From the IMG/VR virus record IMGVR_UViG_2974697560_000001: a stretch of DNA of 59,894 bases. The stretch is one strand, 5' to 3'. Below the pieces are notes generated by a model, which ran no database searches, was not told the origin of the DNA, and saw nothing but the letters and a program-made list of their open reading frames with translations. Made by a program: the position numbers and the translations under genes. The stretch comes from a virus. Lineage: Duplodnaviria; Heunggongvirae; Uroviricota; Caudoviricetes. Below, piece after piece: positions 1 through 59,894 of this stretch (the first letter of the stretch is position 1; the number at the start of each line of letters is the position of its first letter).

Positions 1-548
1 GTCCGGGATATCTCGCAGGCTTAACAAGCATTTGGAGGCACATTCTAAGCCCTAGCAAACATTCTGCCCACGAATCCAAGGCAAATAAGGCTGTCAAGCA
101 CCGAAATATATGCTCCAAAAGTGTCCCAAAATGAGCAAAAACATGCTAATTTCAAGGGGAATGCTGCCATTTTGCCCGAAATCGTGCCAGAATCCAGCAA
201 TTTTAACAGTCATTCGTAAAGCAGCCCCAATCTAGCCCACATGCAGCCCCAAATCAGCCCATCTTCCTGGAAAATTAGGCAGTCATCGTAAATGGACCCA
301 CCATTCGAAGGCCAATGAGCCTGATAGACCTTAGATTCATAGATGAGGTGTCGATTCTCCCTATATACATGCCAGACTTGAGTCTGATGTGAGAAAAGCC
401 CGGCAGTTTGAAGAGGCTTTCGTAAATGGACTAGATAGATACACACGCATTATAGGGAAGGGTAGATAGTATATGTATATAGGGGACAAGGACACCTATC
501 ACTACCGGCCTTGAATCTCAGCATGTCTTGTCTCTCATGTATATAGCA

Positions 549-578
549 GAAAAGCCACCCCGAAGGGTGGCTATTTTT
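549..578. terminator. Intrinsic terminator (probably bidirectional)
   Basis: AAAAGCCACCC-CGAA-GGGTGGCTATTTTT hairpin with A/T tracts on both sides. Confidence 0.7.
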
Positions 579-767
579 GTACTCAAAAAAGTTTCTGAAA
601 ATGTGCTGACTCCGGGGATTTTGAGCCCTGACTTAAAGGGCCAAATCCTGGGAAAAATAAGGAGCCTTCGTAAAGGGGATTCAATTCGGACATCGGGGAC
701 AAATCGATGTGAATCTTGACAGACATGAAGTTAGTTAGGCTAGCTAAGATGTCCGCCCCGGACATTG

Positions 768-858
768 AAAGGTCCCTGGGGAGAGGCCGACCTTCCTCTA
801 ATTAAGCCCTCGCCAGATTGACTGATAGGGCCCCCAGGGACACACTTTGTACTTCTCT
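768..858 (-). ncRNA. Candidate three-way-junction small RNA
   Basis: Promoter TTGACA(885-890)-17-TAACAT(862-867) with no ORF downstream; 10-bp stem 772-781/832-841 enclosing two 5-bp hairpins. Confidence 0.45.
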
Positions 859-902
859 TCTATGTTAGCAAGGCACTGATACCTTGTCAACATCACTTAT
901 TG

Positions 903-1079
903 TTACACCGGCTCGTTGGGAATGATGACCATCGTGTTGTCAGCGTTCCGATAGGTGGCACAGTGAGGGCACAGAGGAGTCTCAACGTCATCGAGATTGA
1001 AGGTGCCAACTGCCTTACGTGCGAAGCATCCTTCACAGGTCTCGTCGTCATTGGGACCAAACGCCATGACCATTGCCAT
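903..1079 (-). CDS. Small zinc-finger-like protein (58 aa)
   Basis: MAMVMAFGPNDDETCEGC...CPHC...EPV; two CxxC pairs, own promoter and GAAAGGGG RBS; below ORF-track cutoff. Confidence 0.7.
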   Translation of the reverse strand: MAMVMAFGPNDDETCEGCFARKAVGTFNLDDVETPLCPHCATYRNADNTMVIIPNEPV

Positions 1080-1209
1080 GTCTTCCCCTTTCGTTAATAC
1101 GAGTCTAGCAGACTACAAGGACACCTGTCTACCCACCGGGCCGATTGTCCGCCCCCGCCAAAACCCCCCTAAACCCTTTCGGGCTAGGGGGACTGGCGTG
1201 CTTACTGCA

Positions 1210-2223
1210 TTACGCAGCGAGCGACAGGACCGCCTTACGGATGCGGTTCTTCTCAGCGTTGACCACCGGGTCGAAACCGCTGGCAGAGATGAACAGGTTG
1301 TCCACGTTGCCACCACGCGGCATCCGGTACCAGTCGATACGCTCCGTCAGAGCGTTCAGCGCACCCGCCATCGTGCCAGCGAGAGACTGCGTGGTCTTGG
1401 GACCGTCGCCCGTGTCGGTGAAGATGCCCATCAGGATGTCACGCTTCGACTCCCACTTGACCATGGAACCCTTCACGTCCTTTTCGGGACGCGGGTACAG
1501 CTCCTGAATCAGGGTGTCGAACTTGTCCTTCGTGCACGCGACCTCGAACAGAGAGTTCATCTCACGCTCGAACTCATCCGCGTACGCGAACGTGATGTTC
1601 AGAGCCTCACGCGCGGCAGCCATGCGACCCTCGATGGTCTGCGTGTGGCGCATCTTGAACTGCTGCTTCACACCGTTACGGAGTGCGAAGTTCAGCGTGT
1701 TCTGACACACGACACGGACCGGGGTGATGCTTGCCTGTACTGCGACAGACCCGTCATGCGACGTGTTGACCAGAAGATACAGATTGGTCACGTCGTCGTC
1801 ACCGACCTTGATTTCCCGACCGATGGACAGGGAACCGAAGACCACGCGACCGTCACGGATGGAACCAGCAGTCTCCCACGTGCCACCACCCGCGAGGATG
1901 CCGTCACCGAAGCCGAACAGCTCCTCATTCTGGACGACCTTGTAGCGCTCGCCCACAGTGGCCAGAACGTCATTCCGGCCGGTGAAGGGGTTGGTACGGA
2001 CGACCATGTGAGGCTCGGTCACGAAGTCATAGGTGTCAGACACCAGACCCATGACATCCTTGACGGATTCCAGACGGACGTTCCAGTCCGACAGGTGAGC
2101 CAGGGACAGCATCTCCGAAGTGGTCAGCTCTCCCTCGAAGACGGTTCCGAGCTGGTGCCACGCGGGCTCGCTGCGAGTGGCGAACGCGACCTGACCCTTG
2201 GAACCAATCTCAAGACCGTGCAT
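1210..2223 (-). CDS. DUF932 / TIGR03299 phage-plasmid protein
   Basis: PAWHQLG, YKVVQNEELF, ETAGSIRDGRVVF, LVNTSHDGS, TPVRVVCQNTL, MRHT motifs. Confidence 0.85.
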   Translation of the reverse strand: MHGLEIGSKGQVAFATRSEPAWHQLGTVFEGELTTSEMLSLAHLSDWNVRLESVKDVMGLVSDTYDFVTEPHMVVRTNPFTGRNDVLATVGERYKVVQNEELFGFGDGILAGGGTWETAGSIRDGRVVFGSLSIGREIKVGDDDVTNLYLLVNTSHDGSVAVQASITPVRVVCQNTLNFALRNGVKQQFKMRHTQTIEGRMAAAREALNITFAYADEFEREMNSLFEVACTKDKFDTLIQELYPRPEKDVKGSMVKWESKRDILMGIFTDTGDGPKTTQSLAGTMAGALNALTERIDWYRMPRGGNVDNLFISASGFDPVVNAEKNRIRKAVLSLAA

Positions 2224-2416
2224 GTTGTGCCTCCAATGGCAGAGTTTGGTTAGGGCCGGTTTCCCTGCCCTTCGATGTCTCTAGTCTAGCAGTAGGCAAG
2301 GGGGGATGTCTACCCACCTTACCGGGCTCATGTCCACAATGTCCGATTTGCCCGTTGGCGGACCCGGACACACGAAAGCCCCTCCGAAGAGGGGCAGTGT
2401 GCGAGCCTTAGCAGAC

Positions 2417-2857
2417 TCAGTACGCGGCGTCCAGGCAGGAACGCTCCCAGTTGGCCAGGTACATGCCGTCCAGCTTGGACACGTAGGCGTCCACGATGTC
2501 CTTCGAGTCCTTGAGACCCAGACCGGTCTTCTCGCGGAGCTGCTTGATGCACTGAATCTTCTTGTTGGAACCGACCTCACGGACGATGTCCTTGACCAAC
2601 TCCGCACCCTGCGCCTTGACACGCGCCTCGATGTCACGGAGACGGTTCAGCTCGTGGCTGGTGGGCTGCTCGGCGTCCTGCTTGCCGGAACGATAGCCAG
2701 CCTGGTAGCCATCGGCGTAGGACTTGTCCTCACGGTTCTGGAGTTCCCCAGCGTAGATGGCCTCGAACATGTTCACCAGGTCCATGGCCCGGTTGAGGCT
2801 CATGTGACCCTCGAAGTTGTGAAGGGAGGTGAGGAGCTGAGCGCGAAGGTCCGACAT
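2417..2857 (-). CDS. Protein with C-terminal ribosomal L7/L12 CTD-like domain
   Basis: GSNKKIQCIKQLREKTGLGLKDSKDIVDA aligns with the bL12 CTD motif KVAVIKAVRxxTGLGLKEAKDLVE. Confidence 0.8.
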   Translation of the reverse strand: MSDLRAQLLTSLHNFEGHMSLNRAMDLVNMFEAIYAGELQNREDKSYADGYQAGYRSGKQDAEQPTSHELNRLRDIEARVKAQGAELVKDIVREVGSNKKIQCIKQLREKTGLGLKDSKDIVDAYVSKLDGMYLANWERSCLDAAY

Positions 2858-2979
2858 GATGTTCTCCGTTTCTAGGGGCTCCTTGCCCCTTTCGATGTCT
2901 CTATCTTAGCAGTACCAAGGGCCCTGTGTCTACCGGTCATTTTTGTCCGGGCCCGACAGGGCCCCGAAGGGCCCTTCTG

Positions 2980-3420
2980 TCAGAACCTCACACCGACACC
3001 GGAACCGTCACAGGTCTCCACGATGCTCTTTGCGGTACGCAGGTCCAACGACGGGAAGTGAGCGCGCAGATGCTTGATGCACGCAATCTTGCGCTCCAGG
3101 TTGTAGTAGCTGAACTCACCGTTCGCCCAGATGGACGCACGCGCGACCAACTTGGTGTGGTCGTTCTCAGCGGTGAAGTTGCTCAGACGCTCACCGTGCG
3201 CCTTACCCTGTCCGTAGCCGTCCTCGAAAGCGGACTCCACACGCTTGTCCGCCTCCTTACGGGCCAGGTCCCAGGCGTTGTTCTCCACCTCGTTGACCCG
3301 CTCCAGGTGCGCGCTGTAGATGTAACCAGCCACCGTGAACGCCTTCTTCAAGCTCATCTTGACACCGTTGGCGTTGAAGATACGCATGATGCGGGCTTCG
3401 TCCAGGGTGAAGATGCTCAT
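2980..3420 (-). CDS. Second L7/L12 CTD-like protein
   Basis: RKIACIKHLRAHFPSLDLRTAKSIVE; same length and layout as its neighbour. Confidence 0.65.
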   Translation of the reverse strand: MSIFTLDEARIMRIFNANGVKMSLKKAFTVAGYIYSAHLERVNEVENNAWDLARKEADKRVESAFEDGYGQGKAHGERLSNFTAENDHTKLVARASIWANGEFSYYNLERKIACIKHLRAHFPSLDLRTAKSIVETCDGSGVGVRF

Positions 3421-3552
3421 GGTAGCCTCCAGTCTCAGGGAGCTTGTCTCCCTTTCGATGTCTTTAGTCTACATGACTAGTGAGGCAGATACAAGCCCTC
3501 TTCAAAGTGTCCGGGCCCGACACGGGCCCCAAAAGTCAAGGGCCCGGTAGGG

Positions 3553-3843
3553 TCAAGGGTTGGTGTGTCCCCTTTTCAGTAGTATCTGTTCGATGATGAA
3601 TTTCGAATCCATTACGCGATTGAATTCATCATCTGAGCGGCTTTCTGTCCTGCCTGCCCATGCATTGAGAATGGAGATGATGAACTGAAACATCACCGCC
3701 TGCACAGGCTCAGGATAGGTCGAAAGCAGATAGGCGAATGCATGAGGGTCGAATGACCGCTTATCCATTTCGTCAATCAGCTTATTGGCCAGACGCTCAT
3801 ACGACGTAGGCCGTGGCGTTACGAGTCGCGCACCCTCATACAT
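3553..3843 (-). CDS. Hypothetical protein (~96 aa)
   Basis: 3' part of track ORF 3553-4233 starting MYEGARLVTP. Confidence 0.6.
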   Translation of the reverse strand: MYEGARLVTPRPTSYERLANKLIDEMDKRSFDPHAFAYLLSTYPEPVQAVMFQFIISILNAWAGRTESRSDDEFNRVMDSKFIIEQILLKRGHTNP

Positions 3844-3877
3844 GTCAGGTGCGATGATGCTTGTTCGTTTGAAGGGA

Positions 3878-4045
3878 CTACGCGCCACCCTCTCCCCCAA
3901 AGTCTTCCGTTGTGCCGTATCCGTCTGAGACGCTGACAGACAGGCCCAGCACCTTTGCCATGAACTCTGCCGTAGCAGTAGCAAAGGGCCAGGCCGTGTC
4001 GTGAGCGTCATCATCGGGCGTGTCGATTTCGATGATGACTGCCAT
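3878..4045 (-). CDS. Hypothetical acidic protein (55 aa)
   Basis: MAVIIEIDTPDDDAHD...; AGGATAGGG RBS; follows the Lsr2-like gene. Confidence 0.6.
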   Translation of the reverse strand: MAVIIEIDTPDDDAHDTAWPFATATAEFMAKVLGLSVSVSDGYGTTEDFGGEGGA

Positions 4046-4054
4046 GTCCCTATC

Positions 4055-4573
4055 CTATCGTGCGTGAACCTCGACGTCCATACCAAGCACCACCGGGGAG
4101 CCACAGCCGCAGTGCGACAGGCTGTAACCGCACTTGCACACCTCACGCTCCGAGAGACGGATGCGCTTGCCACGGTAGTAAGCCGTGTACTCGGTACGGT
4201 TCGAACGGGTGGGCTCGGCGTGCGGACGGACATCCTTGCCGGTCACCTTGACGTGCACACCGGGCGCAGCGGGCTTGACCTCCGGGTTGTCCGCCTTGTA
4301 AGCGGCCAGCACCTCAGCCGACAGACGACCACGAGACGACACGGTGAGACCCTTGGAAGCGGCCCACGCACGCACCACCTTGGCATCGAACTGTCCGGCC
4401 TTGGGGGCAGCCTTGACGACCTTGCGAGGCGTGGCGTCGGTGTCAGCGAAAACCTTGCCCGACTTCTCAGCCTCAGCGATGGCCTCATACGCGGCAGCGC
4501 TCATCCGGCCACGGGATTCCTTGGCCAGGCCCAGAGAGACAGCGTACGCGCGACGGGTCATGTTGACGTTCAT
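4055..4573 (-). CDS. lsr2: Lsr2-like DNA-binding protein
   Basis: VVRAWAASKGLTVSSRGRLSAEVLAAY matches the Lsr2 C-terminal AT-hook domain; second RGR motif near the N-terminus; Cys-rich tail. Confidence 0.8.
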   Translation of the reverse strand: MNVNMTRRAYAVSLGLAKESRGRMSAAAYEAIAEAEKSGKVFADTDATPRKVVKAAPKAGQFDAKVVRAWAASKGLTVSSRGRLSAEVLAAYKADNPEVKPAAPGVHVKVTGKDVRPHAEPTRSNRTEYTAYYRGKRIRLSEREVCKCGYSLSHCGCGSPVVLGMDVEVHAR

Positions 4574-4762
4574 GGGGTTTCCTTCCCTCGGTGTGCACTC
4601 AGTCTATCGGATTGAAGGCGGAGAGGCAAGCCCCGGTGCAGAGGTTGGTTTCCCTCCCCTTCATGTCTCTAGTATAGAGGACGTAACAGGGTCCTGTCTA
4701 CAACCCTAAATGTCCGATTTGCCCGAAGTCCGGGCCCGACATGCCCCCGAAGGGGCAAGGGG

Positions 4763-5497
4763 CTAAGCCTTTCGGCGCTTAGAGACCTTGGACGCGAAAC
4801 GGATATCTGCCTTACCGAAGATGCAAAGGCCACACGTTACACACGCACCGCCCTTTTCGGTAATGAGAGGAATGCGCTTGGCATTCTCAGGGCAGATAGC
4901 CCCAGGCTTACCAGTTTCGGTAAGCATGAATTCCTTGCCCTGTTCGTGAGTCTCAGAGAGATAGGCAAGGCGAACCGAAGGGAATTCCTTCTTTGTCACC
5001 AGCGCCTTTTCCTCATTCTCACTGTCCACACTCAGATAAACAGAGAGGTTTTCGTGTCCCACGATGTGACGCACGTACTGGAATGACCGAGTGTAAATCC
5101 AGAATTGCACATCCTGGAAAATCTCAGCCATTCGAGCGATGTTCTGTGCGTATTCCGCAGAGAAGATATCGCCGTCAGCGTGCCAGCGAAACAGCTTAGG
5201 CGCGTCACGCTTTTCACAGTCGGCCCTGAAACTCTCAATCATTACTGCGAGATTGAGAAATTGGTCCTCGTTAGGGTCATTGAGAATGGCCCAGTTGTTG
5301 AGAACCAATTCACGATATGCAGGGTACTGCCTTTCGAGCTTACCTGCATAGCATACGGTCTCACAGACCTTTGTCGCACCGGGGCAGGAAAACGCCTTTC
5401 CACTCGGAATGGAGAATGCGTTTTTGATGACCGACTGTTCCCCTCGCTTGTTGGCAAGGTTGGCAGTCTTACGGTCATTCGTGCGCTTAAGCGGCAT
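4763..5497 (-). CDS. Gp88-like (radical-SAM-related Cys-motif) protein
   Basis: SCPGATKVCETVCYA and FRWHADGDIFS motifs; start moved to MPLKRT after a GGAGG RBS. Confidence 0.7.
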   Translation of the reverse strand: MPLKRTNDRKTANLANKRGEQSVIKNAFSIPSGKAFSCPGATKVCETVCYAGKLERQYPAYRELVLNNWAILNDPNEDQFLNLAVMIESFRADCEKRDAPKLFRWHADGDIFSAEYAQNIARMAEIFQDVQFWIYTRSFQYVRHIVGHENLSVYLSVDSENEEKALVTKKEFPSVRLAYLSETHEQGKEFMLTETGKPGAICPENAKRIPLITEKGGACVTCGLCIFGKADIRFASKVSKRRKA

Positions 5498-5792
5498 TGC
5501 GTTCCTCCGAGCTGTAGGGCAATTCAGTGTTACGGACAATGGTACCGAGCGAAACAGCGTTGATTGTCTTGTGTCCAAGAATCCACGCCATTACGACACG
5601 GTGCTGACCATTGTAGACCGTGCCATTCTGAAAGTTGATAGGCATCTGAATTCCGTCACGCTCGCATGACTCAATGAATTCATCGCTCATCTCAAAGAAA
5701 AGCTGAGTGAAAAGGTCCATCGTGGACTGACCTTCCTCGCGGTCTGCGAAGTCGGCACGGGCAACGATGGCTTCAACGCTCAGCTTCCTCAT
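5487..5792 (-). CDS. ParB/Srx-like nuclease-domain protein
   Basis: GIQMPI...VYNGQHRVVMAWILG; promoter -10 lies 7 nt before the ATG. Confidence 0.65.
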   Translation of the reverse strand: MRKLSVEAIVARADFADREEGQSTMDLFTQLFFEMSDEFIESCERDGIQMPINFQNGTVYNGQHRVVMAWILGHKTINAVSLGTIVRNTELPYSSEERNAA

Positions 5793-5901
5793 GTGTTCGA
5801 GTATAGCAAGACATGCGGACGTAAACAAGCCCCTAGACGAATGTCCGAAATGTCCGTTGTCCGCCCCGGACATGACTGAGGGCCCCCGAAGGGGCCCGGT
5901 G

Positions 5902-5964
5902 TCAGAGAAAGATGATTGCGAGAAAGAACACAATCACCACGTACCAGAGAAGGCGGTCAGACAT
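5902..5964 (-). CDS. Putative 20-aa membrane peptide
   Basis: MSDRLLWYVVIVFFLAIIFL; start overlaps the stop of the upstream peptide. Confidence 0.4.
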   Translation of the reverse strand: MSDRLLWYVVIVFFLAIIFL

Positions 5965-6034
5965 TCTCGCAAACCTCCCGGTACCAAGAGTAGTGCGTGT
6001 ACAGGTAGAAGTGAAGCCACTCAACGAAGTGCAT
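5957..6034 (-). CDS. Putative 25-aa aromatic-rich peptide
   Basis: MHFVEWLHFYLYTHYSWYREVCENV; AGGAG RBS. Confidence 0.45.
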   Translation of the reverse strand: MHFVEWLHFYLYTHYSWYREVCENV

Positions 6035-6036
6035 GT

Positions 6037-6360
6037 TTACTCCTGACAGAGAGGCAGGCCCAAGTCGTCCTGCATGTCCAGAAAGTCCGAGTTGAAGATT
6101 TCAAGGTACGTGCCACCCTTGATTTCTTCGATACCGAGCATGTATGCCACGATGAGCCTGTGACACCCCTCGTGAATCATGTTCTGCTCCTCATCATAGC
6201 AGATGGGAGAGACGATTCCAAGAGTCTGACATGAGTCCATGAACTCATCCGACAGCTCAGACAGCTTGCGCAAGAGAAGTTGTTCACGAGTGAGACCAAG
6301 AGCCTCAGCGTCGTAGAACAGAGCGTTGTCGATGAGTGCCTTCACACTGTACATCTTCAT
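6037..6360 (-). CDS. ParB/Srx-like nuclease-domain protein (paralog)
   Basis: GIVSPI...IHEGCHRLIVAYMLG; shares LSDEFxxSC with 5487-5792. Confidence 0.65.
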   Translation of the reverse strand: MKMYSVKALIDNALFYDAEALGLTREQLLLRKLSELSDEFMDSCQTLGIVSPICYDEEQNMIHEGCHRLIVAYMLGIEEIKGGTYLEIFNSDFLDMQDDLGLPLCQE

Positions 6361-6487
6361 TGCTTTCCCCCTTTCGCTAGTACGAGTCTACTGCACTACC
6401 GGGCCCGATGTCAACACATCTGAAAAATGTCCGGGGCCGCCAAAAGGGGCCCCGGAGGGCCCCCAAGGGGTCAAGCCGTTGTTGTGA

Positions 6488-6760
6488 TTAGTCCTCGCTG
6501 GTGTCCTTCTGGCTCACCAGCTTCGCGCGACCAAGCAGAGAGGCGTCAGCCTCCTTCCACTTACGAACCGGGCGACCGGTGCGCACGCGGGGGAAGCGGG
6601 CCAGGATGGCACGGGCGCGGGTCTCGTCGGCCTCCAGGATGTCGAACCGCTGGAAGGGAGCGACGTTGGACGTGGCACCGAACTCGATGTCCACCCCCTG
6701 GACAATCATGGCCACACGGAGGGCGAGAGCGTCACGGGCGGGAACGATACCGGCAATCAT
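6488..6760 (-). CDS. Hypothetical protein
   Basis: GGAG RBS, GC3-rich codons, cassette position. Confidence 0.65.
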   Translation of the reverse strand: MIAGIVPARDALALRVAMIVQGVDIEFGATSNVAPFQRFDILEADETRARAILARFPRVRTGRPVRKWKEADASLLGRAKLVSQKDTSED

Positions 6761-6889
6761 GTGAACTCCACTGCTAGAAGTAAGCTGGGGTATGAAGTTG
6801 TCAGAGACTTTGGCAGGAAGGGAAAAACCTCACGTTGCGAGGCCCTGTGGCCTGTCCCCTTGTGCTTAGCTAGAGTCTAGCAGGCCGAC

Positions 6890-7072
6890 CTACTCGCAGT
6901 CAACCAGGTACTCGGGCTCGTCGTCCTCGGAGACGGTCCAGATGTCCGCCAGCCATCCGCTACGGATGACACCAGCCGACACGAACTTGTGCGGCTCAGC
7001 AGCCTCACGGACAGCGTCCTCATACTCCTCTTCGGAGATGATGCTGTAGCCATCGGGAATCTCGAACGTCAT
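6890..7072 (-). CDS. Hypothetical acidic protein
   Basis: AGGAG RBS and own promoter. Confidence 0.7.
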   Translation of the reverse strand: MTFEIPDGYSIISEEEYEDAVREAAEPHKFVSAGVIRSGWLADIWTVSEDDEPEYLVDCE

Positions 7073-7205
7073 GATTGCTCCTCTCTTGGGGAGGTTTCCC
7101 TCCCTTTCGATGTTCTAAGTCTACATGAGAGATGGGACAGGCGCAACACCCAATATTCGTTAGACTGCCTAAGTTGTCCGGGTCCGACCCCGAAGGGCCA
7201 GACTG

Positions 7206-7364
7206 TTAGTCTCCCATGTCATCCAAGTGAGCATCGGGAACGGGCTCGAACTCAAGGAAGGTGTCTTCGAAAAGCACCATCCATGCGTAGCCCTCACGGT
7301 TGTCAGGATTGCACTTACCACGGTGCATGTCACCCGTGGCAGCACCACACTCAATGCAGGTCAC
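7206..7364 (-). CDS. Hypothetical Cys/His protein (52 aa)
   Basis: GTG start overlapping the upstream stop, AAGGAGG RBS; MTCIECGAATGDMHRGKC. Confidence 0.6.
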   Translation of the reverse strand: MTCIECGAATGDMHRGKCNPDNREGYAWMVLFEDTFLEFEPVPDAHLDDMGD

Positions 7365-7579
7365 TCGGCCTCCTTGATGTCCATGGCAACCAGCATGTCA
7401 ACCCTGCTGACAGTGAGGGCAATCTCTCGCCCGTCCTTGTCAGTGAAGTTGAAGGTACTTGCCTTGGCAGCGACCGCCTTGCGCCACGACTCGTTCGTCT
7501 CCTCCGCGTTGTGCGAAGTCAGAGTGAACAGAACCGGCTTGTCACGGTGGGCCAGGTGAACAGCAACGCGAGTAGCCAT
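7361..7579 (-). CDS. Hypothetical protein
   Basis: GAGG RBS and own promoter. Confidence 0.7.
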   Translation of the reverse strand: MATRVAVHLAHRDKPVLFTLTSHNAEETNESWRKAVAAKASTFNFTDKDGREIALTVSRVDMLVAMDIKEAE

Positions 7580-7700
7580 GATGCATCCTCTCTTCCGGGA
7601 GTTTTTCTCCCTTTCGATGCTCTAACTCTACACCATCAGACAGACAGAATCAAGACTGTCCGGGCCCGACACGGGCCCCGAAGGGCCCGGCGGGAAGGTG

Positions 7701-7985
7701 TTACTTCTTGGCCTTGGCGCGCTTGTTGCTGTGGTTGCCGTTCATGAGGGCCGTGAAGTCCAGCATGATGTTCTGCTTGAAGTTGGTCGCTCCGTGGAAC
7801 TTGCCGTCCTGGTCACGGATGACGATGCGGACCTCGGTGGAGTCGCTGCCCGGAGTGGTCTTCCAGGTCTCCAGACGGATGCTGTAGGTGGACTTGGAGC
7901 CCTTGACCTTGAAGCCCTCGGAGATGGTGACGCTGGAGACGATGTTGTGGTTGACGTCGGTCGCCTTGCGAAGGGTAACAGCCAC
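7701..7985 (-). CDS. Hypothetical basic protein
   Basis: AGGAG RBS and own promoter. Confidence 0.7.
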   Translation of the reverse strand: MAVTLRKATDVNHNIVSSVTISEGFKVKGSKSTYSIRLETWKTTPGSDSTEVRIVIRDQDGKFHGATNFKQNIMLDFTALMNGNHSNKRAKAKK

Positions 7986-8127
7986 GGTGACTCCTAAGTC
8001 TCTGCTAGGGGTTTCTTTCCCCCTTGCTGATAGCTAAAGTCTACACGACTCAGCCGACAAGTACAACCCATGAAATTATGTCCGAAATGTCTGTCGGAGC
8101 CCGACAGGGGCCCGGAGGCCCCTCCCG

Positions 8128-8454
8128 TCAGACCTCGAACCCGACGACCGAGCCGTCGTCGTTCTTGAAGTACACAGCCTCACTCTCAGCCTGAAGAGTG
8201 CGCATGTGCGACAGGTCTTCGAGCGTGCGGGAAATGCTTCCCAGCGTGTCCCACGCCTCACGACGGGTCCAACCGAGGAAACCATCAGTCGTGCCGGGTG
8301 CGTTGCTTCCGTCCGGCATACGCAGGGTGTATGCCACACCCATGTTACGGCTGCCTTCCTGGAGCTTGACCGTGAGCGAAACGCCCTGGTTCTCCCAAGC
8401 ACGGATGTAGCGGTTGACCATGCCGACGAGCTGAGTCTTCGAGATGCGGTCCAT
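8128..8454 (-). CDS. Hypothetical protein
   Basis: GGAAGGA RBS and own promoter. Confidence 0.7.
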   Translation of the reverse strand: MDRISKTQLVGMVNRYIRAWENQGVSLTVKLQEGSRNMGVAYTLRMPDGSNAPGTTDGFLGWTRREAWDTLGSISRTLEDLSHMRTLQAESEAVYFKNDDGSVVGFEV

Positions 8455-8507
8455 GGTGTTTCCTTCCCTCGGTGTAACTGAAGTCTAGCAGGTTTAGCAG
8501 GTGGTGT

Positions 8508-8645
8508 CTACTTCTCCTGCTGCTTTTCCAATTGCTCCTTGTAGCTGGTCAGGATGCGACGGAGCCAGGCAGGAACGATGCCCTGTTCCTTGGCAGCCGC
8601 AATCTCAGCCTCAGTGAATGGACCAGTAGGGATTTCGAAAGTCAT
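8508..8645 (-). CDS. Hypothetical protein (45 aa)
   Basis: MTFEIPTGPFTEAEIAAAKEQG...; RBS and own promoter. Confidence 0.6.
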   Translation of the reverse strand: MTFEIPTGPFTEAEIAAAKEQGIVPAWLRRILTSYKEQLEKQQEK

Positions 8646-8756
8646 GGCTTCCCCTCTCGGATTTCTTAGTCATAGTCTACACGACCAGATTTTTAGTCGC
8701 AAGCCCTATTTTCAAGATTTTTAGTCGGGGGCGGACGCCCCGAAGGGCTAGCCACC

Positions 8757-9068
8757 TTACTCCCAAGGCTGGTAGTCAGACCAGTCGGAACCCTCGTGAT
8801 TCTGGATTTCGATGGTCACCGTGTCACCCAAACGGTGATTCACGCTGTACAGGGAGCGGCTGGAGCCCTGGTAACGCCTTTGGGCCTTTGCCCACTTGAC
8901 CAGCTTCTCAGCCTGCTTGCGGGAGCGGCAGGGCCATGCCTCGATGCACTCTCCGTAGTTGTACCACCATCCGCCCTCTTCCGAGCCACCACAGGCCCGG
9001 TCTACGAAGTGAATGTTCACCCAGTGCTTGTTCCGACGACGCTGACCCATACGAAGACCCTTGGCCAT
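8757..9068 (-). CDS. Hypothetical protein
   Basis: AAGGAGG RBS; DRACGGSEEGGWWY motif. Confidence 0.7.
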   Translation of the reverse strand: MAKGLRMGQRRRNKHWVNIHFVDRACGGSEEGGWWYNYGECIEAWPCRSRKQAEKLVKWAKAQRRYQGSSRSLYSVNHRLGDTVTIEIQNHEGSDWSDYQPWE

Positions 9069-9175
9069 TTCCGCCTCCTTGTTGATGACCTAAGTCTAAC
9101 AGAAGCCTAGGACAGATTCAATATGCTTGCCAGGATGTACAGTGATTGTCGGACCCGGACAAAAAATTCGCCTAC

Positions 9176-9236
9176 AAATTCACCCCTCTTTTCTAAGGGA
9201 ATCTGGGAAGAAATCCTTGAAAAGAGGGGTGAATTT
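9176..9236. repeat. Perfect 18-bp inverted repeat
   Basis: AAATTCACCCCTCTTTTC (9176-9193) / GAAAAGAGGGGTGAATTT (9219-9236). Confidence 0.9.
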
Positions 9237-9487
9237 TTTCTGCGAATGTTTTTCGAAGGTCAGATTGCGACTTTTTCGTCTTTTCCTGCCTCACAAAGGC
9301 AGTATTTCGAATGTGTCGCCTCGATTGCGACAAAGCCGCTTTCCTGATACCTCGAAAGAAGGTTGGCCAGAAGGGACGAGTTGAAAACCGGGGTTTTGGA
9401 TTTCAGCCCGTCCCTTTCCAGCAAAAGGGACATACTGTGAAATCGGACTTTTGAAACAGCCTTTTTCCGCATTATGCCCCCTTTAGG

Positions 9488-9634
9488 TCAGCCCAGTTCG
9501 GACATGTGCGCGTAGGCGTCCTCGGTACCGAAGTCAACGGTACGGTCAGCGTCCCGCACGGTGGAGACAGGCAGGGTCATGGTGGTGAAGACGCCAGCGT
9601 CCACAGCCTGCTCAAGAAGGTCACGAAGGTCCAT
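9488..9634 (-). CDS. Hypothetical protein (48 aa)
   Basis: MDLRDLLEQAVDAGVF...; GGAAGGAAG RBS and own promoter. Confidence 0.6.
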   Translation of the reverse strand: MDLRDLLEQAVDAGVFTTMTLPVSTVRDADRTVDFGTEDAYAHMSELG

Positions 9635-9784
9635 GGTGTGTACTTCCTTCCGTCTTGGTGATAGCTCTAGTCTAGCCTACGTACATGGGGGATGCAAGCC
9701 CTAGATGTTCCGGGAATTTTCAGCGCCTATCGTACACGCGCGGGGGAAATGTGGGGTATGTCCGTAAGGCCCCTTAATAGAGCC

Positions 9785-9882
9785 TATGCCCTATATGTAC
9801 CATGTGCCCATATATGTACTGCTATGGCATGGTATGTACCCATATGCCCTATGTGTACCAGTATGGGTAGGTATGTACCCAA
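9785..9882. repeat. Degenerate TATG(T/C)(A/C)CC tandem repeats
   Basis: TATGCCCTATATGTACC, ATATGCCCTATGTGTACC, GGTATGTACCC twice. Confidence 0.6.
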
Positions 9883-10016
9883 TGTCCGTTTTGACCTAAA
9901 TGTCTGTCGGCCCCGGACGTTACCAAGTCTTTACCTAAGAAGTTCTCGGATTGGCGGTTTAGGCGGGGGCGGACGGGTAGTATGTAGGCATAGCCACTAC
10001 ACACCAGGGAGACACG

Positions 10017-10478
10017 ATGAACGCCACCGCCACCCACACCAACACCCACACTGACGGCCGGACCTGCACCTACGCTACGGAAAAGGCCACTAACGCCCGT
10101 GTGCGTAGGCAGGTGCTCGCTACGGTGCTGTACCTGGCATCCCTCACGGGGGACAGTGACGGGGCCACGTGGGCTAACTGTGTGGGGTGTGGGGAGCGTG
10201 CCCACGTGGGCGGTACCCCTAGGGCTATGGACACGTTCAACCTTGGCCACGTGCACAGTGATGCGGAAGGGGGCATGTGGTGCGTGTGCAACTTCCTCCC
10301 CCTGTGCAGGCAGTGCAACGTGGACATGGGCAAAGAGCACATGATGGACGTTCTCACTCCGATGTATGACAATCGGGACATGTGGGACGGTAAGCTCATG
10401 CGTGACCCTGGCAATGCCGAGAGTGCCCCGATGGTGAACCGTGGCCGTGCCCGTTGGGCGGCCCCCACGGGCCGCTAA
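10017..10478 (+). CDS. HNH endonuclease-like protein
   Basis: CVGCGE...LGHVHS...GG...NFLPLCRQCN. Confidence 0.7.
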   Translation: MNATATHTNTHTDGRTCTYATEKATNARVRRQVLATVLYLASLTGDSDGATWANCVGCGERAHVGGTPRAMDTFNLGHVHSDAEGGMWCVCNFLPLCRQCNVDMGKEHMMDVLTPMYDNRDMWDGKLMRDPGNAESAPMVNRGRARWAAPTGR

Positions 10479-10489
10479 GCGGCTTAGAG

Positions 10490-10525
10490 AGTAGCCCCTA
10501 GGACGTAGTGGCCTAGGGGCTCTTT
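10490..10525 (+). terminator. Intrinsic terminator
   Basis: AGCCCCTAGG-9nt-CCTAGGGGCT-CTTTC. Confidence 0.7.
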
Positions 10526-10716
10526 CATGCCCTCAGACGGGCCCTCAGCCCTTTTGAAAACGGCTTTCAACTAGGGTGGAACCTTCCCCGGAACCTTCCC
10601 GCGAGAGAATGTCAAGGGATATGGGCGCACTATCTGGATTGTTACAAAGGTATGCGAAGCATGTATCGTACAACATCAAAAATTACTAACATTTCGCACA
10701 CCTTTTAATGTAACAA

Positions 10717-10959
10717 TTAGGTAACGTCGGGGTCGGACTCTTCCTCATTACTGGCGACTTCATCGCCCATCACGAATGATGGGGGAGGAGAGAACGTCTT
10801 TCCAGCAGAATGGGCGTCGAATACGGCTTTCGCTTCATCAGGATTTACAGCACGAGCAATGCACATCATTACGTCGTAGATACGCAACAACATGATTGTC
10901 TGTACTATCTCTGATGCATCCTCTGCGAATACATCTTGAGGTTCGTTGTCACTGTTCAT
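10717..10959 (-). CDS. Hypothetical protein (80 aa)
   Basis: Start MNSDNEPQ overlaps the thyX stop. Confidence 0.65.
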   Translation of the reverse strand: MNSDNEPQDVFAEDASEIVQTIMLLRIYDVMMCIARAVNPDEAKAVFDAHSAGKTFSPPPSFVMGDEVASNEEESDPDVT

Positions 10960-11665
10960 CTTGTCTATCATTCCCAAATGGTCTGAGAGCGACAGGGAAT
11001 TCGGGAACAATGAGGTCACGAACGGCCTGCGCATACTGCTGAATTTCTAGCTGTGCCTTGTGCTCTAGCCTTTCATTGAGAAAGTGCATTACTGCTGCAA
11101 GGCTGGTAGTCCAACGCCATCTTACATACATACCATATGCGGGGAGGAATAGTCTTGCTTGTTCCGGCGCGAGTCCACTGTCCAATGCCTGATTGTATAG
11201 TGTCTCACCTTGTGCCAGGAATTCCTTGAGCATATCGGTGTATTGCTGAGAAGTGATAGGGTCTGCGTTTTCTCCGCTGCCCTGCTTCTTGTTTTCTGGT
11301 GCCATACGCCACTCTGTTGGAATGTGGTATACGGGGTCTTCTGTTATATAGCGTCTTGATGATTCGTTCCAGCCTATTTGGTCATCAAGATGGGTAGAAG
11401 CCACTGTATATTTCCACCATTGACGTGCAACGAATAGAGGTGCATAAACCTCAAACGTCATCGTGGCATGTCTGAATGGGGAATACTCGTTATTCCTGAC
11501 AAGGAAGTTGATAAGACGCTCATCCCTGTCTCCAAACTCTGCACTTTCCTTGGCATAAGATACTCTAGCTGCATTTACAATGGAAAGGTCACTTCCCATA
11601 TGGTCTACTAGACGTACATATCCTTCGTCAAGGACCCTGATAATATTCTGTTCCCCACCGGGCAT
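10949..11665 (-). CDS. thyX: Flavin-dependent thymidylate synthase
   Basis: GYVRLVDHMGSDLSIVNAARVSY, HxSPF-like YSPFRH, APLFVARQW, WNESSRRY, HKAQLEI. Confidence 0.93.
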   Translation of the reverse strand: MPGGEQNIIRVLDEGYVRLVDHMGSDLSIVNAARVSYAKESAEFGDRDERLINFLVRNNEYSPFRHATMTFEVYAPLFVARQWWKYTVASTHLDDQIGWNESSRRYITEDPVYHIPTEWRMAPENKKQGSGENADPITSQQYTDMLKEFLAQGETLYNQALDSGLAPEQARLFLPAYGMYVRWRWTTSLAAVMHFLNERLEHKAQLEIQQYAQAVRDLIVPEFPVALRPFGNDRQDEQ

Positions 11666-12125
11666 TTAGTCTCCTAATTGATTCGTAGTGCTTGAACTCC
11701 TTGTCCAAGCTGTCTTCTGCAAGCTTTCCGTGCCGGGCGTCTCTTTCTCCCTGGAAAAGGATTCCAATCCTGGCCTGCTCACTCTTGATAATTAGATATG
11801 GCTGTAGAAGAGTAAGGAAATCTCTAGCCATTTTAGAAGTCATCGCCCATTGCCATGATGGCTGAGCCTTTGGCCTACTCTTTTTCTCTAGAAGAGTCCC
11901 ACCAAATTTCATATGAAGTCGAACGAGAACTTCCCTGTTCGTACTGGACACGCTAACTCTCAATTGAAAGCTGTCTTTTCGCCCGTTGTATCCCTTGACC
12001 TTGTTGATAGAAACGCATCCTTCTCCATCAAACAATCCGGCGTAATAGGCTAGACTTAGTCTTTCTTCGAGTTCTAGCTTTTCTTCAACCATGTCTTGGT
12101 AATAGGGCTCTCTTTTGATTGCCAT
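11628..12125 (-). CDS. LAGLIDADG homing endonuclease
   Basis: LAYYAGLFDGEGCVSI motif; start MAIKRE after a leaderless-type promoter. Confidence 0.88.
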   Translation of the reverse strand: MAIKREPYYQDMVEEKLELEERLSLAYYAGLFDGEGCVSINKVKGYNGRKDSFQLRVSVSSTNREVLVRLHMKFGGTLLEKKSRPKAQPSWQWAMTSKMARDFLTLLQPYLIIKSEQARIGILFQGERDARHGKLAEDSLDKEFKHYESIRRLNARWGTEYYQGP

Positions 12126-12145
12126 GGTTCTATGGTACCACAACA

Positions 12146-12174
12146 AAGGCCAGAGCACAAATGCTCTGGCCTAA
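12146..12174 (-). terminator. Terminator overlapping the LAGLIDADG promoter
   Basis: GGCCAGAGCA-TTTG-TGCTCTGGCC-TTTG. Confidence 0.65.
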
Positions 12175-12175
12175 G

Positions 12176-12337
12176 TCATTCTTTGAGATTCGCAATCTCA
12201 CCATCGAGCCGCCGGACTTCGCGCTTGTAGCGCTGCTCCTCAATGCGGTTTCCCTTGAGCTTCGCTTTATCTGCACCCCTTTGTGCATTCCGGCGCTTTT
12301 CATACAGCTCGTTAAGAGCCCTTCTTACCCCATCCAT
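12176..12337 (-). CDS. Hypothetical basic coiled-coil protein (53 aa)
   Basis: MDGVRRALNELYEKRR...EIANLKE, read by hand. Confidence 0.55.
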   Translation of the reverse strand: MDGVRRALNELYEKRRNAQRGADKAKLKGNRIEEQRYKREVRRLDGEIANLKE

Positions 12338-12485
12338 TTGCTACCTGCAATTCCTGTAGGGCGTATATTTCCTTGGCTACTGCCTTTGCACGATTCTCGT
12401 TCTTGCCACGAACTCGCAGATACTCTTCTCTTAGAGCGTCAAGGCGTCGTTGGCATTCCCGTGCGTTCTTAGGTATGGCACTCAT
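12312..12485 (-). CDS. Hypothetical protein (57 aa)
   Basis: MSAIPKNARECQRRLDALREEY...; ATG overlaps the upstream stop. Confidence 0.55.
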   Translation of the reverse strand: MSAIPKNARECQRRLDALREEYLRVRGKNENRAKAVAKEIYALQELQVANGWGKKGS

Positions 12486-12802
12486 ACGTTATTCCTGTCA
12501 AGTATGCCGTGTATGTAATCGGCATCAATGTCGTCGTAGTTTGATAGCATTCTCAACTCTGAGACTGCCTCTTTGTACCGGCGATTTTCTGACAGATAGT
12601 TGTCAGCATCATTAGCCCACCGGTAGGCATCTTTGCGAAGTGCTAGGAACTTCTCTCGGGGAATCTCTTCATCGGGCAGGATATCAAATTCAACCCATAC
12701 TGAATACTCCTCTTCTGTCATTCCTAGAAACTCGTGGAGTGACATTTCTGTGTCACTGTCATGCCACTTGTCCACGAGGTCTTCTAGTTGTCCTTTGTTC
12801 AT
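12482..12802 (-). CDS. Hypothetical protein
   Basis: GAGGA RBS; WHDSDTEMSLHEFLGMTEEEY motif. Confidence 0.7.
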   Translation of the reverse strand: MNKGQLEDLVDKWHDSDTEMSLHEFLGMTEEEYSVWVEFDILPDEEIPREKFLALRKDAYRWANDADNYLSENRRYKEAVSELRMLSNYDDIDADYIHGILDRNNV

Positions 12803-13146
12803 GTCCTCAGTTTGTCACATGTCCTGGGACATTGTCAAGACGTGACACTGCCTTGTTCACCGTATTCACTGGGACATCTGTCCCCTTGATGTCACAAATC
12901 TGCTTGTGCAATTCTTTCCTGTCCGTGACACCCTTGTCCCATAGCTCTCTGACCAGGGCGGACACTGACTTGTCCTTGTTTGTCACCGATGTCTCTGTCA
13001 CCTTTTTTGTCCCTGGGACATTGTCCGTGACAGGAATGTCCGGTGACGTGACAGAAAATGTCTTGTCCTCTGTCTTTGTCACCTTGTCCTTTTTGTCACT
13101 TGTCTTGTCCTTTGTCTTCTTTCTGTCCAGAGGCTGTCCAGTGACA
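12741..13146. repeat. Dense TGTC/GACA tetramer array
   Basis: 40 TGTC or GACA occurrences counted by hand in ~410 bp (about 3 expected at random). Confidence 0.85.
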
Positions 13147-13664
13147 TTTGTGACGGCTTCATTCAGACGGAAGAATACCACATCCTTGAAGCCACGGAAA
13201 GTCTTGCCTGGGAAGATAAGCCAGCTAATCTTACCAAACACTGGCATACGCTTCGGAACAAGACCCATTGAGCGCATCTCGCTTCGGTGAATGAAGCGTA
13301 GATAAAGCTCGAAAAGGATACCGGCAATAACTGGTGGTGCTCCAAAAAGAACCATTCCAGGGATGCCATAGGATAGCAAGATGGCGTGCTCTACGTTGAG
13401 GTAGACAGACGCACCGACGAACAGATATGTTGCTAGTTTTGTTGCAAGGCCAGAATCTTCTGTTCTGGCATACTTTGAGGCAAGGTCAGCTACAAACAGA
13501 GCTGCGCCATCAAAAGCCGCGCTTACACCGATAGCAAGAATCTGGGGCACGCCATAGAACGTAATTGCGAGCGAATAAAGACTCCACCAAGATAGTGCGA
13601 GGCTTACAACAAGCACAATCGCAAAGCCGAGCCAACCAACCTTGAATTTCTTAAGATATTTCAT
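12807..13664 (-). CDS. DUF2637/Spd-like membrane protein with C-terminal HTH-like region
   Basis: Four hydrophobic segments (LALSWWSLYSLA, AAFDGAAL, ASVYLNVEHA), a T/D/K/V-rich linker and a helical C-terminus; start MKYLKK after GAGGAGAGGG. Confidence 0.7.
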   Translation of the reverse strand: MKYLKKFKVGWLGFAIVLVVSLALSWWSLYSLAITFYGVPQILAIGVSAAFDGAALFVADLASKYARTEDSGLATKLATYLFVGASVYLNVEHAILLSYGIPGMVLFGAPPVIAGILFELYLRFIHRSEMRSMGLVPKRMPVFGKISWLIFPGKTFRGFKDVVFFRLNEAVTNVTGQPLDRKKTKDKTSDKKDKVTKTEDKTFSVTSPDIPVTDNVPGTKKVTETSVTNKDKSVSALVRELWDKGVTDRKELHKQICDIKGTDVPVNTVNKAVSRLDNVPGHVTN

Positions 13665-14403
13665 TAGCCCTCTCCTCTGTGATAGGCTTGTCGTCCTTCC
13701 ATCCGACGATGATTGTATTTGGTCTATAATCAGTTTCGTGCAGATGCTTCTTTGAACTATTGCATGACTTACATAGAATTTGGAAGTTTCTGAAAGAGTG
13801 CTCTCCACCCAAATAGAGGGGAACAATATGGTCTAGAGTTAGAATGCTGTCTGACGTGCATTCAGGATTGAGACAGACATTGCCGTAGAAATCCTTAACG
13901 ATTGTCATGTAGTCTCTAGGAAGAGGTTCAACCGTTCCTGCACGTTTTGCAGCGAAGTACCTTGCATTGTTTCCTCTGACAATATCCCTATTGTTCTCAA
14001 CCCATCTACGAGTGTTCTCTTTTCTTCTTTCAGGATTGCTTTGATGCCATCGTCTGTTCTTTTCTCTAGCGGCCTCTGGATTATTCTTATGCCATTCGTG
14101 GTTCTTTTGCTTAACCTTATCCGGATTAGCTAGTCTCCAACGGCGGGTGGCTTCCCTATTTGGCTCAGGATTGACTGCCCTCCTGGCTCTCGCTTGGGCA
14201 TTCTTCTTTTCTCGGTTACGCTCGGTCCATTCGCGCTCATATTGTCTGAACTTATCTGGATTAGCTTCACGAGCCTTCTTGCGTTTAATCTTGGCGCATT
14301 CGAGGCAGTGCCCCTTCAATTTTATCGTGCCATCTGCCCTCTTTCCGTCCTTTCCAAATTCGGACAGCCCTTTAGACAGACCGCAGCTATTGCATGTCTT
14401 CAT
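13651..14403 (-). CDS. HNH homing endonuclease
   Basis: N-terminal CxxC, repeated NP(E/D)K helical units, LTLDHIVPLYLGGEHSFRNFQILCKSCNSSK. Confidence 0.9.
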   Translation of the reverse strand: MKTCNSCGLSKGLSEFGKDGKRADGTIKLKGHCLECAKIKRKKAREANPDKFRQYEREWTERNREKKNAQARARRAVNPEPNREATRRWRLANPDKVKQKNHEWHKNNPEAAREKNRRWHQSNPERRKENTRRWVENNRDIVRGNNARYFAAKRAGTVEPLPRDYMTIVKDFYGNVCLNPECTSDSILTLDHIVPLYLGGEHSFRNFQILCKSCNSSKKHLHETDYRPNTIIVGWKDDKPITEERANEIS

Positions 14404-14531
14404 GTAGCTACAGTAGCATAAAATTCATTATTGTGCCACCAACTCAGTGCCAGCGCGACAATGAGAACAACTCCGAATGATATTGAACCCCGCCAGTCAA
14501 GAATACGCTTGACGTTTGGCGTTTTCATCAT
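14400..14531 (-). pseudogene. Orphaned 5' fragment of the DUF2637-like gene (43-codon ORF)
   Basis: FGVVLIVALALSWW matches FAIVLVVSLALSWW at the N-terminus of 12807-13664. Confidence 0.7.
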
Positions 14532-14539
14532 TCTCCTTT

Positions 14540-14578
14540 AGACAAAAGTGCAGGCGGCCCGGATTGGACCGCCTGCTA
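14540..14578 (-). terminator. Intrinsic terminator
   Basis: GCAGGCGGTCC-AATCC-GGGCCGCCTGC then ACTTTT. Confidence 0.7.
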
Positions 14579-14583
14579 TGAAA

Positions 14584-14985
14584 TTATTTTCCTGACTCAC
14601 TGAACATCCAGAGCCACTTATCGATACCTCGCTTAACCTCAATGAGGACATCCTGTGTTGCAAGGTCATCGGTAATGTTCAGTATACCATTCTGTAGAAC
14701 GTGGGTCAATCCTCTTAGAGAACTCACCATGTTATCCACAACCTGCTGGTAACTTACTGATTCACCGGACATTTCGTATGCAACCTTTGGAGCAAGATAC
14801 CAACCGTTTGCTCGTGCACGTTCAGCGATAGTGTCAGCATATTCGGTTATATCGGAGTGAAGCTCATCCAGCTTCTCATGTAGGTAAAAGAACTCTTTAC
14901 CCCTGAGATTCCAATGACTCTCCTTGACGACCAAGGAGAGAATCAGAAGCCATTCGAGAGCTTCCTCCATCTTTGCTTCTAGCAC
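14584..14985 (-). CDS. dps: Dps/ferritin-like protein
   Basis: HWNLRGKEFFYLHEKLDE...DTIAER ferroxidase motif and C-terminal DLATQDVL...DKWLWM. Confidence 0.88.
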   Translation of the reverse strand: MLEAKMEEALEWLLILSLVVKESHWNLRGKEFFYLHEKLDELHSDITEYADTIAERARANGWYLAPKVAYEMSGESVSYQQVVDNMVSSLRGLTHVLQNGILNITDDLATQDVLIEVKRGIDKWLWMFSESGK

Positions 14986-15196
14986 TCTCCACCTCCTTAA
15001 TCGCCGTTTTTACGTTGTGATGCATCTCTAGACCAGGAAGTATGTAAGTATCACATACCATGCACCATAGTCTGAGGTCGGTAGATGCACCAGGCTTTAG
15101 TCTGACTATCAAATTGTTATGACAATCGGGACACTCTAGTGCCGGGGCCAAATTCTCTTTGACTAGTCGATTGTATTTATGAAAGTCCTGCCACAT
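14897..15196 (-). CDS. Zinc-ribbon hypothetical protein
   Basis: CPDC...CMVC; TACACT -10 six nt before the ATG; overlaps dps. Confidence 0.6.
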   Translation of the reverse strand: MWQDFHKYNRLVKENLAPALECPDCHNNLIVRLKPGASTDLRLWCMVCDTYILPGLEMHHNVKTAIKEVESARSKDGGSSRMASDSLLGRQGESLESQG

Positions 15197-15208
15197 GACA
15201 TAAGTGTA

Positions 15209-15412
15209 TCACGCATCTCGAAGAGTGCGCAGTACGCTTTCTACGTCATTTGTAGCTGACTCTATCGCATTACGAAGATTACTGACTTCGTTCTCGTATG
15301 CGTTGTCTGCCTCTACAGCGTCCTGCTTGATTTCGCTGATAAGGGCTGTAACAAGATTTCTGTTAAGGCCCGCAGAATCAGTCAGCAAAAGCAGTTCTAT
15401 TTCTGCCCTCAC
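15209..15412 (-). CDS. Hypothetical coiled-coil protein
   Basis: GTGA overlap with the upstream stop. Confidence 0.6.
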   Translation of the reverse strand: MRAEIELLLLTDSAGLNRNLVTALISEIKQDAVEADNAYENEVSNLRNAIESATNDVESVLRTLRDA

Positions 15413-15573
15413 TTAACACCATCCAGATATCCATGCCCCTTGCAGACCTTTACAGCCTTGTTGAAGTATGTAATATCGACAGCAGGCTTATTGGGACACT
15501 GCTTTACATAGCACTTGCCCTTTTCGTTGCGAGTATTCTCGCCCTTTTTGTCTCTTCCAAGACTGTCAGGCAT
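15409..15573 (-). CDS. Hypothetical Cys/His protein (54 aa)
   Basis: Start MPDSLG overlaps the cytidylyltransferase stop; CxxxxC...CxxH. Confidence 0.55.
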   Translation of the reverse strand: MPDSLGRDKKGENTRNEKGKCYVKQCPNKPAVDITYFNKAVKVCKGHGYLDGVK

Positions 15574-16006
15574 CGCGTAGCTTCTCCTTGATTTTCGTTG
15601 TGGACATTCCAGTACGTCTATCAATATAGATAAGAATCAGGTCATTCTCGTCAAGCCACTCCTTGGTGAATTGCATCTGACCGTAGTAATCTCTACCGGC
15701 CCAATCTGAACCGATGGCAATCACTTCAATTCTATGAGTCTCAGATGCGAGAACGATTGTCTTCTTTGAGTCCTCTTCACCAATGTTAGGAATAACAAGG
15801 TCAACGTAGCGACATGACTCCAGAACTAGCTTTCGCTCTCTGAATGTCTGTACAGGAGGATTACTCTTGAACCGAGCAATGAACTCATCTGTATTAAGAG
15901 CTACGACAACCCTTCCATCACCGGCCAAGCGCTTACAAGACCTAAGAAGTTCTACATGACCTTCATGAAACAGGTCAAACGTTCCTCCCGTATATACGTT
16001 AGGCAA
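15566..16006 (-). CDS. TagD-like cytidylyltransferase
   Basis: YTGGTFDLFHEGH (HxGH), ER..VLESCRYVD, GSDW, MSTT. Confidence 0.9.
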   Translation of the reverse strand: MPNVYTGGTFDLFHEGHVELLRSCKRLAGDGRVVVALNTDEFIARFKSNPPVQTFRERKLVLESCRYVDLVIPNIGEEDSKKTIVLASETHRIEVIAIGSDWAGRDYYGQMQFTKEWLDENDLILIYIDRRTGMSTTKIKEKLRDA

Positions 16007-16643
16007 GGCGCTCGATATCCTTTGCTAGATTGTGCTTCACATACTCATTGAAGGCCCTTTCGTCGTTTTCCCATACCGGGCCTGCATTGGCCTCTTCGTA
16101 TGTCTTATCGTGCTGTGCCTTTCCAGCATACGGATGAAGGTGCTCGATGTCAACATGCTCAAGGTAAGTCAGCGTTCCTAGAGCATCGCCTAGGACTTTC
16201 CAGTAGTTGTCAGCAAATAGATGAATGAAGGTTGGCGGAACCATATACCCAAGCGTTTTTACAATGCGAGAGTCCAGGAATACTCCTGTGGGAAGCCCTT
16301 CTCTCTGGTGCCCATCGTTAGCGTAGGCCACCATGTTTCGCTTGAATACGTTGGTGATTTCGTAATCCCACCGATATGTCTGAGGCAGGGTGTCATCACC
16401 AAGGAATCCGATAATCTCGTAGTCGTCTGCATACATCGCAGAAACATCATTCAGCGTACCGACGAGCCTCTTTCTTGGCCCAGTATAAAGGTCAAGATTG
16501 GCTTGCTTGTATTCTTCTAGCTTTTCATCATCGTCATCCACGCAAAACAACACATCAACATCTGCTGTAGTTTGAATTGCGTGACTGAGCCTGATAGCGT
16601 TCTCTGGTCGTCCCCTTGTAGGAACCAAAACCATAATCCTCAT
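15999..16643 (-). CDS. Glycosyltransferase family 2 (GT-A)
   Basis: VLVPTRGRP, FCVDDDD, FLGDD DxD-type motif, LFADN. Confidence 0.8.
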   Translation of the reverse strand: MRIMVLVPTRGRPENAIRLSHAIQTTADVDVLFCVDDDDEKLEEYKQANLDLYTGPRKRLVGTLNDVSAMYADDYEIIGFLGDDTLPQTYRWDYEITNVFKRNMVAYANDGHQREGLPTGVFLDSRIVKTLGYMVPPTFIHLFADNYWKVLGDALGTLTYLEHVDIEHLHPYAGKAQHDKTYEEANAGPVWENDERAFNEYVKHNLAKDIERLA

Positions 16644-17266
16644 GCGTAGTCCGTCTCTTGTACGATGCTCTTTTCTAGACCTGTGATATACACTAGGTCA
16701 GCCCAGGTGGGCTTTGAGCAATATCCATTTAGCTCACCGGCCTTGGCGTACATGTAAAGGGTGTCGTCGTACTGGCCAGTCAATCCGTCTCGTTCGAGCA
16801 GAGCCTTTATCTTTTGAGCGCCCTGCTCGGAATACATCATTGAAACCCCACCATATCTCTGATAGACCTTGGTAAGACTTCTGCTGACGCCATCTCGTCG
16901 TTCATCGAACATCTTGTCAGAGTCTCTTGGAATAAAGAGTGAGAAGAAGTCCCAATCGGAAGGCAATTCTGCTACACGCTGCTCGAAATTAGCCTGAAAG
17001 TCGTCATGTAGCAAAGCGTCATCCTCAAAGGTCACGATGGGTGCCTTTTCGATTGCGTTCAGTACGCTGTACCAAATGCCAAGATGGCCCAGACGTGCAT
17101 CCCAATTGATTTCGTATGGGTGCTTTGCCTGAGCCTCACGAAGTTCGTCAATATCACGTCCATCTACCGCAGAAACGCGAACATGCTCCCAGCCTTCTAG
17201 CTTTGGGAGCATCTTTTGAATGTAGTGCAGACGAGAATAGTCAATGCTGAATATTGTGTATCTCAT
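16640..17266 (-). CDS. Glycosyltransferase family 25-like
   Basis: VSAVDGR, GHLGIWYS, VTFEDDA, MYSEQGAQK. Confidence 0.75.
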   Translation of the reverse strand: MRYTIFSIDYSRLHYIQKMLPKLEGWEHVRVSAVDGRDIDELREAQAKHPYEINWDARLGHLGIWYSVLNAIEKAPIVTFEDDALLHDDFQANFEQRVAELPSDWDFFSLFIPRDSDKMFDERRDGVSRSLTKVYQRYGGVSMMYSEQGAQKIKALLERDGLTGQYDDTLYMYAKAGELNGYCSKPTWADLVYITGLEKSIVQETDYA

Positions 17267-17283
17267 ATCTCTATTTCTGTGAG

Positions 17284-17355
17284 AGCCCCATCTCGGAGTC
17301 GAACCGAGGACACTTCGTTACGAAGGAAGTATGTTTCCGTTAACACTAATGGGGC
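17284..17355 (-). tRNA. tRNA-Thr (anticodon CGT)
   Basis: GCCCCAT/ATGGGGC acceptor, TT-CGT-AA loop, CTCGG-TTCGACT-CCGAG T arm; no encoded CCA. Confidence 0.88.
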
Positions 17356-17365
17356 AGTGGTGAAA

Positions 17366-17839
17366 TCAGAGCTTCCACCAGGCTCGTCTACGACGACGAC
17401 GGGACTTCTTTACCTTTATTACGCTTAGTATACACAAAGCGACGGCAACAGTCAAGACTACAGGACTGGCACCAAAGTAAAAGAGCACTCCAGTGAATCC
17501 AAAGAGCGCAATCCGTAGTTTCCATAGGGAACTAATTATGCTAGGTCTTCTAGGTGCTGGCCTTGTACTACCGGCGAATCTTGCACCCTTGCTTTGGTTG
17601 CATCTCAAGTGAGCGAGAGCCACATTGCCCCAAACATGACCAGGAGAGTTCTCACGCCAACTAAGTGGAGTGATGTGGTCCAGCGAAGCAGATTTGGGGT
17701 GAGGATACTTCAATCTCTTGTTCACCCTTTTGTTGCAAAGGTGACATACCCAATTTGACTGCGCGTAGACTTGAGCCCTGGTGATGCTTGGGTCATATGG
17801 AACACCGTACTCTATGCAACGGTCTTCATCTGTCTTCAT
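17366..17839 (-). CDS. HNH nuclease with C-terminal transmembrane segments
   Basis: CHLC...SLDHITPLS...GHVWGNVALAHLRCNQSKG, then two hydrophobic helices and a poly-Arg tail. Confidence 0.75.
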   Translation of the reverse strand: MKTDEDRCIEYGVPYDPSITRAQVYAQSNWVCHLCNKRVNKRLKYPHPKSASLDHITPLSWRENSPGHVWGNVALAHLRCNQSKGARFAGSTRPAPRRPSIISSLWKLRIALFGFTGVLFYFGASPVVLTVAVALCILSVIKVKKSRRRRRRAWWKL

Positions 17840-17866
17840 AACAGAAGCATAGCACGATTGTCAAGC

Positions 17867-18415
17867 TTAGTACCAGTTGTTACGCTGGAAGAATGCCCAT
17901 GCATTGCAAGGGGAACCGTAACGGTCTTCGATGTAATCCACGCCCCATTCCACCTGCGTAAATGGATTGGTCTTCCAATCTCCACCAGCTTTAGCCATCT
18001 TCGAGCCCGGTAGAGCTTGAGGAATCCCATAAGCACCTGATGTGGAGTTTACTGCCTTTTCGTTCCATTCACTCTCATGATGCCATAGATGATTCAGGCA
18101 AGAGAACTGCTTGGAACCAACCTTCTCCTTTGCAAATTCCTTTGGAGTAGGCTTCGGAATTGGCTTTCGCACAAGAAGCGAACTCAAAGAAGGGTTGGGA
18201 GAAGGTGAAGATGTCAGACTAGGCTGTGGTACAGCCTTTGGAGCCTCACTCTTGCTTGGTGTTGCCGTTGGCGATGATGATTGACGTTCAGCTACCGGCT
18301 TTGGAACATCCAAAGGCAGATTGCCTGTCTCTGACAAAGCAGTTACAACTGTTGCTGTAGCCACTCCTATACACAGAGCAATGGCAGCTATATTGCCCCT
18401 CATATCCTGACCCAT
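17867..18415 (-). CDS. Secreted lytic-transglycosylase (SLT-like) protein
   Basis: Signal-like N-terminus, Pro/Ser linker, CLNHLWHHESEWN, SGAYGIPQALPG, YIEDRYGSPCNAW. Confidence 0.85.
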   Translation of the reverse strand: MGQDMRGNIAAIALCIGVATATVVTALSETGNLPLDVPKPVAERQSSSPTATPSKSEAPKAVPQPSLTSSPSPNPSLSSLLVRKPIPKPTPKEFAKEKVGSKQFSCLNHLWHHESEWNEKAVNSTSGAYGIPQALPGSKMAKAGGDWKTNPFTQVEWGVDYIEDRYGSPCNAWAFFQRNNWY

Positions 18416-18469
18416 TGATACCTCCAAGTTGAGTTGGTCCAATGAGTCTACAGATGTAACGGTTCTGTG

Positions 18470-18640
18470 TCAAGAGAGTACAGAGATGTACTTAACAATC
18501 TTCACAGAGAGTGCACCATCTGCTTCAAGCTCTGCCTTCTCGATGACAGCTTCGGCATGAGATACAAGTTCATCTGTTTCCTTGATTTCTCCCTTAGTAT
18601 TTCTGTACTTTAGGAAATATCCTTTAACTTCTACAGACAT
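18470..18640 (-). CDS. Hypothetical protein (56 aa)
   Basis: MSVEVKGYFLKYRNTKGE...; AAGGAAGG RBS; stop overlaps the TTGACA of the next promoter. Confidence 0.6.
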   Translation of the reverse strand: MSVEVKGYFLKYRNTKGEIKETDELVSHAEAVIEKAELEADGALSVKIVKYISVLS

Positions 18641-18861
18641 TCTAATTACCTTCCTTGAGAGAGATTAGTAAGTATTTTCATGAGGTTACGTAGTAACCTC
18701 ATCTACTAACATCGTTAGATGTTAGTAGTTAATTTATATAGTCCCGCTATGAAATAGCGGGTCTTACACACCCCACCAGGTCGAAACTGGAAGCAGTGAC
18801 CGCAGAGGAAGGTAAGACCCTTGGAGAACCCTTCGACCGTTAGTCGGATTTTCGAGCACGC

Positions 18862-18944
18862 AAAAGTGCCCCGGAAGGCTGGGACCAATCCGGGGCACTA
18901 ATAAGACTAGCGCTTCTCCTGACGCTGGTCCCAGCAGCATCTAT
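18862..18944 (-). ncRNA. Candidate pseudoknotted sRNA or attenuator
   Basis: Promoter TTGACG-17-TACTAT (18949-18977); ends in an 11-bp hairpin plus TTTT whose loop is complementary to the 5' GCTGGGACCA. Confidence 0.45.
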
Positions 18945-18948
18945 TGAG

Positions 18949-19044
18949 ATAGTAGCACACGCTGTTTCCTGCGTCAAACTAAGCGAAGTTGAGGCGTACC
19001 TCAACCACTGATATAATCGTAGCACACGCAAGAAGCAGTGTCAA
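18949..19044. promoter_or_regulatory. Divergent promoter cluster
   Basis: Minus TTGACG-17-TACTAT, minus TTGACA-17-TACGAT, plus TTGAGG-17-TATAAT; palindrome GTTGAGG-CGTA-CCTCAAC at 18988-19005. Confidence 0.75.
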
Positions 19045-19059
19045 CGACGAAGGGAAGCT

Positions 19060-20028
19060 ATGAATATCAGCTTTTCAACTATTCCGGGGAACTTGAACAC
19101 GACCATTGGATATGGCGTGGCCGGATTCAACATGGTTCGCAGTCTACAGAAGCTAGGTCACAGAGTACCCTTCGCAGACAAGAGCTGTCCGATTGAAATC
19201 TTCTTCTCCCAGCCAGAATACTGGGAATGGAGCAATCAGTTCAACTACCATATCGGTTATACTCCTTGGGAGTCAACTCAACTTCCACCGGGCTGGCTTG
19301 AGCATATGAATCTTGCTGATGAGGTCTGGACCACATCAGAAATCATTCGCAGATGGTACACAGCAGCCGGTGTGAAGAATGTTAGAGTTTATCCACATGG
19401 GATTGACCCAATTTGGACTCCCAAGAACAGAAACATCTACGAGAAGATGCGATTCCTGCACATGGGAGAGCCTGCACCTCGTAAGGGCGGACAAATGGCT
19501 GTCGATGCATTCAGGGCAGCATTCGGAGACAATCCAGATGTCGAGCTGACTGTAAAGGCTCACAGACTGAATAACGCCCGGCGCATTGAGAACGGTAGAA
19601 TCCTTGGACCCATTACAGACTACAGCAATGTAAAGCTAGTTACACAGGAACTCCCAGAAGACCATCTGGTCGGCTTCGTGAAGCAGTTCCATTGCATGGT
19701 CTATCCAAGTTGGGGAGAAGGCTTCGGCCTCATTCCGTTCCAGGCATTGGCCACAGGAATGCCCACAATCTGTACAGGCAAATGGGCGCATTACAAGGAC
19801 TATCTTGGCCCATTGAGCCTTGATTCAAAGCTGGTGGACTCACCATGGCCTGGTGTGCATCCAGGAAAGATGCTTGAGCCTAGCTTCGATGACCTGGTAG
19901 ACAAGTATCGTTTTGCATACGAACACTTTGATTCATTGAGCAGCTATTTTTACCTACAGGCACCTAAGTTGCACGCAGAGTACAACTGGGAAAAGCTCAC
20001 CGAAGAAGCCTTCGCCCACTTGATTTAA
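19060..20028 (+). CDS. Glycosyltransferase family 4 (GT-B)
   Basis: YTPWEST, ADEVWTTS, VYPHGID, PRKGG, VYPSWGEGFGLIPFQALATGMPTI. Confidence 0.88.
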   Translation: MNISFSTIPGNLNTTIGYGVAGFNMVRSLQKLGHRVPFADKSCPIEIFFSQPEYWEWSNQFNYHIGYTPWESTQLPPGWLEHMNLADEVWTTSEIIRRWYTAAGVKNVRVYPHGIDPIWTPKNRNIYEKMRFLHMGEPAPRKGGQMAVDAFRAAFGDNPDVELTVKAHRLNNARRIENGRILGPITDYSNVKLVTQELPEDHLVGFVKQFHCMVYPSWGEGFGLIPFQALATGMPTICTGKWAHYKDYLGPLSLDSKLVDSPWPGVHPGKMLEPSFDDLVDKYRFAYEHFDSLSSYFYLQAPKLHAEYNWEKLTEEAFAHLI

Positions 20029-20062
20029 GTGGGCGTTTGCTGTAGCATAGAGGAACTACGCG

Positions 20063-22060
20063 ATGATAGCCGTGCCTAACGAAGCACGGCCAGAAGGGAT
20101 TTTTACTTTGACTTTGGTCGATGAAAAGGGCTTCCTCACGGACCCTTATAGAAACTTCATCCACACCAGTCGATACGCAAGGTACCGTGATGACCTTGGC
20201 AGACGTGAGACTTTTGTGGAGACTGTTGACCGCTACATGAATTACATGCGGAACAGTCTGATTAACAATCACGGATACGGAGTTCCCGAAGAGGAATATG
20301 ACCTCGTTCGGGACTTTATTCTTGAGCAGGCAGCAATGCCCTCCATGCGTGCCATGATGACTGCTGGACCAGCGCTAGACCGTGACAATGTCGCAGCCTA
20401 CAACTGTTCCTATGTAGTCATTGATGACGTTCGTGCTTTCGATGAGATTCTTTATATTCTCATGAATGGTACTGGCGTCGGCTTCTCTGTCGAAGAGAAG
20501 TACGTTCGAAAGCTTCCTGTCATTGCAGAGGAGTTCGAGGCTACTGAAACAGTGGTTAAGGTAGCTGACAGTAAGGAAGGTTGGGCCCGAGCATATCGTG
20601 AGGTTCTAAGTCTTCTCTGGGGTGGTCGAGTACCACGCTGGGACACCTCTAAGGTACGCCCTGCGGGCGCGAGGCTAAAGACTTTTGGTGGTAGGGCATC
20701 TGGTCCAGGTCCACTAGAACAGCTTTTCCAGTTCACGATTGACATCTTCACCAAGGCGGCCGGTAGGCAGTTGACCTCTCTTGAGGCTCATGACCTTGTA
20801 TGTAAGATTGCAGAAGTAGTTGTTGTTGGTGGAGTAAGGCGCTCAGCGCTTATTTCTCTTTCCGACCTTTCCGACCTTCGTCTGGCAACAGCAAAGTCCG
20901 GTAATTGGTGGGAGAGTCAGCCTCAGCGTGCTCTTGCAAACAATTCAGTAGCTTACACAAGCAAGCCTGACATGACTGCGTTCATGGCTGAATGGAAGAA
21001 CCTTTACGACTCCAAGTCTGGAGAGCGTGGAATCTTCAATCGCCAGGCAGCAGTCAAGCAGGTACTTAAGAATGAAAGGCGAGATGGTAATTTCGACTTC
21101 GGAACTAATCCATGTAGCGAGATTATCCTTCGACCTAATCAGTTCTGTAACCTGACTGAGATTGTTGTCCGTCCAGACGACAATGCTGAAAGCCTGATGC
21201 GAAAGGTGAAGGCCGCTACAATCCTCGGAACGTGGCAGTCAACGCTTACTAACTTCAAGTACCTTCGCAAGATTTGGAAGAAGAACACCGAAGAAGAAAG
21301 ATTGCTTGGCGTTTCTCTTACCGGCCAGTTCGGTAACAGACTGATGTCAGGCCAGGAAGGTATGAAGGAGCTAAAGGATGTCCTTGAAGCTCTTAAGTAC
21401 CAGGCGATTGCTGTAAACGCTGCGACTGCTGATGCTATTGGCATTCCTCGTTCCGCTGCAATCACTTGCGTAAAGCCTTCTGGAACGGTCTCTCAGCTTG
21501 TTGGCGTTCCTTCCGGAATGCACACAGAGCATGACCACTTCTACATTCGAACGGTACGAGGAGACAACAAGGACCCTCTTACTCAGTTCCTTAAGGACAG
21601 TGGAGTTCCAAACGAGCCTGACGTAATGAAGCCAAATGACACCACAGTCTTTAGCTTCCCTAAGAAGGCTGCCGATGGCGCTCTTACTCGAAATGACCTA
21701 ACGGCAATCGAGCACCTTGAGATTTGGCTAGCCTATCAGCGTCACTGGTGTGAGCACAAGCCATCTATCACGGTTTCTGTCAAGGAACACGAATGGATGG
21801 AAGTGGGAGCTTGGGTTTACAAGCACTTCGATGAGGTGTCAGGAATTTCATTCCTTCCATTCTCTGAGCACACTTACAAGCAGGCTCCATATCAGACCAT
21901 TTCTGAGGCTGAATACAAGGAATGGCTTGAGAAGATGCCTGACGAGATTCAGTGGGACCTTCTTCCTACATACGAAGAAGGCGACAATACGACAGGTTCT
22001 CAGGAACTTGCGTGTAGCGCAGCCGGTGGTTGTGAGGTAGTTGACATTACCTACAATTGA
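20063..22060 (+). CDS. nrdJ: Class II (adenosylcobalamin) ribonucleotide reductase
   Basis: PSMRAMMTAG, YNCSY, GTGVGFSVE, GGVRRSALISL, TNPCSEI, TCVKPSGTVSQL, C-terminal CSAAGGC. Confidence 0.93.
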   Translation: MIAVPNEARPEGIFTLTLVDEKGFLTDPYRNFIHTSRYARYRDDLGRRETFVETVDRYMNYMRNSLINNHGYGVPEEEYDLVRDFILEQAAMPSMRAMMTAGPALDRDNVAAYNCSYVVIDDVRAFDEILYILMNGTGVGFSVEEKYVRKLPVIAEEFEATETVVKVADSKEGWARAYREVLSLLWGGRVPRWDTSKVRPAGARLKTFGGRASGPGPLEQLFQFTIDIFTKAAGRQLTSLEAHDLVCKIAEVVVVGGVRRSALISLSDLSDLRLATAKSGNWWESQPQRALANNSVAYTSKPDMTAFMAEWKNLYDSKSGERGIFNRQAAVKQVLKNERRDGNFDFGTNPCSEIILRPNQFCNLTEIVVRPDDNAESLMRKVKAATILGTWQSTLTNFKYLRKIWKKNTEEERLLGVSLTGQFGNRLMSGQEGMKELKDVLEALKYQAIAVNAATADAIGIPRSAAITCVKPSGTVSQLVGVPSGMHTEHDHFYIRTVRGDNKDPLTQFLKDSGVPNEPDVMKPNDTTVFSFPKKAADGALTRNDLTAIEHLEIWLAYQRHWCEHKPSITVSVKEHEWMEVGAWVYKHFDEVSGISFLPFSEHTYKQAPYQTISEAEYKEWLEKMPDEIQWDLLPTYEEGDNTTGSQELACSAAGGCEVVDITYN

Positions 22061-22078
22061 TAGTACAATTGTAGTGTT

Positions 22079-22759
22079 ATGACAGTCAAGGATAAGTTTG
22101 AAGGGGTCCCGGCTAAATACCGGGACCTTCTTTATTATGAGAATGGCAGACTTCGGGCCAGGTGCACTGAGTGTACAAATACCAGGTCCCTGCGAAGCCT
22201 ATCTGCAACCATCATTACGATGAGGATAGGTTCTTTCACAGGAATGTGTCGTCAATGTGAGCTAAATAATCTAGCTAGAGTGAATGTTCTAACGCCAGAA
22301 GAGGTTTCTGGTATGGACGTGAAGTTCGACTTCGAATCTCAGCGAAGAGAAAAGGGTCACATTGTAATCGATAAGGTTTGTGTTGATTGTGGGGATAGGG
22401 TTACAGTCAGGTCATCCTCCGTCAAGGCAACTCTGAGAGCGGAAGGTACTCCACAGGGTAAATGTAATGCTTGTGCCAAGCCGGGTCAATACATTAGTAC
22501 CACAGGTTATGTAATGCTTAGGATGCCTAACCATCCAGATGCTACAAAGGATGGTTATATTCCAGAACATCGTTGGGTAAAAGAGCAGGAATTGGGAAGA
22601 CGTTTGGAGCGCTCAGAAACTGTTCATCACATCGATGGAAATAAAGTGAACAATGACCCTCTAAATCTCCAGTTGCGTCAAGGCAATCATGGCGCAGGAG
22701 TTAAGTATCAGTGTCTTGATTGCGGAAGTCACAACGTAAAGAATGTAAAGCTGGATTAA
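22079..22759 (+). CDS. HNH endonuclease
   Basis: GYIPEHRWVKEQELGRRL...ETVHHIDGNKVNNDPLNL; several CxxC pairs. Confidence 0.85.
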   Translation: MTVKDKFEGVPAKYRDLLYYENGRLRARCTECTNTRSLRSLSATIITMRIGSFTGMCRQCELNNLARVNVLTPEEVSGMDVKFDFESQRREKGHIVIDKVCVDCGDRVTVRSSSVKATLRAEGTPQGKCNACAKPGQYISTTGYVMLRMPNHPDATKDGYIPEHRWVKEQELGRRLERSETVHHIDGNKVNNDPLNLQLRQGNHGAGVKYQCLDCGSHNVKNVKLD

Positions 22760-22763
22760 AAGA

Positions 22764-22793
22764 GGCCGGTACTTTCGAGTACCGGCCCTTTTG
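22764..22793 (+). terminator. Terminator fused to the endolysin promoter
   Basis: GGCCGGTACT-TTCG-AGTACCGGCC-CTTTTG; TTGCTT-17-TATACT follows. Confidence 0.8.
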
Positions 22794-22845
22794 CTTCATA
22801 GCCAATACCTCCTTATACTATTAATCGAAGGAGGTGAATGCGAAA

Positions 22846-24270
22846 ATGGCAACACCAATGACAGCAACGCAGATTGTTGCTCAGCTCAAGAAGTGGGGAA
22901 TCAAGTACAAGGAAGTAAAGTCTTGGAAGACCCACAACAGAAACTCTGTCGGTGCTTGGGGTGGAATGAACGGATTTATCTGGCATCACACTGGCGCTGA
23001 CGTGACCGCTGCCAAGGCTGGGGAGTATGCAGGAAATATTCTCTACAATGGTATTTCTGGTCTTCCTGGTCCTCTATGCCACTTTGGTCTAGCACCAGAT
23101 GGTATGGTTTACCTAGTAGGATGGGGTCGTGCAAATCATGCTGGAGGTGGAGACCCTACGGTTCTCAATCACGTAATCAATGAAGATTACTCCAGTCAGC
23201 TCAAGCCTACTCGTGGTAATTCAAACGGTACTGATGGTAACGCTCATTTCTATGGCGTGGAAATCATGTATTCCGGAAGCCGCAAGATGACCGATGCTCA
23301 GTACAAGACTGCGCTTAAGCTTTCAGCAGCCATTCTAGATTTCCACAAGTGGACTGAAAAGTCTGTAATTGGACACGGTGAATGGTCTAATGACAAGTGG
23401 GACCCAGGTTATGCTTCTGGAAAGATTATGGATATGGTGAAGGTTCGTGCCGATATCAAGGCAACGAAGGCAGCCGGACCAGGTGGAACAACTCCTGCTC
23501 CAAAGCCAACCCCTACACCTACTCCAACGACCGGAACATATACGGTAAAGAAGGGTGACACTCTATGGAGCGTTTCTCAGGCGTATGACGTATCTGTTGC
23601 AGACCTCAAGTCTTGGAATGGACTAAAGTCCGATGACCTAGCAATTGGTCAGGTTCTTAAGACAAAGAAGCCTGCTACAACTACCCCAACGCTACCTAAG
23701 CCGCCAACAGTTCCTACAATTCCAGTGCCAGTGCCAGTAATCATTCCTAAGTCTCGTGAGACAAAGGATACCATTGTTGCGCAGGCAGCCGTTGCACTAA
23801 AGGCATGGCCTTTCATCAGTGAGATTGAGAAGGCCAAGGGACTTCCAACAGGAATGCTTCTTGCAGTCGGTTCTCGTGAAACAAACCTCACCAATGTAAT
23901 TGGCGACGGTGGTCACGGGTTTGGAGTTTGGCAGCGTGATAACAGATATTGGCCAGTCGATGAATCATATCTTCTCGATGTGAAGAAGCAGGCCGAAGAC
24001 GCTGCAACACTCCTTGCTGACAATTACAAGGTTCTAAAGAGTTGGGATTATGCTGTAGCCGCATACAATGCAGGTGTGGATGGAGTTCAGAAGGCTCTAG
24101 CCGCTCTAAAGTCTGCTGATGCAGCGACTACAGGTGGAGATTATGCAGCAGACGTTCTCGGTAGACTAACCTTTACCAAGGATGTAGCTCCAACAACTAC
24201 TCCAACCCCAACGCTTGAGCAGCGTGTGACGGAGCTTGAGAAAAAGGTTTCCGCACTTGAAAAGAAGTAA
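22846..24270 (+). CDS. Endolysin: amidase-2 + LysM + GH23/lysozyme-like domain
   Basis: IWHHTG, GRANHAG, GVEI, IGHGEW...KWDPG; YTVKKGDTLW LysM; SRETN...GDGGHGFGVWQ. Confidence 0.88.
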   Translation: MATPMTATQIVAQLKKWGIKYKEVKSWKTHNRNSVGAWGGMNGFIWHHTGADVTAAKAGEYAGNILYNGISGLPGPLCHFGLAPDGMVYLVGWGRANHAGGGDPTVLNHVINEDYSSQLKPTRGNSNGTDGNAHFYGVEIMYSGSRKMTDAQYKTALKLSAAILDFHKWTEKSVIGHGEWSNDKWDPGYASGKIMDMVKVRADIKATKAAGPGGTTPAPKPTPTPTPTTGTYTVKKGDTLWSVSQAYDVSVADLKSWNGLKSDDLAIGQVLKTKKPATTTPTLPKPPTVPTIPVPVPVIIPKSRETKDTIVAQAAVALKAWPFISEIEKAKGLPTGMLLAVGSRETNLTNVIGDGGHGFGVWQRDNRYWPVDESYLLDVKKQAEDAATLLADNYKVLKSWDYAVAAYNAGVDGVQKALAALKSADAATTGGDYAADVLGRLTFTKDVAPTTTPTPTLEQRVTELEKKVSALEKK

Positions 24271-24291
24271 GTGATGTGCTATCCTGTGATT

Positions 24292-24390
24292 ACAGCCTAC
24301 GGAAATGAGTCCGAGACTGTCTGGCGACATTCGTGCCGCTAGCTTAGGATGGTATAATTACTGCCAGGGCCCCACTTCGGTGGGGCTTTT
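24292..24390 (+). ncRNA. Candidate ~100-nt structured sRNA
   Basis: Promoter TTGAAA-17-TATCCT (24257-24285), no ORF, hairpins, terminator GCCCCAC-TTCG-GTGGGGC-TTTT. Confidence 0.4.
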
Positions 24391-24416
24391 GGCATGTTTC
24401 GTGATAATATAGAGAC

Positions 24417-26153
24417 ATGTCTTATCAACTACAAGTTCTCACAGATGCTCCATTTTCCTATTGGAAGCTGGACGAAGCAGGCCCAGCCTTCCCGGATTCA
24501 GCCGGTAGCATGAGGACTGCTGACCTTGTTGGGACCATTACTCGTCATCCCGCCCTTGTAACGGGCTCAGGCAAGGCTCTCGTATTGGATAATACGAACC
24601 ACCTGGACATGGACGACCCTGTTTTCAACAAAGGCTACGAGCTACGTCAGTTCACTCTAGAGGCATGGGTGAAGCCCATCAGCCTCACAGGTGAAGTATC
24701 AATCATGAGCCATTCTGGAATCTACGATGGGCTCACCATCACACCTACCCACATCTATTTCAGAACGAAGTATCTGACGGCTGGTAGTTGTGAGGTCTCC
24801 TATGAATACTCAACTGGTAAGTCTTTCCATGTCGTAGGTGTTCACACCAACGCAAAGAACTCTCTCTATGTAGATGGAGTTCTGGTGGCAGAAACAGACC
24901 TGACAGAAGACCAGCAGATTGACTCCTATTCATTCCTTACCTCTGACCTCATTGCTGGCCAAGGAAGTGGAACGATTGCCCTTGACGCTCCAGCTATTTA
25001 CACGAACTCTCTAGGCTCAGAAGCAATCTCACGACACTACTCAAATGGAGTGGATGTCGATACGAGCGAGGCTATCGCAGGATTCAATGATGCAATCTTC
25101 TGGAACTTCACAGACGAAACCAGGAATATTGCAATCAAGAAGGTCTGGACAAGCGATGCTGATTGGGCAGACGCAGTTTTGACGGATGTAGCAGTTGTGG
25201 ACAATACAATCACGCCAAGCTATTCACAGACAGAATCAGAGGTTGTCGAGGATGGATTGATTGTCCCAGTTTACACAAACACTTCGCTACCAGGAGTCTG
25301 GCTGACTTCCCTACAGTTCACTTCAATCCCAGAAGAAACTGTTTCTGATGCGAGAATCAATTGGAAGGGCGAAGGCTCTTACACGATTGAGTATTCTGTT
25401 GACGGAGGAACAACCTGGCTCACGCCATCTGATTCCGGCTCAACAGTTCTCGACAACGAAAGCGTCGTTGACATCAGGGTCACGTTTGATGGTGGAATTG
25501 TTGATGACACCAGCTACGTTAGCTCAATTGAAGTGGTTGCCTATCTAGACAAATACTATCGAGGAAGCCGCTCTGACAGAACTGCATTGATGACCGGTAC
25601 AGGAGTTGTCAGCGATTCATACTACGAACCAATTGAGTATGCTGATATCAATGGCCTCAGAATCATCTCTGGAATGGTTGATATCTCCCTTGACGATTCT
25701 TATGAGGGCGAAGAAGAACCAGGAGACTTGAATGTCAATGGTTTCGATATGTGGGTCAAGGCGACTCCGGGAAACATATTCAATGCTACTGGAATCAATG
25801 TAGAACGCTCAGGAGATACAATTGTCTTTTCTGGATTCAGTGCATTCACTGTGAATGGCCAGTCCGTCACAAGTGGAGCCACTGTCTTTGGCTCAGATAG
25901 CTGGTATCACATTGCTGGAGTATTCTCAACACCGGGAAATTATGCAATGTCTGTCGGAAGCCCCGGCACAGTGATTTCCCAATTGTCCATTATCTATGGA
26001 AGCCTAAGCCTTCTAGGACTACAACAGATGTATGCCGCTTATCTCGGTCTACCAGGTCTTGTCGTAAATGACACTTCAACCGTTGATATCGGTGAGGGAA
26101 GTCCTGCTACCAACTTGTACGCGCATGTCTGGGGAATTACACCAGCAGGATAA
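24417..26153 (+). CDS. Virion protein with LamG/concanavalin-A-like domain
   Basis: YWKLDE, FTLEAWVKP, FHVVGV, LYVDGVLV; beta-rich. Confidence 0.75.
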   Translation: MSYQLQVLTDAPFSYWKLDEAGPAFPDSAGSMRTADLVGTITRHPALVTGSGKALVLDNTNHLDMDDPVFNKGYELRQFTLEAWVKPISLTGEVSIMSHSGIYDGLTITPTHIYFRTKYLTAGSCEVSYEYSTGKSFHVVGVHTNAKNSLYVDGVLVAETDLTEDQQIDSYSFLTSDLIAGQGSGTIALDAPAIYTNSLGSEAISRHYSNGVDVDTSEAIAGFNDAIFWNFTDETRNIAIKKVWTSDADWADAVLTDVAVVDNTITPSYSQTESEVVEDGLIVPVYTNTSLPGVWLTSLQFTSIPEETVSDARINWKGEGSYTIEYSVDGGTTWLTPSDSGSTVLDNESVVDIRVTFDGGIVDDTSYVSSIEVVAYLDKYYRGSRSDRTALMTGTGVVSDSYYEPIEYADINGLRIISGMVDISLDDSYEGEEEPGDLNVNGFDMWVKATPGNIFNATGINVERSGDTIVFSGFSAFTVNGQSVTSGATVFGSDSWYHIAGVFSTPGNYAMSVGSPGTVISQLSIIYGSLSLLGLQQMYAAYLGLPGLVVNDTSTVDIGEGSPATNLYAHVWGITPAG

Positions 26154-26157
26154 CGAG

Positions 26158-26216
26158 AATGGCCCCATGTCGGGGCCATTTTTGCTTAATAACGCTAATG
26201 TCCTTATGATGTCAGT
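26158..26216 (+). promoter_or_regulatory. Terminator plus leaderless promoter
   Basis: AATGGCCCC-ATGTC-GGGGCCATT-TT; TTGCTT-17-TATGAT, 6 nt, ATG. Confidence 0.75.
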
Positions 26217-26552
26217 ATGAAAAAGACCAATATCCAGACAGTTGAAGAGGCCGCTTACGGAGTCTACGTTTGGGAAATGCCTAATGGGCAGTGGGTTGGA
26301 GACGATGAAGGCAACTTCCTCTCCATTGCTGCTATGAAGGGTGACCTCAAGCGTCTAAATGAACTGACCGAAGCTGCCCGTCATTATGGGATTATGGTTG
26401 GTAAGCCACTGTTTCTTTCCGGACATCGAAAGGTCGATGATGAGGAATTCGAATATCAGAAGCAGCGTCAGGCTTTCGGACTGATTCCAGACGAGAATGA
26501 CATTCCAGCTCTCGTAAGTGAGCAGATTTACAAGGAGCGCAATGACCAGTAA
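26217..26552 (+). CDS. Conserved hypothetical protein upstream of portal
   Basis: YGVYVWEMPNG...DDEGNFLSI; coupled to portal. Confidence 0.75.
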   Translation: MKKTNIQTVEEAAYGVYVWEMPNGQWVGDDEGNFLSIAAMKGDLKRLNELTEAARHYGIMVGKPLFLSGHRKVDDEEFEYQKQRQAFGLIPDENDIPALVSEQIYKERNDQ

Positions 26553-28122
26553 TCGAGTTGTCGAAGCAGAGCCAGAGGACGAGAGAGTAATTGAAGTCTC
26601 TCTAGGCAACGAATACAGTCGTGACATCAGTCACGACCCTGACCCATTTCTAAAGTCAGCCGATGAGCTGAACAAGAATCTCGATGGTCTGTCTCGTTCC
26701 TTCAAGATTCGCACCACGAAGTCAATTCAGAAGTTCTATCGTGGTACGGATGGCGCTGCCTCAAAGAAGGAAGAAAGCCAGGAGGTCACAGGATACAATG
26801 CCTTCCAGGTAATGCTTCCTCCGTACAATCTCGACTACTTGGCAAAGCTTTACGAAGTAAGCCCTCCACACTATTCAGCAGTAAAAGCAAAGGTGTCCAA
26901 CATTGTTGGTCTCGGCTTTGACCTTGTAGAGACATCAGCAGCAAAGCGCAAGCTAGATGAACTGGATGGTGAAGAGAAGACCAAGAAGGCTCGTAAGAAG
27001 ATTGAGCTTGAGAAGGAGCGCATCAAGGAATGGATTATTTCCTGTAATGAAGAAGATGACTTCCTAGAGACGCTTATCAAGGTATGGACTGATTACGAGG
27101 TAACCGGAAATGGATACCTTGAAGTTGGCCGAAAGACCAATGGTGAGATTGGCTATATTGGACATGTTCCAAGTACCACCATGCGTATCAGACAGCGACG
27201 TGATGGATTCGTTCAAATCATTTCAAATAAGGCTGTCTTCTTCCGAAACTTCGGAGACAATGAGACAACGGACCCGGTAGGAAATGACCCAAGACCAAAT
27301 GAAGTCATCCACATTAAGAAGTACGCTCCAAGCAATGGGTATTACGGAATCCCTGACATCGTGGCAGCTAAGGCTGCTGTCGCAGGTAATGAGTTCGCCA
27401 CCCGATTCAACTTGGACTATTTCGAAAACAAGGCTGTTCCTAGGTATGTCATTGTCATCAAGGGAGGAAAGCTCTCCCCAGCAGCAGAGCGACGAATCAC
27501 CGAGTTCTTCCAGACTTCCCTAAAGGGTAAGAATCACAGAACTCTGTATGTTCCTCTGCCACCTGATGAGCAGGACCGCAAGACCAGTTTTGAAATGAAG
27601 CCAGTTGAGGCTGGTACTCAGGACAGCTCATTCAACAATTACCGTAAGGGAAATCTGAATGACATCCTCATGGCCCACCGAGTTCCTATCACAAAGGTCG
27701 GCCTTGCAGAGGGAGCAAGTCTAGCAGTTGCACGAGACGCGGACAAGACCTTCAAGGAACAGGTTTGCCGACCAGAACAGACTATTTTCGAAAACAAGCT
27801 CAACAAGATTATGAAGGAAATCAGCGATGTATTCCTCATTCATCTCAACGAGCTATCACTTACTGACGAAGACACTCAGAGCAAGATTGACGAAAGGGCA
27901 ATTCGCAACCAGTGGACTACGCCTAATGAGATTCGTGCTCGTCAGGGTAAGCCAGGTCTTCCAGGCGGTGACAAGATTGTCGAGCAAAAGCCACAGCAGC
28001 AAGCGGAGGCAAGAGCGCAGGCAGGACAAACAAGAACGCGAGACGCACAGCGTTCAGCCGCTTCACCTGATAAGGATGGAGAGGCGCGTCAGCCAAAGGG
28101 TGAAGGTAGAGCAGTTCAGTGA
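26542..28122 (+). CDS. Portal protein
   Basis: PPYNL, DYEVTGNGYLEV, HVPSTTMR, NEVIHIK, YYGIPD, FFQT..KGKNHR, ILMAHRVP, TPNEIR. Confidence 0.92.
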   Translation: MTSNRVVEAEPEDERVIEVSLGNEYSRDISHDPDPFLKSADELNKNLDGLSRSFKIRTTKSIQKFYRGTDGAASKKEESQEVTGYNAFQVMLPPYNLDYLAKLYEVSPPHYSAVKAKVSNIVGLGFDLVETSAAKRKLDELDGEEKTKKARKKIELEKERIKEWIISCNEEDDFLETLIKVWTDYEVTGNGYLEVGRKTNGEIGYIGHVPSTTMRIRQRRDGFVQIISNKAVFFRNFGDNETTDPVGNDPRPNEVIHIKKYAPSNGYYGIPDIVAAKAAVAGNEFATRFNLDYFENKAVPRYVIVIKGGKLSPAAERRITEFFQTSLKGKNHRTLYVPLPPDEQDRKTSFEMKPVEAGTQDSSFNNYRKGNLNDILMAHRVPITKVGLAEGASLAVARDADKTFKEQVCRPEQTIFENKLNKIMKEISDVFLIHLNELSLTDEDTQSKIDERAIRNQWTTPNEIRARQGKPGLPGGDKIVEQKPQQQAEARAQAGQTRTRDAQRSAASPDKDGEARQPKGEGRAVQ

Positions 28123-28583
28123 CACACAAGATTTGGCATAAGACTGACGAAATGGCGAGAGGCTTGAGAAAGCCAATCAACACGGCTGCAATCTCCATCA
28201 TGGGTGTTTATACATTCATATGGGGGTTGTGGCTGGCTCTGCCCTGGGCGACATTTGCTCGTAGTCCAATCTACGGAATGATGTCCAATCTCGCGCCGGA
28301 ACTGGTGTGGGGTGTAGCAGCCATGGCCATTGGAGCAATCATGCTCTATGGTGTGTGGTCCCAGGTGTATAGAGCATTGCACAGAGGAGCCCTCGCAGGC
28401 TTCTACTACTGGTTTGTCATCAGTGGCTTCTACCTCATGGGAAGCTGGCAGTCAGTAGGATGGATAAATGCCTTCATGGTTGCCATCTATTGCGCCTTTG
28501 TAGCCATCAACCTACGAGTCAATAGGAAGCTTGTTGACTCTAGTTTGCATGATAATAAAGAAGTGAATAAGATAAGACCATGA
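28119..28583 (+). CDS. Four-TM membrane protein
   Basis: Four hydrophobic helices; GTGA overlap with portal. Confidence 0.7.
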   Translation: MTHKIWHKTDEMARGLRKPINTAAISIMGVYTFIWGLWLALPWATFARSPIYGMMSNLAPELVWGVAAMAIGAIMLYGVWSQVYRALHRGALAGFYYWFVISGFYLMGSWQSVGWINAFMVAIYCAFVAINLRVNRKLVDSSLHDNKEVNKIRP

Positions 28584-29863
28584 AGATTGAGAAGGCATCC
28601 TGGCATGCCGATGAACACAACGTTCGTCTGACAATGCCAATTGCAAAGTATGATGTGGAGAAGCGTCAGGTAAGTGGATTTGCCACTCTTGACAACTTCG
28701 ACTCTCATGGTGACATTGTTCTAGCAGAGGCTTCACAGAAGGCTTTTGCTCGTTTCCGTGGAAACATCCGTGAGATGCATCAGCCTATTGCAGTAGGAAA
28801 GCTGGTCGATTTCCGAGAGGAAGAGTTCTACGACTCTACGACTCAGAAGTTTTTCCGGGGCATCTATGCGACAGCGTATGTGTCAAAGGGTGCTCAGGAC
28901 ACATGGGAAAAGGTACTTGACGGTACTCTAAGTGGTTTTAGTATCGGCGGTAGCATCGTAGACTCTGAAACTGAGTGGAACAAGGATGCCCAGACAAACG
29001 TACGATTCATCAAGGACTATGAGCTTATCGAACTCTCCCTTGTCGATAATCCAGCTAATCAGCTAGCCAACATTTTCAGTATTGAGAAGATGGCAGATGG
29101 CGACAAGGTAATGAAGGGTATGGTCGTAGAAACCTCCGTAGAGAATGTCTTCTGGTGTCCAGCAGATGAAATCGCAAAGACTACAACCGAAGAAAGTGCA
29201 GACTGCTCCGCTTGCGGAAAGTCAATGCAGAATATTGGTTGGTTCGAGACTGACAGCAACCGACAGGAAGCCGTCAAGAATCTCGTACAAGAATTTACAA
29301 AGTCTTCTGACAAGGACACTGACAAGGGAGGTGCAGAACAAATGGCAGATGAGCGTAAGGACGACGTTGCAGAGCAGGGTCGTGCAGAATCCGAGACTCC
29401 AGTAGAAGAATCAACAACTGAGAATGCTCCAGAGGTTGAGGCTGATGGAACTGTTGAGTCTGATGACAAGGAGACCGCAGCGGAAGTAGATGAGGGTGGC
29501 GCAGAGGAGCCAAACTTCGAGAAGATGCTTGAGCAGGTCCAGGAAACAATTAAGAAGGGCCTAGAGCAGACTCGTGAAGCTACTGCTGAGGAAATCAAGA
29601 CTATCGAGACCAAGGTTGATGAAATCAACAAGGCATTCGATTCCAAGTTTTCTGAGCTAGTCGAAAAGCACGGCGAGCTTAGCGAAAAGTTTGAGAGCCT
29701 TTCCAAGCAGGCTGATGACGTTACAAAGCGTCTAGACAGCGTGGAAAAGGAAACGGCTATTAAGAAGTCCGGCGACGTTGGCACGTCAAAGGAAGAGACC
29801 ATTAGCAAGGCTAAGGGCTCAAAGTGGGGCGGACACTTCCTCAGTGTATCCGACATCAAGTAA
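28580..29863 (+). CDS. Capsid maturation protease fused to scaffold-like domain
   Basis: VSGFATLDN, IREMHQ, GFSIGG, ELSLVDNPAN; acidic coiled-coil C-terminus; leaderless promoter TTGCAT-17-TAAGAT. Confidence 0.88.
   Translation: MKIEKASWHADEHNVRLTMPIAKYDVEKRQVSGFATLDNFDSHGDIVLAEASQKAFARFRGNIREMHQPIAVGKLVDFREEEFYDSTTQKFFRGIYATAYVSKGAQDTWEKVLDGTLSGFSIGGSIVDSETEWNKDAQTNVRFIKDYELIELSLVDNPANQLANIFSIEKMADGDKVMKGMVVETSVENVFWCPADEIAKTTTEESADCSACGKSMQNIGWFETDSNRQEAVKNLVQEFTKSSDKDTDKGGAEQMADERKDDVAEQGRAESETPVEESTTENAPEVEADGTVESDDKETAAEVDEGGAEEPNFEKMLEQVQETIKKGLEQTREATAEEIKTIETKVDEINKAFDSKFSELVEKHGELSEKFESLSKQADDVTKRLDSVEKETAIKKSGDVGTSKEETISKAKGSKWGGHFLSVSDIK
29342..29863 (+). CDS. Putative nested in-frame scaffolding protein
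   Basis: Internal GGAGGTG RBS 8 nt before ATG (MADERKDD). Confidence 0.6.
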   Translation: MADERKDDVAEQGRAESETPVEESTTENAPEVEADGTVESDDKETAAEVDEGGAEEPNFEKMLEQVQETIKKGLEQTREATAEEIKTIETKVDEINKAFDSKFSELVEKHGELSEKFESLSKQADDVTKRLDSVEKETAIKKSGDVGTSKEETISKAKGSKWGGHFLSVSDIK

Positions 29864-29894
29864 TCCAAGAAAAGGAAAGAGGTGAACAAACAAC

Positions 29895-30890
29895 ATGAGC
29901 GATGAGCTAATTGAAAAGGTCATTCGTACCACTGAGGTAGCATCTGGTGGCGGTGGTCTGCTAAACGCAGAACAGTCAAACCGTTTTATCGATTACATGT
30001 GGGAATCCACAGTTCTCGGTACCCAGGTTCGTACCATTCGTATGAGAGCCGATACAGTTGATATTGACAAGCTCGGAATTGGTGAGCGTCTAATGAGAGT
30101 TGCCACTGAGGCAGTTGACGACGGTGTAAACGCCGGAGCAACCTTCTCTAAGATTTCTCTTACCACCAAGAAGCTTCGTCTAGACTGGGAAATCTCAACA
30201 GAGTCCCTTGAAGACAACATCGAGGGTGAGGCCCTTGAGGACCACATTGCACGTCTAATGGCAACTCAGGCCGGTAACGACCTTGAGGACGTAGCCATTA
30301 ACGGTAACACGGCCCTTACCACCGACCCTCTACTAAAGGCATTCGATGGATGGCGTAAGCGTGCACTCGCTGGAGGTCACGTAATTGACCACGGCGGTAA
30401 CGGTGTAGACCGTAGCGTCTTTAACAAGGCTCTTAAGGCAATGCCACGTAAGTACATGCAGCGTCGTAACGGCCTTAAGTTCTTCACAGGTTCCAATGTA
30501 ATTCAGGACTACCTATTCAGCCTACAGAACACATCTGCTGACTATGTTACCCCAGAGGCTATGGCCGCTGCTGGTATCAACAGTGGAGTTCGTACTGAGG
30601 GTCCAGCCGGTTTCACAACTGGTAATGCATTCGGTGTACCTGTACAGGAGGTTCCTCTATTCGAGGAGACTCTTGATGGAGACTACTCCGGAGCTGCTGG
30701 AGACCACGCGGATGTATGGCTAACATTCCCTAACAACATGCTATGGGGTGTAAAGCGAGAAATCCAGGTCTTCCGTGAGTTCAAGCCTAAGAAGGACACC
30801 ACGGAGTACACCATGTACTGCCGTGTAGGTACTCAGATTGAGAATGCAGACGCATTCGTTGTCGTCAAGAACGTCAAGATTTCTGCCTAA
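29895..30890 (+). CDS. Major capsid protein (HK97 fold)
   Basis: GGGLLNAEQSNRFID, KLRLDWEISTESLEDNIEG; position after protease. Confidence 0.92.
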   Translation: MSDELIEKVIRTTEVASGGGGLLNAEQSNRFIDYMWESTVLGTQVRTIRMRADTVDIDKLGIGERLMRVATEAVDDGVNAGATFSKISLTTKKLRLDWEISTESLEDNIEGEALEDHIARLMATQAGNDLEDVAINGNTALTTDPLLKAFDGWRKRALAGGHVIDHGGNGVDRSVFNKALKAMPRKYMQRRNGLKFFTGSNVIQDYLFSLQNTSADYVTPEAMAAAGINSGVRTEGPAGFTTGNAFGVPVQEVPLFEETLDGDYSGAAGDHADVWLTFPNNMLWGVKREIQVFREFKPKKDTTEYTMYCRVGTQIENADAFVVVKNVKISA

Positions 30891-30915
30891 TCCTTACCAG
30901 GTACAATTTAATAGC

Positions 30916-30940
30916 GAAAGAGGGCTTCGGCCCTCTTTCT
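30916..30940 (+). terminator. Terminator
   Basis: GAAAGAGGGC-TTCG-GCCCTCTTTC-T. Confidence 0.8.
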
Positions 30941-30977
30941 GCTTTTCTATGCTACAATCGTCATATGGAGGACATCA

Positions 30978-31379
30978 ATGAGTTTTGAAAAGATGAAGGT
31001 CGATGAGCTGCGTCAGATTGCTGACGATTTTGCAGTGGACATCGACCCAAAGGACAACAAGGCAGTTATTCTCAGCAAGCTAGTTGAGAATGGCGTGACC
31101 TATGACTACTACCAGAAGCAGATTGGTGCAGAAGAAGAAAACCCGGCACCAATTGTTGCTCCAACCCCAACTTTCGATAAGCCTGCGGAGCCTGACGAAG
31201 ATGAGAAGGTTCTTCTTCGCATGACTCGTGACAACGGAACCTTTGAAGTAAGAGGTGTACGATTCACTAAGGCTAACCCTTATGCAATTGTTCGAGAGCG
31301 TGATGCTGACTACATCCTTGAGAAGTACGAGGGATTCAGAATTGCCTCCCCAAAGGAAGTTCGAGAGTTCTACGGCTAA
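30978..31379 (+). CDS. Head-associated protein with N-terminal helix-extension-helix motif
   Basis: MKVDELRQIA...KAVIL motif; GGAGG RBS. Confidence 0.6.
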   Translation: MSFEKMKVDELRQIADDFAVDIDPKDNKAVILSKLVENGVTYDYYQKQIGAEEENPAPIVAPTPTFDKPAEPDEDEKVLLRMTRDNGTFEVRGVRFTKANPYAIVRERDADYILEKYEGFRIASPKEVREFYG

Positions 31380-31380
31380 A

Positions 31381-31435
31381 AGAGACCCTTCGGGGTCTCT
31401 TTGCTATTTAAGCTGAAACAATCTATAATGCAGAC
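31381..31435 (+). promoter_or_regulatory. Terminator plus leaderless promoter
   Basis: AGAGACCC-TTCG-GGGTCTCT; TTGCTA-17-TATAAT, 6 nt, ATG. Confidence 0.8.
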
Positions 31436-32308
31436 ATGGAAATCTACCGAGACACTACAAGCACTGTTACTCTGGAACATCCAGTAACAGGAACCCTAAC
31501 CGCTGATGTATTGCGCGGTGATACAGTGATTTCCGCTAACCAGCCTGTTACCTCAAATGGTAATGTCCACACGACTACCCTTGACTGGAATCTGACTGAA
31601 TACGATGGCACATTGAAGGTCGTCTGGAAGAAGACAGGATTTGAGCGCTCAACATATGTTGATGTAGTGACTCCTATTGTTCCTCTTTCCCAGCTAGCCG
31701 TTCTTCTTGAGGACGTTGCGGAGCAAGACCGATATGATGCCGAAGCTGTTGTCAGACGAATCATCGAGGTATATACTGGACAGAGCTTTGGTAAGTTCAG
31801 GGGAACGAAGGATGTAGCCGGTAACGACAGTAGCCGTCTAGCCCTTCCATCACCCCTCATCTCATTTACAGATATGACCGACAGCGTACTGAGCTACAAC
31901 CCTTCTTCATTCCGTATCACGGGCGAGGGATGGTTCCTTGGCCAGTCTCCAGGAGCATATTGGACTATCAAGGATGCACCCCCAGAGGAAGTCCTTGACC
32001 AATTCAGTGATGGAGTAATTTACGCGCCTGGTACTATCAAGAAGCGAGATTTCACCTATACCTCTGTCTATACCATTACAGGTGACTGGGGATATGAGAC
32101 GGTTCCTTTCCCTGTAGTTCAGGCAGCCAAGATGCTGATTTCTGACTATGCATGTCAGGACTCTTCATACCGAGACAAGTATCTCGAATCAATGAAGGCA
32201 GCAGACTGGAGAATCCAGTTCACTCAGGCAGCTTACGACGGCACCGGAAATCTAAAGGCAGACCAGCTCCTTGACCCATATAGGCTAACCAATATGGTGG
32301 TAATATGA
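31436..32308 (+). CDS. Head-to-tail adaptor
   Basis: Position; RRIIEVYTGQSF, GDWGYETVP..VVQAAKML, LLDPY. Confidence 0.7.
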   Translation: MEIYRDTTSTVTLEHPVTGTLTADVLRGDTVISANQPVTSNGNVHTTTLDWNLTEYDGTLKVVWKKTGFERSTYVDVVTPIVPLSQLAVLLEDVAEQDRYDAEAVVRRIIEVYTGQSFGKFRGTKDVAGNDSSRLALPSPLISFTDMTDSVLSYNPSSFRITGEGWFLGQSPGAYWTIKDAPPEEVLDQFSDGVIYAPGTIKKRDFTYTSVYTITGDWGYETVPFPVVQAAKMLISDYACQDSSYRDKYLESMKAADWRIQFTQAAYDGTGNLKADQLLDPYRLTNMVVI

Positions 32309-32793
32309 CGTGCCTTCTTTCTTCTCGATTCAATATGCGAGCCACTGTGCTTCGTCAGTCTGGAACCAATCCACAGGAAAATCCCGGTGGTCATTGGGAG
32401 ACTCAGCAGGACCCAGAAACAGGAGATATCATCCGAGTATGGGTACCAGACGAAGACAGTGATACTCCAGGAGACCAGACACTAGTAATCAAGTGCATGG
32501 TCCGAGGAGTCACAAACGGTGGTATTCGTGTAGCAGGAACGACCCAGCGATACTCAGAAGTTTATGAGAATATCGACTGGGCTACTTTGGTTTTCCCAAA
32601 GGGAGTCATCCTGTCAAAGCGTGACCGAATCACCAATGTCTCCAATGCAAAGGGAGACATCATCTGGAAGGAAGAGGAAATTGAAGGAGCGCCAGCAACC
32701 GTATTCATGGTTATGGGTGTGACTCCAGTCGTTGACCCATTCGGAAATCACATTGAAAATACAGCTCTGATTCAGAGGGCTCAGGTACAGTAA
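32305..32793 (+). CDS. Head-to-tail stopper
   Basis: Position and size; LSKRDRITN, VMGVTP. Confidence 0.6.
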   Translation: MTCLLSSRFNMRATVLRQSGTNPQENPGGHWETQQDPETGDIIRVWVPDEDSDTPGDQTLVIKCMVRGVTNGGIRVAGTTQRYSEVYENIDWATLVFPKGVILSKRDRITNVSNAKGDIIWKEEEIEGAPATVFMVMGVTPVVDPFGNHIENTALIQRAQVQ

Positions 32794-33593
32794 TGGCAGT
32801 GGCAAAGGGCAAGGCATTTCTTGCTGTCAATGCGGACACAATTGAAGTGTCTGCTCTCACGGGATTTATCACTGGTTTGTCAGCTAAGGTTGGCAATGAT
32901 GTGAATACAGGCCCGGTGTTGAATTACGCTCACGACAGACTGTCTGAGCGCTTTGACGCATATATGTCTGTAATAGCCCCAGCCTCACCAGGCCAATTCC
33001 ACCACGTCTATGACTGGGGAAGAATTGGTGTTCCACAAGCTCAGCTTTGGAAGAATGTACTAAGAGGTCGAGGAAATGACCGATACGCATCCTTTGAATT
33101 CAGAGCGTCTGTGTTGCCAGTCCCTTTTCCAGAAGGAGACAAGAAGCCATTCAGACGAAAGCACAGATTCATCTACAAGGCCATGATTATGGAATACAAC
33201 ATGGCTGTGACCATTCGCCCTAAGCGAGCAAAGATTTTGGCATTCCCTGTGGAAGACCGAATCATTTTCACAAAGGGACCTGTGGTTGTACAGAATCCTG
33301 GTGGTGCTGCAACCACTGGAGCATTCACAGCAGCATGGACAAGTTGGTGGACAGGAGCCGGTGCAGAGCAGGTCTTCAATTCAGAAATTAGGAAGACCCT
33401 GGAAGGAGACCTGTCAGAAAAAGCAATGGCTAGATTCATCAGAAGGTTCAAGCCAGCACGCAAGAAGGCTGTGAAGCTCTCCATTGCAGACAACAATGCC
33501 GCATTCGCAAATGGAGCCAGACTCGCAGAAGAGTTCCTTGCAGAAAGAAACAGAAAGAACGCGGCACGAAGGAGAGTAAATGACGAGCTATAA
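32793..33593 (+). CDS. Neck/tail-completion protein
   Basis: Position; FHHVYDW motif, basic. Confidence 0.55.
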   Translation: MAVAKGKAFLAVNADTIEVSALTGFITGLSAKVGNDVNTGPVLNYAHDRLSERFDAYMSVIAPASPGQFHHVYDWGRIGVPQAQLWKNVLRGRGNDRYASFEFRASVLPVPFPEGDKKPFRRKHRFIYKAMIMEYNMAVTIRPKRAKILAFPVEDRIIFTKGPVVVQNPGGAATTGAFTAAWTSWWTGAGAEQVFNSEIRKTLEGDLSEKAMARFIRRFKPARKKAVKLSIADNNAAFANGARLAEEFLAERNRKNAARRRVNDEL

Positions 33594-34086
33594 GCTAACA
33601 GGCTCACATGCAGTCAATGCCTTCACTCAGGCTAAGCTAGTAGAAGCTGGCTTTCTCAACATGACTGATTACAAAGTGCTGACACCAATCATTCCAGCAC
33701 AGCAGCAGCCAGAATTCACCAACCTCCCCAAGGGTATTCCGTTCATCGTTTACAACTATGCACAGGAAGGCACCTATCAGGACTGGTGGCTTGAGCACGA
33801 GCAGCTTGCATATGTGGTCTATACAGATGATGCAAACAAAATCAGGGACATCATTCACTATCTAACTCAGCTATATCGTAGATTCGATTGGTCTGCTGAC
33901 GAAGTAAATGAATGGCTCGGTGCCAATGGAACGGCAAACCAGAAGGCATTCGATATGAAGTACATCAGAGTAGTGAACTCAACTAGCATTGAGCCAGCTA
34001 CCGAAGAGGGCGGAAGGCATTCAGCAATGATTGTATTGCACGTTTGCTTTACTGGAGCACTCGACAACGATGGAATGAGAGTCTAG
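33580..34086 (+). CDS. Tail terminator
   Basis: Immediately before major tail protein; PFIVY motif. Confidence 0.6.
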   Translation: MTSYKLTGSHAVNAFTQAKLVEAGFLNMTDYKVLTPIIPAQQQPEFTNLPKGIPFIVYNYAQEGTYQDWWLEHEQLAYVVYTDDANKIRDIIHYLTQLYRRFDWSADEVNEWLGANGTANQKAFDMKYIRVVNSTSIEPATEEGGRHSAMIVLHVCFTGALDNDGMRV

Positions 34087-34177
34087 TTTGCTTCATAACC
34101 CCGCTGCCCTTAACATAATCTTGAGGAAGTGCTCTAGCCAAGCAACACTTTTTCAAGAAAAGAGGTGAAAGAAAAAC

Positions 34178-34801
34178 ATGGCATATCAGGTTAAGAACAT
34201 TATCATTGGTGCAGCAGCGGTTTACCTATCAGCGGAAGACTCCACTGAGTGGACAGCAGCGCCAACCCTTCCAACCGTATCCGGAACTGCTAGCATGACC
34301 CCTGCTCTCGATGGAGACGCATCATGGAAGCACTCTGGTTTTACGTCCGAAGGTGTCGAGGTTTCTTACGAGCCAGACTACGGTGAGGTAGAAGTTGACC
34401 AGCTTCTCGACTCCGCTAAGCTATTCAAGCAGTCTATGCGAGTAATGGTTAACACCACCTTCTCAGAGGCTACTCTTGAGAACCTTCTCATCGTTTGGGG
34501 ACAGCAGAACACCACCCTGACTTCCGGTGCAAGTGATACCACTCTCGGAATTTCAGCAGGTGCTCTTGGTGACGAGCCAACCGAGCGTTCCGTAGCCTTT
34601 GTAGGCCCTGCACCACGTGCAGATGCCGGTACAAAGAGAGAGCGTGTATACCACGTACGACGTGCTCTATCAATTGAGTCTTCTTCTCATTCACTGAGGA
34701 GAAATGAGGCAACGGTATTCCCAGTCTCATTCCGACTTCTTCCAGACCCAAGCTTCTCAGGTCAGGAGTACGGTGTGATTAAGGACAGGAACATCGCCTA
34801 A
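34178..34801 (+). CDS. Major tail (tube) protein
   Basis: NIIIGAA, GFTSEGVEVSYEP, FSEATLENL; promoter TTGCTT-17-TAACAT upstream. Confidence 0.88.
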   Translation: MAYQVKNIIIGAAAVYLSAEDSTEWTAAPTLPTVSGTASMTPALDGDASWKHSGFTSEGVEVSYEPDYGEVEVDQLLDSAKLFKQSMRVMVNTTFSEATLENLLIVWGQQNTTLTSGASDTTLGISAGALGDEPTERSVAFVGPAPRADAGTKRERVYHVRRALSIESSSHSLRRNEATVFPVSFRLLPDPSFSGQEYGVIKDRNIA

Positions 34802-34820
34802 TCCGATGACTTTCAGCGTC

Positions 34821-34842
34821 AGCCCCCGAAAGGGGGCTTTCG
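34821..34842 (+). terminator. Terminator
   Basis: AGCCCCC-GAAA-GGGGGCT-TT. Confidence 0.75.
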
Positions 34843-34898
34843 CATTTTGGATTATGAGAACCCATTGATATAATCAAGTTAAACACATAGGAGGAAAT

Positions 34899-35243
34899 GT
34901 GGCAACACAGGTTTACACAGTCGAAGAGATTGTTCTACAGGATGGCACTGAGGTAACTCTCAAGCCACTGAACATTAAGAATCTCCGACGATTCATGAAG
35001 AAGTTCAAGGAAATTGAGAAGCTAAAGGAAGACGACGAGGTAGTTGACTTCCTGATTGAAGTTGGACAGCTATGTCTCTCATCTCTGTACAAGGAGTACG
35101 AGGACACAGAAAAGTTCGAGGACGCAGTTGATATGCCAACGGTTCACAAGATTATCGAAATCTGTGGAGGGGTTAAGTTGAATGACCCGGAACTGATGGC
35201 CGCAGCGGCGGCAGTGATGGAGCAGCAAGCTGGGACGAGCTGA
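34899..35243 (+). CDS. Tail assembly chaperone
   Basis: Between tail tube and tape measure; AGGAGG RBS, GTG start. Confidence 0.8.
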   Translation: MATQVYTVEEIVLQDGTEVTLKPLNIKNLRRFMKKFKEIEKLKEDDEVVDFLIEVGQLCLSSLYKEYEDTEKFEDAVDMPTVHKIIEICGGVKLNDPELMAAAAAVMEQQAGTS

Positions 35244-35542
35244 ATCTAACTCAGCTTGAAGCAGAACTTTTCCTGCTAGGCATTTGGAAAAATTTCGAAG
35301 AGATTGAAGAAAATCTGACATTGGCAGAACTGGAGAAACTACTAGAAGTAAAGCGAGACCAGGACTGGCAGAATAAGAAATTCGCGGCAGCGTTGAAGGG
35401 TATCGACCTAGATGAACCACAAGACAAGGAAGCTGCAACCTTCGATGACATCAAGCGCAGAGCAGAAGCCAAGAACAGAGGCGTATCAGCCGAGGAGCTG
35501 GAGTTTGCTGAGATTGGCATTGGAATAGAAGGAGATGACTGA
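35186..35542 (+). CDS. Tail assembly chaperone -1 frame extension
   Basis: -1 frame open from 35186: ...SWDELNLTQLEAELFLLGIWKNFEEIEENL...; no good independent start. Confidence 0.6.
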   Translation, partial: PGTDGRSGGSDGAASWDELNLTQLEAELFLLGIWKNFEEIEENLTLAELEKLLEVKRDQDWQNKKFAAALKGIDLDEPQDKEAATFDDIKRRAEAKNRGVSAEELEFAEIGIGIEGDD

Positions 35543-38500
35543 CAATAGAGAACATTAATATCCGCTTTAGTGCTACTGCGGACTTCCGTGCGGCTCGAAC
35601 TGAAATCGAAGCCATTAACGCTCAGCTTGCAGCAATGCAGGCTAATTTGGCGCGCGGAATGACGCCAGCAGCCCTTGCAACAAATCAGGCGGCATTCAGG
35701 AATCAGGTTCGCAGTCTTGGTAGCATGACTACCGAGACAATGCGTGTTGCCTCCGCGTCTGAGATGTACACCAAGGCGCTTCTAAAGGAAGATATTACTG
35801 TTCGTCAGGCTCTAAAGAACCGAACCACATTCAACCAGGTTCTTCGTGAGCAGTACCAGTTGAGTAGAGCCGCTTCAATGCAGTGGAGCACAAACACTCG
35901 TGGCGGCTCTACCATGGACCTCATCGTTCCTCGTGACGCTCCAGAGCGTCTAGGTAAATTCCGTCAAACACTTAGCGCTGTGCGTGCTGGAACCATTTCC
36001 ACAAACGTAGCGCTAGGCGAGATGGCCATCAAGATGGGTCTCGTCAGTCAGGTTGCTGCCTCTGCTGGTGCCAACATGATTAAGTGGGGTAAGAATACTC
36101 AGTGGGCTGGTCGTCAGCTAATGGTTGGTTTGACCCTTCCAGTAGTTGCGGCCGGTGCTGCAATGGGTAAGCTTGCCTATGACGTAGAAGCTCAGATGAC
36201 TCGTATCAATAAGGTATACGACTTCTCAGCGACCAAGGACCAGAACGCAGCAAAGAATGCACAGGAAACTGCAACCCTCAGAGCTAACTCTATGAGGGCT
36301 GCTAAGACTGCCGCTGAGCAGTATGGTGCATCAATGAAGGACACCCTAACCGTAGAAGCTAACCTAGCAGCGACCGGTGAGAAGGGTAATGAGCTTATCG
36401 GTAAGACCACCGAGGTTATGCGCCTTGCAACCCTTGGTGAAATGGATTACCAGAAGGCTCTGGAAACCACCATTACATTGCAGTCAGTTTATGGTGACAA
36501 TACCTCTAAGCTAGCCGAAGACTTCAACTACATGAACGCGGTAGAGAATGCAACATCTCTATCCATTGAAGACTTCTCAAAGGCTCTGCCAAAGGTAGCT
36601 GCACCTATGAAGACTCTTGGTGGTACTATCCAGGATGTTGGTACTTTGCTTGTAGCCATGCGTGCTCGCGGTATCAATGCAGTCGAAGGTGCAAACGCAA
36701 TTAAGGCGTCCTTCACCCGAGTACTCAAGCCAACCAAGCAGGCCAAGGACATGTTCGAAATCTTCACCAAGCAGTCATTGACAGAGCTTACTGACAAGAC
36801 TAATGGTGAGGTAATTCCTACGTTCCAGGCATTGCAGAAGGCTACAGCTAACCTGACTGGTAAGCGTCGTCAGGCTCTATTCGCCTCTCTATTCGGTACC
36901 CAGCAGACCACTCGTTTGCAGGCAATCGTTGAAGAAATGGCTAACCTAAATGACGAGACAACTCAGGTAGGTAAGGCTTATCAGATTGCTAAGCAGGAGT
37001 CTTCTACATGGGCTGATAGTGCAAGCCGAGAGATGGACCAGCTACAGCAGTCCGCTTCTGGTCGTCTAAAGATTGCCATTGAGTCTCTAAAGGTTCAGCT
37101 AGCCGAAGCCGGAAAGCCGTTCCTTGAGATTGCAGGGTACATCGTAAAGGGTGTAACTGCTATTGTCAAGGCATTCAATGACCTTCCAGGACCAGTCAAG
37201 TCATTTGCTACCATTGCAATTATTGCCGGTGCTATTGCCGGTCCTATCATCATGCTCGTAGGTCTGTTCGCCAACTTGGCAGGACAGGCAGTCAAGATGG
37301 GTGCAGGTCTTCTTGGACTCGTATTCCGATTCCGTGCACTTCTACCAGAGCAGGTAGCATCACGTCTTGCCTCAATGCAGCAGACGGCAGCAATGCAAAC
37401 ACAGCAGGGCCAGACCCAGGCTCTTATCGCAACGGTAAATGAACTTACCGCAGCCCTTGGACGAGCTACAGCAGCTCAGCAGGGGCTTACTCAGGCTTCC
37501 CGAACAGGCCAGGCAGCAATGGGACTAAGGCCAGGCGTAGTTTCTGGCGCTCCAATTCCTGTTAATCCTACGACCCCTAGGCCAACCACTCCAGTTGTTG
37601 GTCCAATTACGCCTACCGCAGCAGGATATCGTGACTCAACTGGTCGTGCACTTACCACAGCAGAGGTAAGGAATTGGCAGGCAGCACAGGCGGCATCTGC
37701 AAGCATTAACCAGAATGCAGCAGCAACTCGTCGTAACTGGACTCAGATGGGTAGCAGCTTCCAGAACCTAGCACTCGGTGCAGGATTCATGGGTGCAATG
37801 GTTACTGATTCTGGAACAATGGCAAACAACATTTCCCAGATGCTTATTCCTCTAGCTCTATTTGGCCCTATGCTTATCGGTCCAATCGCCAAGTTTGCTG
37901 GAGCCATTAAGACTCTCGTCATGCCAGCCATTAGTGCAATTGGTAGTGCAGCCAGCTCTGCATTCGGAACTGTCGCCACAAGAGGCCGGGCAGCAATGGG
38001 TGCCGTTCGTACTTCTATTGGTGGAGCTGTTGCAGCAATGGGTGGACTAAGCGCAGTCATGGGAACCGTCCTTGCCGTAGCTCTAGCAATTGGTGCAGCC
38101 TGGTACATCATTAACAAGAATGTCGCTGCCTCTCGTAAGGAGCAGGAGAACATTGAAAAGTCCGCTGACGCATGGGCCAAGACTCTTGGATTCACCTACA
38201 CCGAGCAGCAGAAGATTGTTGCTCAGGGAACTCACAATGTCGATTCTCTGAACGACAAGATGAATGAATTCAAGAAGAACAACAAGGATGCCTATCAGGA
38301 TATTCAGAAGTTCTACGATGCAGACGAGGCAGAGAAGTGGGGCCGTGCAATTGAAGAGGGTGTAAAGGTTCGTCTTCACGGTGGTACCGTAAGTGCCGCC
38401 CAGGAAGCCGTAAAGACCTCTCTTGCAATCATGGGTCAGCGCTACAGTAATGCCGAGTTCCAGTACAAGCTAAAGGCACAGATTGACTTTGACGACGTTT

Positions 38501-41500
38501 CTCAGGTTATCGAGAAGCGTCTAAAGGACGCTGCCACGGATATGCGTGACGCTACCAATTTGAAGTTTGACCAGTCTAAGTCTGAAAGCTTTGGACGATT
38601 CTTCGCCAACCCAGGAACCATTCAGCAGAAGGCCGGTGAAGCAATGAAGGCCAATGCTAAGGACCTTTGGGACATCTATGACAACACTCAGGAAGCAGAG
38701 AAGAAGAAGGTATTCGATAAGATTGCCGAGTCTGTAAACTCTGAATCAGTTCGTCTATTCGAGACCTACAAGAAGAAGTATTCCAAGGAATTCAAGAAGA
38801 TGGGAATCGAGACCTTCAAGGACTGGACTGACTATCTGAACAAGGACAGCAACATCGAATCTGGTGTGGCTGACACTGCCCTCGGTGTAAAGCTCGGACT
38901 TGACGATGGAGAAATTCACAAGGTTCAGAGAGCTGCCGACGCTGTAAAGGGATTCTCTAAGGAATTCGCTGACATGCAGGGTATTCCAAAGGGTAAGGCT
39001 GGAGTCAACTTCAATGACCTGTCAAAGGAAATCCCTGAGCTACAGAAGACCAAGCAGGAGCTATGGTCTGTTAAGCAAGCTGAGGATGGATACTACACGG
39101 CACTTCGTGAAAGAAGTCGAGTCGGTGTAGAGACCAGCAATGCCGAAAAGCTTAACCAGCTCAATATCTATCGTAGATTGGCCGGTCTGGAAGAGGCTAC
39201 CTCTCTTGAGCAGGGATTCCAGAAGGAACTTGACAAGAGCACCGATTCTCTAAAGGAAAACATGGACGCATGGGAAGCAAACTCTGACAACATCGGAGAC
39301 TTCACTGACGCCTATAAGGGAGTCATGTCTAATACTCGTGACGAGGCGCTTGGTCAGGCAGAGAATCTTCTCAACGACCAGATGCAGGGAGAAATCGATG
39401 GCATCAATGCACGCTCCGAGGCACGCTCAAAGGCTCTGGACGCTGCTCAGGAAAGAGCAGATAAGAGATTCGATGAGCGACAGGACCGTACAGAAAAGCG
39501 TTTCGAGGCGAAGCAGGAAGCTCTTGACAACAAGTACGAGAAGAAGCAGAAGGCGTTCGACAAGAAGTGGGACAATATCATGGAGAACCATGATAAGAAG
39601 TGGGAAGGTCGAACTGATTCTATCAACAAGGCGTACGATGCCAAGGTAAAGAAGATTGAAGATGCTATTAAGGCTGAGGAGAAGGCCGAGCAGAAGCGTC
39701 AGGAAATCTTCGAAAAGGAAAAGACTCGTATCCAGCGCATGGCGTCTCTTGCCAATCAGAACATTGACTTCAACATGGCTATCAATTCAGGTAACCTTGA
39801 TGAGGCTGCAAAGATTGGTAACAACATCCAGGCGGATATGGATTCCTGGGCTACCGAGGATGCTTCCGCAGCTAGCCAGTCTGCATCTGACAAGAAGATT
39901 GAATCTCTCAACAATCAGAAGACAACTGTTGAGGCCGAAAGAGACCGTCGTCTCAAGGTCATTCAGCAGATGGAAGAGGCCGAAAAGAAGCAGCTACAGG
40001 CACGTAAGGAGCGTGAGCAGGAAGCTCTAAACGCTCAGCGCGAGGCTGCCAACAAGGCTTTGCAGCTTGCTCGTGAGACAGCTCTTAAGAGAATTCAGAT
40101 TGAGCGTGAGTCCTACAACAAGGGAATTCAGGCTCAGCGTGAAGCATTGCAGAAGGAAACTCAGGACAAGATTAAGGCGACGCAGAGAAAGTATGAAGCT
40201 GCTAAGCGTGCAATTGAGCTTGAGCTTGCAACCCTAAAGGCATTCGTTCCACGTAACAAGAAGGAACTCGATGAGCAAATCAAGAAGATTGAAGCCGCTT
40301 ACTCCAAGTACGGTGTAAATCTAAAGGGTAAGGGTAATGACTGGTCCAAGTACATCAAGGACAGCCTTAACAAGAACGTCAGCGCCGCTGCGTCCGACCT
40401 CAAGAACAAGATTGCTTGGGATAAGATTGCAAAGAGCGTAGCCAGTGAGATTTCCGAAGGTGCATTCGGTCTTACCATTGGTCAGTTCTCCGATTGGGTT
40501 TCAACCGGTAAGCTTCCTAAGTCTGGTCTAAATGAGAAGTCTGGAAAGAACAAGTCTCTAGACGCTCACCACGAGGGTGGTCTTATTGGCGGAAAGTCCG
40601 GTGGTTCAGGTAGAACTGGATACTCTGGTGGCCGTGCTCACTCTGAGCTAGATATTCGTGCCAAGAAGGGCGAATACATGATGAAGGACAAGGCCGTAAA
40701 GAAGTACGGTGTTGACTTCATGGAGAACATCAATGCTGGAAAGCTTGGAACAGGTGGTATCGGTGGAGCCGAAGGAATGGGTCTACCAGGTCTTCTTGGT
40801 GCTGGAATGGCCGGTATGATGCAGGCTATGATTCAGAAGGGTATTCAGCAGGGTGCCGACATGGCTCTCATGATGGGTATTGATGGAATGGGTATTCCAG
40901 GTGCAGCCGGTATGTACGGAAACGTAATGCTTAATGGTGAGCAGCTACAGAATGCCGCAACCATTATTGCAACCGGTAAGGGAATGGGTGCAAACCAGAC
41001 TGACCTTATCGTTTCCATCATGACCGCTATGCAGGAGTCCACTCTAAGGAACCTTAACTACGGTGACCGTGACTCTCTTGGTCTGTTCCAGCAGCGTCCT
41101 TCACAGGGTTGGGGAACTCCTGAGCAGATTCGTACTCCTTCTTATGCAGCACGTAAGTTCTTCGAGCACTTGCTTGCAATGAAGGGTCGCGGAAAGCTAC
41201 CTCTATGGGAGCAGGCTCAGAGGGTTCAGCGTTCTGGATTCCCAATGGCTTACGCAAAGTGGGAAGCAATGGCGCGAGCGGTTGTGGCTGGAACTGGATT
41301 CAAGGCATTTGGAAGTGGCGCAAAGCGTCGTCCAGTAAATGGCCCGGTATCCAGAGACTATGCTCACCACTCAAACCTACCACGAGCTACTGACTTCGGT
41401 GTAGGAGTAGGCACACCAGTCTACGCAGCAATGAACGGTAATGTCACCACCTCTACGGACCTCCGTGGAAACGGCAATGGCGGATACCGCTCATATGGTC

Positions 41501-41958
41501 GCTACGTCGTAGTTCAGAATGGCTCTGAGAAGACTCTGTATGCTCACCTCAGCAGAAGAAGTGTAGGCGCTGGTTCCAGTGTTCGCGCAGGACAGCTACT
41601 TGGTTACTCCGGTAATACAGGTAACTCCACTGGTCCTCACCTTCACTTTGAAACCTGGCGCGGTGGACAGACAGTTCCTCCAGGTACCTTTGGAATCCCT
41701 GGTCTTGCAGTAGGTGGAAAGATTAAGTACGACAACACCATTGCAAACCTTCACAAGAATGAGGCAGTTCTTACAGCTCCACTCACAGCAAAGCTTGAGA
41801 GTGGAATTGACAAGATTGACTCAGGAGGCGGTAACACGTACAATTTCACTATCAACGCAGACGGTGGAATTAACACCGAAATTGATTTTGAAAAGGTTGT
41901 TACTCGTGCTCTCGATAAGATTGAGAGCAAGAAGGGAAGGAGCAGGGTGGTTAAGTAA
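35539..41958 (+). CDS. Tape measure protein with C-terminal transglycosylase-like and M23 peptidase domains
   Basis: Long helical ORF; AMQESTLRNLNYGDRDSLGLFQQRP; YAHL...GNSTGPHLHFE; frame open from CTG 35539 (first ATG 35635). Confidence 0.92.
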   Translation: MTIENINIRFSATADFRAARTEIEAINAQLAAMQANLARGMTPAALATNQAAFRNQVRSLGSMTTETMRVASASEMYTKALLKEDITVRQALKNRTTFNQVLREQYQLSRAASMQWSTNTRGGSTMDLIVPRDAPERLGKFRQTLSAVRAGTISTNVALGEMAIKMGLVSQVAASAGANMIKWGKNTQWAGRQLMVGLTLPVVAAGAAMGKLAYDVEAQMTRINKVYDFSATKDQNAAKNAQETATLRANSMRAAKTAAEQYGASMKDTLTVEANLAATGEKGNELIGKTTEVMRLATLGEMDYQKALETTITLQSVYGDNTSKLAEDFNYMNAVENATSLSIEDFSKALPKVAAPMKTLGGTIQDVGTLLVAMRARGINAVEGANAIKASFTRVLKPTKQAKDMFEIFTKQSLTELTDKTNGEVIPTFQALQKATANLTGKRRQALFASLFGTQQTTRLQAIVEEMANLNDETTQVGKAYQIAKQESSTWADSASREMDQLQQSASGRLKIAIESLKVQLAEAGKPFLEIAGYIVKGVTAIVKAFNDLPGPVKSFATIAIIAGAIAGPIIMLVGLFANLAGQAVKMGAGLLGLVFRFRALLPEQVASRLASMQQTAAMQTQQGQTQALIATVNELTAALGRATAAQQGLTQASRTGQAAMGLRPGVVSGAPIPVNPTTPRPTTPVVGPITPTAAGYRDSTGRALTTAEVRNWQAAQAASASINQNAAATRRNWTQMGSSFQNLALGAGFMGAMVTDSGTMANNISQMLIPLALFGPMLIGPIAKFAGAIKTLVMPAISAIGSAASSAFGTVATRGRAAMGAVRTSIGGAVAAMGGLSAVMGTVLAVALAIGAAWYIINKNVAASRKEQENIEKSADAWAKTLGFTYTEQQKIVAQGTHNVDSLNDKMNEFKKNNKDAYQDIQKFYDADEAEKWGRAIEEGVKVRLHGGTVSAAQEAVKTSLAIMGQRYSNAEFQYKLKAQIDFDDVSQVIEKRLKDAATDMRDATNLKFDQSKSESFGRFFANPGTIQQKAGEAMKANAKDLWDIYDNTQEAEKKKVFDKIAESVNSESVRLFETYKKKYSKEFKKMGIETFKDWTDYLNKDSNIESGVADTALGVKLGLDDGEIHKVQRAADAVKGFSKEFADMQGIPKGKAGVNFNDLSKEIPELQKTKQELWSVKQAEDGYYTALRERSRVGVETSNAEKLNQLNIYRRLAGLEEATSLEQGFQKELDKSTDSLKENMDAWEANSDNIGDFTDAYKGVMSNTRDEALGQAENLLNDQMQGEIDGINARSEARSKALDAAQERADKRFDERQDRTEKRFEAKQEALDNKYEKKQKAFDKKWDNIMENHDKKWEGRTDSINKAYDAKVKKIEDAIKAEEKAEQKRQEIFEKEKTRIQRMASLANQNIDFNMAINSGNLDEAAKIGNNIQADMDSWATEDASAASQSASDKKIESLNNQKTTVEAERDRRLKVIQQMEEAEKKQLQARKEREQEALNAQREAANKALQLARETALKRIQIERESYNKGIQAQREALQKETQDKIKATQRKYEAAKRAIELELATLKAFVPRNKKELDEQIKKIEAAYSKYGVNLKGKGNDWSKYIKDSLNKNVSAAASDLKNKIAWDKIAKSVASEISEGAFGLTIGQFSDWVSTGKLPKSGLNEKSGKNKSLDAHHEGGLIGGKSGGSGRTGYSGGRAHSELDIRAKKGEYMMKDKAVKKYGVDFMENINAGKLGTGGIGGAEGMGLPGLLGAGMAGMMQAMIQKGIQQGADMALMMGIDGMGIPGAAGMYGNVMLNGEQLQNAATIIATGKGMGANQTDLIVSIMTAMQESTLRNLNYGDRDSLGLFQQRPSQGWGTPEQIRTPSYAARKFFEHLLAMKGRGKLPLWEQAQRVQRSGFPMAYAKWEAMARAVVAGTGFKAFGSGAKRRPVNGPVSRDYAHHSNLPRATDFGVGVGTPVYAAMNGNVTTSTDLRGNGNGGYRSYGRYVVVQNGSEKTLYAHLSRRSVGAGSSVRAGQLLGYSGNTGNSTGPHLHFETWRGGQTVPPGTFGIPGLAVGGKIKYDNTIANLHKNEAVLTAPLTAKLESGIDKIDSGGGNTYNFTINADGGINTEIDFEKVVTRALDKIESKKGRSRVVK

Positions 41959-42359
41959 TGGCTATGACATTTGCGAAGCCAAGACTTATGCGCTGGAACA
42001 ACAATGCGATTACTGACCATAATCGTGGTGAACTCTCAATCGACGTTGAGCGAATTGAGAAGAAGCAGCGCATGGCCGATGGAACAATGAGAAAGTACAT
42101 TGTCGCAGACAAGCGTACTTTCAGCGTCCAGTGGCAGAATCTACCGCATTCCTCCTCCTATACGGTAGACGGTTTCTGGGGTGCGCGTCAATTGAAGTCT
42201 TTCTATGACGCCACCCCAGGAGCCTTCACTTTGGAAGTGACGTATGGAGATGGAACAGTGGAAACATACCAGGTCATGTTTTCTGACTTCAACATGAGCC
42301 TGAATAAGCGTGGAGCTTACGATTTCTACGAAGTCACAGTGTCAATGGAACAGGTATAA
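41958..42359 (+). CDS. Minor tail protein (distal-tail-like)
   Basis: After TMP; RIEKKQRMADGTMRKY. Confidence 0.7.
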   Translation: MAMTFAKPRLMRWNNNAITDHNRGELSIDVERIEKKQRMADGTMRKYIVADKRTFSVQWQNLPHSSSYTVDGFWGARQLKSFYDATPGAFTLEVTYGDGTVETYQVMFSDFNMSLNKRGAYDFYEVTVSMEQV

Positions 42360-45300
42360 ATGCAGACGACTACATTTGAGGTAAATAAGCTATTGAAGGA
42401 GGGGCTTGCCGTAAAGGCAGTGCCCCAGCTTATTGCTGAGTGGAATATGAATCGCTATGCTGGTATTCAGACAGTAGACAACACCCCAGCCGAATACGAT
42501 GAGGGTGACCCAGAATACTACCCAATTGAGTCAATCGCATTTCCTCTGCGACCATCCAAGAGTGGTATTGTCAAGGCACGCGCGAGCGTGGAGGGAATTG
42601 TTTCAGAATACACAGACAGGCCCGGCAATAAGAGGTACTACCTTGCAGGACTAGATGACCCATATAAGTATTGGAGCAGCCCAAAGGCTAGCTCTCTTGT
42701 CAGTGGACAGAATGGATTTACTACAACGGTACGTCCATACATTGTCTACAAGACTTCTTCATGGGTCAACAAGATTTATCTGCTATTCGAAAACACGGCA
42801 GCATTCCCTGTTGATTACGACATTGACGTAACGACTGATGGAACGACCTGGACCACGGTTGGTGGAGACATTCAGCCACCAGCAGATGGAAAGGTCACTC
42901 TATATCGACAGGCAAATGGAACTTGGGGAACGACTGTTTACCGAGACAATCCAGTAAAGCTCAAGGGAATTCGAATCAAGGTCAATACAATCAGTGCTCT
43001 TGGTAAGTACCTTGAACTGATTGAAATGTCCCTCCGCCTTGAGCAGGACTTGACCTCTACACTCATTTCCAGTGACTCTTCATTCAGCATGGGAACAACA
43101 TCATTTGTAACTCCTCTGGGAAGTGCGTCTTCAAATACCGCTAGCATTCAGCTATCAAATATTGATGGACGCTACAACAATACAAATGACGAATCTCTCT
43201 TCTATGGACTAATCGACAAGAATGTCAAGTTCACCTACAACATCGGATATGACACAACGCCGGTAGGTGGAAGTGGCATGGTCTATATCAGAGAATACAC
43301 CATGTTTGCTGACTCATGGTCTGGACAGGGTGAAGAAACTGCAACTGTTTCAATGAAGGATGCTTCCAAGTTCTTGCAGGAAATGAAGCCTCCGAAGATG
43401 TTCTTCGAGAACATGACGCTTGCTCGAATTGTCTGGCAGCTATGCGACATCATGGGATTCAGCGACTATGCGTACGATAAGATTGATGACGATAAGGCAA
43501 CAATTGTTCCTTATTTCTGGACTGATGGAGAGAAGACCATTTGGGAAATTTTCTCCAGTCTGGCAATCACTACGCAGAGCGCTATCTACTTTGATGAGTT
43601 CGGCATTCTGCAAATCCTCACCAGAGACAAGGCATACAACCTTGGTAACCCAATTGCCTGGCAGCTAGATGGCTTGAAGAATGGTACAAAGCAGCCTGAC
43701 ATTGTTGACCTTTCTCAGAAGTACGATTATGAAGCAAACAACGTAACGGTTCGTTACTCAAAGGCTACAATGTCAGAAACTCAGCAAGGCCGTACTCCAG
43801 TAATGGATATCGTTTGGCAGCCAGAAGGAGATGTCGTTCTTCGAAGCAGTCAGCTCAGAGAAGCCATGAACTCCTCTCAGACCTTCATCAGAATGACCGG
43901 TAGTGAAGCAGCTACCTGGCCTTATTCTGGAATCATTGAGTGTGAGGGCGAGCTAATGCGCTATAACTCAAAGGGCTACTGGTACTACAACAAGTCTGGA
44001 GTCAGCACATTCCGCGCCTTGAAGTCTGCCGATGAAAAGAAGCAGGTGGATGAGGAACTAAGCCATCCAGACCTGAGATTCAAGAATGCATTCTCTGGTT
44101 GGTTTGGAGTCTCTGAAAGAGGGCTTTGGAACACATATCCAGCGGCTCACACTGACGACGCAAATGGATATGGCGTAAGGGTAGCAAACTACAAGGGTGA
44201 CTACAAGACCTGGAGAGGTGGATTTGTCCACAACAAGGACCAGTCAACCATCAGCTTGAAGGCCACCACGACGACCAACGTAAATACCTGTTACGTCGCC
44301 TCACGAGGTAGCGAAACGGATAAGAGCATTTGGTACGTGGGCACTCGTGTACGTTTCAGGGACTCTGGATACAACCATGGTATGGCAGGAATTGCGTTCA
44401 ACCTCGGCACGAAGGATAAGGGTTACTTCCTTGAGCTTTGTCGAACAGACAGACTTCCTGGAGGTAGAAAGTATCAGAACGAAGTAAACTTCTACATTCG
44501 TAGAAGCAATGGAAAGTTGGAGCGATTCGGACCTGACAAGGGTAAGGGTGTCGCAATGGCTATTTCCAAGAACGTCTGGTACGACATCGACATTGCTATC
44601 CGAATGGAGAACGGCGTCTATGGAGACCCAGGTGCATTCGTTGGTCACGTTATTCAGGTAAGCATCAACGGACAGAACAAGATGACCTTCACTATTCCTG
44701 TTTCAAAGAAGGAGCCTCTGACGGGACGCTTTGGTTGCTTCACTCGTGGAAGCACTCATGCTGACTTTGAGTACCTTTACGGAAACGGAACGACAGAGGA
44801 TTTGCACATCGACACCACAGGATTCTTCGACAGAATTCGAGGCGGTATTGTAAGCAGCCAGGCATATACTGAATGGCTTTACAAGTGGCACTACACCAGC
44901 CATATCGTCAAGAGAAAGAAGAAGTATCTGTGGGCAAGATATGCAAACAGATTCTTTGACGACTTTGGAGCTATCTGTCATGAGGTCAGAGAATTCGATG
45001 TGAAGTTTGATAAGGCACCTGCCGTTCACTCCAACATCTATTTCTCAAATGACACTCAGATTGTCTGTCCTGAATACCAGTCCGACCCGTTCGGAGCTAA
45101 GTTCATTCTGGCAAATGCTTATCGAAGCAATGCCATTGTGAATGGTGAGGATACCCTAACCTATGGTCCAGACAATTCAATTGAACAGAAGCTCATGATT
45201 TATGGTCGAACTATCACGAAGGAAGACGAAAAGACAATCGTCTCTACTAATGAAGATGCAGTTCTTCGTCGTGGTCAGGTTGATACAGAAATCCAGCCGG

Positions 45301-45554
45301 AATGGATTCAAACCGAGAGTGGCGCACAAGCCCTTGCGGATTGGGTCACTCACCACTGGGCAGACGGTTGCGATGAGGTGGAAGCAGAAATCTTTGGTAA
45401 TCCATTGATTCAGCTTGGGGACATCGTTTCAGTCAATTACCCACAGAAGGATTTCGACCCGGTACATCACAGGTACTTTGTAGTTGAAATCGGTAGAGGC
45501 TATGACACTGGATATGACAATACGAAGCTCACGCTGCGCAGAGTCAAGGCTTAA
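42360..45554 (+). CDS. Minor tail / tail-tip hub protein
   Basis: 1064 aa; IYFDEFG, GNPLIQLGDIV motifs. Confidence 0.75.
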   Translation: MQTTTFEVNKLLKEGLAVKAVPQLIAEWNMNRYAGIQTVDNTPAEYDEGDPEYYPIESIAFPLRPSKSGIVKARASVEGIVSEYTDRPGNKRYYLAGLDDPYKYWSSPKASSLVSGQNGFTTTVRPYIVYKTSSWVNKIYLLFENTAAFPVDYDIDVTTDGTTWTTVGGDIQPPADGKVTLYRQANGTWGTTVYRDNPVKLKGIRIKVNTISALGKYLELIEMSLRLEQDLTSTLISSDSSFSMGTTSFVTPLGSASSNTASIQLSNIDGRYNNTNDESLFYGLIDKNVKFTYNIGYDTTPVGGSGMVYIREYTMFADSWSGQGEETATVSMKDASKFLQEMKPPKMFFENMTLARIVWQLCDIMGFSDYAYDKIDDDKATIVPYFWTDGEKTIWEIFSSLAITTQSAIYFDEFGILQILTRDKAYNLGNPIAWQLDGLKNGTKQPDIVDLSQKYDYEANNVTVRYSKATMSETQQGRTPVMDIVWQPEGDVVLRSSQLREAMNSSQTFIRMTGSEAATWPYSGIIECEGELMRYNSKGYWYYNKSGVSTFRALKSADEKKQVDEELSHPDLRFKNAFSGWFGVSERGLWNTYPAAHTDDANGYGVRVANYKGDYKTWRGGFVHNKDQSTISLKATTTTNVNTCYVASRGSETDKSIWYVGTRVRFRDSGYNHGMAGIAFNLGTKDKGYFLELCRTDRLPGGRKYQNEVNFYIRRSNGKLERFGPDKGKGVAMAISKNVWYDIDIAIRMENGVYGDPGAFVGHVIQVSINGQNKMTFTIPVSKKEPLTGRFGCFTRGSTHADFEYLYGNGTTEDLHIDTTGFFDRIRGGIVSSQAYTEWLYKWHYTSHIVKRKKKYLWARYANRFFDDFGAICHEVREFDVKFDKAPAVHSNIYFSNDTQIVCPEYQSDPFGAKFILANAYRSNAIVNGEDTLTYGPDNSIEQKLMIYGRTITKEDEKTIVSTNEDAVLRRGQVDTEIQPEWIQTESGAQALADWVTHHWADGCDEVEAEIFGNPLIQLGDIVSVNYPQKDFDPVHHRYFVVEIGRGYDTGYDNTKLTLRRVKA

Positions 45555-45590
45555 TTTTGCCTTTGCGCAACAGTGAGATATAATCAATCC

Positions 45591-45953
45591 ATGAGCATTA
45601 ACAGCAATCAAATCATCAAGAAGCCTGATGTCGTCATCGACCCCAATTTCTTCCTACCACCTGGGGTCGTTGATGCTCGTTACCCAAATGAGATTGAGGT
45701 CACTACTGACGAAATCACTGATGTTGTCGATACCGATGACATTCTTGACGCTGACAGTGACACGACTCTGGACGAGCCAGAGGAAACGGGGGAAGACAAT
45801 GACACCGTAATTCTCTATCCACCTGACACAGCCATCGTGGTCAGCCAGACTATTCGATTTGATGGCTCTGGAAAGCAGGTCGTAGATGTAATTCTGGAAA
45901 TTCCAGACGTACAGGACTCCATTCAGGTTGACGTAAGGATGACAAAGGCATGA
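45591..45953 (+). CDS. Minor tail protein
   Basis: ATG six nt after TATAAT; acidic. Confidence 0.65.
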   Translation: MSINSNQIIKKPDVVIDPNFFLPPGVVDARYPNEIEVTTDEITDVVDTDDILDADSDTTLDEPEETGEDNDTVILYPPDTAIVVSQTIRFDGSGKQVVDVILEIPDVQDSIQVDVRMTKA

Positions 45954-46747
45954 TAACTACCCAGGGAAAGTCAGTAATCTTTAGATACCTAGCAGGAAAC
46001 CTTCCTCGTATTGCGGAATCAATTGCAGTGGGAATTGGCAACTCGGCAGAGAATGTCAATGACACCGGCCTTGATTTTGAGACGGAAAGGATTCCTGTTA
46101 CTTTGGTGTCCGCAGATATTCTGAATGACAAGATTATCTTTAAGGGGACCATTCCGCAGGAGTATGTAGGAACAATCTATGAGGTTGGCCTATGGTACGG
46201 AACTCCTCCACAAACGTCTGGTGGAAGCACAGTCATTGTAACCTTTGATTCTGATACAGAAGGATGGCTTCCTGCTACATGGGACACCTCTGTTGCACGA
46301 ATTGGAGCAGACGGCTTGCAGGTAGCTGGTGGAACTAACTCAGTTCTTTCAGATATCGCGCTAGACATGTCTGTGTATTCTGATGCTGACTTCATGTCAT
46401 TGGCATACAATGCAGATGCGGCAATTGGAAACATCGCTATTCGATTCAGCACAGACGACACGAATTACTACGAATACACTTTTGCTGCTGCCACTGGATA
46501 TGAAATCAAGACAATGGGCAAGACAGCATTTACGGCAACTGGAACGCCTGATTGGGGTAACATCACTTCAATTACAGTTTCAGCGACCGGCACAGGAAAC
46601 GTAGTCTTTGATGGTATTAGAGCAGAAGATGCAGACACTATCAGCACAGACTACGCACTTGTTGCTAGGTCAGTCCTCGGTACTCCAAAGGTAAAGACCT
46701 CAGATACCGAAATGGACATTGAGTACGCATTGGAAATCACTATATGA
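45950..46747 (+). CDS. Minor tail protein
   Basis: MITTQGK..I.RYLAG, EVGLW, DIEYAL motifs. Confidence 0.7.
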   Translation: MITTQGKSVIFRYLAGNLPRIAESIAVGIGNSAENVNDTGLDFETERIPVTLVSADILNDKIIFKGTIPQEYVGTIYEVGLWYGTPPQTSGGSTVIVTFDSDTEGWLPATWDTSVARIGADGLQVAGGTNSVLSDIALDMSVYSDADFMSLAYNADAAIGNIAIRFSTDDTNYYEYTFAAATGYEIKTMGKTAFTATGTPDWGNITSITVSATGTGNVVFDGIRAEDADTISTDYALVARSVLGTPKVKTSDTEMDIEYALEITI

Positions 46748-49700
46748 GAATTCTACTAAGAGACCTTACACCAGGAACAGACTACAACATTCAGCTTCGG
46801 TCAAACGATGGAACAAACGTTTCAGACTGGAGCCGAATCTTTCCGCTTACTACGATTCAGGATACGCTGGCTCCAGCCCATCCTGTTAATCTGTCATGGG
46901 TAGTCAATCGAACCGCATTTTCCGCTAAATGGGATGCGGTTACTCAGAATGAGGATGCAAGCCCTCTTGAGGATTTCTCTCACTATGTAGTCAGACTGAC
47001 TGATGGCACGACTGTTGTCGAAGTAAAGACTGCAAATACATTCTACGACCTAGCCTTCGAAACCAATAAGGCTTTCTTTGGCACGCCAAAGCCTACGGTC
47101 AGCATTACCGTATTTGCTGTTGACCTTACAGGTAACCGCTCTGTAGCCTCTACGACTATATCAGCAACCAACCCACCACCACCTGACCCAACTGGAGTAG
47201 CAGCAGCCGGTATCGTAGGTGGCGTTAGCATGAAGTGGGACGTTCAGGTAATCGATGACCTTGCAGCTTATGATGTATACATGAGCACCACTGGCTCTGG
47301 ATTCACTCCAAGCAACTCTAACCGTATTTACAGCGGTACAGGAAATGCTGTCGTATTCGACTCAAGCTCTCTGGGAATTGTTCACTACTTCAAGATTCGC
47401 TCTCGTGACGTATTCGATAGCATTTCAAACTATGTCACTGTTTCTGCGACTCCTATTTCCCCAACTGATGTAGACACGACAGCGCCCGGTGTTCCAACAG
47501 GTCTAGCTGTAACCATGGCTGTAGATACTAATGACTCAGCCTTTGCGACAGCAGCTCTTTCATGGACCGCTCCATCTGATACCGACCTTGCTGGATATGT
47601 TGTCCGATACAAGCAGAATGCAAGTAGCACCTACGACTACGTAAATGTCCCTGTAGGCACGACCTCAATTACTATTGGAGGTCTAGTTGTTGGTGTCCAG
47701 TACAACTTCTCTGTACAGTCATTCGACCGAAGCACCAACAGAAGTGCATTCTCCACTGCGGTAAATGGAACAGCAGTTAACACTGCTCCGTCAACTCCAG
47801 CAGCTCCAACCGCTGTGGCTGACGTAATGAGCATTCAGGTAAGCCACGCATTGCAGAAGGCAACATCTGGTCGTCTTGAGTCTGACGTTAGCTACCTTGA
47901 GGTCCACCTAGGAACCACGTCTACGTTCACCGCAAGCGACTCTACGATGATTGGGCAATTGCAGGTAGAGCCTGGCAGCACCTTCGTTTCCGAAGTTTTC
48001 AATACGCCTGCCCAGGACACTTCTCTGGCACGTTGGGTACGAGTCATTGCCGTTGACCGAGGTGGATTGAAGTCTTCTGCTTCCGCAGTTGCTTCTGTCA
48101 CTGTCGGTCTAATCAGCAATGCCTACATTGCTAATGCGACCATTACCTCTGCTAAGATTAACAATCTGGATGCCAACAAGATTACGGCCGGTACGGGTAT
48201 TATCAATGCCCTTCTCATCAAGTCTTCTTTGACTGTAGACACAGGCGGTACTGTAAAGAGCACCAATTACGCAGCAGGCTCAACTGGATATCAGCTATCC
48301 AACAATACTCTGGAAATCAACCAGGGTACTATTCGAGCTGCCGCATTGCTTCTACAGGATGCTCCAAACATCGTTCTGCCTCAGTACGCTGACTTTGAAT
48401 TCCAGTCAAGCTGGTACACCGGAAAGCAGGTTACCTTCAATGATGGTGGAACGACGACTTGGGCAATTGCAACTGCTCCAGAAGTTACACCAAAGTATGG
48501 AACTCAGTGTCTCAAGCACACCTGGACTGGTGGAGGAACATTCTCACGAGTTTACCAGGGTCTAAGCTACACAGACTACAATGTCATTGTAGAACCAAAC
48601 ACTGACTACATTGCCTCTGTATGGGTTTACAATCCATCAGGCTCCGGTGATAAGGTAGTCGGTTTTGGTGTAAAGATGGGCGACGGTGCAACTTATCCAC
48701 AGCCTGGCGGAACGCCAACAGTTGTCGCAAATGGAACGTGGACTCGAATTCAGGGTACATTCAACACTGGTGCAAACAGCACTTTGATGACCTACATGAG
48801 CCTCTACAATGCTGGCTCTGTCTACTTCGATGGAATTCAGATTGAGCGAAAGCTCACCAGCGCAACGACAGCTTCACCATGGCGTGCACCAAGCACGACC
48901 TCAATTGATGGTGGAATCATTCGTACTGGTGAAATCCGTTCAACCGCTTTGGCAAATGGCCTCTCAGGACAGCCAGCCTGGTCAATTAACTTGACTGGTG
49001 GGGCTCAGTTTGGTGATGCCACAGTCCGAGGACGAATCGTAGTAGGTGACCCAGCGAACCCAACTGCTGACGGTACGAATTCACGTATCCACTCTTCAAA
49101 CTATTCAGCCGGTGTAAGTGGTTGGATTATCCGTAATGATGGATATGCAGAATTCCGTCAGCTAGCTGTTAACTCAATCAAGGTAACTGCACTGGACTCC
49201 CCAATGCAGAACAACACCTACGCAAAGCTCTTTGACTACATGCAGGACGGAACGCTATGGCTGACCTCTGGTGCTGTGACTCAGAAGACTGACCCTGGTG
49301 CATACTCCGCTGAATCTCTATTCGAATTCACCGGACCTGGCCTGGTACTCAGAAATGCTGTCGGTGTTACCAAGGTTGCTTATGACCCAACCATTCTATA
49401 CCGTATCTCAGCTCGTATCCGTGCATATGAGGTAGCGACGCTGAACGCCAACTCTGGCTTTGAGACAAACACGTCAGGGTGGTTTGCCTACGGCTCAAAC
49501 AGCATTACCAGAGACACCACCAAGTTCTTTGCAGGCACCGCTTCTGTACGTTGGGACCAGGTTGGTACGTCCAATGGAGTCTACGGAATGGGAACGGTTG
49601 TCAACGTCAAGGCTGGTAGAACATACAACTTTGCAGCTCGTGTGCTTCCAAATAGCACTGTCATCCGAGACAATCTCAAGATGAACATTGTTTGGAAGGA

Positions 49701-52700
49701 CGCAGCCAATGCAACGATTTCTACTACCTTCAATGACATGGCTCCACCTGTTGACGAGAATGGTGCAGCAATTCCTATTGATGGTGTGACCTGGATTCAG
49801 TTCACATCTCAGGGTGTTGCTCCAGTTGGTGCGACCACTGCCAGCTTTGAAATTCAGGCCGGTATTTCTGGTAGCCCTGTAGCTGGTATTCAGGGATGGT
49901 TTGATGACGTACTTATCACCACACCTCCACGAGTCAAGGTAGGTCTATTCGGTTTCGACAATGCCAACAATGTAATTGACTGGGATTTTGTTGACGCTGC
50001 AACGACTCCTACTAAGATGCACGCAATGCCTACCGACTACAGCCAGCTATCCGGACTTGCTGGTAATCAGTACATGATGGTTTCTAATGACCAGGAAGTA
50101 GCAATTGCTTCTGGTACAGGTAGCACTACTGCTGACTGGATTACCGTAACTGGTTATGTTCGCGGTCGTGGTGGTACTGGAACAGATGGTCTATTCGGTT
50201 CTCAGGGACAGGCAAATGACCCTTACGCCCCAGCAGCACTGAATCAGTCTGTTCGCTACCTTGTGCCTTATGTAGAATTCGATATTGCAACAGGTTCAAA
50301 GGCACAGCTTGACCAGTTCTCTATTGAAGCATATGAGAATGGTGCTCCAGGAAAGATTGATACAACTGATATCAACGGAACAAAGGGTATCTCAATTGAG
50401 AACATTGAGGATGACTCTGAGTTCGACCACGCTATCAGATTCTACACTGGTGCATCAGATGAAATGAAGCCTGGTATGATTGGTCACATTCTTGACGGTG
50501 ACCTTAACAGCGCTGCTCATCTTCGTATGTCTCCACCAATGCTCAACAACGAGAGCACCTATGGTCGAGTCTACATGGGAATCTACGACAGAAACCCTAA
50601 CTACATTTACGACTCTTCATTCCAGGCTGGAATTGTAAACTGGACTGCCAATACGGCAACTCCTGGTTCAGCAGTCTCTTGGGATGAAACTGTAGGCCAT
50701 ATTGAGCTAGGTTCCTTGAAGATTACTACAACTGGTACTCCAGTCGCAGCAACAGAAATCTATGGAAAGTATGACATCTACACAGAGCAGCATCCAGACC
50801 TTATTGGAAAGAAGATTTCCGTATCAGGTTGGTTCAAGCCTGGAATGATTAAGCCTATTCGTCTATATCTGAACTGTCATGACGAGACTGGCGCAATCAT
50901 TATCAGTTACTACTTCCAGAAGACTCCTGTCAATACAACTGACTGGATTAAGCAGGCATGGACCATGCCAGTGGTTGTTCCTGACAATACGTACTATCTT
51001 CGTTACTTCTGGTGGTGGAACAATGCTGCGGCCGGTGACACCATTTGGGTTGATGAATGTCAGCTCGAAACTGGTGGTATCTCTAACTACAGAGATGCAC
51101 AGTCATCACTTATCAGTCTTACTTCTGACACAGTTCGTTCAACTGGCTCAATCATTGTTTCAAGCTCTGACCTAGACCTTCCATTGAATATCTGGGGTGG
51201 AGGAAGCAGGCGTAGGGATGTTTCTACTTACCCATCATTCATTTCACAGACTGATGGTGGTAGTGGTGTATTCCGTGCGATTAACTATACTGACACCTAC
51301 GGAAACCGTGCATCTACTCAGATGTCAAACTATTCTGCGGATGGAATCGAAGAGGCAGCAGTAAGAATCTATGCTGGACAGGATGATAGATATCCTGGAC
51401 GAATTGCATTGACAAACCTTTCTGGAAGCTTTGCATTGTCAACATATGCTGACGATGGTTCCGACATGACTACAAGCACAAACGTTCGTGTCGGTGGTCA
51501 CCTAGATGTACAGGGTAACCCACCTTGGGTCGCTCCAACATTGTCTAATGGTGTCAACTATTCATCTGCATACAATGTAGCTTACTACAAGAGCAACGGA
51601 AATGTTTACCTGCGTGGTGTACTCCAGACTTATACAAAGGCGACGACTTTGTTCACCTTGCCTTCTGGATATCGCCCGGCACAGACTGTGTACCTCAATG
51701 CTATTCAGTGGAGCAGCACGACATCAATTGGTGCTGTATTGCTCCAGGTAAATACTACTGGAACTGTACAGGTTACGTCTTCTGCAAGCACGCTGTCTCA
51801 GCTATCACTCGATGGTCTATGGTTCAGCATCGCTCCAGAAGCGGTAGCGCCTCCTGTCACTGGTGACACTACGCCCCCTGCTGCGCCTTCTGGCTTTAGC
51901 ATCAATGCGTATAGCTCAGGTTCCTCAACTGGCGTTTACCAATTGAAGTGGACCAACCCAAGCACCTCTGACACGGCTGGTGTCAAGATTATCTGGAGAA
52001 CTGACCGCTATCCAACAGTCACGATTCCTGCATCTGGTACAAGGACGCTTACCACTGATGGAAGCATCATTACAGTTACAGGAACTCCTTCTCAGGCTAA
52101 GTCTTACAACCATTCTGGACTTCCGGTCAACAAGACCATCTACTACAGAATTGTTGCTTACGATAAGTCTGGAAACCACTCTGGATATCTATCAGCTTCA
52201 AGGTATCTTCTTGCAAGCCCATTCACGATTTATGCTACGGATTCTGACGCATATCGTCTTGGATACGGAGGAATGTGGCGTAACGACGGTGACGCTCCTT
52301 ATCAGGGTGACTGGACAGAGAATGACAACCACAGAGGACTATTCTTCTACGGAGATGGAATTTACAACAAGCTGGCAACTGGTGGTGTTGTAAGAACTCC
52401 TACCAAGATGACAGTTTATGTCCAAAGACAGAATACGTCTCATGGTAACAACTCTGGTGTTGGATTGAATCTACGTGGACACACATACGGTTCAAAGCCT
52501 TCTGGAGACCCGGTAGGTAAGATGACCAATGAAGGTTCTGATGGAGATAGCATTGTAGCTCTTTCAAGAGGAGAGGCTGCAACGGTTACAATTCCATCAA
52601 GCTGGTATAACAACTTTGTAGATTCAACATCTGCAAACCGACTAAGAGGTGTAGGTTGTTATGGTAGCACGACAAGCGAATATCTTGTCTTGTACGGAAA

Positions 52701-52749
52701 GAGTTCTGGTTCATCCCATGGAAAGATTACGGTCTATCACAAGGGATGA
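46744..52749 (+). CDS. Large tail fibre / receptor-binding protein with FN3 and carbohydrate-binding-like modules
   Basis: FN3-type units (APGVPTGL...LSWTAP...YVVRY), CBM4/9-like units (NSGFE...W), C-terminal FN3. Confidence 0.82.
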   Translation: MRILLRDLTPGTDYNIQLRSNDGTNVSDWSRIFPLTTIQDTLAPAHPVNLSWVVNRTAFSAKWDAVTQNEDASPLEDFSHYVVRLTDGTTVVEVKTANTFYDLAFETNKAFFGTPKPTVSITVFAVDLTGNRSVASTTISATNPPPPDPTGVAAAGIVGGVSMKWDVQVIDDLAAYDVYMSTTGSGFTPSNSNRIYSGTGNAVVFDSSSLGIVHYFKIRSRDVFDSISNYVTVSATPISPTDVDTTAPGVPTGLAVTMAVDTNDSAFATAALSWTAPSDTDLAGYVVRYKQNASSTYDYVNVPVGTTSITIGGLVVGVQYNFSVQSFDRSTNRSAFSTAVNGTAVNTAPSTPAAPTAVADVMSIQVSHALQKATSGRLESDVSYLEVHLGTTSTFTASDSTMIGQLQVEPGSTFVSEVFNTPAQDTSLARWVRVIAVDRGGLKSSASAVASVTVGLISNAYIANATITSAKINNLDANKITAGTGIINALLIKSSLTVDTGGTVKSTNYAAGSTGYQLSNNTLEINQGTIRAAALLLQDAPNIVLPQYADFEFQSSWYTGKQVTFNDGGTTTWAIATAPEVTPKYGTQCLKHTWTGGGTFSRVYQGLSYTDYNVIVEPNTDYIASVWVYNPSGSGDKVVGFGVKMGDGATYPQPGGTPTVVANGTWTRIQGTFNTGANSTLMTYMSLYNAGSVYFDGIQIERKLTSATTASPWRAPSTTSIDGGIIRTGEIRSTALANGLSGQPAWSINLTGGAQFGDATVRGRIVVGDPANPTADGTNSRIHSSNYSAGVSGWIIRNDGYAEFRQLAVNSIKVTALDSPMQNNTYAKLFDYMQDGTLWLTSGAVTQKTDPGAYSAESLFEFTGPGLVLRNAVGVTKVAYDPTILYRISARIRAYEVATLNANSGFETNTSGWFAYGSNSITRDTTKFFAGTASVRWDQVGTSNGVYGMGTVVNVKAGRTYNFAARVLPNSTVIRDNLKMNIVWKDAANATISTTFNDMAPPVDENGAAIPIDGVTWIQFTSQGVAPVGATTASFEIQAGISGSPVAGIQGWFDDVLITTPPRVKVGLFGFDNANNVIDWDFVDAATTPTKMHAMPTDYSQLSGLAGNQYMMVSNDQEVAIASGTGSTTADWITVTGYVRGRGGTGTDGLFGSQGQANDPYAPAALNQSVRYLVPYVEFDIATGSKAQLDQFSIEAYENGAPGKIDTTDINGTKGISIENIEDDSEFDHAIRFYTGASDEMKPGMIGHILDGDLNSAAHLRMSPPMLNNESTYGRVYMGIYDRNPNYIYDSSFQAGIVNWTANTATPGSAVSWDETVGHIELGSLKITTTGTPVAATEIYGKYDIYTEQHPDLIGKKISVSGWFKPGMIKPIRLYLNCHDETGAIIISYYFQKTPVNTTDWIKQAWTMPVVVPDNTYYLRYFWWWNNAAAGDTIWVDECQLETGGISNYRDAQSSLISLTSDTVRSTGSIIVSSSDLDLPLNIWGGGSRRRDVSTYPSFISQTDGGSGVFRAINYTDTYGNRASTQMSNYSADGIEEAAVRIYAGQDDRYPGRIALTNLSGSFALSTYADDGSDMTTSTNVRVGGHLDVQGNPPWVAPTLSNGVNYSSAYNVAYYKSNGNVYLRGVLQTYTKATTLFTLPSGYRPAQTVYLNAIQWSSTTSIGAVLLQVNTTGTVQVTSSASTLSQLSLDGLWFSIAPEAVAPPVTGDTTPPAAPSGFSINAYSSGSSTGVYQLKWTNPSTSDTAGVKIIWRTDRYPTVTIPASGTRTLTTDGSIITVTGTPSQAKSYNHSGLPVNKTIYYRIVAYDKSGNHSGYLSASRYLLASPFTIYATDSDAYRLGYGGMWRNDGDAPYQGDWTENDNHRGLFFYGDGIYNKLATGGVVRTPTKMTVYVQRQNTSHGNNSGVGLNLRGHTYGSKPSGDPVGKMTNEGSDGDSIVALSRGEAATVTIPSSWYNNFVDSTSANRLRGVGCYGSTTSEYLVLYGKSSGSSHGKITVYHKG

Positions 52750-52824
52750 GTCCCAACTTGACAGACCAACCTGGCATGAGCTAAGGTGTAGTTACACTAG
52801 AAAAGAAAGAGAGAAATAGAATAA

Positions 52825-53028
52825 ATGATGAGTAAAGATGGTCTTAAGTTCCTAGCAATTAAGGAAAGAATTGCACAGATTACTGCGGACTATGAAGAGA
52901 GAATCGCAGACCTTCGTGCGGACTACACCTTGACTGTCGAAGAACTCCAGGGTCAAATCTCAAAGCTCACCAACGAGATTAACGAACTCAAGGCGGACAA
53001 GAGTGCGGTGGCTGAGAAGAAGGACTAA
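52825..53028 (+). CDS. Small coiled-coil protein
   Basis: Promoter TTGACA-18-TAAGGT upstream; heptad pattern. Confidence 0.65.
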   Translation: MMSKDGLKFLAIKERIAQITADYEERIADLRADYTLTVEELQGQISKLTNEINELKADKSAVAEKKD

Positions 53029-53446
53029 GAAGCTCGTTGCGCCAACAGTCCCAGTGGATTATCCCACTGGGACTTGCGTGCAGACGGAGAACGGTGTATT
53101 TTTCATCAAGGGCAAGTTCAGGTTCAGAATCACATCAGACCGAATCTTGTCTAGCTGGCAGTACCCCTTTGTCATCCCCTCAACTGAGGCGGCTTGTGCA
53201 AAGTACAGGATAGGTGGTAAGCTCGGTTTCCGTCAAGGAACTTTGGTTGAGGATATGTCCAATGGTAAAATATATCTGATATCAGAGAACCTTAGACGAC
53301 AGATTGTTTCGCCAGACTTCTTTGGTGTCATGCTATTTCCCCGAGACAAAGTAATTGAGGTGTCTCCGGAGGAGATTGCCCTACACAAGGAAGGAGAGAA
53401 CATAACTTGGCAACTACCCCCTACAAGCCTACAAGCTGGTCAGTAG
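53003..53446 (+). CDS. Hypothetical protein
   Basis: GFRQGTLVED..GKIYLISE..RRQIVSPD motif. Confidence 0.65.
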   Translation: MRWLRRRTKKLVAPTVPVDYPTGTCVQTENGVFFIKGKFRFRITSDRILSSWQYPFVIPSTEAACAKYRIGGKLGFRQGTLVEDMSNGKIYLISENLRRQIVSPDFFGVMLFPRDKVIEVSPEEIALHKEGENITWQLPPTSLQAGQ

Positions 53447-53847
53447 GCGAGCAGATTACTCGTGAGAAGCTAAACCAGATGACTTCTAACGACCAGTACA
53501 TCTTTGAGAATCAGCCAAACGCATTTTACAATGCTCATGGAATCAAGAAGACTTCTGGTCTTAAGATTATGGCTGGTTACGTTTACATTCAGGGCGGAAA
53601 GGCCCGGCACTACGAGAAGGCTGTGTACTTTGGTAACTTCTTCTCAGTAGGATGTAAGCCAGTAATCGTAACCGGTCAGGTCATTCAGAAGCAGTCACGA
53701 ATTCACTGCATCATTCGAGGACTAACCGGAGAATACTGGCCTGACCACAGAGGCTTTACAGCCGTTGTTGACTCAGACGAGCTAAGCTCAAAGTCAAACT
53801 ATTTCCACTATGGCGTGAATGTTCAGTTCATCGCTGTCGGATACTGA
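53407..53847 (+). CDS. Putative minor tail protein
   Basis: YKPTSWSVGEQITREKLNQM and C-terminal FIAVGY. Confidence 0.6.
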   Translation: MATTPYKPTSWSVGEQITREKLNQMTSNDQYIFENQPNAFYNAHGIKKTSGLKIMAGYVYIQGGKARHYEKAVYFGNFFSVGCKPVIVTGQVIQKQSRIHCIIRGLTGEYWPDHRGFTAVVDSDELSSKSNYFHYGVNVQFIAVGY

Positions 53848-54125
53848 TGTACAGACCAATCCGCAATTGGCACAATCGAAAGAGAATCATCTCAGACGAT
53901 GGCTACGTGCTCGTCTTTGCTCCAGAACATCCAAAGTCGTTCAATGGAGGATGGTACTATGAGCATCGGATGGTCTTTGAGGCCCGACTAGGAAGACTGC
54001 TTGACTCAACAGAAACCGTTCATCACATCGGATGCAAGACTGATAACACGAGGAAGAATCTGTTCCTCTGCTCCTGGGAGGAGCATGAAAGACTCAACCG
54101 ACAAGAAGCCTTGACACGAAGATGA
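53847..54125 (+). CDS. HNH endonuclease (minimal)
   Basis: YYEHRMVFEARLGRLL...ETVHHI..KTDN..NL. Confidence 0.75.
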   Translation: MYRPIRNWHNRKRIISDDGYVLVFAPEHPKSFNGGWYYEHRMVFEARLGRLLDSTETVHHIGCKTDNTRKNLFLCSWEEHERLNRQEALTRR

Positions 54126-54167
54126 CGGCATGTTAGGCTTGTCCGTACAACAACGAAAGGAACAAGT

Positions 54168-54926
54168 ATGTCCGACATGACATGGCTGTTCGCTTCTGAC
54201 ATTCATTTCCCCCACCACGATGAGCGCATGGTCAGTCTGTGGTTTGACGTACTCAAGTATCTCAAGCCTGGAGCTGTGGACCTTCCTGGTGACATTGATG
54301 ATGCAGAGGAGACAAGCCGGTGGGTAGAGGGAACCAGCAAAGAAGGATTCTCACTGAACTACCCTGGCATTCAGCTCACACGCAAGTTCCAGGCGGACAT
54401 TCATGAGATTGTCCCTGATGCCGACAAGCATTTCCATGACGGAAATCATGGCTGGTATCGTCACGAAAAGTGGCTGGACAAGAATGCCTCATTCACCTTG
54501 ACGGATGGTGTGTATTCACCAGAGGTTCTGTACGAATACAAGAAGTATGGCTTCCAGTGGCACAACTATGGAGAGCAGGCAGTTCACCGCTATGGAGACA
54601 TTTATGTCCACCACGGCGAAAGCATTTCAAAGCATGCTGGTGAGTCTGTTCGAAATGACGTAGAGTCCTGGGGTGTATCACTGGTTCGTGGTCATTCTCA
54701 CCGAATGGGTGTCTACAACCGAACTTTCGACCTGACTGGGGAAACTCGTCGTGGTTACGAAATCGGTCACATGTGTGACACCAAGCAAATGGGATATGAC
54801 CGTACACGGAACTGGCAGCCTGGCTTCGCATATGGAGTCGTGGCCGGTACTGGTGAGGTCTTCATCGACCTGGTACCTATCATCAACTACACATGCGTAA
54901 TCGGAACAAAGGTATTCCGAGGATAA
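54168..54926 (+). CDS. Calcineurin-like metallophosphoesterase
   Basis: SDIH, GDIDD, GNH, HGES, GHSHR; promoter TTGACA-17-TAGGCT. Confidence 0.88.
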   Translation: MSDMTWLFASDIHFPHHDERMVSLWFDVLKYLKPGAVDLPGDIDDAEETSRWVEGTSKEGFSLNYPGIQLTRKFQADIHEIVPDADKHFHDGNHGWYRHEKWLDKNASFTLTDGVYSPEVLYEYKKYGFQWHNYGEQAVHRYGDIYVHHGESISKHAGESVRNDVESWGVSLVRGHSHRMGVYNRTFDLTGETRRGYEIGHMCDTKQMGYDRTRNWQPGFAYGVVAGTGEVFIDLVPIINYTCVIGTKVFRG

Positions 54927-54979
54927 AGATAAGACCTCCCATGCTATAATGAAAGAAAAAGCAAGGGAGGTTAAGTCTT

Positions 54980-55327
54980 TTGGGTAAGTACGCTAAGTTC
55001 GCTATGGCAGTCGTTGCCACAGTTCTAACTGCTGTGGTAGGATTTGCAGGCGGCGGCATTACCGATGTCGAATGGGTTAACGTAGCTATTGCTGGTGTTG
55101 GTGCTGCTTCTGTATTTGCTGCACCTAACGTTCCAGGCTCTCGTTACACGAAGTCTATTCTTGCGGTTCTTGCAGCAGTTCTAGCATTCCTTACTTCCGC
55201 CATCATTGGTGGAATCTCCCCTGTTGAATGGGGCCAGATTGGAATCCTAGCACTTGGTGCTCTTGGTATTTACGCTGTCCCTAATAAGGTTGGCGATTCA
55301 GTACAGGGAGTACGACTTGAACCATAA
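54980..55327 (+). CDS. Holin-like membrane protein with internal duplication
   Basis: Two homologous 2-TM halves (GGIT..EW...APN / GGIS..EW...VPN). Confidence 0.7.
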   Translation: MGKYAKFAMAVVATVLTAVVGFAGGGITDVEWVNVAIAGVGAASVFAAPNVPGSRYTKSILAVLAAVLAFLTSAIIGGISPVEWGQIGILALGALGIYAVPNKVGDSVQGVRLEP

Positions 55328-55496
55328 GAAATGTGGTGGACGAGTATTCATTGATAGAGTCTTCTCAGATAAGACTCATTTGGAGCTGGCATGCATTGAG
55401 TGTGGTGCCAGGTGGATGCTCGATAAAACCAAGAATAAGCTTGCCGCGTGGCTGACTGCTAGAGAGAAGAATCATTCAGCACAGTTTGCTCGGTGA
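55317..55496 (+). CDS. Small zinc-finger-like protein
   Basis: HKKCGGRVF...CIECG; TTG start, AGGGAG RBS. Confidence 0.65.
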   Translation: MNHKKCGGRVFIDRVFSDKTHLELACIECGARWMLDKTKNKLAAWLTAREKNHSAQFAR

Positions 55497-55573
55497 AGGA
55501 CAGGATGCTATACTCGACATAGCGCTCCCCTGCGTACGCAAGTGCGCAGGGGACATTATTGTTTGGAGACCAT

Positions 55574-56089
55574 ATGGGAAAAGAGAAAAGGACCGGTAAG
55601 AGAAATGCCGCTCGCTACTTCTTTCTCGATGGCGTTCCTCACAAGAAACTACAAATCAATCGTGGGGCAGATACTTTGCTCGCATGGAATTATATTGAAC
55701 GCAAGCGCGTTGCGTACGTATGGTCTGTAGCAAAGAGGAATATGAAGCCTGCATTCCTGAGCAGAGACGTAATGAGAATGCTCAATCGTCACAGGAACAG
55801 TATTCATCTCTACATTCATGAGCAGCAAATCAGGACCCCTTTCAAAACGTATTCTCTGGATGGAGAATACAGGCCCGGTATGTTTCTGTGGTCAGAGAAG
55901 GATATCCTTGACCTTCATGAATTGCTAGTCAATAGAGGGTATGGACGTAAGCGCAAAGATGGACTACCCACTGCGTCACGACTTCCCTCTAGAGCAGAGC
56001 TACTTGCCATGATGCGGAACGATGTGGTTCTATACACGAAGACCCGTGATGGTGAATTCACACCAGTGTGGCAAGAGAAAGATTGGTGA
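55574..56089 (+). CDS. Putative HTH DNA-binding protein
   Basis: RDVMRMLNRHRNSI MerR/excisionase-like helix pair; promoter TTGCTC-17-TATACT. Confidence 0.6.
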   Translation: MGKEKRTGKRNAARYFFLDGVPHKKLQINRGADTLLAWNYIERKRVAYVWSVAKRNMKPAFLSRDVMRMLNRHRNSIHLYIHEQQIRTPFKTYSLDGEYRPGMFLWSEKDILDLHELLVNRGYGRKRKDGLPTASRLPSRAELLAMMRNDVVLYTKTRDGEFTPVWQEKDW

Positions 56090-56092
56090 GAC

Positions 56093-56377
56093 ATGGCGCA
56101 GGCCAAGTACACTCCCTTCGGAGACAGGCTTAACCCATCTGTTGCAATTGTACAGGCGGCTAATGCTTTGGATATCGCAGCTAAGTTTGCAGTTGAATCC
56201 AAGGACACAGATACCCTAGTTAGAGTAGCTAGGGAGTGGGTTGAAATCAGTGGCCGACTGGTGTACGATGACGAAGAAGAGGACGACACTCCCGAAGAAA
56301 GGGATGAAAGTCGTCCATTTGGTTTCTCAGTGACGAGCGATATTGGAGAGGAGGACGCTGAGAGTGACGACGATTAA
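56093..56377 (+). CDS. Hypothetical protein
   Basis: RBS and operon packing. Confidence 0.65.
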   Translation: MAQAKYTPFGDRLNPSVAIVQAANALDIAAKFAVESKDTDTLVRVAREWVEISGRLVYDDEEEDDTPEERDESRPFGFSVTSDIGEEDAESDDD

Positions 56378-56555
56378 GGGTGGCCTTACTTACACGCACA
56401 ACCTTGGGAACTTTCAGAACATCAAGGTAGATGTAGGTATTGAGGATACAGTTCGTGATGGCGAATCTGTTGACCAGGCATTTGAAAGAGTATTCAAGAA
56501 GCTGGAAGACCAGCTTGGCACTCGTGTTGCGAAGGCGGTAGACGAGCTAGGATGA
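56364..56555 (+). CDS. Conserved hypothetical protein
   Basis: NLGNFQNIKVDVG motif; GAGGAGG RBS, GTG start. Confidence 0.65.
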   Translation: MTTIKGGLTYTHNLGNFQNIKVDVGIEDTVRDGESVDQAFERVFKKLEDQLGTRVAKAVDELG

Positions 56556-56917
56556 CCAGGAAGCAGAAGAGTCCAAGGGCTAAAGCATTCGAGCTGATTG
56601 GCGTCTACAAAAAGCTCTATCGTGAGAAGTACGGCAGACCTCCACTGATGAACAGCAATGCTCTACAGTGGGGTTTTATGGCCGCTATTGATGACCTGGA
56701 GTACGGTAACGCAAGGAAAGCGCTCGAATACTTCTTCACTTGTGAGTCTCCTGGTCACGATGTTCAGGTGTTCCTGAACAAGTATGATAAGCTTCACGAG
56801 AACAGGCTGAGGGTTGAAGAAGACGCCCGGAAGCGAGTAGAACGTCTACGTAAGACAGCAGCTCTAGTAGCTGCTCTAGACAAGAAGAATGAGGAGGCAA
56901 TAGATGGCGAGCACTGA
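56552..56917 (+). CDS. Hypothetical protein preceding helicase (possible loader)
   Basis: Coupled to dnaB; function not recognisable. Confidence 0.55.
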   Translation: MTRKQKSPRAKAFELIGVYKKLYREKYGRPPLMNSNALQWGFMAAIDDLEYGNARKALEYFFTCESPGHDVQVFLNKYDKLHENRLRVEEDARKRVERLRKTAALVAALDKKNEEAIDGEH

Positions 56918-58124
56918 GGCAAAGCTCATCAATTCCGTTTGCCGTTCAAAGCAAGTGGGAGCCCTACTCGCTGATAATGTCGATGACCTCTTTATCTCAC
57001 ACAAGGACATCTGGATTGGACTGCGCAAGTATTACATGCAGTTCAAGGCAATTCCAGATGTCTCTGTGTTGCAGGAGCGTTATGCTCTGCTAGAGGATGT
57101 TGACGCAAAGGGCGAGCCAGAATTCTATCTGGACGAGCTAAAGGGCGAATATCTTAGGAGTCGTATCGACTCCATCATGGGTAAGGCTGATGAGGCCCTA
57201 TCCAGGGAGGCTCCAGCACGAGTTCTCGCAAAGCTTACCGCAGAGCTTGGTAAGCTGAACAAGTTCACCAACAATGTCCGAGACCTGAACCTTACCGACT
57301 ACGAGGCTGCCGAGATTCATTTCCAGGCGGTACGTGAGAGGTCAGCAGCAAACGGCTCACCTGGCATTCCTACTGGAATCAAGGCTATCGATGCTGCATA
57401 CCCAACTGGTATGGCTCCTGGTCACCTTATTGTGGCTATTGGCTGGCCCGGTAAGGGTAAGACATGGTTCACTTCCTACCTTGCATGCAAGGCATGGGAA
57501 CGTGGATTCAAGCCAATGATTGTTTCTCTTGAGATGTCTCCTGAGAACATGCGAGACCGTATCTATACTCTTATGGGTTCTGGTCTATTCTCTGCCACTG
57601 ACTTTGCTCGTGGCCAGGTAGACATTGACAACTTCCGTGCTTGGGGCCAGAAGAAATTGGTTGACAAGCCTGACTTTGTCATTGTATCCAATGAGGGTGT
57701 AGGTGACGTAACTCCTAACACTGTCCAGGCCAAGATTGAGCAGCATCGTCCAGACATCGTAATCTGTGACTATCACCAGCTATTCACGAACAACAACCGA
57801 AGCAACTCTCCTGTAGAGCGAGCAATGGGTGTGTCTCGTGAATTCAAGCAGCTTGCAATCACGAATAACATTCCTCTGATTGACATCACTGCTGCAACGG
57901 CTGATGATACGAACAGCACGAAGACGGCTCCTATGCTGAACCAGGTTGCCTGGTCCAAGGCTATCGAGTATGATGCTGACATGGCCTTCGCGGTTCATCG
58001 TGACCCTGACAGTGGCCTCATGCAGGTCATTTGCAGGAAGAATCGTCATGGCTCAGACTTCGAGTTTGAGATTGACGCAGACCTCGATAAGGGTGTCTGG
58101 AAGGAATCCTACGGCGGTTTCTGA
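56904..58124 (+). CDS. dnaB: DnaB-like replicative helicase
   Basis: GIPTG, Walker A GWPGKGKT, SLEM, DYHQL, IEYDAD, KNRHG. Confidence 0.93.
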   Translation: MASTEAKLINSVCRSKQVGALLADNVDDLFISHKDIWIGLRKYYMQFKAIPDVSVLQERYALLEDVDAKGEPEFYLDELKGEYLRSRIDSIMGKADEALSREAPARVLAKLTAELGKLNKFTNNVRDLNLTDYEAAEIHFQAVRERSAANGSPGIPTGIKAIDAAYPTGMAPGHLIVAIGWPGKGKTWFTSYLACKAWERGFKPMIVSLEMSPENMRDRIYTLMGSGLFSATDFARGQVDIDNFRAWGQKKLVDKPDFVIVSNEGVGDVTPNTVQAKIEQHRPDIVICDYHQLFTNNNRSNSPVERAMGVSREFKQLAITNNIPLIDITAATADDTNSTKTAPMLNQVAWSKAIEYDADMAFAVHRDPDSGLMQVICRKNRHGSDFEFEIDADLDKGVWKESYGGF

Positions 58125-58420
58125 TGCACAGCAATGTTAAACGGTTTCAGGTGGACGGCATTATCGGAGATGATGCTGATTTTCCACGGCTGAGAGCACA
58201 CTACGAACATTTGCTGGTTAAAGAGATGCGCAATACCGGTTATATTCCAGTCCTTGACCTTGGTCCATATTTCTCAACCGAATATCAGAATAAGCGATAC
58301 AACTTTGTCGTGACGGCATACGGAATTTACGTTGGGAGGAGAAAGGCTTGGGAAATCCAAGGAATAACGAATGGGCGACTAGTGTCTATGACTACTCCGA
58401 AGAACAAATCGCAATCGTGA
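58124..58420 (+). CDS. Conserved hypothetical protein
   Basis: GYIPVLDL, YGIYVG motif; ATG overlaps the dnaB stop. Confidence 0.7.
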   Translation: MHSNVKRFQVDGIIGDDADFPRLRAHYEHLLVKEMRNTGYIPVLDLGPYFSTEYQNKRYNFVVTAYGIYVGRRKAWEIQGITNGRLVSMTTPKNKSQS

Positions 58421-59412
58421 TTCAAGGAATCGGTGTCGATGTTGATGGCGAAACAGGCAATGACTTCCTGTGCTATTGTCCATTCCATGGCAACACGGAC
58501 ACCCCAAGTTTCTCTGTTTCCAAGCGCAATGGTACGTATATTTGTTTCAATGCTGCCTGCGCCGAACAGGGAAACCTGATGGGTCTGGTTCAGCGACTTC
58601 GTAAGTGCAATATGATGGAAGCCCTTCGCTTCATCATGAAGCACAAGGATACTCGTCGTGTATCTCTTGCTGAAAAGAAGGAGAAGCGCGCGGCGAAGGC
58701 TGGGGATTTCAACATTTTCCCAGAGGAGCCCTTTAAGCGCATGTACAATGACTTCTGGCAGTATCCAGAAGCCGTTCGATACATGGTAGAAGAAAGAGGC
58801 TTCGAAGAGGAGACTCTTCACCACTTTGAGATTGGCTATTCAGTCAAGAATGATATGGTGATTGTCCCCATGCATTCCCCAGACGGAAAGCATGTGGGCC
58901 TCATCGGTCGTTCAATTGAAGGTAAGAGATTCAAGAATTCACCTGGCCTTCCAGTGAGTCGTACTCTTTGGAACCTTAACAGGGCAAAAGCGGCCGGTGA
59001 TACAGTGGTCATCACAGAAGCATCATTCGATAGTATGAGAGTCCATCAAGCAGGTTATCCTTGTACGGTAGCCTTGCTGGGAGGACATCTAAGTCTCATC
59101 CACATCGACTTGCTTGAGCGATATTTCAATACGCTTATCATCATGACCGACTTCGATGATAAGACAAAGCACATTTCTCCAGTGTGCCGTAAGTGCCCTG
59201 GACAATGTGTTGGGCACAATCCAGGACGAGACCTCGGAAAGCTCATTGTAGAGTCCTTCCCCAGGAAGCGAGTGCTTTGGGCATCCAACGGATACAAAGA
59301 GGTCTATCCTAACGAAGCCAAGGACGCTGGCGGAATGCATGACAAGGAAATCAAGAATTGCATTCAGAACGCTGTTTCCAACTTCGAGTACAAAAGGTGG
59401 GGCTTGTACTGA
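58348..59412 (+). CDS. DNA primase (zinc finger + TOPRIM)
   Basis: CPFH.NTDTPSFSV...CF; VITEASFD; DFD. Confidence 0.9.
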   Translation: MGNPRNNEWATSVYDYSEEQIAIVIQGIGVDVDGETGNDFLCYCPFHGNTDTPSFSVSKRNGTYICFNAACAEQGNLMGLVQRLRKCNMMEALRFIMKHKDTRRVSLAEKKEKRAAKAGDFNIFPEEPFKRMYNDFWQYPEAVRYMVEERGFEEETLHHFEIGYSVKNDMVIVPMHSPDGKHVGLIGRSIEGKRFKNSPGLPVSRTLWNLNRAKAAGDTVVITEASFDSMRVHQAGYPCTVALLGGHLSLIHIDLLERYFNTLIIMTDFDDKTKHISPVCRKCPGQCVGHNPGRDLGKLIVESFPRKRVLWASNGYKEVYPNEAKDAGGMHDKEIKNCIQNAVSNFEYKRWGLY

Positions 59413-59489
59413 CAAGCCCTTCTCTGCTACAATAGAACTTAGTAGGCGCATAGCGACCTCGAATAAACACTAGGAGAATATAAACTAAT

Positions 59490-59894
59490 ATGGGTACTCT
59501 TAAGGGTCTCGCAGCAATTCGCGCACATAACGAGAAGCAGGCACAGGCAGCCAAGGAGCGAGAAGCGCGTCTCAACTCCGCAAAGGTGGAATACCTTAGC
59601 CTGAACGATGGACAGAGCGTAAAGGTTCGTTTCCTCCAGGAGATGGACGCAGAGGCGAAGAACTACGACAAGGCTCGTGGCGTAGGCGTTGGTGTCGTTG
59701 AGCACAGCGTTTACGACAAGGCAAACCGTCGTATGTACCGCACTGCCTGTCTGATGGACGACGAAGGTCGCTGCTACGGTTGTGAGCGTTACCGTGCAGG
59801 CGACAAGGACTATTCAACAAAGCGTAACTACTACATCAACGTTCTTGTAGATGCAATGGACGGTGAGGCTCCAAAGACTATGGTTCTTTCCCGT
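59490..59894 (+). CDS. Single-stranded DNA-binding protein (partial, runs off window)
   Basis: AGGAG RBS; LSLNDGQSVKVRFLQE, C-x6-CxxC motif, follows primase. Confidence 0.7.
   Translation, partial: MGTLKGLAAIRAHNEKQAQAAKEREARLNSAKVEYLSLNDGQSVKVRFLQEMDAEAKNYDKARGVGVGVVEHSVYDKANRRMYRTACLMDDEGRCYGCERYRAGDKDYSTKRNYYINVLVDAMDGEAPKTMVLSR

Follow-up and report, generated by a model that had tools for sequence, protein, structure and literature searches.

A Streptomyces phage of cluster BE1 (Samistivirus), whose left end is analyzed here as a window of 59,894 nucleotides, carries an array of regulatory cassettes within its ~11-kb direct terminal repeat (DTR), in which about 21 small genes are arranged in repeated units: a hairpin, a 15-base palindrome (hereafter, the box), a host-type promoter, and a structured leader. 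The box is most likely the docking site of a phage protein, because its version follows the phylogeny of the HNH endonuclease gene of the DTR but not the phylogenies of three further DTR genes. The fuller proposal, in which a dimeric phage protein docks on the box and the HNH endonuclease is the best candidate, is based on sequence comparison and is held here with slightly less than even confidence.

The array was found at two places per record, which is the terminal-repeat location, and no published description of it was found in the literature. Each leader is followed by a normal ribosome-binding site and then by one to three small genes, and the gene content of the DTR is mosaic among related phages. 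The array probably comprises early or host-takeover genes; we infer the early timing from two things, the host-type promoters and the analogy with phages SPO1 and T5.

750-9919, minus strand: cassette array in the DTR, with ~21 small genes, 17 promoters, 12 hairpins, and 13-14 boxes
10017-10478, plus strand: HNH endonuclease gene, inside the DTR beside the top box; candidate reader of the box

An earlier note on this DNA had described the modular anatomy of hairpin, palindrome, promoter, and leader, and all of these parts were located on the minus strand. The 17 promoters that it claimed, with mostly TAGACT as the -10 element, correspond to 17 promoter-like sites (TTGNNN or TAGACA, 17-18 nt, TANNNT), 12 of them with TAGACT. 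In a stricter scan, the 17 consensus matches compare with 3.7 expected; as predicted from sequence, the promoters belong by consensus match to the HrdB type, recognized by the principal sigma factor of the host. All are on the minus strand:

9669-9697: P1, TTGCAT-17-TAGACT
9093-9121: P2, TTGAAT-17-TAGACT
8674-8702: P3, TTGCGA-17-TAGACT, with the GACTAAAAATCT repeat in the spacer
8482-8510: P4, TAGACA-17-TAGACT, without hairpin or box
8038-8066: P5, TTGTAC-17-TAGACT
7625-7653: P6, TTGATT-17-TAGAGT
7118-7146: P7, TTGCGC-17-TAGACT
6874-6903: P8, TTGACT-18-TAGACT, without hairpin or box; leader of 113 nt
6385-6414: P9, TTGACA-18-TAGACT, with TCGGGCCCGG in the spacer
5800-5828: P10, TTGTTT-17-TATACT, ATG 7 nt past the -10
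4671-4700: P11, TAGACA-18-TATACT
4601-4629: P12, TTGCCT-17-TAGACT, preceding the Lsr2-like gene; without box
3466-3494: P13, TTGTAT-17-TAGACT
2903-2932: P14, TAGACA-18-TAAGAT
2283-2312: P15, TAGACA-18-TAGACT
1102-1131: P16, TAGACA-18-TAGACT
862-890: P17, TTGACA-17-TAACAT, promoter of a small structured RNA

The P10 transcript is probably leaderless, given the distance of its ATG from the -10 element.

Twelve GC-rich hairpins (-12 to -27 kcal/mol) were found at gene ends, 7 of them with a TTCG loop, in agreement with the frequent UUCG loops noticed before.

7673-7688, minus strand: hairpin GGGCCC-UUCG-GGGCCC, 1 nt before the box
9233-9179, 8748-8737, 8122-8107, 7199-7186, minus strand: gene-end hairpins
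6464-6446, 5897-5880, 4757-4742, 3546-3523, minus strand: gene-end hairpins
2975-2958, 2395-2378, 1191-1164, minus strand: gene-end hairpins

Since only a few of the 12 are followed by a T-tract, a standard terminator scan misses most of them and recovers a single gene-end hairpin, that of the 2395-2378 unit. Where an intrinsic terminator (hairpin plus U-tract) would have its U-tract, the GC-rich box is found instead. The hairpins may act as attenuators or 3' stabilizers and not as full terminators.

In the box, a 15-bp palindrome, arms of 6 bp enclose a 3-bp center. The window has 8 exact copies of TGTC-N7-GACA, of which 7 fall within 750-9161 (1.34 expected). With at most one mismatch, TGTCSG-N3-CSGACA has 13 copies, all within 750-9919 (0.46 expected by chance; matched by 0 of 100 shuffles), and zero copies in the other 49 kb of the window. 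Together with one two-mismatch copy, this agrees with the 13 or more palindromes claimed previously. Equal frequency of the motif in coding DNA would have spoken against the earlier note, and every copy proved to be intergenic.

9905-9919: box, one mismatch, array top; lacking a preceding hairpin and any promoter within 200 nt
9147-9161: box, exact
8723-8737: degenerate box with two mismatches (one in NootNoot)
8092-8106: box, exact
7657-7671: box, exact; other box versions at the orthologous slot in Anedea and Coruscant
7175-7189: box, one mismatch
6428-6442: box, one mismatch
5858-5872: box, exact; followed by two CGGACAT words at 5856-5842
4727-4741: box, one mismatch
3508-3522: box, exact
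2944-2958: box, exact
2356-2370: box, one mismatch; followed by CGGGCA/CGGACA/TGGACA words at 9-bp spacing
1146-1160: box, one mismatch
750-764: box, exact, array bottom; after the small structured RNA, with no promoter following

The words that follow the boxes at 5858-5872 and 2356-2370 confirm the additional CGGACA half-sites of the earlier note. Its core copy at 6391-6408 is real: the spacer of P9 (6414-6385) contains TCGGGCCCGG. This copy is probably no working box, because the outer TG..CA is absent and Sushi23 differs at that place.

Related phages carry five lineage-specific versions of the box in one and the same slot, none of them outside the DTR. In four A-type genomes, each DTR copy has 12-15 boxes of type A, against 0 in the ~110-kb unique parts, and other versions are likewise DTR-only in Coruscant, Anedea, and Karimac. 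Comparison of orthologous positions shows a conserved hairpin and promoter around a 15-mer that is exchanged as a unit. Types B and C have the core GCCGCCCCGG in common.

The box version appears to track the HNH gene, which is present in both DTR copies and annotated as HNH in all 86 of 86 BE records. On the HNH tree, the five box types need no more than the minimal 4 changes, and B and C are grouped at 100/99 support. The three control DTR genes place type B within type A and reject a clade of B with C (p = 6e-7, 4e-5, and 0.028), the box-type groups for the tree tests having been named after the 7-taxon matrix had been seen; on the HNH tree, rejection of a forced A+B grouping is no more than borderline (p = 0.049). 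Among 297 Anedea ORFs, 9 are nearer to Karimac than to any A-type genome, and HNH is among the approximately three real genes there. The HNH-box link depends on essentially one allele-swap event (type B), and the HNH of the window is only ~70% identical to other type-A HNHs. By reading, the CxxC...H...N...CxxC-N motif is intact in 17 of 17 orthologues; the 10017-10478 product matches Pfam HNH_5 with an E-value of 0.0027, under the curated cut-off, and no PDB relative of it was found by sequence.

Co-variation with a nuclease gene suggests that the reader of the box is of a different kind than a transcription factor. A dimeric phage-encoded protein, with the HNH at the top of the repeat as the best candidate, would dock on the box DNA and bind, nick, or cut at every cassette boundary; the bound or nicking protein could then seed recombination that homogenizes and shuffles the cassettes, or else insulate or regulate them. 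With 26 sites in the phage genome itself, a nuclease would need some explanation: it might only nick, be tightly timed, or bind without cutting. Among phages, free-standing HNH homing and nicking endonucleases such as I-HmuI and N.phiGamma are likewise small phage-encoded proteins, and here too the site and enzyme versions co-vary. Unlike the sporadic homing enzymes, the BE HNH is universal, with its position fixed in 86 genomes, and its putative sites are ~13 palindromes per repeat in its own genome. HNH enzymes are not known to read 15-bp palindromes at promoters. We regard it as rather unlikely that the HNH and the ~13 boxes per repeat form a built-in cassette-exchange engine with programmed nicks or breaks at early-gene boundaries. 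If they did, the nicks or breaks would drive recombination both from cassette to cassette and between co-infecting relatives, the regulatory parts would stay uniform with cargo genes turning over, enzyme specificity and box would switch together, and the array would be a lytic-phage counterpart of the integron or of the programmed nicks of T5.

The earlier note had proposed one regulator switching the whole early block. That the box is the operator of a dedicated dimeric, co-evolving phage transcription regulator, turning this block on and off, is conceivable but doubtful. Arms of 6 bp around a 3-bp center are typical of helix-turn-helix dimers, the box is restricted to intergenic DNA near promoters of the DTR, its lineage-specific versions occur in phages with one common host, S. 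griseus, and extra CGGACAT half-sites extend toward several promoters. However, the box adjoins the hairpin and lies at a variable distance of 3-43 nt upstream of the -35 element, never overlapping the core promoter; the three promoters without a hairpin (8510-8482, 6903-6874, and 4629-4601) also lack the box, and the boxes at the two array ends include a bottom one without a promoter. A site overlapping or phased with the core promoter and an identified binder, as in repressor/operator systems, were not found: no DNA-binding domain was detected among 20 DTR proteins, the sole annotated helix-turn-helix protein does not co-vary with the box, and a genome-wide identity screen gave no DNA-binding candidate. 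In the Streptomyces phage phiC31, Wilson and colleagues (1995) reportedly found conserved inverted repeats, bound by the repressor, beside early promoters, and the many copies of one inverted repeat at early terminator-promoter units are similar here. Unlike the temperate phiC31 with its known repressor as the binder, the BE phages are lytic, no repressor was found in them, and the repeat sequence is different.

Binding of the box by a Streptomyces transcription factor or nucleoid protein exploited by the phage is very unlikely. GC-rich palindromes are typical for sites in high-GC hosts, and no phage regulator was identified; however, phages with types A and C share their isolation strains (S. 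griseus ATCC 10137 and S. lividans), five versions would demand five host factors, and the box version follows a phage gene.

About as improbable is a role of the box as RNA, either as a second small hairpin (6-bp stem, 3-nt loop) extending the U-less terminators or as an alternative pairing partner for the 3' arm of the gene-end hairpin, even though the box sits right against the hairpin at the place of the U-tract, most hairpins have no T-tract, and the hairpin 3' arm provides the left arm of the box in Coruscant and Anedea. Full self-complementarity, and with it the full stem, is limited to 17 of 49 type-A sites; usually one arm is kept, each arm being conserved independently of its partner, and the mismatches are G-G, C-C, or G-A and never compensatory G-U. 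The symmetry of the box may therefore act at the level of DNA, and true RNA-type covariation was, by contrast, seen in the leader. The least probable reading, a functionless spacer homogenized per genome by cassette-shuffling recombination, would agree with the demonstrated inter-cassette recombination and the near-identical hairpin-plus-box copies, but not with two-fold symmetry retained in five independent versions, conservation of the box amid unconserved flanks, and strict retention at both array ends.

The leader motif CGAAAGGG has 10 copies in the window, 7 of these in the DTR on the minus strand. The first bases of the leader, AUCGAAA-GGG..., lead into a 5' RNA stem-loop, and CATCGAAAGGG likely represents the start site with the 5' arm of this structure. 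In the leader alignment, pairing holds in 96% of the cells, both sides vary in 4 of the 6 pairs, and G-U pairs are present; 0 of 500 shuffles pair as highly, slid controls are much lower, and all 20 matches of the model (20/20) fall within DTRs. By this covariation, the stem-loop is shown to be real.

7589-7618, minus strand: leader with start site, AUCGAAA, and stem-loop GGGAG/CUCCC
7081-7111, minus strand: leader stem-loop GGGAGG/CCUCCC
3430-3459, minus strand: leader stem-loop AGGGAG/CUCCCU; the Cursive deletion has its crossover here
2867-2896, minus strand: leader stem-loop AGGGGC/GCCCCU; the Lululemon deletion has its crossover here

Six cassettes with long leaders have a GGAG-type ribosome-binding site of their own, 6-8 nt upstream of the start codon, which bears out the suggestion that the leader is distinct from the real site. 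The GAAAGGG of the leader has 6 contiguous matches to the anti-SD sequence and may stabilize the mRNA or boost translation. Known 5' mRNA stabilizers include the STAB-SD of cryIIIA and the SP82 polypurine stabilizer (mentioned among the works cited in PMC3997798), as well as the polypurine stabilizer of mycobacterial katG (PMC2358910). As in these, an SD-like polypurine run is located near the 5' end, apart from the real ribosome-binding site; unlike in them, it is half buried in a conserved stem-loop, and its stabilizing role is putative.

The SPO1 host-takeover module (1998), as outlined in passages of PMC6873191, is a terminal repeat with many small genes having their own promoters; no repeated palindrome is reported for SPO1 in these passages. 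The BE array resembles this module and the T5 pre-early genes in its ~10-13 kb end repeat and its roughly two dozen small genes, whose host-type promoters and ribosome-binding sites are both strong. No genes homologous to the SPO1/T5 module were found, and unlike in SPO1 and T5, early timing and host shut-off are putative here.

Unit-to-unit recombination between close relatives was read from the junctions in Cursive, Lululemon, and Sushi23. The junctions of two natural deletions (Cursive and Lululemon) are inside the shared promoter/leader, and one coding-block replacement has its boundaries precisely at the ribosome-binding site and the stop codon. As these genome comparisons show, recombination between repeated promoter/leader parts has deleted and replaced genes in natural relatives. 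The observed crossovers are 40-90 bp away from the box, none inside it. The role of the cassettes as homologous joints for gene shuffling, postulated in the earlier note together with a check of gene gain/loss breakpoints, is thus supported by the two deletions, the replacement, and the mosaic DTR content. The note had also drawn an analogy to the PeSL (promoter-early stem-loop) cassettes of T4-type phages, which combine a strong host-type promoter, a GC stem-loop, and an SD/start codon, flank small orphan genes in a plastic region, and recombine with one another, deleting, inserting, or replacing genes by crossovers between the -10 element and the start codon (Arbiol et al. 2010, PMC2839356; Comeau et al. 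2014, PMC4122927). The BE cassettes differ in having no sequence relationship to PeSL, an actinobacterial host, a hairpin upstream of the promoter and not in or over it, an added 15-bp palindrome with lineage-specific versions, an added structured leader, and a terminal-repeat location. Because of the different sequence and order of parts, they are an analogue and not a member of PeSL. The analogy itself holds: promoter/hairpin units lie beside small genes, the Cursive and Lululemon crossovers fall between the -10 element and the start codon, and the deletions and the replacement in relatives break in shared regulatory parts.

The intergenic array at 750-9919 on the minus strand is genuine and lies far outside chance expectation. 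The exact pattern TGTC-N7-GACA occurs eight times in the window (1.34 expected), with seven of the eight copies located within 750-9161, whereas the fuller form TGTCSG-N3-CSGACA was found 13 times at up to one mismatch versus 0.46 expected. All 13 of these boxes lie in 750-9919, and a 14th, degenerate copy is present at 8737-8723. The 13 or more palindromes claimed in the earlier note were thus recovered, and a check of the motif in coding DNA, which that note had proposed, placed 13 of 13 copies in intergenic regions. The claimed number of promoters also holds: the cassette table contains 17 (TTGNNN or TAGACA, 17-18 nt, TANNNT), including 12 with TAGACT as the -10 element, and an independent promoter scan returned 11 strict matches against 3.7 expected. 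Transcription units end in GC hairpins (n=12), seven of which carry a TTCG loop. No description of an array of this kind was found in the searchable literature.

The region 750-9919 is 98% identical to the Streptomyces phages Sushi23 and Peebs (cluster BE1, Samistivirus, Stanwilliamsviridae), and the window starts at the left end of the genome. Since the region is present twice per record in 86 related records, it belongs to the ~11-kb direct terminal repeat (DTR) of these phages. A DTR of ~11 kb with 20-25 genes, including an lsr2-like gene, was reported for these phages, and regulatory motifs of the repeat were not reported in that work (PMC5764925). The array genes are all on the minus strand and mostly orphans; family matches were obtained for a DUF932 protein, a GP88-family protein, an Lsr2-like protein, two ParB-N-like proteins and an L7/L12-CTD-like protein. 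In the BE cluster, which comprises large lytic phages of Streptomyces, nearly all genes of the terminal repeat lack a known function, and the map of 17 predicted transcription units offers a direct way to clone and test likely host-takeover genes. A paralogous pair of 146-aa proteins is encoded at 2417-2857 and 2980-3420 (minus strand), each in its own cassette; one of them has a Pfam hit to the C-terminal domain of ribosomal L7/L12 (E 3e-8), and Lululemon and Cursive carry deletions of one or both paralogues.

The version of the box found in the window (type A) is represented by 12-15 copies per DTR copy in Peebs, Mildred21, NootNoot and MulchMansion and by zero copies in the ~110-kb unique parts of these genomes. 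The same slot is occupied in relatives by four other versions:

GGGCCG-CCC-CGGCCC, same slot, in Anedea, Riptide and Bmoc (type B)
TRGCCG-CCC-CGGYNA, same slot, in the Karimac group (type C)
YGACCG-GCC-CGGTCR, same slot, in Tomas
TGGCGCC-C-GGCGCCA, same slot, in Coruscant

The versions of Anedea, Karimac and Coruscant, the three tested, are likewise restricted to the DTR. In one aligned orthologous intergenic region, the 15-mer changes en bloc, with the hairpin, promoter and leader kept. Full self-complementarity is observed in 17 of the 49 distinct type A sites, one arm is usually retained among these 49, and the mismatches are never G-U, which indicates that the symmetry is read at the DNA level rather than as a hairpin in RNA. 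Types A and C were found in phages from the same host strains, which counts against a host factor as the reader.

The gap between hairpin and box is 0-7 nt in 11 of 12 units, and the box lies 3-43 nt upstream of the -35 element. The hairpin-less promoters at 8510-8482, 6903-6874 and 4629-4601 are also boxless, and the terminal boxes at 9919-9905 and 764-750 bracket the array with no promoter nearby; thus, the box goes with unit boundaries and not with promoters. Most gene-end hairpins lack a T-tract, which is why a terminator scan misses most of them, and the GC-rich box occupies the position of the U-tract after the hairpin, so that full intrinsic termination is doubtful. Roadblock-assisted termination has the wrong geometry, because a box-bound protein would be expected to stop the polymerase with the hairpin not yet transcribed. 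An N4-type hairpin promoter, considered because the stem is 6 bp and the loop 3 nt, was set aside since host-type promoters are present and a virion RNA polymerase is not annotated.

The evidence favours the box as a boundary site at which a phage protein docks, an HNH endonuclease being the best candidate, over the possible alternative that a single regulator reads the box and switches the whole block, as the earlier note had implied. The HNH gene (10017-10478, plus strand) is located beside the top box and is present in both DTR copies in all 86 records. On the HNH tree of 17 phages, the five box types require four changes, the minimum, and type B joins type C with support 100/99, the HNH-box link resting on one swap event and the groups of the HNH test having been named after a small identity matrix was seen. 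Types B and C have the core GCCGCCCCGG in common. Three control DTR genes place type B inside type A and reject the B+C clade (p 6e-7, 4e-5 and 0.028); the converse test, run on the HNH tree, gives a borderline result (p 0.049). Compared with all A-type genomes, Karimac is the nearer match for only nine of 297 Anedea ORFs, and HNH is among the approximately three real genes in this set. A DTR-confined box with five lineage versions that track HNH is a lead, amenable to testing, to a system of protein-DNA specificity without a described role; if true, the HNH-box system would provide orthogonal protein/site pairs, as well as strong and compact expression parts for Streptomyces.

Other candidate readers fared worse. 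In the 20 DTR proteins, no DNA-binding domain was identified by Pfam or PHROGs, and the top candidates of a genome-wide identity screen for genes whose divergence parallels that of the box belong to no DNA-binding family. The product of gene g13 diverges in step with the A-to-B switch (88/88/88 vs 53%); it was dropped because Karimac has no homologue and an atlas hint pointed, at low score, to a PII-like family. The identity pattern of the ParB-N-like proteins g10 and g12 is out of step with box type, and no co-variation with the box was seen for the MerR-like 54-aa helix-turn-helix protein, the sole annotated one. The 3' half of the gene for a DUF2637 membrane protein (12807-13664, minus strand) is dense in GGACA (17) and GTGACA (11) words, and the orthologues in Karimac and Coruscant contain mainly GTGACA. 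The box changes in Karimac and Coruscant but these words remain GTGACA or GGACA, and the DUF2637 protein is therefore not the box reader; it may be related to the separate CGGACAT words.

The leader of the cassettes is an RNA structure. A conserved CATCGAAAGGG begins 5 nt past the -10 element, a spacing that makes the A of its CA the likely transcription start. In six cassettes CATCGAAAGGG leads into a stem-loop whose arms vary among cassettes with complementarity kept (GGGAG/CUCCC, GGGGC/GCCCC and GGGAGG/CCUCCC, with G-U pairs in relatives). A covariance model built from nine leaders gave 20 matches in seven sources, all 20 on the minus strand within DTRs, and zero matches over 49 kb of unique window DNA. 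In the leader alignment, which was fitted to this model and is hence biased towards pairing, 96% of cells are paired and both sides are changed in four of six pairs; none of 500 shuffles reached the observed value, and slid controls fell to 38-71%. Downstream of the stem-loop, a separate ribosome-binding site of the GGAG type lies 6-8 nt ahead of the start codon, and in the short-leader cassettes 6390 and 1107 GAAAGGGG itself is the ribosome-binding site. By analogy with 5' mRNA stabilisers, one of them mycobacterial, which resemble these leaders in the 5' SD-like run and stem-loop, we infer that the leader may act as such a stabiliser.

Several units depart from this layout. At 5805-5800 (minus strand; region 5790-5805), the -10 element TATACT is followed by an ATG 7 nt later, and the mRNA of the ParB-N-like gene is thus probably leaderless. 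The leader variant CATGAAGGGG at 4676-4671 (minus strand; region 4599-4676) gives a possible leaderless 21-codon mini-ORF overlapping the next promoter, and an ATG is retained at that position in Coruscant. An unusually long leader of 113 nt (6761-6873, minus strand) precedes a 90-aa gene (6760-6488) in a unit without hairpin or box; its sequence is kept in Anedea and Coruscant, and it may represent separate RNA-level control. The 17th promoter, TTGACA-17-TAACAT, drives a predicted ~90-nt structured RNA without an ORF (767-890, minus strand), closed by a long stem, GUCCCUGGGG...CCCCAGGGAC, with its end just preceding the bottom box; this RNA is kept in Karimac and Anedea and has no Rfam match. 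An Rfam search of 1-11000 returned nothing relevant.

The suggestion that the cassettes serve as joints for gene shuffling is supported by sequence comparison with relatives, in which the breakpoints of gene gain and loss were located. Cursive lacks window 2289-3449 (two genes), and its junction follows the 3494-3466 promoter and continues, after a switch inside GACATCGAAAGGG, into the leader of the 2312-2283 unit. In Lululemon, ~2303-2879 is missing, with a crossover in the same shared leader. In Sushi23 an unrelated 919-bp block replaces window 8132-8651, with identity returning precisely at the upstream ribosome-binding site and at the downstream stop codon. The box was rejected as the crossover site, since the three junctions fall instead at the promoter/leader, ribosome-binding site or stop codon. 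DTR gene content is mosaic among seven relatives. Promoter-early stem-loop (PeSL) cassettes of T4-type phages are defined by such recombination, including crossovers between the -10 element and the start codon (PMC2839356), and the Cursive, Lululemon and Sushi23 junctions behave in the same way. These natural deletion and replacement junctions show that PeSL-style shuffling via shared regulatory parts operates in actinophages too, which helps to explain orphan-gene turnover. The ParB-N-like gene 6037-6360 (minus strand), 94% identical to that of Anedea between neighbours at 44-80% and absent from NootNoot, is an evident example of recent cassette exchange.

Other repeats were observed in the DTR. 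Two direct repeats of GACTAAAAATCT (8726-8715 and 8698-8687, minus strand) are located at one promoter, the second within the -35/-10 spacer; they are kept at the equivalent promoter in NootNoot, Anedea, Karimac and Coruscant and look like a separate operator of that unit. In Karimac, a similar AAAAGATCTTG is present downstream of the box in most cassettes. A dense run of GGTACAT, GGGCAT and CGGACAT words at ~9-bp spacing (9780-9900, minus strand) separates the top box from the first promoter and is kept in Karimac, Anedea and Coruscant; it is similar to iterons and could be an origin or end-related site. A composite repeat of TTTACGA, 10-15 nt and a AAAATTCCCGGA-like element occurs in several copies in the gene-free left end (1-700) and once at the array top (9700-9745), and is also present in Karimac and Coruscant.

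Follow-up and report, generated by a model that had tools for sequence, protein, structure and literature searches.

Two adjacent genes of a Caudoviricetes virus (record IMGVR_UViG_2974697560_000001) raise the question of how much of the ribosomal protein bL12 (L7/L12) is carried by their products and which role that part could have in an infected cell. The preliminary description of this DNA read the C-terminus of each product as a mimic of the bL12 C-terminal domain (CTD), a domain that is the common docking site of IF2, EF-Tu, EF-G and RF3 (PMC10931766), and offered a protease adaptor with a ClpS-related fold as an alternative. We examined the two proteins, designated P0001 and P0002, by profile and structure searches, structure prediction, family alignment and comparison with related phage genomes. 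The window is the whole stretch of DNA that was analysed, with a length of 59,894 nucleotides.

The gene pair and its genomic setting

The two ORFs of 146 amino acids are present as first described (Table 1), and the L7/L12-like C-terminal helix pair ascribed to them is borne out by a significant match of P0001 to the Pfam family of the bL12 CTD, PF00542. Each ATG is preceded at 6-7 nt by a GGAG or GGAGG ribosome-binding site, as read from the sequence. At 95-98% identity, this region of the window matches the left end of Samistivirus genomes, which are Streptomyces phages of cluster BE such as Sushi23 and Peebs, and P0001 is 100% identical in Peebs, Sushi23 and other phages, where it is annotated as hypothetical. 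The stretch is present twice in every matching phage record, and in the nearest complete relative, a genome of 133,047 bp with direct terminal repeats, the copies are 121,975 bp apart. The genes therefore lie inside a direct terminal repeat, whose length of approximately 11 kb we infer from this spacing, and each is present twice per genome. Their neighbours encode a DUF932 protein, two small ORFs, an Lsr2-like protein, ParB-like nuclease-domain proteins, an HNH endonuclease and ThyX; these are DNA-related, and no translation-related gene is found among the neighbours of the pair.

The same intergenic unit brackets both ORFs and consists of a GC hairpin, a TGTC-N7-GACA palindrome, a promoter-like site with a -10 element of TAGACT or TAAGAT, and a CATCGAAAGGG leader. 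Gene 2, P0002 and the Lsr2-like gene are each preceded by the same combination of hairpin, palindrome and promoter. The preliminary description gave each gene its own strong promoter; a promoter-like site of its own at the level of the consensus is retained for each, and the qualifier "strong" is dropped for both. The site of P0002 received no call in the consensus scan and matches the -35 element at only three of six positions, which makes it weaker than that of P0001. The genes lie in promoter/hairpin cassettes of early type, and judged by these cassettes together with the terminal-repeat position, P0001 and P0002 are probably made early in infection.

Table 1. Features of the P0001/P0002 locus, in window coordinates
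Feature	Position	Strand	Description and basis
P0001 gene	2417..2857	(-)	146-aa ORF; paralog with the stronger bL12-hairpin match; PF00542 and phrog_5819 matches
P0001 residues 49-59	2681..2713	(-)	GxxxGxxxG (GYxxG) motif, DGYQAGYRSGK, in long helix
P0001 residues 99-125	2483..2563	(-)	bL12 alpha4-turn-alpha5 hairpin; hhalign, BLASTP, model, family conservation
P0002 gene	2980..3420	(-)	146-aa ORF; diverged paralog; phrog_5819, sub-threshold PF00542, hhalign to P0001 group
P0002 residues 67-77	3190..3222	(-)	GxxxGxxxG motif, DGYGQGKAHGE, inside predicted 79-residue helix
P0002 residues 110-135	3016..3093	(-)	Diverged hairpin; loop one residue longer, glycines lost
Promoter-like site of P0001	2903..2932	(-)	TAGACA-N18-TAAGAT, TG before the -10 (extended); consensus scan and alignment with neighbouring units
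Promoter-like site of P0002	3466..3495	(-)	TTGTAT-N18-TAGACT; read directly from sequence
GC hairpin and palindrome	2945..2975	(-)	GC hairpin (2960-2975) downstream of P0002; TGTC-N7-GACA palindrome (2945-2959) upstream of P0001 promoter; sequence reading
Terminator-like hairpin	2378..2395	(-)	T-rich tail, downstream of P0001

Relatives over the full length are confined to phages of Streptomyces and to metagenomic contigs of phage-like character, with matches in 74 phage records for P0001 and 35 for P0002. The gene order (Lsr2-like gene, two small genes, the pair, DUF932 gene) is kept even where identity falls to approximately 45%. Lululemon and PacManQ encode the P0002 type only and Paradiddles the P0001 type only, and two hybrids, P0017 and P0040, combine the N-terminus of the P0002 type with the C-terminus of the P0001 type. 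Either paralog is thus dispensable and either probably does the job alone, and the single-paralog phages together with the natural hybrids indicate that P0001 and P0002 are interchangeable modules of one function. An obligate P0001/P0002 heterodimer was also considered and is ruled out by Lululemon and Paradiddles.

At the level of annotation, the resemblance to bL12 is already in the literature. The announcement of phage Riptide, published in 2025, lists genes 258 and 259 as "ribosomal protein L7/L12, C-terminus domain" (PMC12509530). These are syntenic orthologs located in the right terminal repeat (GenBank PV654398.1); genes 3 and 4, their identical counterparts at the left, are labelled "hypothetical". 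Riptide shares the order of DUF932 gene, pair, two small genes and Lsr2-like gene inside the terminal repeat, with gp258 38% identical to P0001 and gp259 51% identical to P0002; gp259 differs from P0002 in lacking the GxxxG motif and the GVGVRF tail. In UniProt, orthologs from Daubenski, Paradiddles, Jay2Jay and Coruscant carry the automatic name "bL12 C-terminal domain-containing protein".

Extent of the similarity to bL12

P0001 matches PF00542 with an E-value of 3e-8 and 34.3 bits, above the gathering cut-off of 25.9, whereas P0002 falls below it (E 0.025, 15.3 bits). The alignment covers residues 92-125 of P0001 and only positions 5-37 of the 67 in the profile, which correspond to helices alpha4-alpha5. 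The same segment is returned by the other comparisons: the family profile matches bL12 chains of known structure (E 1e-7, about 35-41 residues), hhalign against E. coli bL12 gives a probability of 95% over 32 columns, and BLASTP against the same protein gives 44% identity over 39 residues. Of the 31 family members, 23 match PF00542 at E<=1, the best at 2e-10. The equivalog model of bL12, TIGR00855, scores P0001 at 29.8 bits against a cut-off of 84.4 and has no match in P0002.

Within this segment, and with bL12 in mature E. coli numbering, K100 of P0001 corresponds to K65, I101 to V66, C103 to V68, I104 to I69, K105 to K70, L107 to V72, R108 to R73, TGLGL to T76-L80, L115 to L80, D117 to E82 and K119 to K84. 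The contact residues for translation factors (K65, V66, I69, K70, R73, L80, E82 and K84) are accordingly all kept in P0001, with E82 replaced by D. Ten columns are invariant or nearly so in the 30-member family alignment, namely K100, I101, C103, I104, K105, L107, R108, L115, K119 and I121, whose bL12 equivalents are K65, V66, V68, I69, K70, V72, R73, L80, K84 and L86. The hairpin is the most conserved block of the family and the part of the P0001 model with the highest confidence (pLDDT ~91). It is basic, with a pI of 9.3-9.4 compared with 9.5 in bL12. The whole proteins, at pI 5.9 and 8.6, are not acidic overall, unlike bL12 at 4.6.

The paralogy of P0001 and P0002 is firm on the basis of sequence comparison. 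Their two ortholog groups align by hhalign at 99% (E 1.9e-18, 121 columns), and both proteins match phrog_5819, a phage family without assigned function, P0001 at E 1.3e-75 over residues 1-146 and P0002 at E 1.1e-57 over residues 2-146. Since the matches of P0002 itself to bL12 are weak (its ortholog group alone gives an hhalign probability of 3.8% with E. coli bL12), its link to bL12 rests on its paralogy with P0001. The P0002 hairpin has lost G77 and G79 and carries T in place of E82, and the equivalents of K65, V66, I69, K70, R73, L80 and K84 are K111, I112, I115, K116, R119, L127 and K131. The bL12 residues named at the outset (K65, V/I66, I69, K70, R73 and K84) thus have aligned equivalents in both proteins.

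Models of both proteins were built with AlphaFold2 from the family alignment, and secondary structure was assigned with DSSP. The P0001 model (pLDDT 79.8) has helices at residues 2-15, 21-62, 67-95, 100-111, 115-131 and 136-142, and the P0002 model (pLDDT 83.4) at residues 8-17, 24-102, 111-121 and 127-136, with the last two helices at pLDDT ~90. The bL12 CTD is a fold of three helices and three strands (PMC5887453), and DSSP finds no beta strand in either model. The segment equivalent to strand beta1 is the end of a long helix in the phage models, and only 15 residues in P0001 and 10 in P0002 follow alpha5, compared with approximately 32 (beta2-alpha6-beta3) in E. coli bL12. With no strands and 10-15 residues after alpha5, the alpha/beta fold of the CTD would, according to these models, be unable to form. 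The claim of a mimic of the bL12 C-terminal domain is therefore reduced to the first half of that domain, as the Pfam alignment stops at position 37 of 67, the models have no strands and the C-terminus is short.

The predicted architecture consists of a small, conserved N-terminal helical hairpin, a long polar GxxxGxxxG helix and a C-terminal three-helix module, the last two helices of which are homologous in sequence to bL12 alpha4-alpha5. Foldseek, run with the P0001 model against the PDB, returned no match at E<=1e-3, and bL12 chains were missing from the 50 best. The highest Z in the wide VIA-align search was 6.5, on generic helices, the BFVD structure search returned family members only, the Atlas shape search with the P0002 model gave TM<=0.37, and the Atlas feature search gave no usable match. 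None of the whole-model fold matches rose above noise; such searches are dominated by the long helices, and a local match to the hairpin could escape them.

The GYxxG helix that had been described ahead of the hairpin is seen in both proteins, with G50, G54 and G58 of P0001 and G68 and G72 of P0002 nearly invariant. Dimerisation through this helix would be a guess; no clear coiled-coil signal emerged when the long helices were examined for heptads and hydrophobic moment. The GxxxG region resembles FliH/YscL families at levels far below the cut-offs (TIGR02499, E 0.005; TIGR03825, E 0.01), and a weak Yae1_N match (E 0.011) occurs in one family member only.

The N-terminal region bears on whether these proteins could be true stalk components that enter host ribosomes beside or instead of bL12 and favour phage translation. 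Their N-terminus is predicted to be a helical hairpin, as in the N-terminal domain of bL12, and a viral bL12-domain protein has been found in E. coli ribosome fractions, represented by one peptide (PMC6375957). In the same study, however, tagged viral bL12 did not co-purify with ribosomes (PMC6375957). Against this role, the long helix takes the place of a flexible hinge, the TIGR00855 score of P0001 is below cut-off, and the preliminary description was right that no bL12 N-terminal dimerisation domain is recognisable: PF16320 is found neither in P0001 or P0002 at E<=10 nor in the 31 family members at E<=1, the N-terminal profile gives an hhalign probability of 0.5% with E. coli bL12 (a single sequence as comparator, since a homolog search with that protein yielded nothing but near-identical enterobacterial sequences), and the profile of the N-terminal 50 residues has no PDB match at E<=10. 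What the phage pair shares with bL12 is the alpha4-turn-alpha5 hairpin, the equivalents of K65, V66, I69, K70, R73, L80 and K84, and the basic surface; the N-terminal dimerisation and uL10-binding domain, the hinge, beta1, beta2, alpha6 and beta3 are missing. P0001 and P0002 are not ribosomal proteins, as they have no bL12 N-terminal domain, hinge or beta2-alpha6-beta3 half of the CTD, and a place in the stalk is highly improbable.

The suggestion of a ClpS-like protease adaptor depends on the same missing half. ClpS and the full bL12 CTD share an alpha/beta fold, and this kinship, with the indirect point that an SSB-type tip activates ClpX in mycobacteria, is what speaks for such a role. It is precisely the shared fold that is absent, with no strands in either model, and the ClpS family PF02617 is not among the Pfam matches of the 31 members at E<=1. 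The proposal that a ClpS-related fold underlies protease adaptation consequently fails, and a ClpS-like function is barely credible.

Candidate partners of the hairpin

The reading that we prefer, and hold only tentatively at less than an even chance, is that P0001 and P0002 bind host translational GTPases, a role suggested by residue conservation. EF-G contacts bL12 at V66-V68, K70, L80 and E82 (PMC5887453). Since the hairpin keeps the basic and hydrophobic surface that docks EF-G, EF-Tu, IF2 and RF3 in bL12, the phage proteins may contact these host factors outside the stalk, acting either as competitors or as adaptors. As an adaptor, the protein would tie a factor to whatever its conserved N-terminal part binds, such a second partner being presumed. 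Any GTPase partner would have to come from the host, since the nearest complete relative has no gene of the GTP_EFTU family. Comparable proteins are the phage bL12-domain proteins of Mizuno et al. (2019), which occur in non-ribosomal contexts, were acquired repeatedly and have a proposed translation-factor interface (PMC6375957). Like P0001, those proteins combine PF00542 similarity with factor-contact residues; they come from phages of Proteobacteria, and Streptomyces phages are unmentioned there (PMC6375957).

Several features of the phages favour GTPase docking, including the other translation genes in BE phages, the two genomic copies and the cassettes; Riptide, for instance, encodes 39 tRNAs, a tmRNA and a uL24-like gene (PMC12509530). 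On the other side stand the presence of only half the domain, the loss of G77, G79 and E82 in P0002, the DNA-related neighbours and the occurrence of DEPPF tails in syntenic orthologs. In the three-helix setting the equivalents of V66 and I69 may be buried against the preceding helix, so that their conservation could be structural. The decoy version faces two further difficulties. A soluble monovalent decoy would need to be present in large amounts, as contacts between bL12 and the factors are weak and short-lived, and blocking host translation brings little advantage to a phage that relies on it.

The DEPPF tails are the best lead for a non-translational reading, in which the hairpin is a generic helical module and the proteins act as adaptors or decoys in DNA metabolism or proteolysis, through the host SSB interactome or ClpX. 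A Y-x-DEPPF ending is seen in many P0001-type relatives, the syntenic P0016 and Riptide gp258 among them. In S. coelicolor SsbA, DEPPF forms the C-terminal tip, which partner binding requires (PMC3616714), and the DEPPF tip on mycobacterial SSB activates ClpX (PMC7847540). These P0001 relatives share with actinobacterial SsbA this ending after a variable linker; no OB fold is present. The Lsr2-like, ParB-like nuclease, DUF932, HNH and ThyX neighbours suit such a role, and a canonical SSB gene was not found in the nearest complete relative. The proteins of the window themselves do not carry the tip: P0001 stops after WERSCLDAAY, just before the extra linker and DEPPF tip that gp258 has, P0002 ends in GVGVRF, and an SSB-like tail is absent from both and from all other ORFs of the window. 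The tip must therefore be dispensable for the core function, and it is the hairpin rather than the tail that is the conserved element. We regard an SSB- or ClpX-directed role as rather doubtful.

The basic character of the hairpin (pI 9.3-9.4) and the DNA-related gene neighbourhood would also suit a protein of helix-turn-helix type, with alpha4-turn-alpha5 binding DNA or RNA, for example in the control of host or phage genes. Weak matches to the HU-type family PF00216 occur in 4 of 31 members (best E 0.034), and a structure search with residues ~65-145 gave low, generic winged-helix and helix-turn-helix matches (RecX, TetR, StbA) at Z 5.2-5.6, which lie within the noise range of the search tool for helical models. 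Pfam scans of P0001, P0002 and the 31 members gave no significant helix-turn-helix family, and the sequence similarity is specifically to bL12, which is not known to bind nucleic acid through its alpha4-alpha5 surface. Nucleic acid binding of this kind is quite improbable.

The hairpin in other proteins and the meaning of the annotation

A hairpin of this kind, of about 30 aa, is found in thousands of bacterial proteins and also in other families of phage. In an exhaustive profile search, 3,727 proteins reached E<=1e-3; besides approximately 35 full-length relatives, the 150 best among them mostly carry the hairpin in 3-7 copies. Among the best matches, some carry full CTDs and others the half unit only (Pfam positions 8-36), the latter joined by linkers rich in Pro and Ala and in some cases preceded by a membrane helix or a zinc ribbon. 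The bacterial hairpin-repeat proteins are named "ribosomal protein L7/L12" by NCBI. The consensus of 249 hairpins keeps the same positions as bL12, a figure that is biased by the extraction pattern, and no fewer than five further PHROG families share the hairpin. For two of the bacterial hairpin-repeat proteins, the surrounding genes gave no functional lead.

The bacterial tandem "L7/L12" repeats (Clostridium gasigenes QSW21420.1; DUF6793-type C-termini) are comparable to the phage proteins in using a unit of approximately 30-40 amino acids without the remainder of the CTD. In both groups a short helix is followed by a K-I-x-x-I-K-x-x-R...TGLGLKEAKD hairpin. The bacterial proteins have 3-7 copies joined by Pro/Ala linkers, whereas the phage proteins place one copy on a helical scaffold. 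A broader and unlikely extension is that the alpha4-alpha5 hairpin is an autonomous, portable GTPase docking module, deployed early in Streptomyces phages from both genome ends and sometimes joined to an SSB tip, and that the bacterial tandem-hairpin proteins would be off-ribosome GTPase tethers.

The value of this analysis is mainly corrective, as the "L7/L12 C-terminal domain" label, both published and automatic, overstates what is present, which is half of the domain. Functional studies should reckon with the sufficiency of either paralog, with the inter-paralog hybrids and with the SSB-tip tails of relatives. If the hairpin is a portable module, phage hairpins would capture or re-route host EF-G, EF-Tu, IF2 or RF3. 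Binding of GTPases off the ribosome, if true, would make these proteins the first phage factors shown to target the handshake between stalk and factor, would provide a minimal two-helix probe for that interaction, and would suggest a function for the large unstudied set of bacterial "L7/L12-like" repeat proteins.

Annotation of the pair and bacterial proteins bearing the hairpin

In the Streptomyces phage Riptide (PV654398.1), the counterparts of the two 146-aa paralogs P0001 and P0002 are labelled differently in the two terminal repeats (loci L013 and L014 compared): genes 258 and 259, in the right repeat, are annotated as 'ribosomal protein L7/L12', and the same two genes in the left repeat (3 and 4) as 'hypothetical protein'. 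The remaining cluster BE records among the matches listed give 'hypothetical' for both genes. The annotation 'ribosomal protein L7/L12' is also carried by bacterial proteins in which the ~30-aa bL12 alpha4-alpha5 hairpin occurs in 2-7 tandem copies without the remaining domain. These proteins span several phyla, with named sources including Clostridium, a gammaproteobacterial MAG and a myxobacterium. The copies are carried on Pro/Ala-rich linkers and are preceded in some proteins by a membrane helix or zinc ribbon.

Genomic setting of the paralogs

The gene directly downstream of P0001 has as its syntenic counterpart in related contigs (L010-L012) a gene for a 340-aa DUF932 (PF06067) protein, and this gene adjoins the paralog pair in every relative examined. 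Alignment of the intergenic cassette units (A1) showed that the TGTC-N7-GACA palindrome at window 2945-2959 recurs ahead of three other genes, namely gene 2, P0002 and the Lsr2-like gene, each time after the upstream hairpin and before the TAGACT-type promoter; it looks like an operator common to the early cassettes. BE phages are reported to have a large tRNA set, with 39 tRNAs in Riptide (PMC12509530). Since the 59.9-kb window contains a single tRNA gene, this set must be located beyond it.

Features of the window and of related sequences
Feature	Location	Strand	Remarks
Gene directly downstream of P0001	window 1210-2223	-	337-aa product
TGTC-N7-GACA palindrome	window 2945-2959	-	TGTCGGGCCCGGACA; alignment A1
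tRNA-Thr (CGT)	window 17283-17355	-	
Riptide gp258	L013:2454-2939		syntenic P0001 ortholog, Y-S-DEPPF end
P0016	L010-L012:4001-4438		syntenic P0001 ortholog, Y-S-DEPPF end
Lululemon sole paralog	L009 2361-2801		P0002-type
Paradiddles sole paralog	L018, gp004		P0001-type
Tandem-hairpin bacterial proteins			P0046, P0049, P0055, P0073, P0133, P0136; representative search

C-terminal tails, hybrids and copy number

Riptide gp258 and P0016 end in the same DEPPF sequence that forms the C-terminal tip of SsbA in Streptomyces and of SSB in mycobacteria; this tip serves in S. coelicolor SsbA as a docking site for partner proteins (PMC3616714), and that of mycobacterial SSB activates ClpX (PMC7847540). 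P0001 of the window is truncated directly before the linker and DEPPF tip that its orthologs bear. The relatives P0017 and P0040 are natural hybrids that combine a P0002-type N-terminus, containing an 11-residue insert, with a TGLGLK hairpin of the P0001 type followed by a DEPPF tail, which implies recombination between P0001-type and P0002-type paralogs. The number of paralog copies differs between phages: Lululemon and PacManQ keep the P0002-type gene alone and Paradiddles the P0001-type gene alone, the single paralog being flanked in all three by DUF932 and Lsr2-like genes.

Follow-up and report, generated by a model that had tools for sequence, protein, structure and literature searches.

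Short-word DNA arrays inside DUF2637 membrane-protein genes as candidate docking sites for their own products in phages and satellites

The 3' part of a DUF2637 membrane-protein gene carries about 40 short GACA-core words in a dense array, the strongest short-word cluster in the whole 59.9-kb stretch of Streptomyces phage DNA that we analysed (hereafter the window), and comparison with synonymous sequences supports selection on the DNA of this array rather than on the protein sequence. Homologous genes of related phages, satellites and other mobile elements contain arrays of different words, and this pattern suggests that a one-gene device, as yet undescribed, holds mobile DNA at the cell membrane. 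Our preferred reading, which we hold to be rather probable, is that the array is a cis docking site for the membrane-anchored tail encoded by the same gene, tethering the DNA to the membrane.

The array occupies positions 12716..13146 (minus strand; 431 bp) and contains 41 TGTC/GACA tetramers. The initial annotation had reported 40 such tetramers in about 410 bp, and this count was reproduced for the densest 410 bp, starting at 12741, which is the maximum among all 410-bp intervals of the window (mean 4.6, sd 3.4). When all 5-mers and 6-mers were scanned without bias, the array came out as the strongest short-word cluster of the whole window, with log10 p of -17 for GGACA and -19 for GTGACA, the next clusters reaching about -10 and -8. 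The tetramer had been taken as the repeated unit; its GACA core stands, but the unit is longer and is better described as K-GACA (GTGACA x13, GGACA x20), the base preceding GACA being G in 20 cases, T in 16, A in five and C in none. Words do occur in both orientations as annotated, at a ratio of about 3:1 rather than in an even split (31 in the coding direction, on the minus strand, against 10 on the opposite strand). The described occurrence in several codon contexts and across a gene boundary was also recovered: GACA is found in all three codon phases, and the array spans the linker and tail coding of the DUF2637 gene and then the start of the next gene. The latter encodes 106 aa (phrog_12828; 12482-12802, minus strand), and its first 22 codons (12737..12802, minus strand) hold 5 further words (z 2.4 for these 66 nt). 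Spacing between words is irregular, at 5-13 bp plus a few gaps of 20-30 bp, and analysis of the spacing of the 41 sites detected no periodicity.

Two other identities were considered for the words and rejected. The array is rich in TTGTCC, the start of the Streptomyces DnaA box TTGTCCACA, but a single near-complete box was seen by eye (12767-12775), and DnaA boxes are also contradicted by the arrays of Karimacvirus, which contain zero GGACA/TGTCC. GACAC, the motif of WhiA-type sites, was counted by eye just about four times in the array.

The array-bearing gene (12807..13664, minus strand) is an ORF of 285 aa homologous to EGole gp29. Its product matches Pfam DUF2637 (PF10935) over aa 13-161 with 27.4 bits against a cut-off of 22.8, and its homologs bear the same precomputed domain. 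The architecture proposed in the initial annotation agrees with the AF2 model, in which four long membrane helices (aa 9-35, 41-66, 73-96 and 100-132; 13269..13640, minus strand, for aa 9-132) are followed by a K/D/T/V-rich linker (aa 176-232; 12969..13139, minus strand), disordered with pLDDT <50 at aa 185-227, and by a C-terminal three-helix HTH-like domain (aa 233-275; 12840..12968, minus strand; aa 234-274 in the model) with pLDDT of about 90. The array is densest over the linker and its words persist across the coding of the C-terminal domain, while the first 507 nt of the gene hold 1 tetramer only. The tail is predicted to be cytoplasmic, because the N-terminus and the segment after helix 4 are K/R-rich. 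Its fold neighbours are small HTH DNA-binding domains, with a likeness that lies below significance in the Foldseek (E > 2), VIA (Z 4.4-5.5) and Pfam comparisons, the last of these giving weak HTH_Tnp_Tc3_2 matches in 5 of 24 tails (E at least 0.019). A Foldseek search with the whole-protein model returned unrelated membrane proteins only, and the profile of the tail gave no meaningful match to PDB sequences. DUF2637 is present in 142 of 151 sampled Streptomyces-order genomes, often in several copies, and neither of the two papers found to name it in the library searched deals with its function, judging from title and abstract.

The synonymous tests covered codons 170-285 of the gene together with 22 codons of the next gene and the 4 nt that separate the two. 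Synonymous resampling by genome codon usage gave a mean of 13.5 tetramers (sd 2.6) and a maximum of 24 in 20,000 draws, compared with 40 observed; permuting the synonymous codons of the segment itself gave a mean of 25.9 and a maximum of 37, and shuffling its codon order a mean of 14.1. Since synonymous draws never reach 40, amino-acid content fails to explain the array, and the earlier suggestion that selection acts on the DNA rather than the protein withstood this check. Codon choice within the segment departs extremely from that of the genome: Asp is encoded by GAC in 16 of 17 cases (genome 59%), Thr by ACA in 13 of 18 (genome 24%), and Val exclusively by GTC or GTG (genome 39% for both combined). 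The membrane-domain half of the gene has a z of -1 in the same test. Six relatives gave z values of 8-12 and satellites of 5.6-18, which are inflated, as the word was picked post hoc in elements other than the window.

For comparison beyond 59.9 kb we used EGole as a stand-in, which is 98% identical to the window over the aligned stretch. The array is kept in all Boydwoodruffvirinae (cluster BE) relatives examined despite their divergent linker protein, with turnover of individual sites, so that homologs within the subfamily retain the array, a point on which the initial annotation could have failed. It consists strictly of (C)GTGACA in Karimacvirus, where it extends into a ~75-bp non-coding spacer, and has 30 copies in Bordeaux. 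Relatives possess a second array of the same word family near 79-80 kb. In Bordeaux (78,802-78,945) it comprises 19 words in 145 bp and is entirely non-coding. In EGole and Jay2Jay a phosphatase gene holds 22-25 words within 300 nt; in Tomas, 4 words are present in the orthologous segment (z -0.1; protein 79% identical overall). Perfect palindromes, such as GACATGTC, TGTCATGACA and TGAGCGCGCTCA, are common in the arrays. The strand bias of 3:1, which is present in non-coding copies too, is not something that orientation-free binding would predict.

These comparisons bear on the possibility that the array is a by-product of low-complexity linker evolution, its words being functionless repeats that arose as short coding units slipped or were duplicated. 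In favour are the disorder and repetitiveness of the linker, a clear internal duplication in one chromosomal copy of the gene, and a Gly-Ser linker in Keanu that yields a single-frame word array. Site-level purifying selection was not detected in the array either, as word positions are conserved no better than their within-array neighbours (identity 0.876 vs 0.883). Against this, the words occur in all three frames and on both strands, and they are present in non-coding DNA, the next gene and the coding of the structured tail; the second array lies inside an enzyme gene whose Tomas ortholog is without it; and permuted codons of the segment itself fall short of the observed count. The non-coding arrays already largely refute a by-product, and we regard it as very unlikely. 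Given that word positions are no better kept than their neighbours, selection, if real, would be on the density of words and not on individual sites.

The strand bias raises a different alternative, namely that the element acts in RNA, where an RNA-binding protein or a ribonuclease would recognise the sense GACA words of the mRNA. Sense copies outnumber antisense ones in every strand-counted array (window 31:10, Bordeaux 22:8, Mulchroom 24:4, MiniFlayer 19:5). We give this little credence, as antisense copies make up one quarter of the total, perfect palindromes occur frequently, and the second array of EGole is split about 11:11 in a hand count of the sequence.

Homologous genes in satellite phages and high-GC Streptomyces elements carry other words, among them CGACA, TGCGA, CGCTCA and GGACCA. 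The array word is ACGACA in Mulchroom (x17-24) and TGCGA in MiniFlayer (x20-24); integrated satellites, which also encode the DUF2637 membrane protein, have AGGACA, AAGACA and TGGACA, a 70% GC plasmid has CGCTCA, and chromosomal copies have GGACCA (x19), CGACAA (x13) and TGACCG. In the scans run on an entire element, or on a locus whose base composition is uniform, no other word cluster came within many orders of magnitude of the array. It is located within the 3' part of the gene in most array-bearing elements examined, and 5' of the DUF2637 domain at two loci. Helpers and satellites that co-infect have non-overlapping words: GACA is preceded by C at 0 of 42 sites in MulchMansion and at 24 of 27 in Mulchroom, and in the other pair TGACA occurs 30 times in MindFlayer and not at all in MiniFlayer, in which TGCGA occurs 20 times. 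Because the words of co-infecting pairs do not overlap, the reader can be neither a host factor nor a helper factor that both elements share. Taken together, the sequence comparisons favour a cognate pair of protein and site, and the most likely candidate reader of the array is the product of its own gene. MiniFlayer is the single element examined that is without the GACA core, and in its third helix the conserved T and R are missing too; no code linking third-helix residues to the base before GACA was evident by eye among about ten lineages.

In-gene arrays are not universal in the family. Genomes were searched by Pfam family, and most of the 36 chromosomal DUF2637 copies scanned have no in-gene array, nor do one plasmid copy (L024) and the family member of Muntaha. 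Keanu has a weak DUF2637-like gene without an in-gene array; a cluster of five TCCGGGTC copies lies nearby; it falls within a Gly-Ser repeat and is possibly a by-product of coding. Chromosomal DUF2637 genes adjoin MobA/VirD2 relaxase genes, and plasmid NZ_CP109008 carries a DUF2637 gene, 28-30% identical, beside GntR and a weak FtsK-like gene. The family context is therefore DNA transfer, and the plasmid homolog lends no more than indirect support to the label "Spd-like" for the DUF2637 gene.

In the window, the array starts ~2 kb past the inner boundary of the left direct terminal repeat (66..10666, recognised by alignment with the right-end copy of EGole), and the DUF2637 gene is directed toward the repeat. 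Its neighbours are small phage genes together with an HNH gene and one that is Dps-like. The HNH gene encodes an endonuclease (13651..14403, minus strand) and is an insertion into the 5' end of the DUF2637 gene that, among the relatives examined, only EGole shares with the window. Upstream of the insertion, 43 codons of the protein's original N-terminus survive as a relic (14400..14531, minus strand).

The words might be read by a different phage protein: an FtsK-like translocase, for which they would be a clt/TRS-type loading site, or the small terminase, which would recognise them as a packaging signal close to the terminal repeat. An FtsK-like translocase is annotated in BE phages, with the second array ~2.3-2.7 kb downstream of it; the gene points at the repeat in helper and satellites, with the array ~2 kb from the repeat boundary; the strand bias suggests polarity; and satellites encode their own terminases. 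The translocase annotation, however, is weak in Pfam (AAA_10, E 0.0055, below cut-off), satellites without a translocase gene still carry arrays, with different words, and arrays are found at relaxase-linked chromosomal loci where no terminase is encoded within 20 kb. Neither protein would explain why the array usually lies in the DUF2637 gene, and such a reader seems to us decidedly improbable.

It is also conceivable, though still unlikely, that the words are iteron-like origin sites in the gene of an initiator, a membrane protein that recruits the phage replisome. Satellites would then keep their own initiator and origin and borrow the polymerase, helicase and primase of the helper, and such a function may overlap with a tether. 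Lambda ori in gene O and SPP1 oriL in gene 38 are cases in which the binding sites of a protein lie within its own coding sequence, and there, as in the array, site and reader are co-inherited. The iterons of initiator genes are longer and phased, with an AT-rich unwinding region alongside, and the initiators are soluble. The window has 5-6 bp irregular words instead of phased iterons of ~18-22 bp as in lambda O, and no A+T-rich stretch (40 bp with at least 70% A+T) was found within 600 bp of the array. Moreover, each helper genome has two arrays, Pfam detects no helicase-loading or ATPase domain in the DUF2637 protein, and family members are located in relaxase and FtsK-type transfer loci. 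In favour of an origin, helper and satellite words are distinct, as separate replicons would have, an AT-rich promoter region follows the second array of Bordeaux, and the gene is present in integrated satellites too. Satellites are without recognisable replication genes, and the two satellites have just two non-structural genes in common, those for the membrane protein and an HNH enzyme (PMC10690885).

If the array is instead a docking site for the tail, the 431-bp stretch would act in cis as a multi-site pad inside coding DNA, offering ~40 words of 5-6 bp at no fixed spacing. Its reader would be a four-helix integral membrane protein with both ends in the cytoplasm, the HTH-like three-helix tail hanging from a disordered linker of about 45 residues. 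A single tail would bind a single word weakly, and many membrane-bound copies acting on 40 clustered words would bind strongly together and pin that part of the phage chromosome to the membrane; the smaller second array near 80 kb in relatives may be a second attachment point. As the amino acids of the linker are nearly free to vary, its coding DNA can host sites, and the location of these sites inside the coding DNA of their reader means that site and reader are co-inherited. Membrane insertion during gene expression would favour loading onto the DNA copy from which the protein is expressed. We infer that the tail binds the array, that this tethers the DNA to the membrane and that loading takes place on the same copy. 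The tether might position DNA at the membrane for replication or packaging, or pass it to a pump for transfer between hyphal compartments. A wider proposal, on which we are evenly divided, is that DUF2637-linker-tail genes are widespread, undescribed one-gene DNA-membrane tethers of actinomycete phages, satellites, plasmids and integrative elements, in which the linker DNA is the docking array, and word and tail co-evolve such that co-resident elements keep separate anchors.

Several known systems resemble such a device in part. The clt/TRS loci of pSVH1, pJV1 and pIJ101 are likewise clusters of a short repeated word on Streptomyces mobile elements, with element-specific 8-bp repeats read by TraB, an element-encoded, membrane-located protein that handles dsDNA (PMC4447253). 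The array differs in having ~40 words of 5-6 bp, in both orientations and within coding sequence, and in a candidate reader that is a four-helix membrane protein without an ATPase. Its words do not form direct 8-bp repeats at or within the 3' end of a TraB/FtsK-type gene, and the annotated FtsK-like gene of relatives lies >60 kb from the array. By description, the DUF2637 protein can be likened to SpdB2 of pSVH1, with which it has four membrane helices in common (AF2). SpdB2-type four-helix membrane proteins bind dsDNA and are required for plasmid spread within the mycelium, and homologs noted on actinophages were proposed to aid the spread of phage DNA (PMC4447253). SpdB2 is reported to bind DNA without sequence specificity, and a description of a cognate array is lacking for it; nor does the DUF2637 gene lie in an spd operon with traB, no traB being adjacent to it. 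Protein p16.7 of phi29, an early product and itself an integral membrane protein, keeps phage DNA attached to the membrane during replication (PMC4974454), but it is unrelated in sequence to the DUF2637 protein, has a single membrane helix, and acts via terminal protein and ssDNA with no specific site array.

A ParABS-type centromere would have adjacent ParA and ParB/ParR genes, and no ParA-type ATPase or ParB/ParR-type adaptor was found among the ORFs at 11.5-15 kb or the annotated neighbours in relatives. In Bacillus, chromosomal sites are tethered to the membrane or pole by Noc/NBS and RacA/ram. On the Corynebacterium prophage CGP3, the adaptor AlpA binds repeated sites (alpS) and positions phage DNA at the membrane, the presumed place of replication (PMC4446434). 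AlpA, Noc and RacA differ from the DUF2637 protein in being soluble adaptors that work through a filament, an amphipathic helix or a partner protein, with sites outside the adaptor gene.

If the docking reading is true, it would provide a function for the uncharacterised and widespread DUF2637 family and a clear case of a DNA signal overwriting protein-coding sequence, the VT, DK and DR dipeptides of the linker being a by-product of the DNA word. It would offer an angle on how Streptomyces satellites without replication genes keep their DNA distinct from that of the helper, and points to a possible kinship between phage machinery and the movement of dsDNA within the Streptomyces mycelium. Orthogonal pairs of word and tail could possibly serve as simple membrane-tethering tags.

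One claim of the initial annotation is not supported by comparison with relatives. The array had been linked to TGTC-N7-GACA palindromes of the early region, but Bordeaux, with its 30-copy array, has zero such palindromes in its first 20 kb. The seven palindromes of this form in the window are located at 750-9147, beside GC hairpins.

At 98% identity, the region matches Streptomyces phage EGole (Samistivirus, Boydwoodruffvirinae, actinophage cluster BE); cluster BE phages are lytic siphoviruses of ~133 kb and ~49% GC with terminal repeats of ~11 kb (PMC5764925). Positions 66-10666 align with the right-end repeat of EGole, indicating that the window begins at the left genome end and that the repeat ends near 10.67 kb. 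The DUF2637 membrane-protein gene (12807-13664, minus strand) encodes a 285-aa homolog of EGole gp29, and an array of TGTC/GACA words covers its 3' part and the start of the next gene. Counting confirmed the 40 tetramers in the 410 bp from 12741 reported in the initial annotation, which is the maximum for the whole window (410-bp windows: mean 4.6, sd 3.4); the entire array occupies 12716-13146 and comprises 41 sites. An unbiased scan of all 5-mers and 6-mers, run without any preset word, placed the array ahead of every other cluster in the window, with a margin of seven to eleven orders of magnitude.

The base 5' of GACA is G at 20 of the 41 sites, T at 16, A at 5 and never C, and the main words are GGACA (20 copies) and GTGACA (13 copies). 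The repeat unit therefore exceeds a tetramer: the enrichment of the proposed TGTC/GACA half-site is upheld, but not the tetramer as the unit. Sites occur in both orientations (31 on the coding strand, 10 on the opposite strand) and in several codon contexts, as had been stated, with all three codon phases of GACA used. Their spacing is irregular (5-13 bp), with no periodicity across 12716-13146.

Amino-acid content does not explain the array. When both protein sequences were held fixed and codons were redrawn from the phage's own usage (20,000 draws), 13.5 +/- 2.6 tetramers were obtained, with a maximum of 24, against the 40 observed. When the skewed codons of the segment itself were permuted among synonymous positions, the mean was 25.9 and the maximum 37, again below the observed count. 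The skew itself is pronounced: Asp is encoded by GAC in 16 of 17 cases and Thr by ACA in 13 of 18, while GTT and GTA, which make up 60% of Val codons genome-wide, are absent. In the half of this gene that encodes the membrane domain, 507 nt contain a single tetramer (z -1). An RNA-level element is another reading of these words, though to us a very improbable one.

The array is kept in 11 relatives from four genera (Samistivirus, Coruscantvirus, Tomasvirus and Karimacvirus), where the final 350-390 nt of the gene hold 24-34 tetramers and the synonymous test gives z values of 8-12, even though the disordered linker between membrane helices and C-terminal tail is scarcely alignable among them. 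Karimacvirus sites are all TGACA, mainly CGTGACA, and 6 or 7 further sites lie past the stop codon in a non-coding spacer of ~75 bp. In alignments with other species, only 14-28 of the 40 window sites have a counterpart at the matching position, and word positions show no extra conservation relative to neighbouring positions (0.876 vs 0.883). Single sites thus appear to turn over while density is kept, as would be expected of a multivalent pad rather than of precise operators.

Relatives carry a second array. In EGole (MK494112) it lies at ~79,860-80,130 (22 tetramers in 300 nt), within the structured part of a PhoD-type phosphatase gene, the Samistivirus location, and Jay2Jay has 25 tetramers at the same position. 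The orthologous segment of Tomas has 4 (z -0.1), although the Tomas and EGole proteins share 79% identity overall; the pair provides a natural control, with a near-identical protein and the word absent or present. Bordeaux (Karimacvirus, MN369757) does not have the phosphatase gene, and its syntenic interval 78,802-78,945 holds 19 TGTCA/TGACA words in 145 bp, with no reading frame and followed by an AT-rich promoter region; in Karimacvirus the second array is entirely non-coding and ~2.3-2.7 kb downstream of an annotated FtsK-like translocase gene. The Tomas control and the frameless Bordeaux array indicate that the words are a DNA element in their own right. Such non-coding arrays, together with the Tomas control, are hard to reconcile with the array being a by-product of slippage, which we consider highly unlikely. 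By comparison with EGole, the window's phage probably has a second array as well, at a position beyond the window end.

The initial annotation had also linked the array to the TGTC-N7-GACA palindromes of the terminal-repeat early region. There are seven of these (750-9147), each adjoining a GC-rich hairpin; they are 15 bp long and mostly TGTCCGGGCCCGACA, and ATGTCCGAAATGTC precedes two of them. In Bordeaux the array is present, yet the first 20 kb contain no palindrome of this form, and GGACA does not occur among its array words. As a shared tetramer is weak evidence, we did not adopt this link. Two other clusters were recovered by the window scan: ATATA (9 copies, 101-550), close to the genome's left end, ranks second among 5-mer clusters, and CCACGTGG-type palindromes towards the inner boundary of the terminal repeat, with six ACGTGG/CCACGT hits in ~160 bp (10165-10325), form the next-best 6-mer cluster.

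Using tblastn, we found the gene in both published Streptomyces satellite phages, each with other words. The Mulchroom copy contains 24 CGACA, mainly ACGACA, and the MiniFlayer copy 20-24 TGCGA in two codon phases and on both strands. The satellite gene is named 'predicted membrane protein' in PMC10690885, the available portion of which describes neither repeats in it nor homology to the helper's gene. Streptomyces chromosomal homologs of 42-48% identity all lie within integrated Mulchroom-like satellites, which are found in several Streptomyces genomes, carry genes for integrase, Lsr2-like, HATPase-like and DUF2637 proteins, terminase, SPP1-type portal, scaffold and capsid, and have AGGACA, AAGACA, TGGACA or A-R-GACA as their words. 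These satellites have low GC (52-58%) and tRNA-gene-like sequences downstream of the DUF2637 gene; one (L015) has a small additional non-coding cluster of its own word at 9341-9427.

A 93-kb, 70% GC Streptomyces plasmid encodes a DUF2637 protein of 414 aa. At this 9-kb locus, GCGCTCA-type heptamers number 21 in the gene's 3' part (~640 nt), the palindrome TGAGCGCGCTCA among them, and 1 elsewhere. The 36 chromosomal DUF2637 loci examined, taken from 151 genomes, include several with a strong array on the 3' side of the domain (19 GGACCA; 13 CGACAA; TGACCG extending beyond the stop), and two array-bearing genes adjoin MobA/VirD2 relaxase genes. In-gene arrays are absent from Muntaha, from a plasmid copy beside a GntR gene and a weak FtsK-like gene, and from most of the 36 chromosomal copies. 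Other layouts were also seen. Comparison loci L039 (1115-1538) and L037 encode a longer, 719-aa DUF2637 protein whose extended C-terminal part is Ala/Glu-rich and probably coiled-coil; here 10 GTTTCG words, among them two runs with 21-22 bp spacing, occupy the 5' part of the gene and the sequence preceding it rather than the 3' part, a more iteron-like arrangement. A chromosomal island holding a DUF2637 gene and a relaxase gene (L064) has a strong cluster (16 CTCAC, 6 AGTGAG; 7551-8000) within an unassigned gene of 326 aa that immediately precedes an IstB-like ATPase gene. In Keanu (MT723933), a Gly-Ser-rich gene contains five copies of TCCGGGTC (4300-4620), and a weak DUF2637-like gene lies two genes upstream of it. 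TCCGGGTC is the reverse complement of GACCCGGA, which we take to be the pSVH1 TRS word, and the cluster could be either a by-product of coding or a site of the clt type.

C precedes GACA at 0 of 42 sites in the helper MulchMansion and at 24 of 27 in its satellite Mulchroom; MindFlayer has 30 TGACA, and its satellite MiniFlayer none, with 20 TGCGA. Helper and satellite thus use non-overlapping words while sharing a cell, which makes it unlikely that the reader comes from the host or is a helper protein serving both; each element should encode its own. The DUF2637 gene is the sole gene common to all array-bearing elements, and the array lies in its 3' part in all those examined but two, where it is 5' of the DUF2637 domain. 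MiniFlayer, the one examined element without a GACA core, also does not have the otherwise conserved Thr and Arg of the third helix of the tail. This association and covariation suggest that the protein's own tail may be what reads the words; that a translocase, a terminase or some other protein does so seems to us improbable.

Pfam DUF2637 covers aa 13-161, above the curated cut-off. An AlphaFold2 model (46 homologs) predicts four long helices (9-132), two more at 145-175, pLDDT below 50 at 185-227 and a confident three-helix domain at 234-274, which is again three helices when modelled by itself. The four membrane helices and low-complexity linker noted earlier are borne out by the model. 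The solved folds closest to the tail belong to small DNA-binding HTH domains (those of the Mos1 and Sleeping Beauty transposases, Fur/Zur, PadR, a small-terminase N-domain, FtsK gamma), none significant at so small a domain size, and 5 of 24 family tails match Pfam HTH_Tnp_Tc3_2 weakly; the 'HTH-like' label given to this end appears reasonable, though not established. Under the positive-inside rule, Lys/Arg-rich stretches at the N-terminus and following helix 4 would put the two termini, and with them the tail, on the cytoplasmic side.

These elements combine a dense, selected, element-specific word array with a membrane protein carrying a tethered three-helix tail. The tail would bind the words as a monomer, and many membrane-bound copies acting on many clustered words could give strong combined binding, pinning the locus at the membrane. 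Linker coding that is free to vary would give room for sites and keep site and reader linked, and co-translational membrane insertion of the nascent protein would favour loading onto its own DNA copy. In the literature searched, DUF2637 is mentioned in only two papers, neither of which, judged from title and abstract, deals with its function. SpdB2-type proteins are needed for plasmid spread, and Thoma et al. suggested that SpdB2 homologs on actinophages might aid spread of phage DNA (PMC4447253); DNA binding by SpdB2 was reported there as non-specific. This analogy, with the FtsK-like and relaxase neighbours, points to delivery of DNA to membrane translocation machinery as a possible purpose of the tether; the FtsK-like translocase annotated in BE phages has only a weak AAA_10 match in Pfam. 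The satellites do not have replication genes (PMC10690885), which would suit an origin with its initiator or replisome recruitment, a role we consider rather unlikely but the least improbable of the alternatives to a membrane tether.

The 5' end of the membrane-protein gene carries an insertion, at 13651-14531 including a relic: a gene for a 250-aa HNH endonuclease (Pfam HNH and HNH_5). This insertion is common to the window and EGole only among the relatives examined; all others align from residue 35 and have a longer N-terminus. The relic, upstream of the insertion, consists of 43 codons of the original N-terminus, and the present gene has a rebuilt first helix. A 176-aa ORF with a LAGLIDADG-like motif (11628-12158, minus strand) lies between the ThyX gene and small genes; in the same neighbourhood a LAGLIDADG endonuclease is annotated in Braelyn and small genes are found in EGole, and the ORF looks like a second homing-endonuclease insertion.

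Follow-up and report, generated by a model that had tools for sequence, protein, structure and literature searches.

Mobile ORFs (mORFs) that form gene hybrids have been described from fungal mitochondria, where they occur in atp6 of Allomyces macrogynus, in atp6, atp9, cox2 and nad3 of Glomus, in atp9 of Rhizopus and in cox2 of Mortierella (PMC3630166). In these hybrids an endonuclease ORF of the LAGLIDADG or GIY-YIG type lies inside a protein-coding gene and brings with it a foreign, diverged 3' end, which is in frame with the retained core of the gene and groups with another lineage; the native end persists alongside as a duplicate remnant, and the endonuclease ORF is often fused in frame (PMC3630166). 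In phages, free-standing endonuclease genes are found inside what is a single ORF in relatives, as with mobE in nrdA of Aeh1 and mobA in T4 gene 39/60, and there the complementary pieces must reassemble (PMC2988022). HEG-islands with T5orf172 and IPA-HNH nucleases were described in ICP1 and other phages by Barth, Dunham and Seed (2023); free-standing endonuclease genes adjoin conserved phage genes, and nucleases lie at the boundaries of genetic exchange (PMC10448857 / PMC10055350). The small ORFs in the islands are fragments of neighboring essential genes, and are suggested as possible recombination substrates (PMC10055350). T4 intron homing with one-sided homology proceeds by illegitimate double-strand-break repair at microhomologies (Parker et al. 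1999, in PMC2988022).

Here we describe a locus in a cluster BE1 Streptomyces phage (Samistivirus) where a gene for a DUF2637 membrane protein is split by an HNH endonuclease gene and carries a substitute start. The window, by which we mean the whole stretch of 59,894 nucleotides that was analyzed (IMG/VR record IMGVR_UViG_2974697560_000001), is 99.0% identical to phage EGole in this region. All relevant genes lie on the minus strand, with a ferritin-like gene and a terminator followed by three overlapping ORFs (Table 1): the stub, the HNH gene, whose start codon overlaps the TGA of the stub (ATGA), and the rebuilt DUF2637 gene, whose first 14 nt lie within the end of the HNH gene. The terminator abuts the ribosome-binding site of the DUF2637 gene and thus leaves no space for a promoter between them (14541-14576). 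In HNH-free phages the gene must therefore rely on terminator read-through or on an upstream promoter; the consensus scan gives one candidate, TTGACC-17-TATACT (14709-14681), inside the ferritin-like gene.

Table 1. Features of the split DUF2637 locus (positions in the window).
Feature	Position	Strand	Remarks
Ferritin-like gene	14584-14985	-	Pfam Ferritin; upstream of the stub
Intrinsic terminator, 3' of the ferritin-like gene	14550-14576	-	11-pair stem with 9 GC pairs, T-rich tail
Ribosome-binding site AAGGAG, native to the DUF2637 gene	14533-14538	-	now serves the stub; identical in HNH-free relatives
Stub ORF, 43 codons	14400-14531	-	native codons 14436-14531, then 11 insert-encoded codons and TGA
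Left TTGGTGG copy (Trp-Trp codons)	14436-14442	-	left junction, presumed break site
Inserted cassette, 852 bp	13584-14435	-	leader, HNH gene and foreign DUF2637 5' end
Cassette leader, 32 nt, AT-rich	14404-14435	-	no Shine-Dalgarno sequence; contains the proposed -10 TACTGT (14410-14415)
HNH endonuclease gene, 250 aa	13651-14403	-	Pfam, PHROGs, alignment and PDB match
New ribosome-binding site GAGGAGAGGG of the rebuilt gene	13668-13677	-	strong; inside the HNH C-terminal tail
Foreign 5' end, 27 codons (MKYLKK... to ...LSWW)	13584-13664	-	takes the place of 31 native codons
Chimeric full-length DUF2637 membrane-protein gene, 285 aa	12807-13664	-	foreign 27 codons and resident remainder

Comparison with relatives reveals a true insertion. 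A megablast search gave 46 matching phage records, and the counts of HNH-free relatives given here rest on the matches listed. Among these, EGole alone (two records) covers the full query, and at least 38 others cover 62-63% of it in two pieces; these HNH-free relatives have one uninterrupted DUF2637 gene, the closest at 99.2% identity (e.g., the Lululemon flanks). In Lululemon the gene is a single ORF of 289 codons, which runs from its native MKTPN... start through ...LSWW straight into SLYSLA.... Walking the alignment with Lululemon from both sides places the insert exactly at 14435 to 13584, directly after the LSWW codons. The heptamer TTGGTGG bounds the insert at 14436-14442 and again at 13584-13590, so that the exact joint is ambiguous within 7 nt. 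The DUF2637 gene was therefore split after its LSWW codons by an HNH insertion that stranded its native first 31-32 codons as a stub. The native part of the stub is identical to Lululemon, and its native ribosome-binding site and start codon have been kept without decay. In the PHROGs comparison the stub corresponds to positions 1-32 of phrog_10376 (E 9.4e-12) and the long ORF to positions 13-303, and BLASTP aligns the stub with the new start at E = 2.6e-5. A search for stub-sized proteins returned EGole gp31 only.

The window and EGole both carry the cassette (99.9% identity), and the same site is empty in the at least 38 listed relatives; such a polymorphism for presence and absence at a fixed site in near-identical genomes is what is expected of a free-standing HNH homing endonuclease. 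It is rare, being found in EGole and the window phage among about 30 sequenced relatives. EGole, which was deposited separately, has this structure in common with the window although the two differ elsewhere, and an assembly artefact can therefore be excluded. The first-pass annotation, made from the letters alone, had proposed an HNH element that splits a gene between two ...LALSWW peptides, with a 43-codon ORF at 14400-14531 and an insert at 13584-14435. The uninterrupted gene in the HNH-free relatives bears this out: both peptides are present, and the insert boundaries and the ORF match to the base. The same annotation had held that the invaded gene remains intact, and a full-length protein is indeed still encoded, through the ribosome-binding site, the start codon and the 27 codons that the insert supplies. 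The arrangement it had named as speaking against an insertion, both ORFs side by side without the HNH gene, was seen in none of the listed relatives.

An insert that lies precisely between two codons of an otherwise continuous frame, and that holds an endonuclease gene as many phage group I introns do, might also be a self-splicing intron, whose removal from the RNA would rejoin the native start to the body of the gene. We give this explanation next to no credence. Splicing would be pointless for an insert that carries a full ribosome-binding site, a start codon and a replacement membrane helix, and no boundary within the TTGGTGG ambiguity combines a U ahead of the 5' splice site with a terminal G. 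In addition, a permissive Rfam search of both strands between 13300 and 14700 produced nothing at E <= 1, in agreement with the earlier description of the insert as intron-free. A group I intron with a homing endonuclease was considered as a class for this element; the ribozyme core that defines it is absent at the same threshold.

Almost as improbable, in our judgment, is a protein made from two indispensable pieces, one from the stub and one from the long ORF, in the manner of the nrdA of Aeh1 that mobE splits. The preserved ribosome-binding site and start codon of the stub would fit such an arrangement. The contents of the two ORFs overlap, however, within the protein family, and the long ORF has a first membrane helix of its own. 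Two non-overlapping, complementary fragments would define a gene in pieces, and here the long ORF is full length. Its chimeric product scores 27.4 bits with Pfam DUF2637 (above the cut-off), matches phrog_10376 at E 1e-150 and shows 96% identity to the Lululemon-type protein along 97% of its length.

The enzyme encoded by the cassette looks intact, as judged from its motifs. The protein matches the Pfam models HNH_5 (38.1 bits, cut-off 27.5) and HNH (36.1 bits, cut-off 21.4), phrog_1035 (E 1.2e-27) and PDB 4h9d (E 2.4e-4). In an alignment of 19 family members, the invariant residues C177, C182, D191, H192, N206, C211, N215 and K218 and the near-invariant C214 are all present, so that the HNH (beta-beta-alpha metal) catalytic motif is complete. 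Family members are built alike, with a zinc ribbon at the N-terminus, then tandem NxE...RxW repeats, and the HNH motif at the C-terminus. The part with the zinc ribbon and the repeats that follow it (several, of about 19-20 aa each; residues ~45-150 of the protein studied here) is covered by no Pfam model and is presumably the DNA-recognition module. The C-terminal tail extends well beyond the C-termini of most of the 18 aligned homologues. The gene is read from a start codon of its own, out of frame with the host gene, and lies in neither an intron nor an intein.

The origin of the replacement start was addressed by comparing the first 60 residues across 86 homologue clusters. Nearly all close phage-type homologues share the resident type of start (...LDWRGS.SFG...). 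The 27 residues supplied by the cassette agree with the native N-terminus of P0112 at 19/27 positions and with the resident start at 11/27. P0112 is the best and the only full-length match to the cassette start among the 86 clusters; the next-best matches span the membrane helix only. The P0112 gene has a native MKYLKK... start and no HNH gene directly upstream, and it shares ~76% DNA identity with the window, counted from the start codon. It comes from L004, a divergent BE-like metagenomic phage (Logan SRR12949885 contig, 122 kb). Upstream of the DUF2637 gene in this phage the ferritin-like gene is absent, and a different HNH gene of 154 aa is found ~900 bp away.

At the DNA level the old and the new copy in the window are 48% identical across 81 nt; for the 14 membrane-helix codons common to both, the value is 64%. 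On these comparisons the replacement start is identifiable as a foreign orthologous 5' end, not as a recoded copy of the resident one. The first-pass annotation had noted that the second copy uses different synonymous codons, which is correct for 7/8 of the degenerate codons that encode the same residue in both copies, including a serine encoded by AGT in one and TCT in the other. This codon divergence is that expected between distant orthologues, so that deliberate recoding need not be invoked. What had been called a recoded N-terminal copy is thus a rebuilt N-terminus as claimed, but the recoding has to be given up in view of the greater similarity to P0112.

The position of the junctions suggests how the foreign 5' end arrived. 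To the right of the junction, the HNH-containing phages share no difference from the HNH-free phages over 219 nt, and a search for a co-conversion tract found two or three SNPs specific to the HNH-containing phages (13364, 13155 and perhaps 13161), each at a distance of over 200 nt and together too few to indicate such a tract. A donor as diverged as the replaced segment should give tens of differences in the next 73 codons. The lack of any shared difference where tens would be expected places the switch from donor to recipient within ~10 nt of the truncation of the old copy. Both junctions thus lie at the same codon, and this argues for a site-specific break that was repaired from a donor.

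We consider it likely, from the arrangement of the sequences, that the insert is a homing-endonuclease cassette of the free-standing HNH type, brought into the DUF2637 gene when a site-specific break was repaired from a divergent relative. The donor would have carried the HNH gene directly upstream of, and overlapping, an orthologous gene with a MKYLKK-type start. The HNH-free allele would have been cut either at the Trp-Trp codons (TTGGTGG^AGT) or no more than a few bases from them, and synthesis primed by the right end would have run leftward on the donor, taking in the opening 27 codons of its gene, the HNH gene and another 32 nt upstream. No donor homology would have been available to the left end, which would have been joined illegitimately, possibly at the microhomology TTGGTGG. 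The finished cassette, now with homology on both sides, could then have been shared between at least two mosaically different BE1 phages. A carrier would be protected from its own enzyme because neither half-site of the HNH-containing allele reproduces the intact target. The HNH protein could nevertheless be a passenger or inactive.

A passenger role would follow if co-infecting phages had recombined illegitimately upstream of a donor HNH gene and homologously inside the DUF2637 gene, so that the structure would be a passive mosaic joint. Mosaicism is strong in the genomes of cluster BE at this place, where blocks meet near 15198 and 12572, and the rarity of the cassette would also be compatible with a chance joint. 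However, the second crossover would have been free to fall anywhere within ~800 nt of the gene or beyond it, yet it lies ~10 nt from the truncation of the old copy, a coincidence that we roughly estimate to arise by chance in less than 2% of cases. The insert is, moreover, significantly more conserved between the two carriers than the right flank. We regard a passive joint as improbable and retain break repair as the preferred reading.

The conservation of the insert can be judged from the differences between the window and EGole, which number 1/852 in the insert (position 14413), 3/565 in the left flank and 19/884 in the right flank. In Fisher tests the insert differs from the right flank (p = 3.9e-5) and from both flanks together (p = 6.7e-4); against the left flank alone the difference is not significant (p = 0.31). 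The sole difference within the cassette, C in the window and T in EGole, falls in the proposed -10 (TACTGT versus TATTGT) and changes Thr to Ile in the tail of the stub. The flanks of the window are closer to those of the HNH-free Lululemon, with 0/565 differences in the left and 12/884 in the right flank, than to those of EGole. Beyond a mosaic boundary at ~15198, EGole is roughly 15% divergent (an estimate from the listed differences), whereas the window differs hardly at all from Lululemon, Peebs and Pepperwood; below a second boundary at ~12572, the window diverges from EGole, Lululemon, Peebs and Pepperwood alike. The pattern of insert and flanks fits a recent lateral movement of the finished cassette between genomic backgrounds. 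The excess conservation of the insert could also stem from flanks that were overwritten by later recombination with HNH-free phages.

Near the second boundary, another endonuclease gene was observed. An ORF at 11628-12158 on the minus strand encodes a LAGLIDADG endonuclease (Pfam LAGLIDADG_1, 26.6 bits) and lies directly upstream of, and overlaps, ThyX. It has no counterpart in EGole, Lululemon and Peebs, and the N-terminus of ThyX differs. Its flanks (10800-11635 and 12183-12700) are 75-86% identical to those phages, compared with ~99% at 12580-15198. This ORF may well be a second endonuclease gene that marks the margin of an exchanged block; no stub was seen at this locus.

A donor with an HNH gene directly upstream of a MKYLKK-type gene was not found in 50,697 phage records, IMG/VR, JGI metagenomes, GTDB genomes and a set of 5.8 billion proteins. 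With blastn the insert matched EGole only among the 50,697 phage records. The next-best tblastn match of the HNH protein was 33% identical, at unrelated loci, and the next-best match in the 5.8-billion-protein set was 35% identical, on a contig of 963 bp that offers no context. Searches of IMG/VR by protein and with a degenerate pattern for the MKYLKK start returned EGole only; the degenerate pattern produced four chance matches in the JGI metagenomes and no donor, and the GTDB genomes likewise held none. At three other loci of this HNH family, in the related Streptomyces phages Riptide, TunaTartare and Bmoc, no duplicated gene ends were present, and the upstream and downstream ORFs were dissimilar. 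A wider proposal is that all parts of the cassette are adaptive: it would be a self-contained, "exon-replacing" homing element that homes repeatedly into the conserved LSWW/SLY site of DUF2637 genes, its foreign 5' end destroying the recognition site while keeping the host gene whole, and the stranded start serving as a translational launch pad for the endonuclease. We put this forward tentatively, as rather less likely than its opposite. If true, it would be a general route, independent of introns and inteins, by which endonuclease genes colonize the interior of phage ORFs.

No Shine-Dalgarno sequence precedes the start of the HNH gene, and its expression has to be explained in another way. 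The native ribosome-binding site still precedes the stub, whose TGA overlaps the HNH start, so that the stub probably feeds ribosomes to the HNH gene; the three ORFs would then be expressed as one overlapping unit. We favor such translational coupling via ATGA over a leaderless HNH mRNA. The first-pass annotation had proposed a promoter at the left junction (TGGCAC-17-TACTGT, with TGGCAC as the -35) and a leaderless HNH; the mRNA would start at the HNH ATG, and the HNH gene would then not depend on the stub. A leaderless message would need no Shine-Dalgarno sequence, TACTGT ends 6 nt before the ATG, and the terminator lies just upstream of the stub. TACTGT (TATTGT in EGole) also fits what we take to be a loose actinobacterial -10 of the form TANNNT, with the right geometry for a leaderless start. 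The consensus scan, on the other hand, did not call TGGCAC-17-TACTGT as a promoter, and promoter-like sites are as frequent in the region as in shuffled sequence (3 found, 2.9 expected). By manual count the two hexamers match the consensus at 2/6 and 3/6 positions, TGGCAC agreeing with TTGACA at only two, and we estimate that TANNNT would occur at the right distance by chance in a few percent of cases. The junction promoter is therefore not supported, and the exact overlap of stop and start is a prediction of translational coupling. A leaderless message is, in our view, unlikely, though less so than the passive joint considered above.

The case shows, with base-exact junctions, that an endonuclease gene can reside inside a protein gene without an intron or intein by supplying a substitute gene end. 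In the process the host protein becomes a chimera and sequence is carried across distant phage lineages. For annotation, it follows that the 43-codon "hypothetical protein" (EGole gp31) is a gene remnant and not a new gene. Both alleles are represented among cultured isolates: the HNH-containing EGole and the HNH-free Tribute were isolated on Streptomyces griseus, and the HNH-free Lululemon and Peebs on S. lividans. Homing, target specificity, self-protection and the coupling between stub and HNH gene are thus testable where carrier and non-carrier share a host. Searches of open-access literature found no description of this cassette or of a case in phage in which a 5' end is replaced.

Among the systems described so far, the T4 intron system resembles the proposed entry of the cassette, in that mobile DNA is acquired with one-sided homology and a microhomology junction permits sites unlike the donor context (PMC2988022). 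The T4 case is an experimental intron system, whereas the cassette is natural and intronless, and TTGGTGG would here play the part of the microhomology. With the HEG-islands the cassette shares a free-standing endonuclease gene next to a conserved phage gene, a fragment with nucleotide homology to a full-length gene, and a location in a region of genetic exchange; the passages considered describe the island fragments in general terms, without base-exact junctions, a chimera with a foreign start or a stub coupled by stop and start codons (PMC10448857 / PMC10055350). Like mobE and mobA, the HNH gene is a free-standing endonuclease gene inside what is a single ORF in relatives, but here the downstream ORF is complete and the upstream piece redundant (PMC2988022). 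The mORF gene hybrids are the closest match in layout, since the cassette, too, combines a foreign in-frame gene end with a remnant of the native one (PMC3630166). It differs from them in being a phage element with an HNH enzyme, in replacing the 5' end, for which reason it must also supply a ribosome-binding site and a start codon, and in having a stub positioned to drive translation of the endonuclease. The cassette thus works like an mORF without being a member of that group, and is its mirror image at the 5' end.
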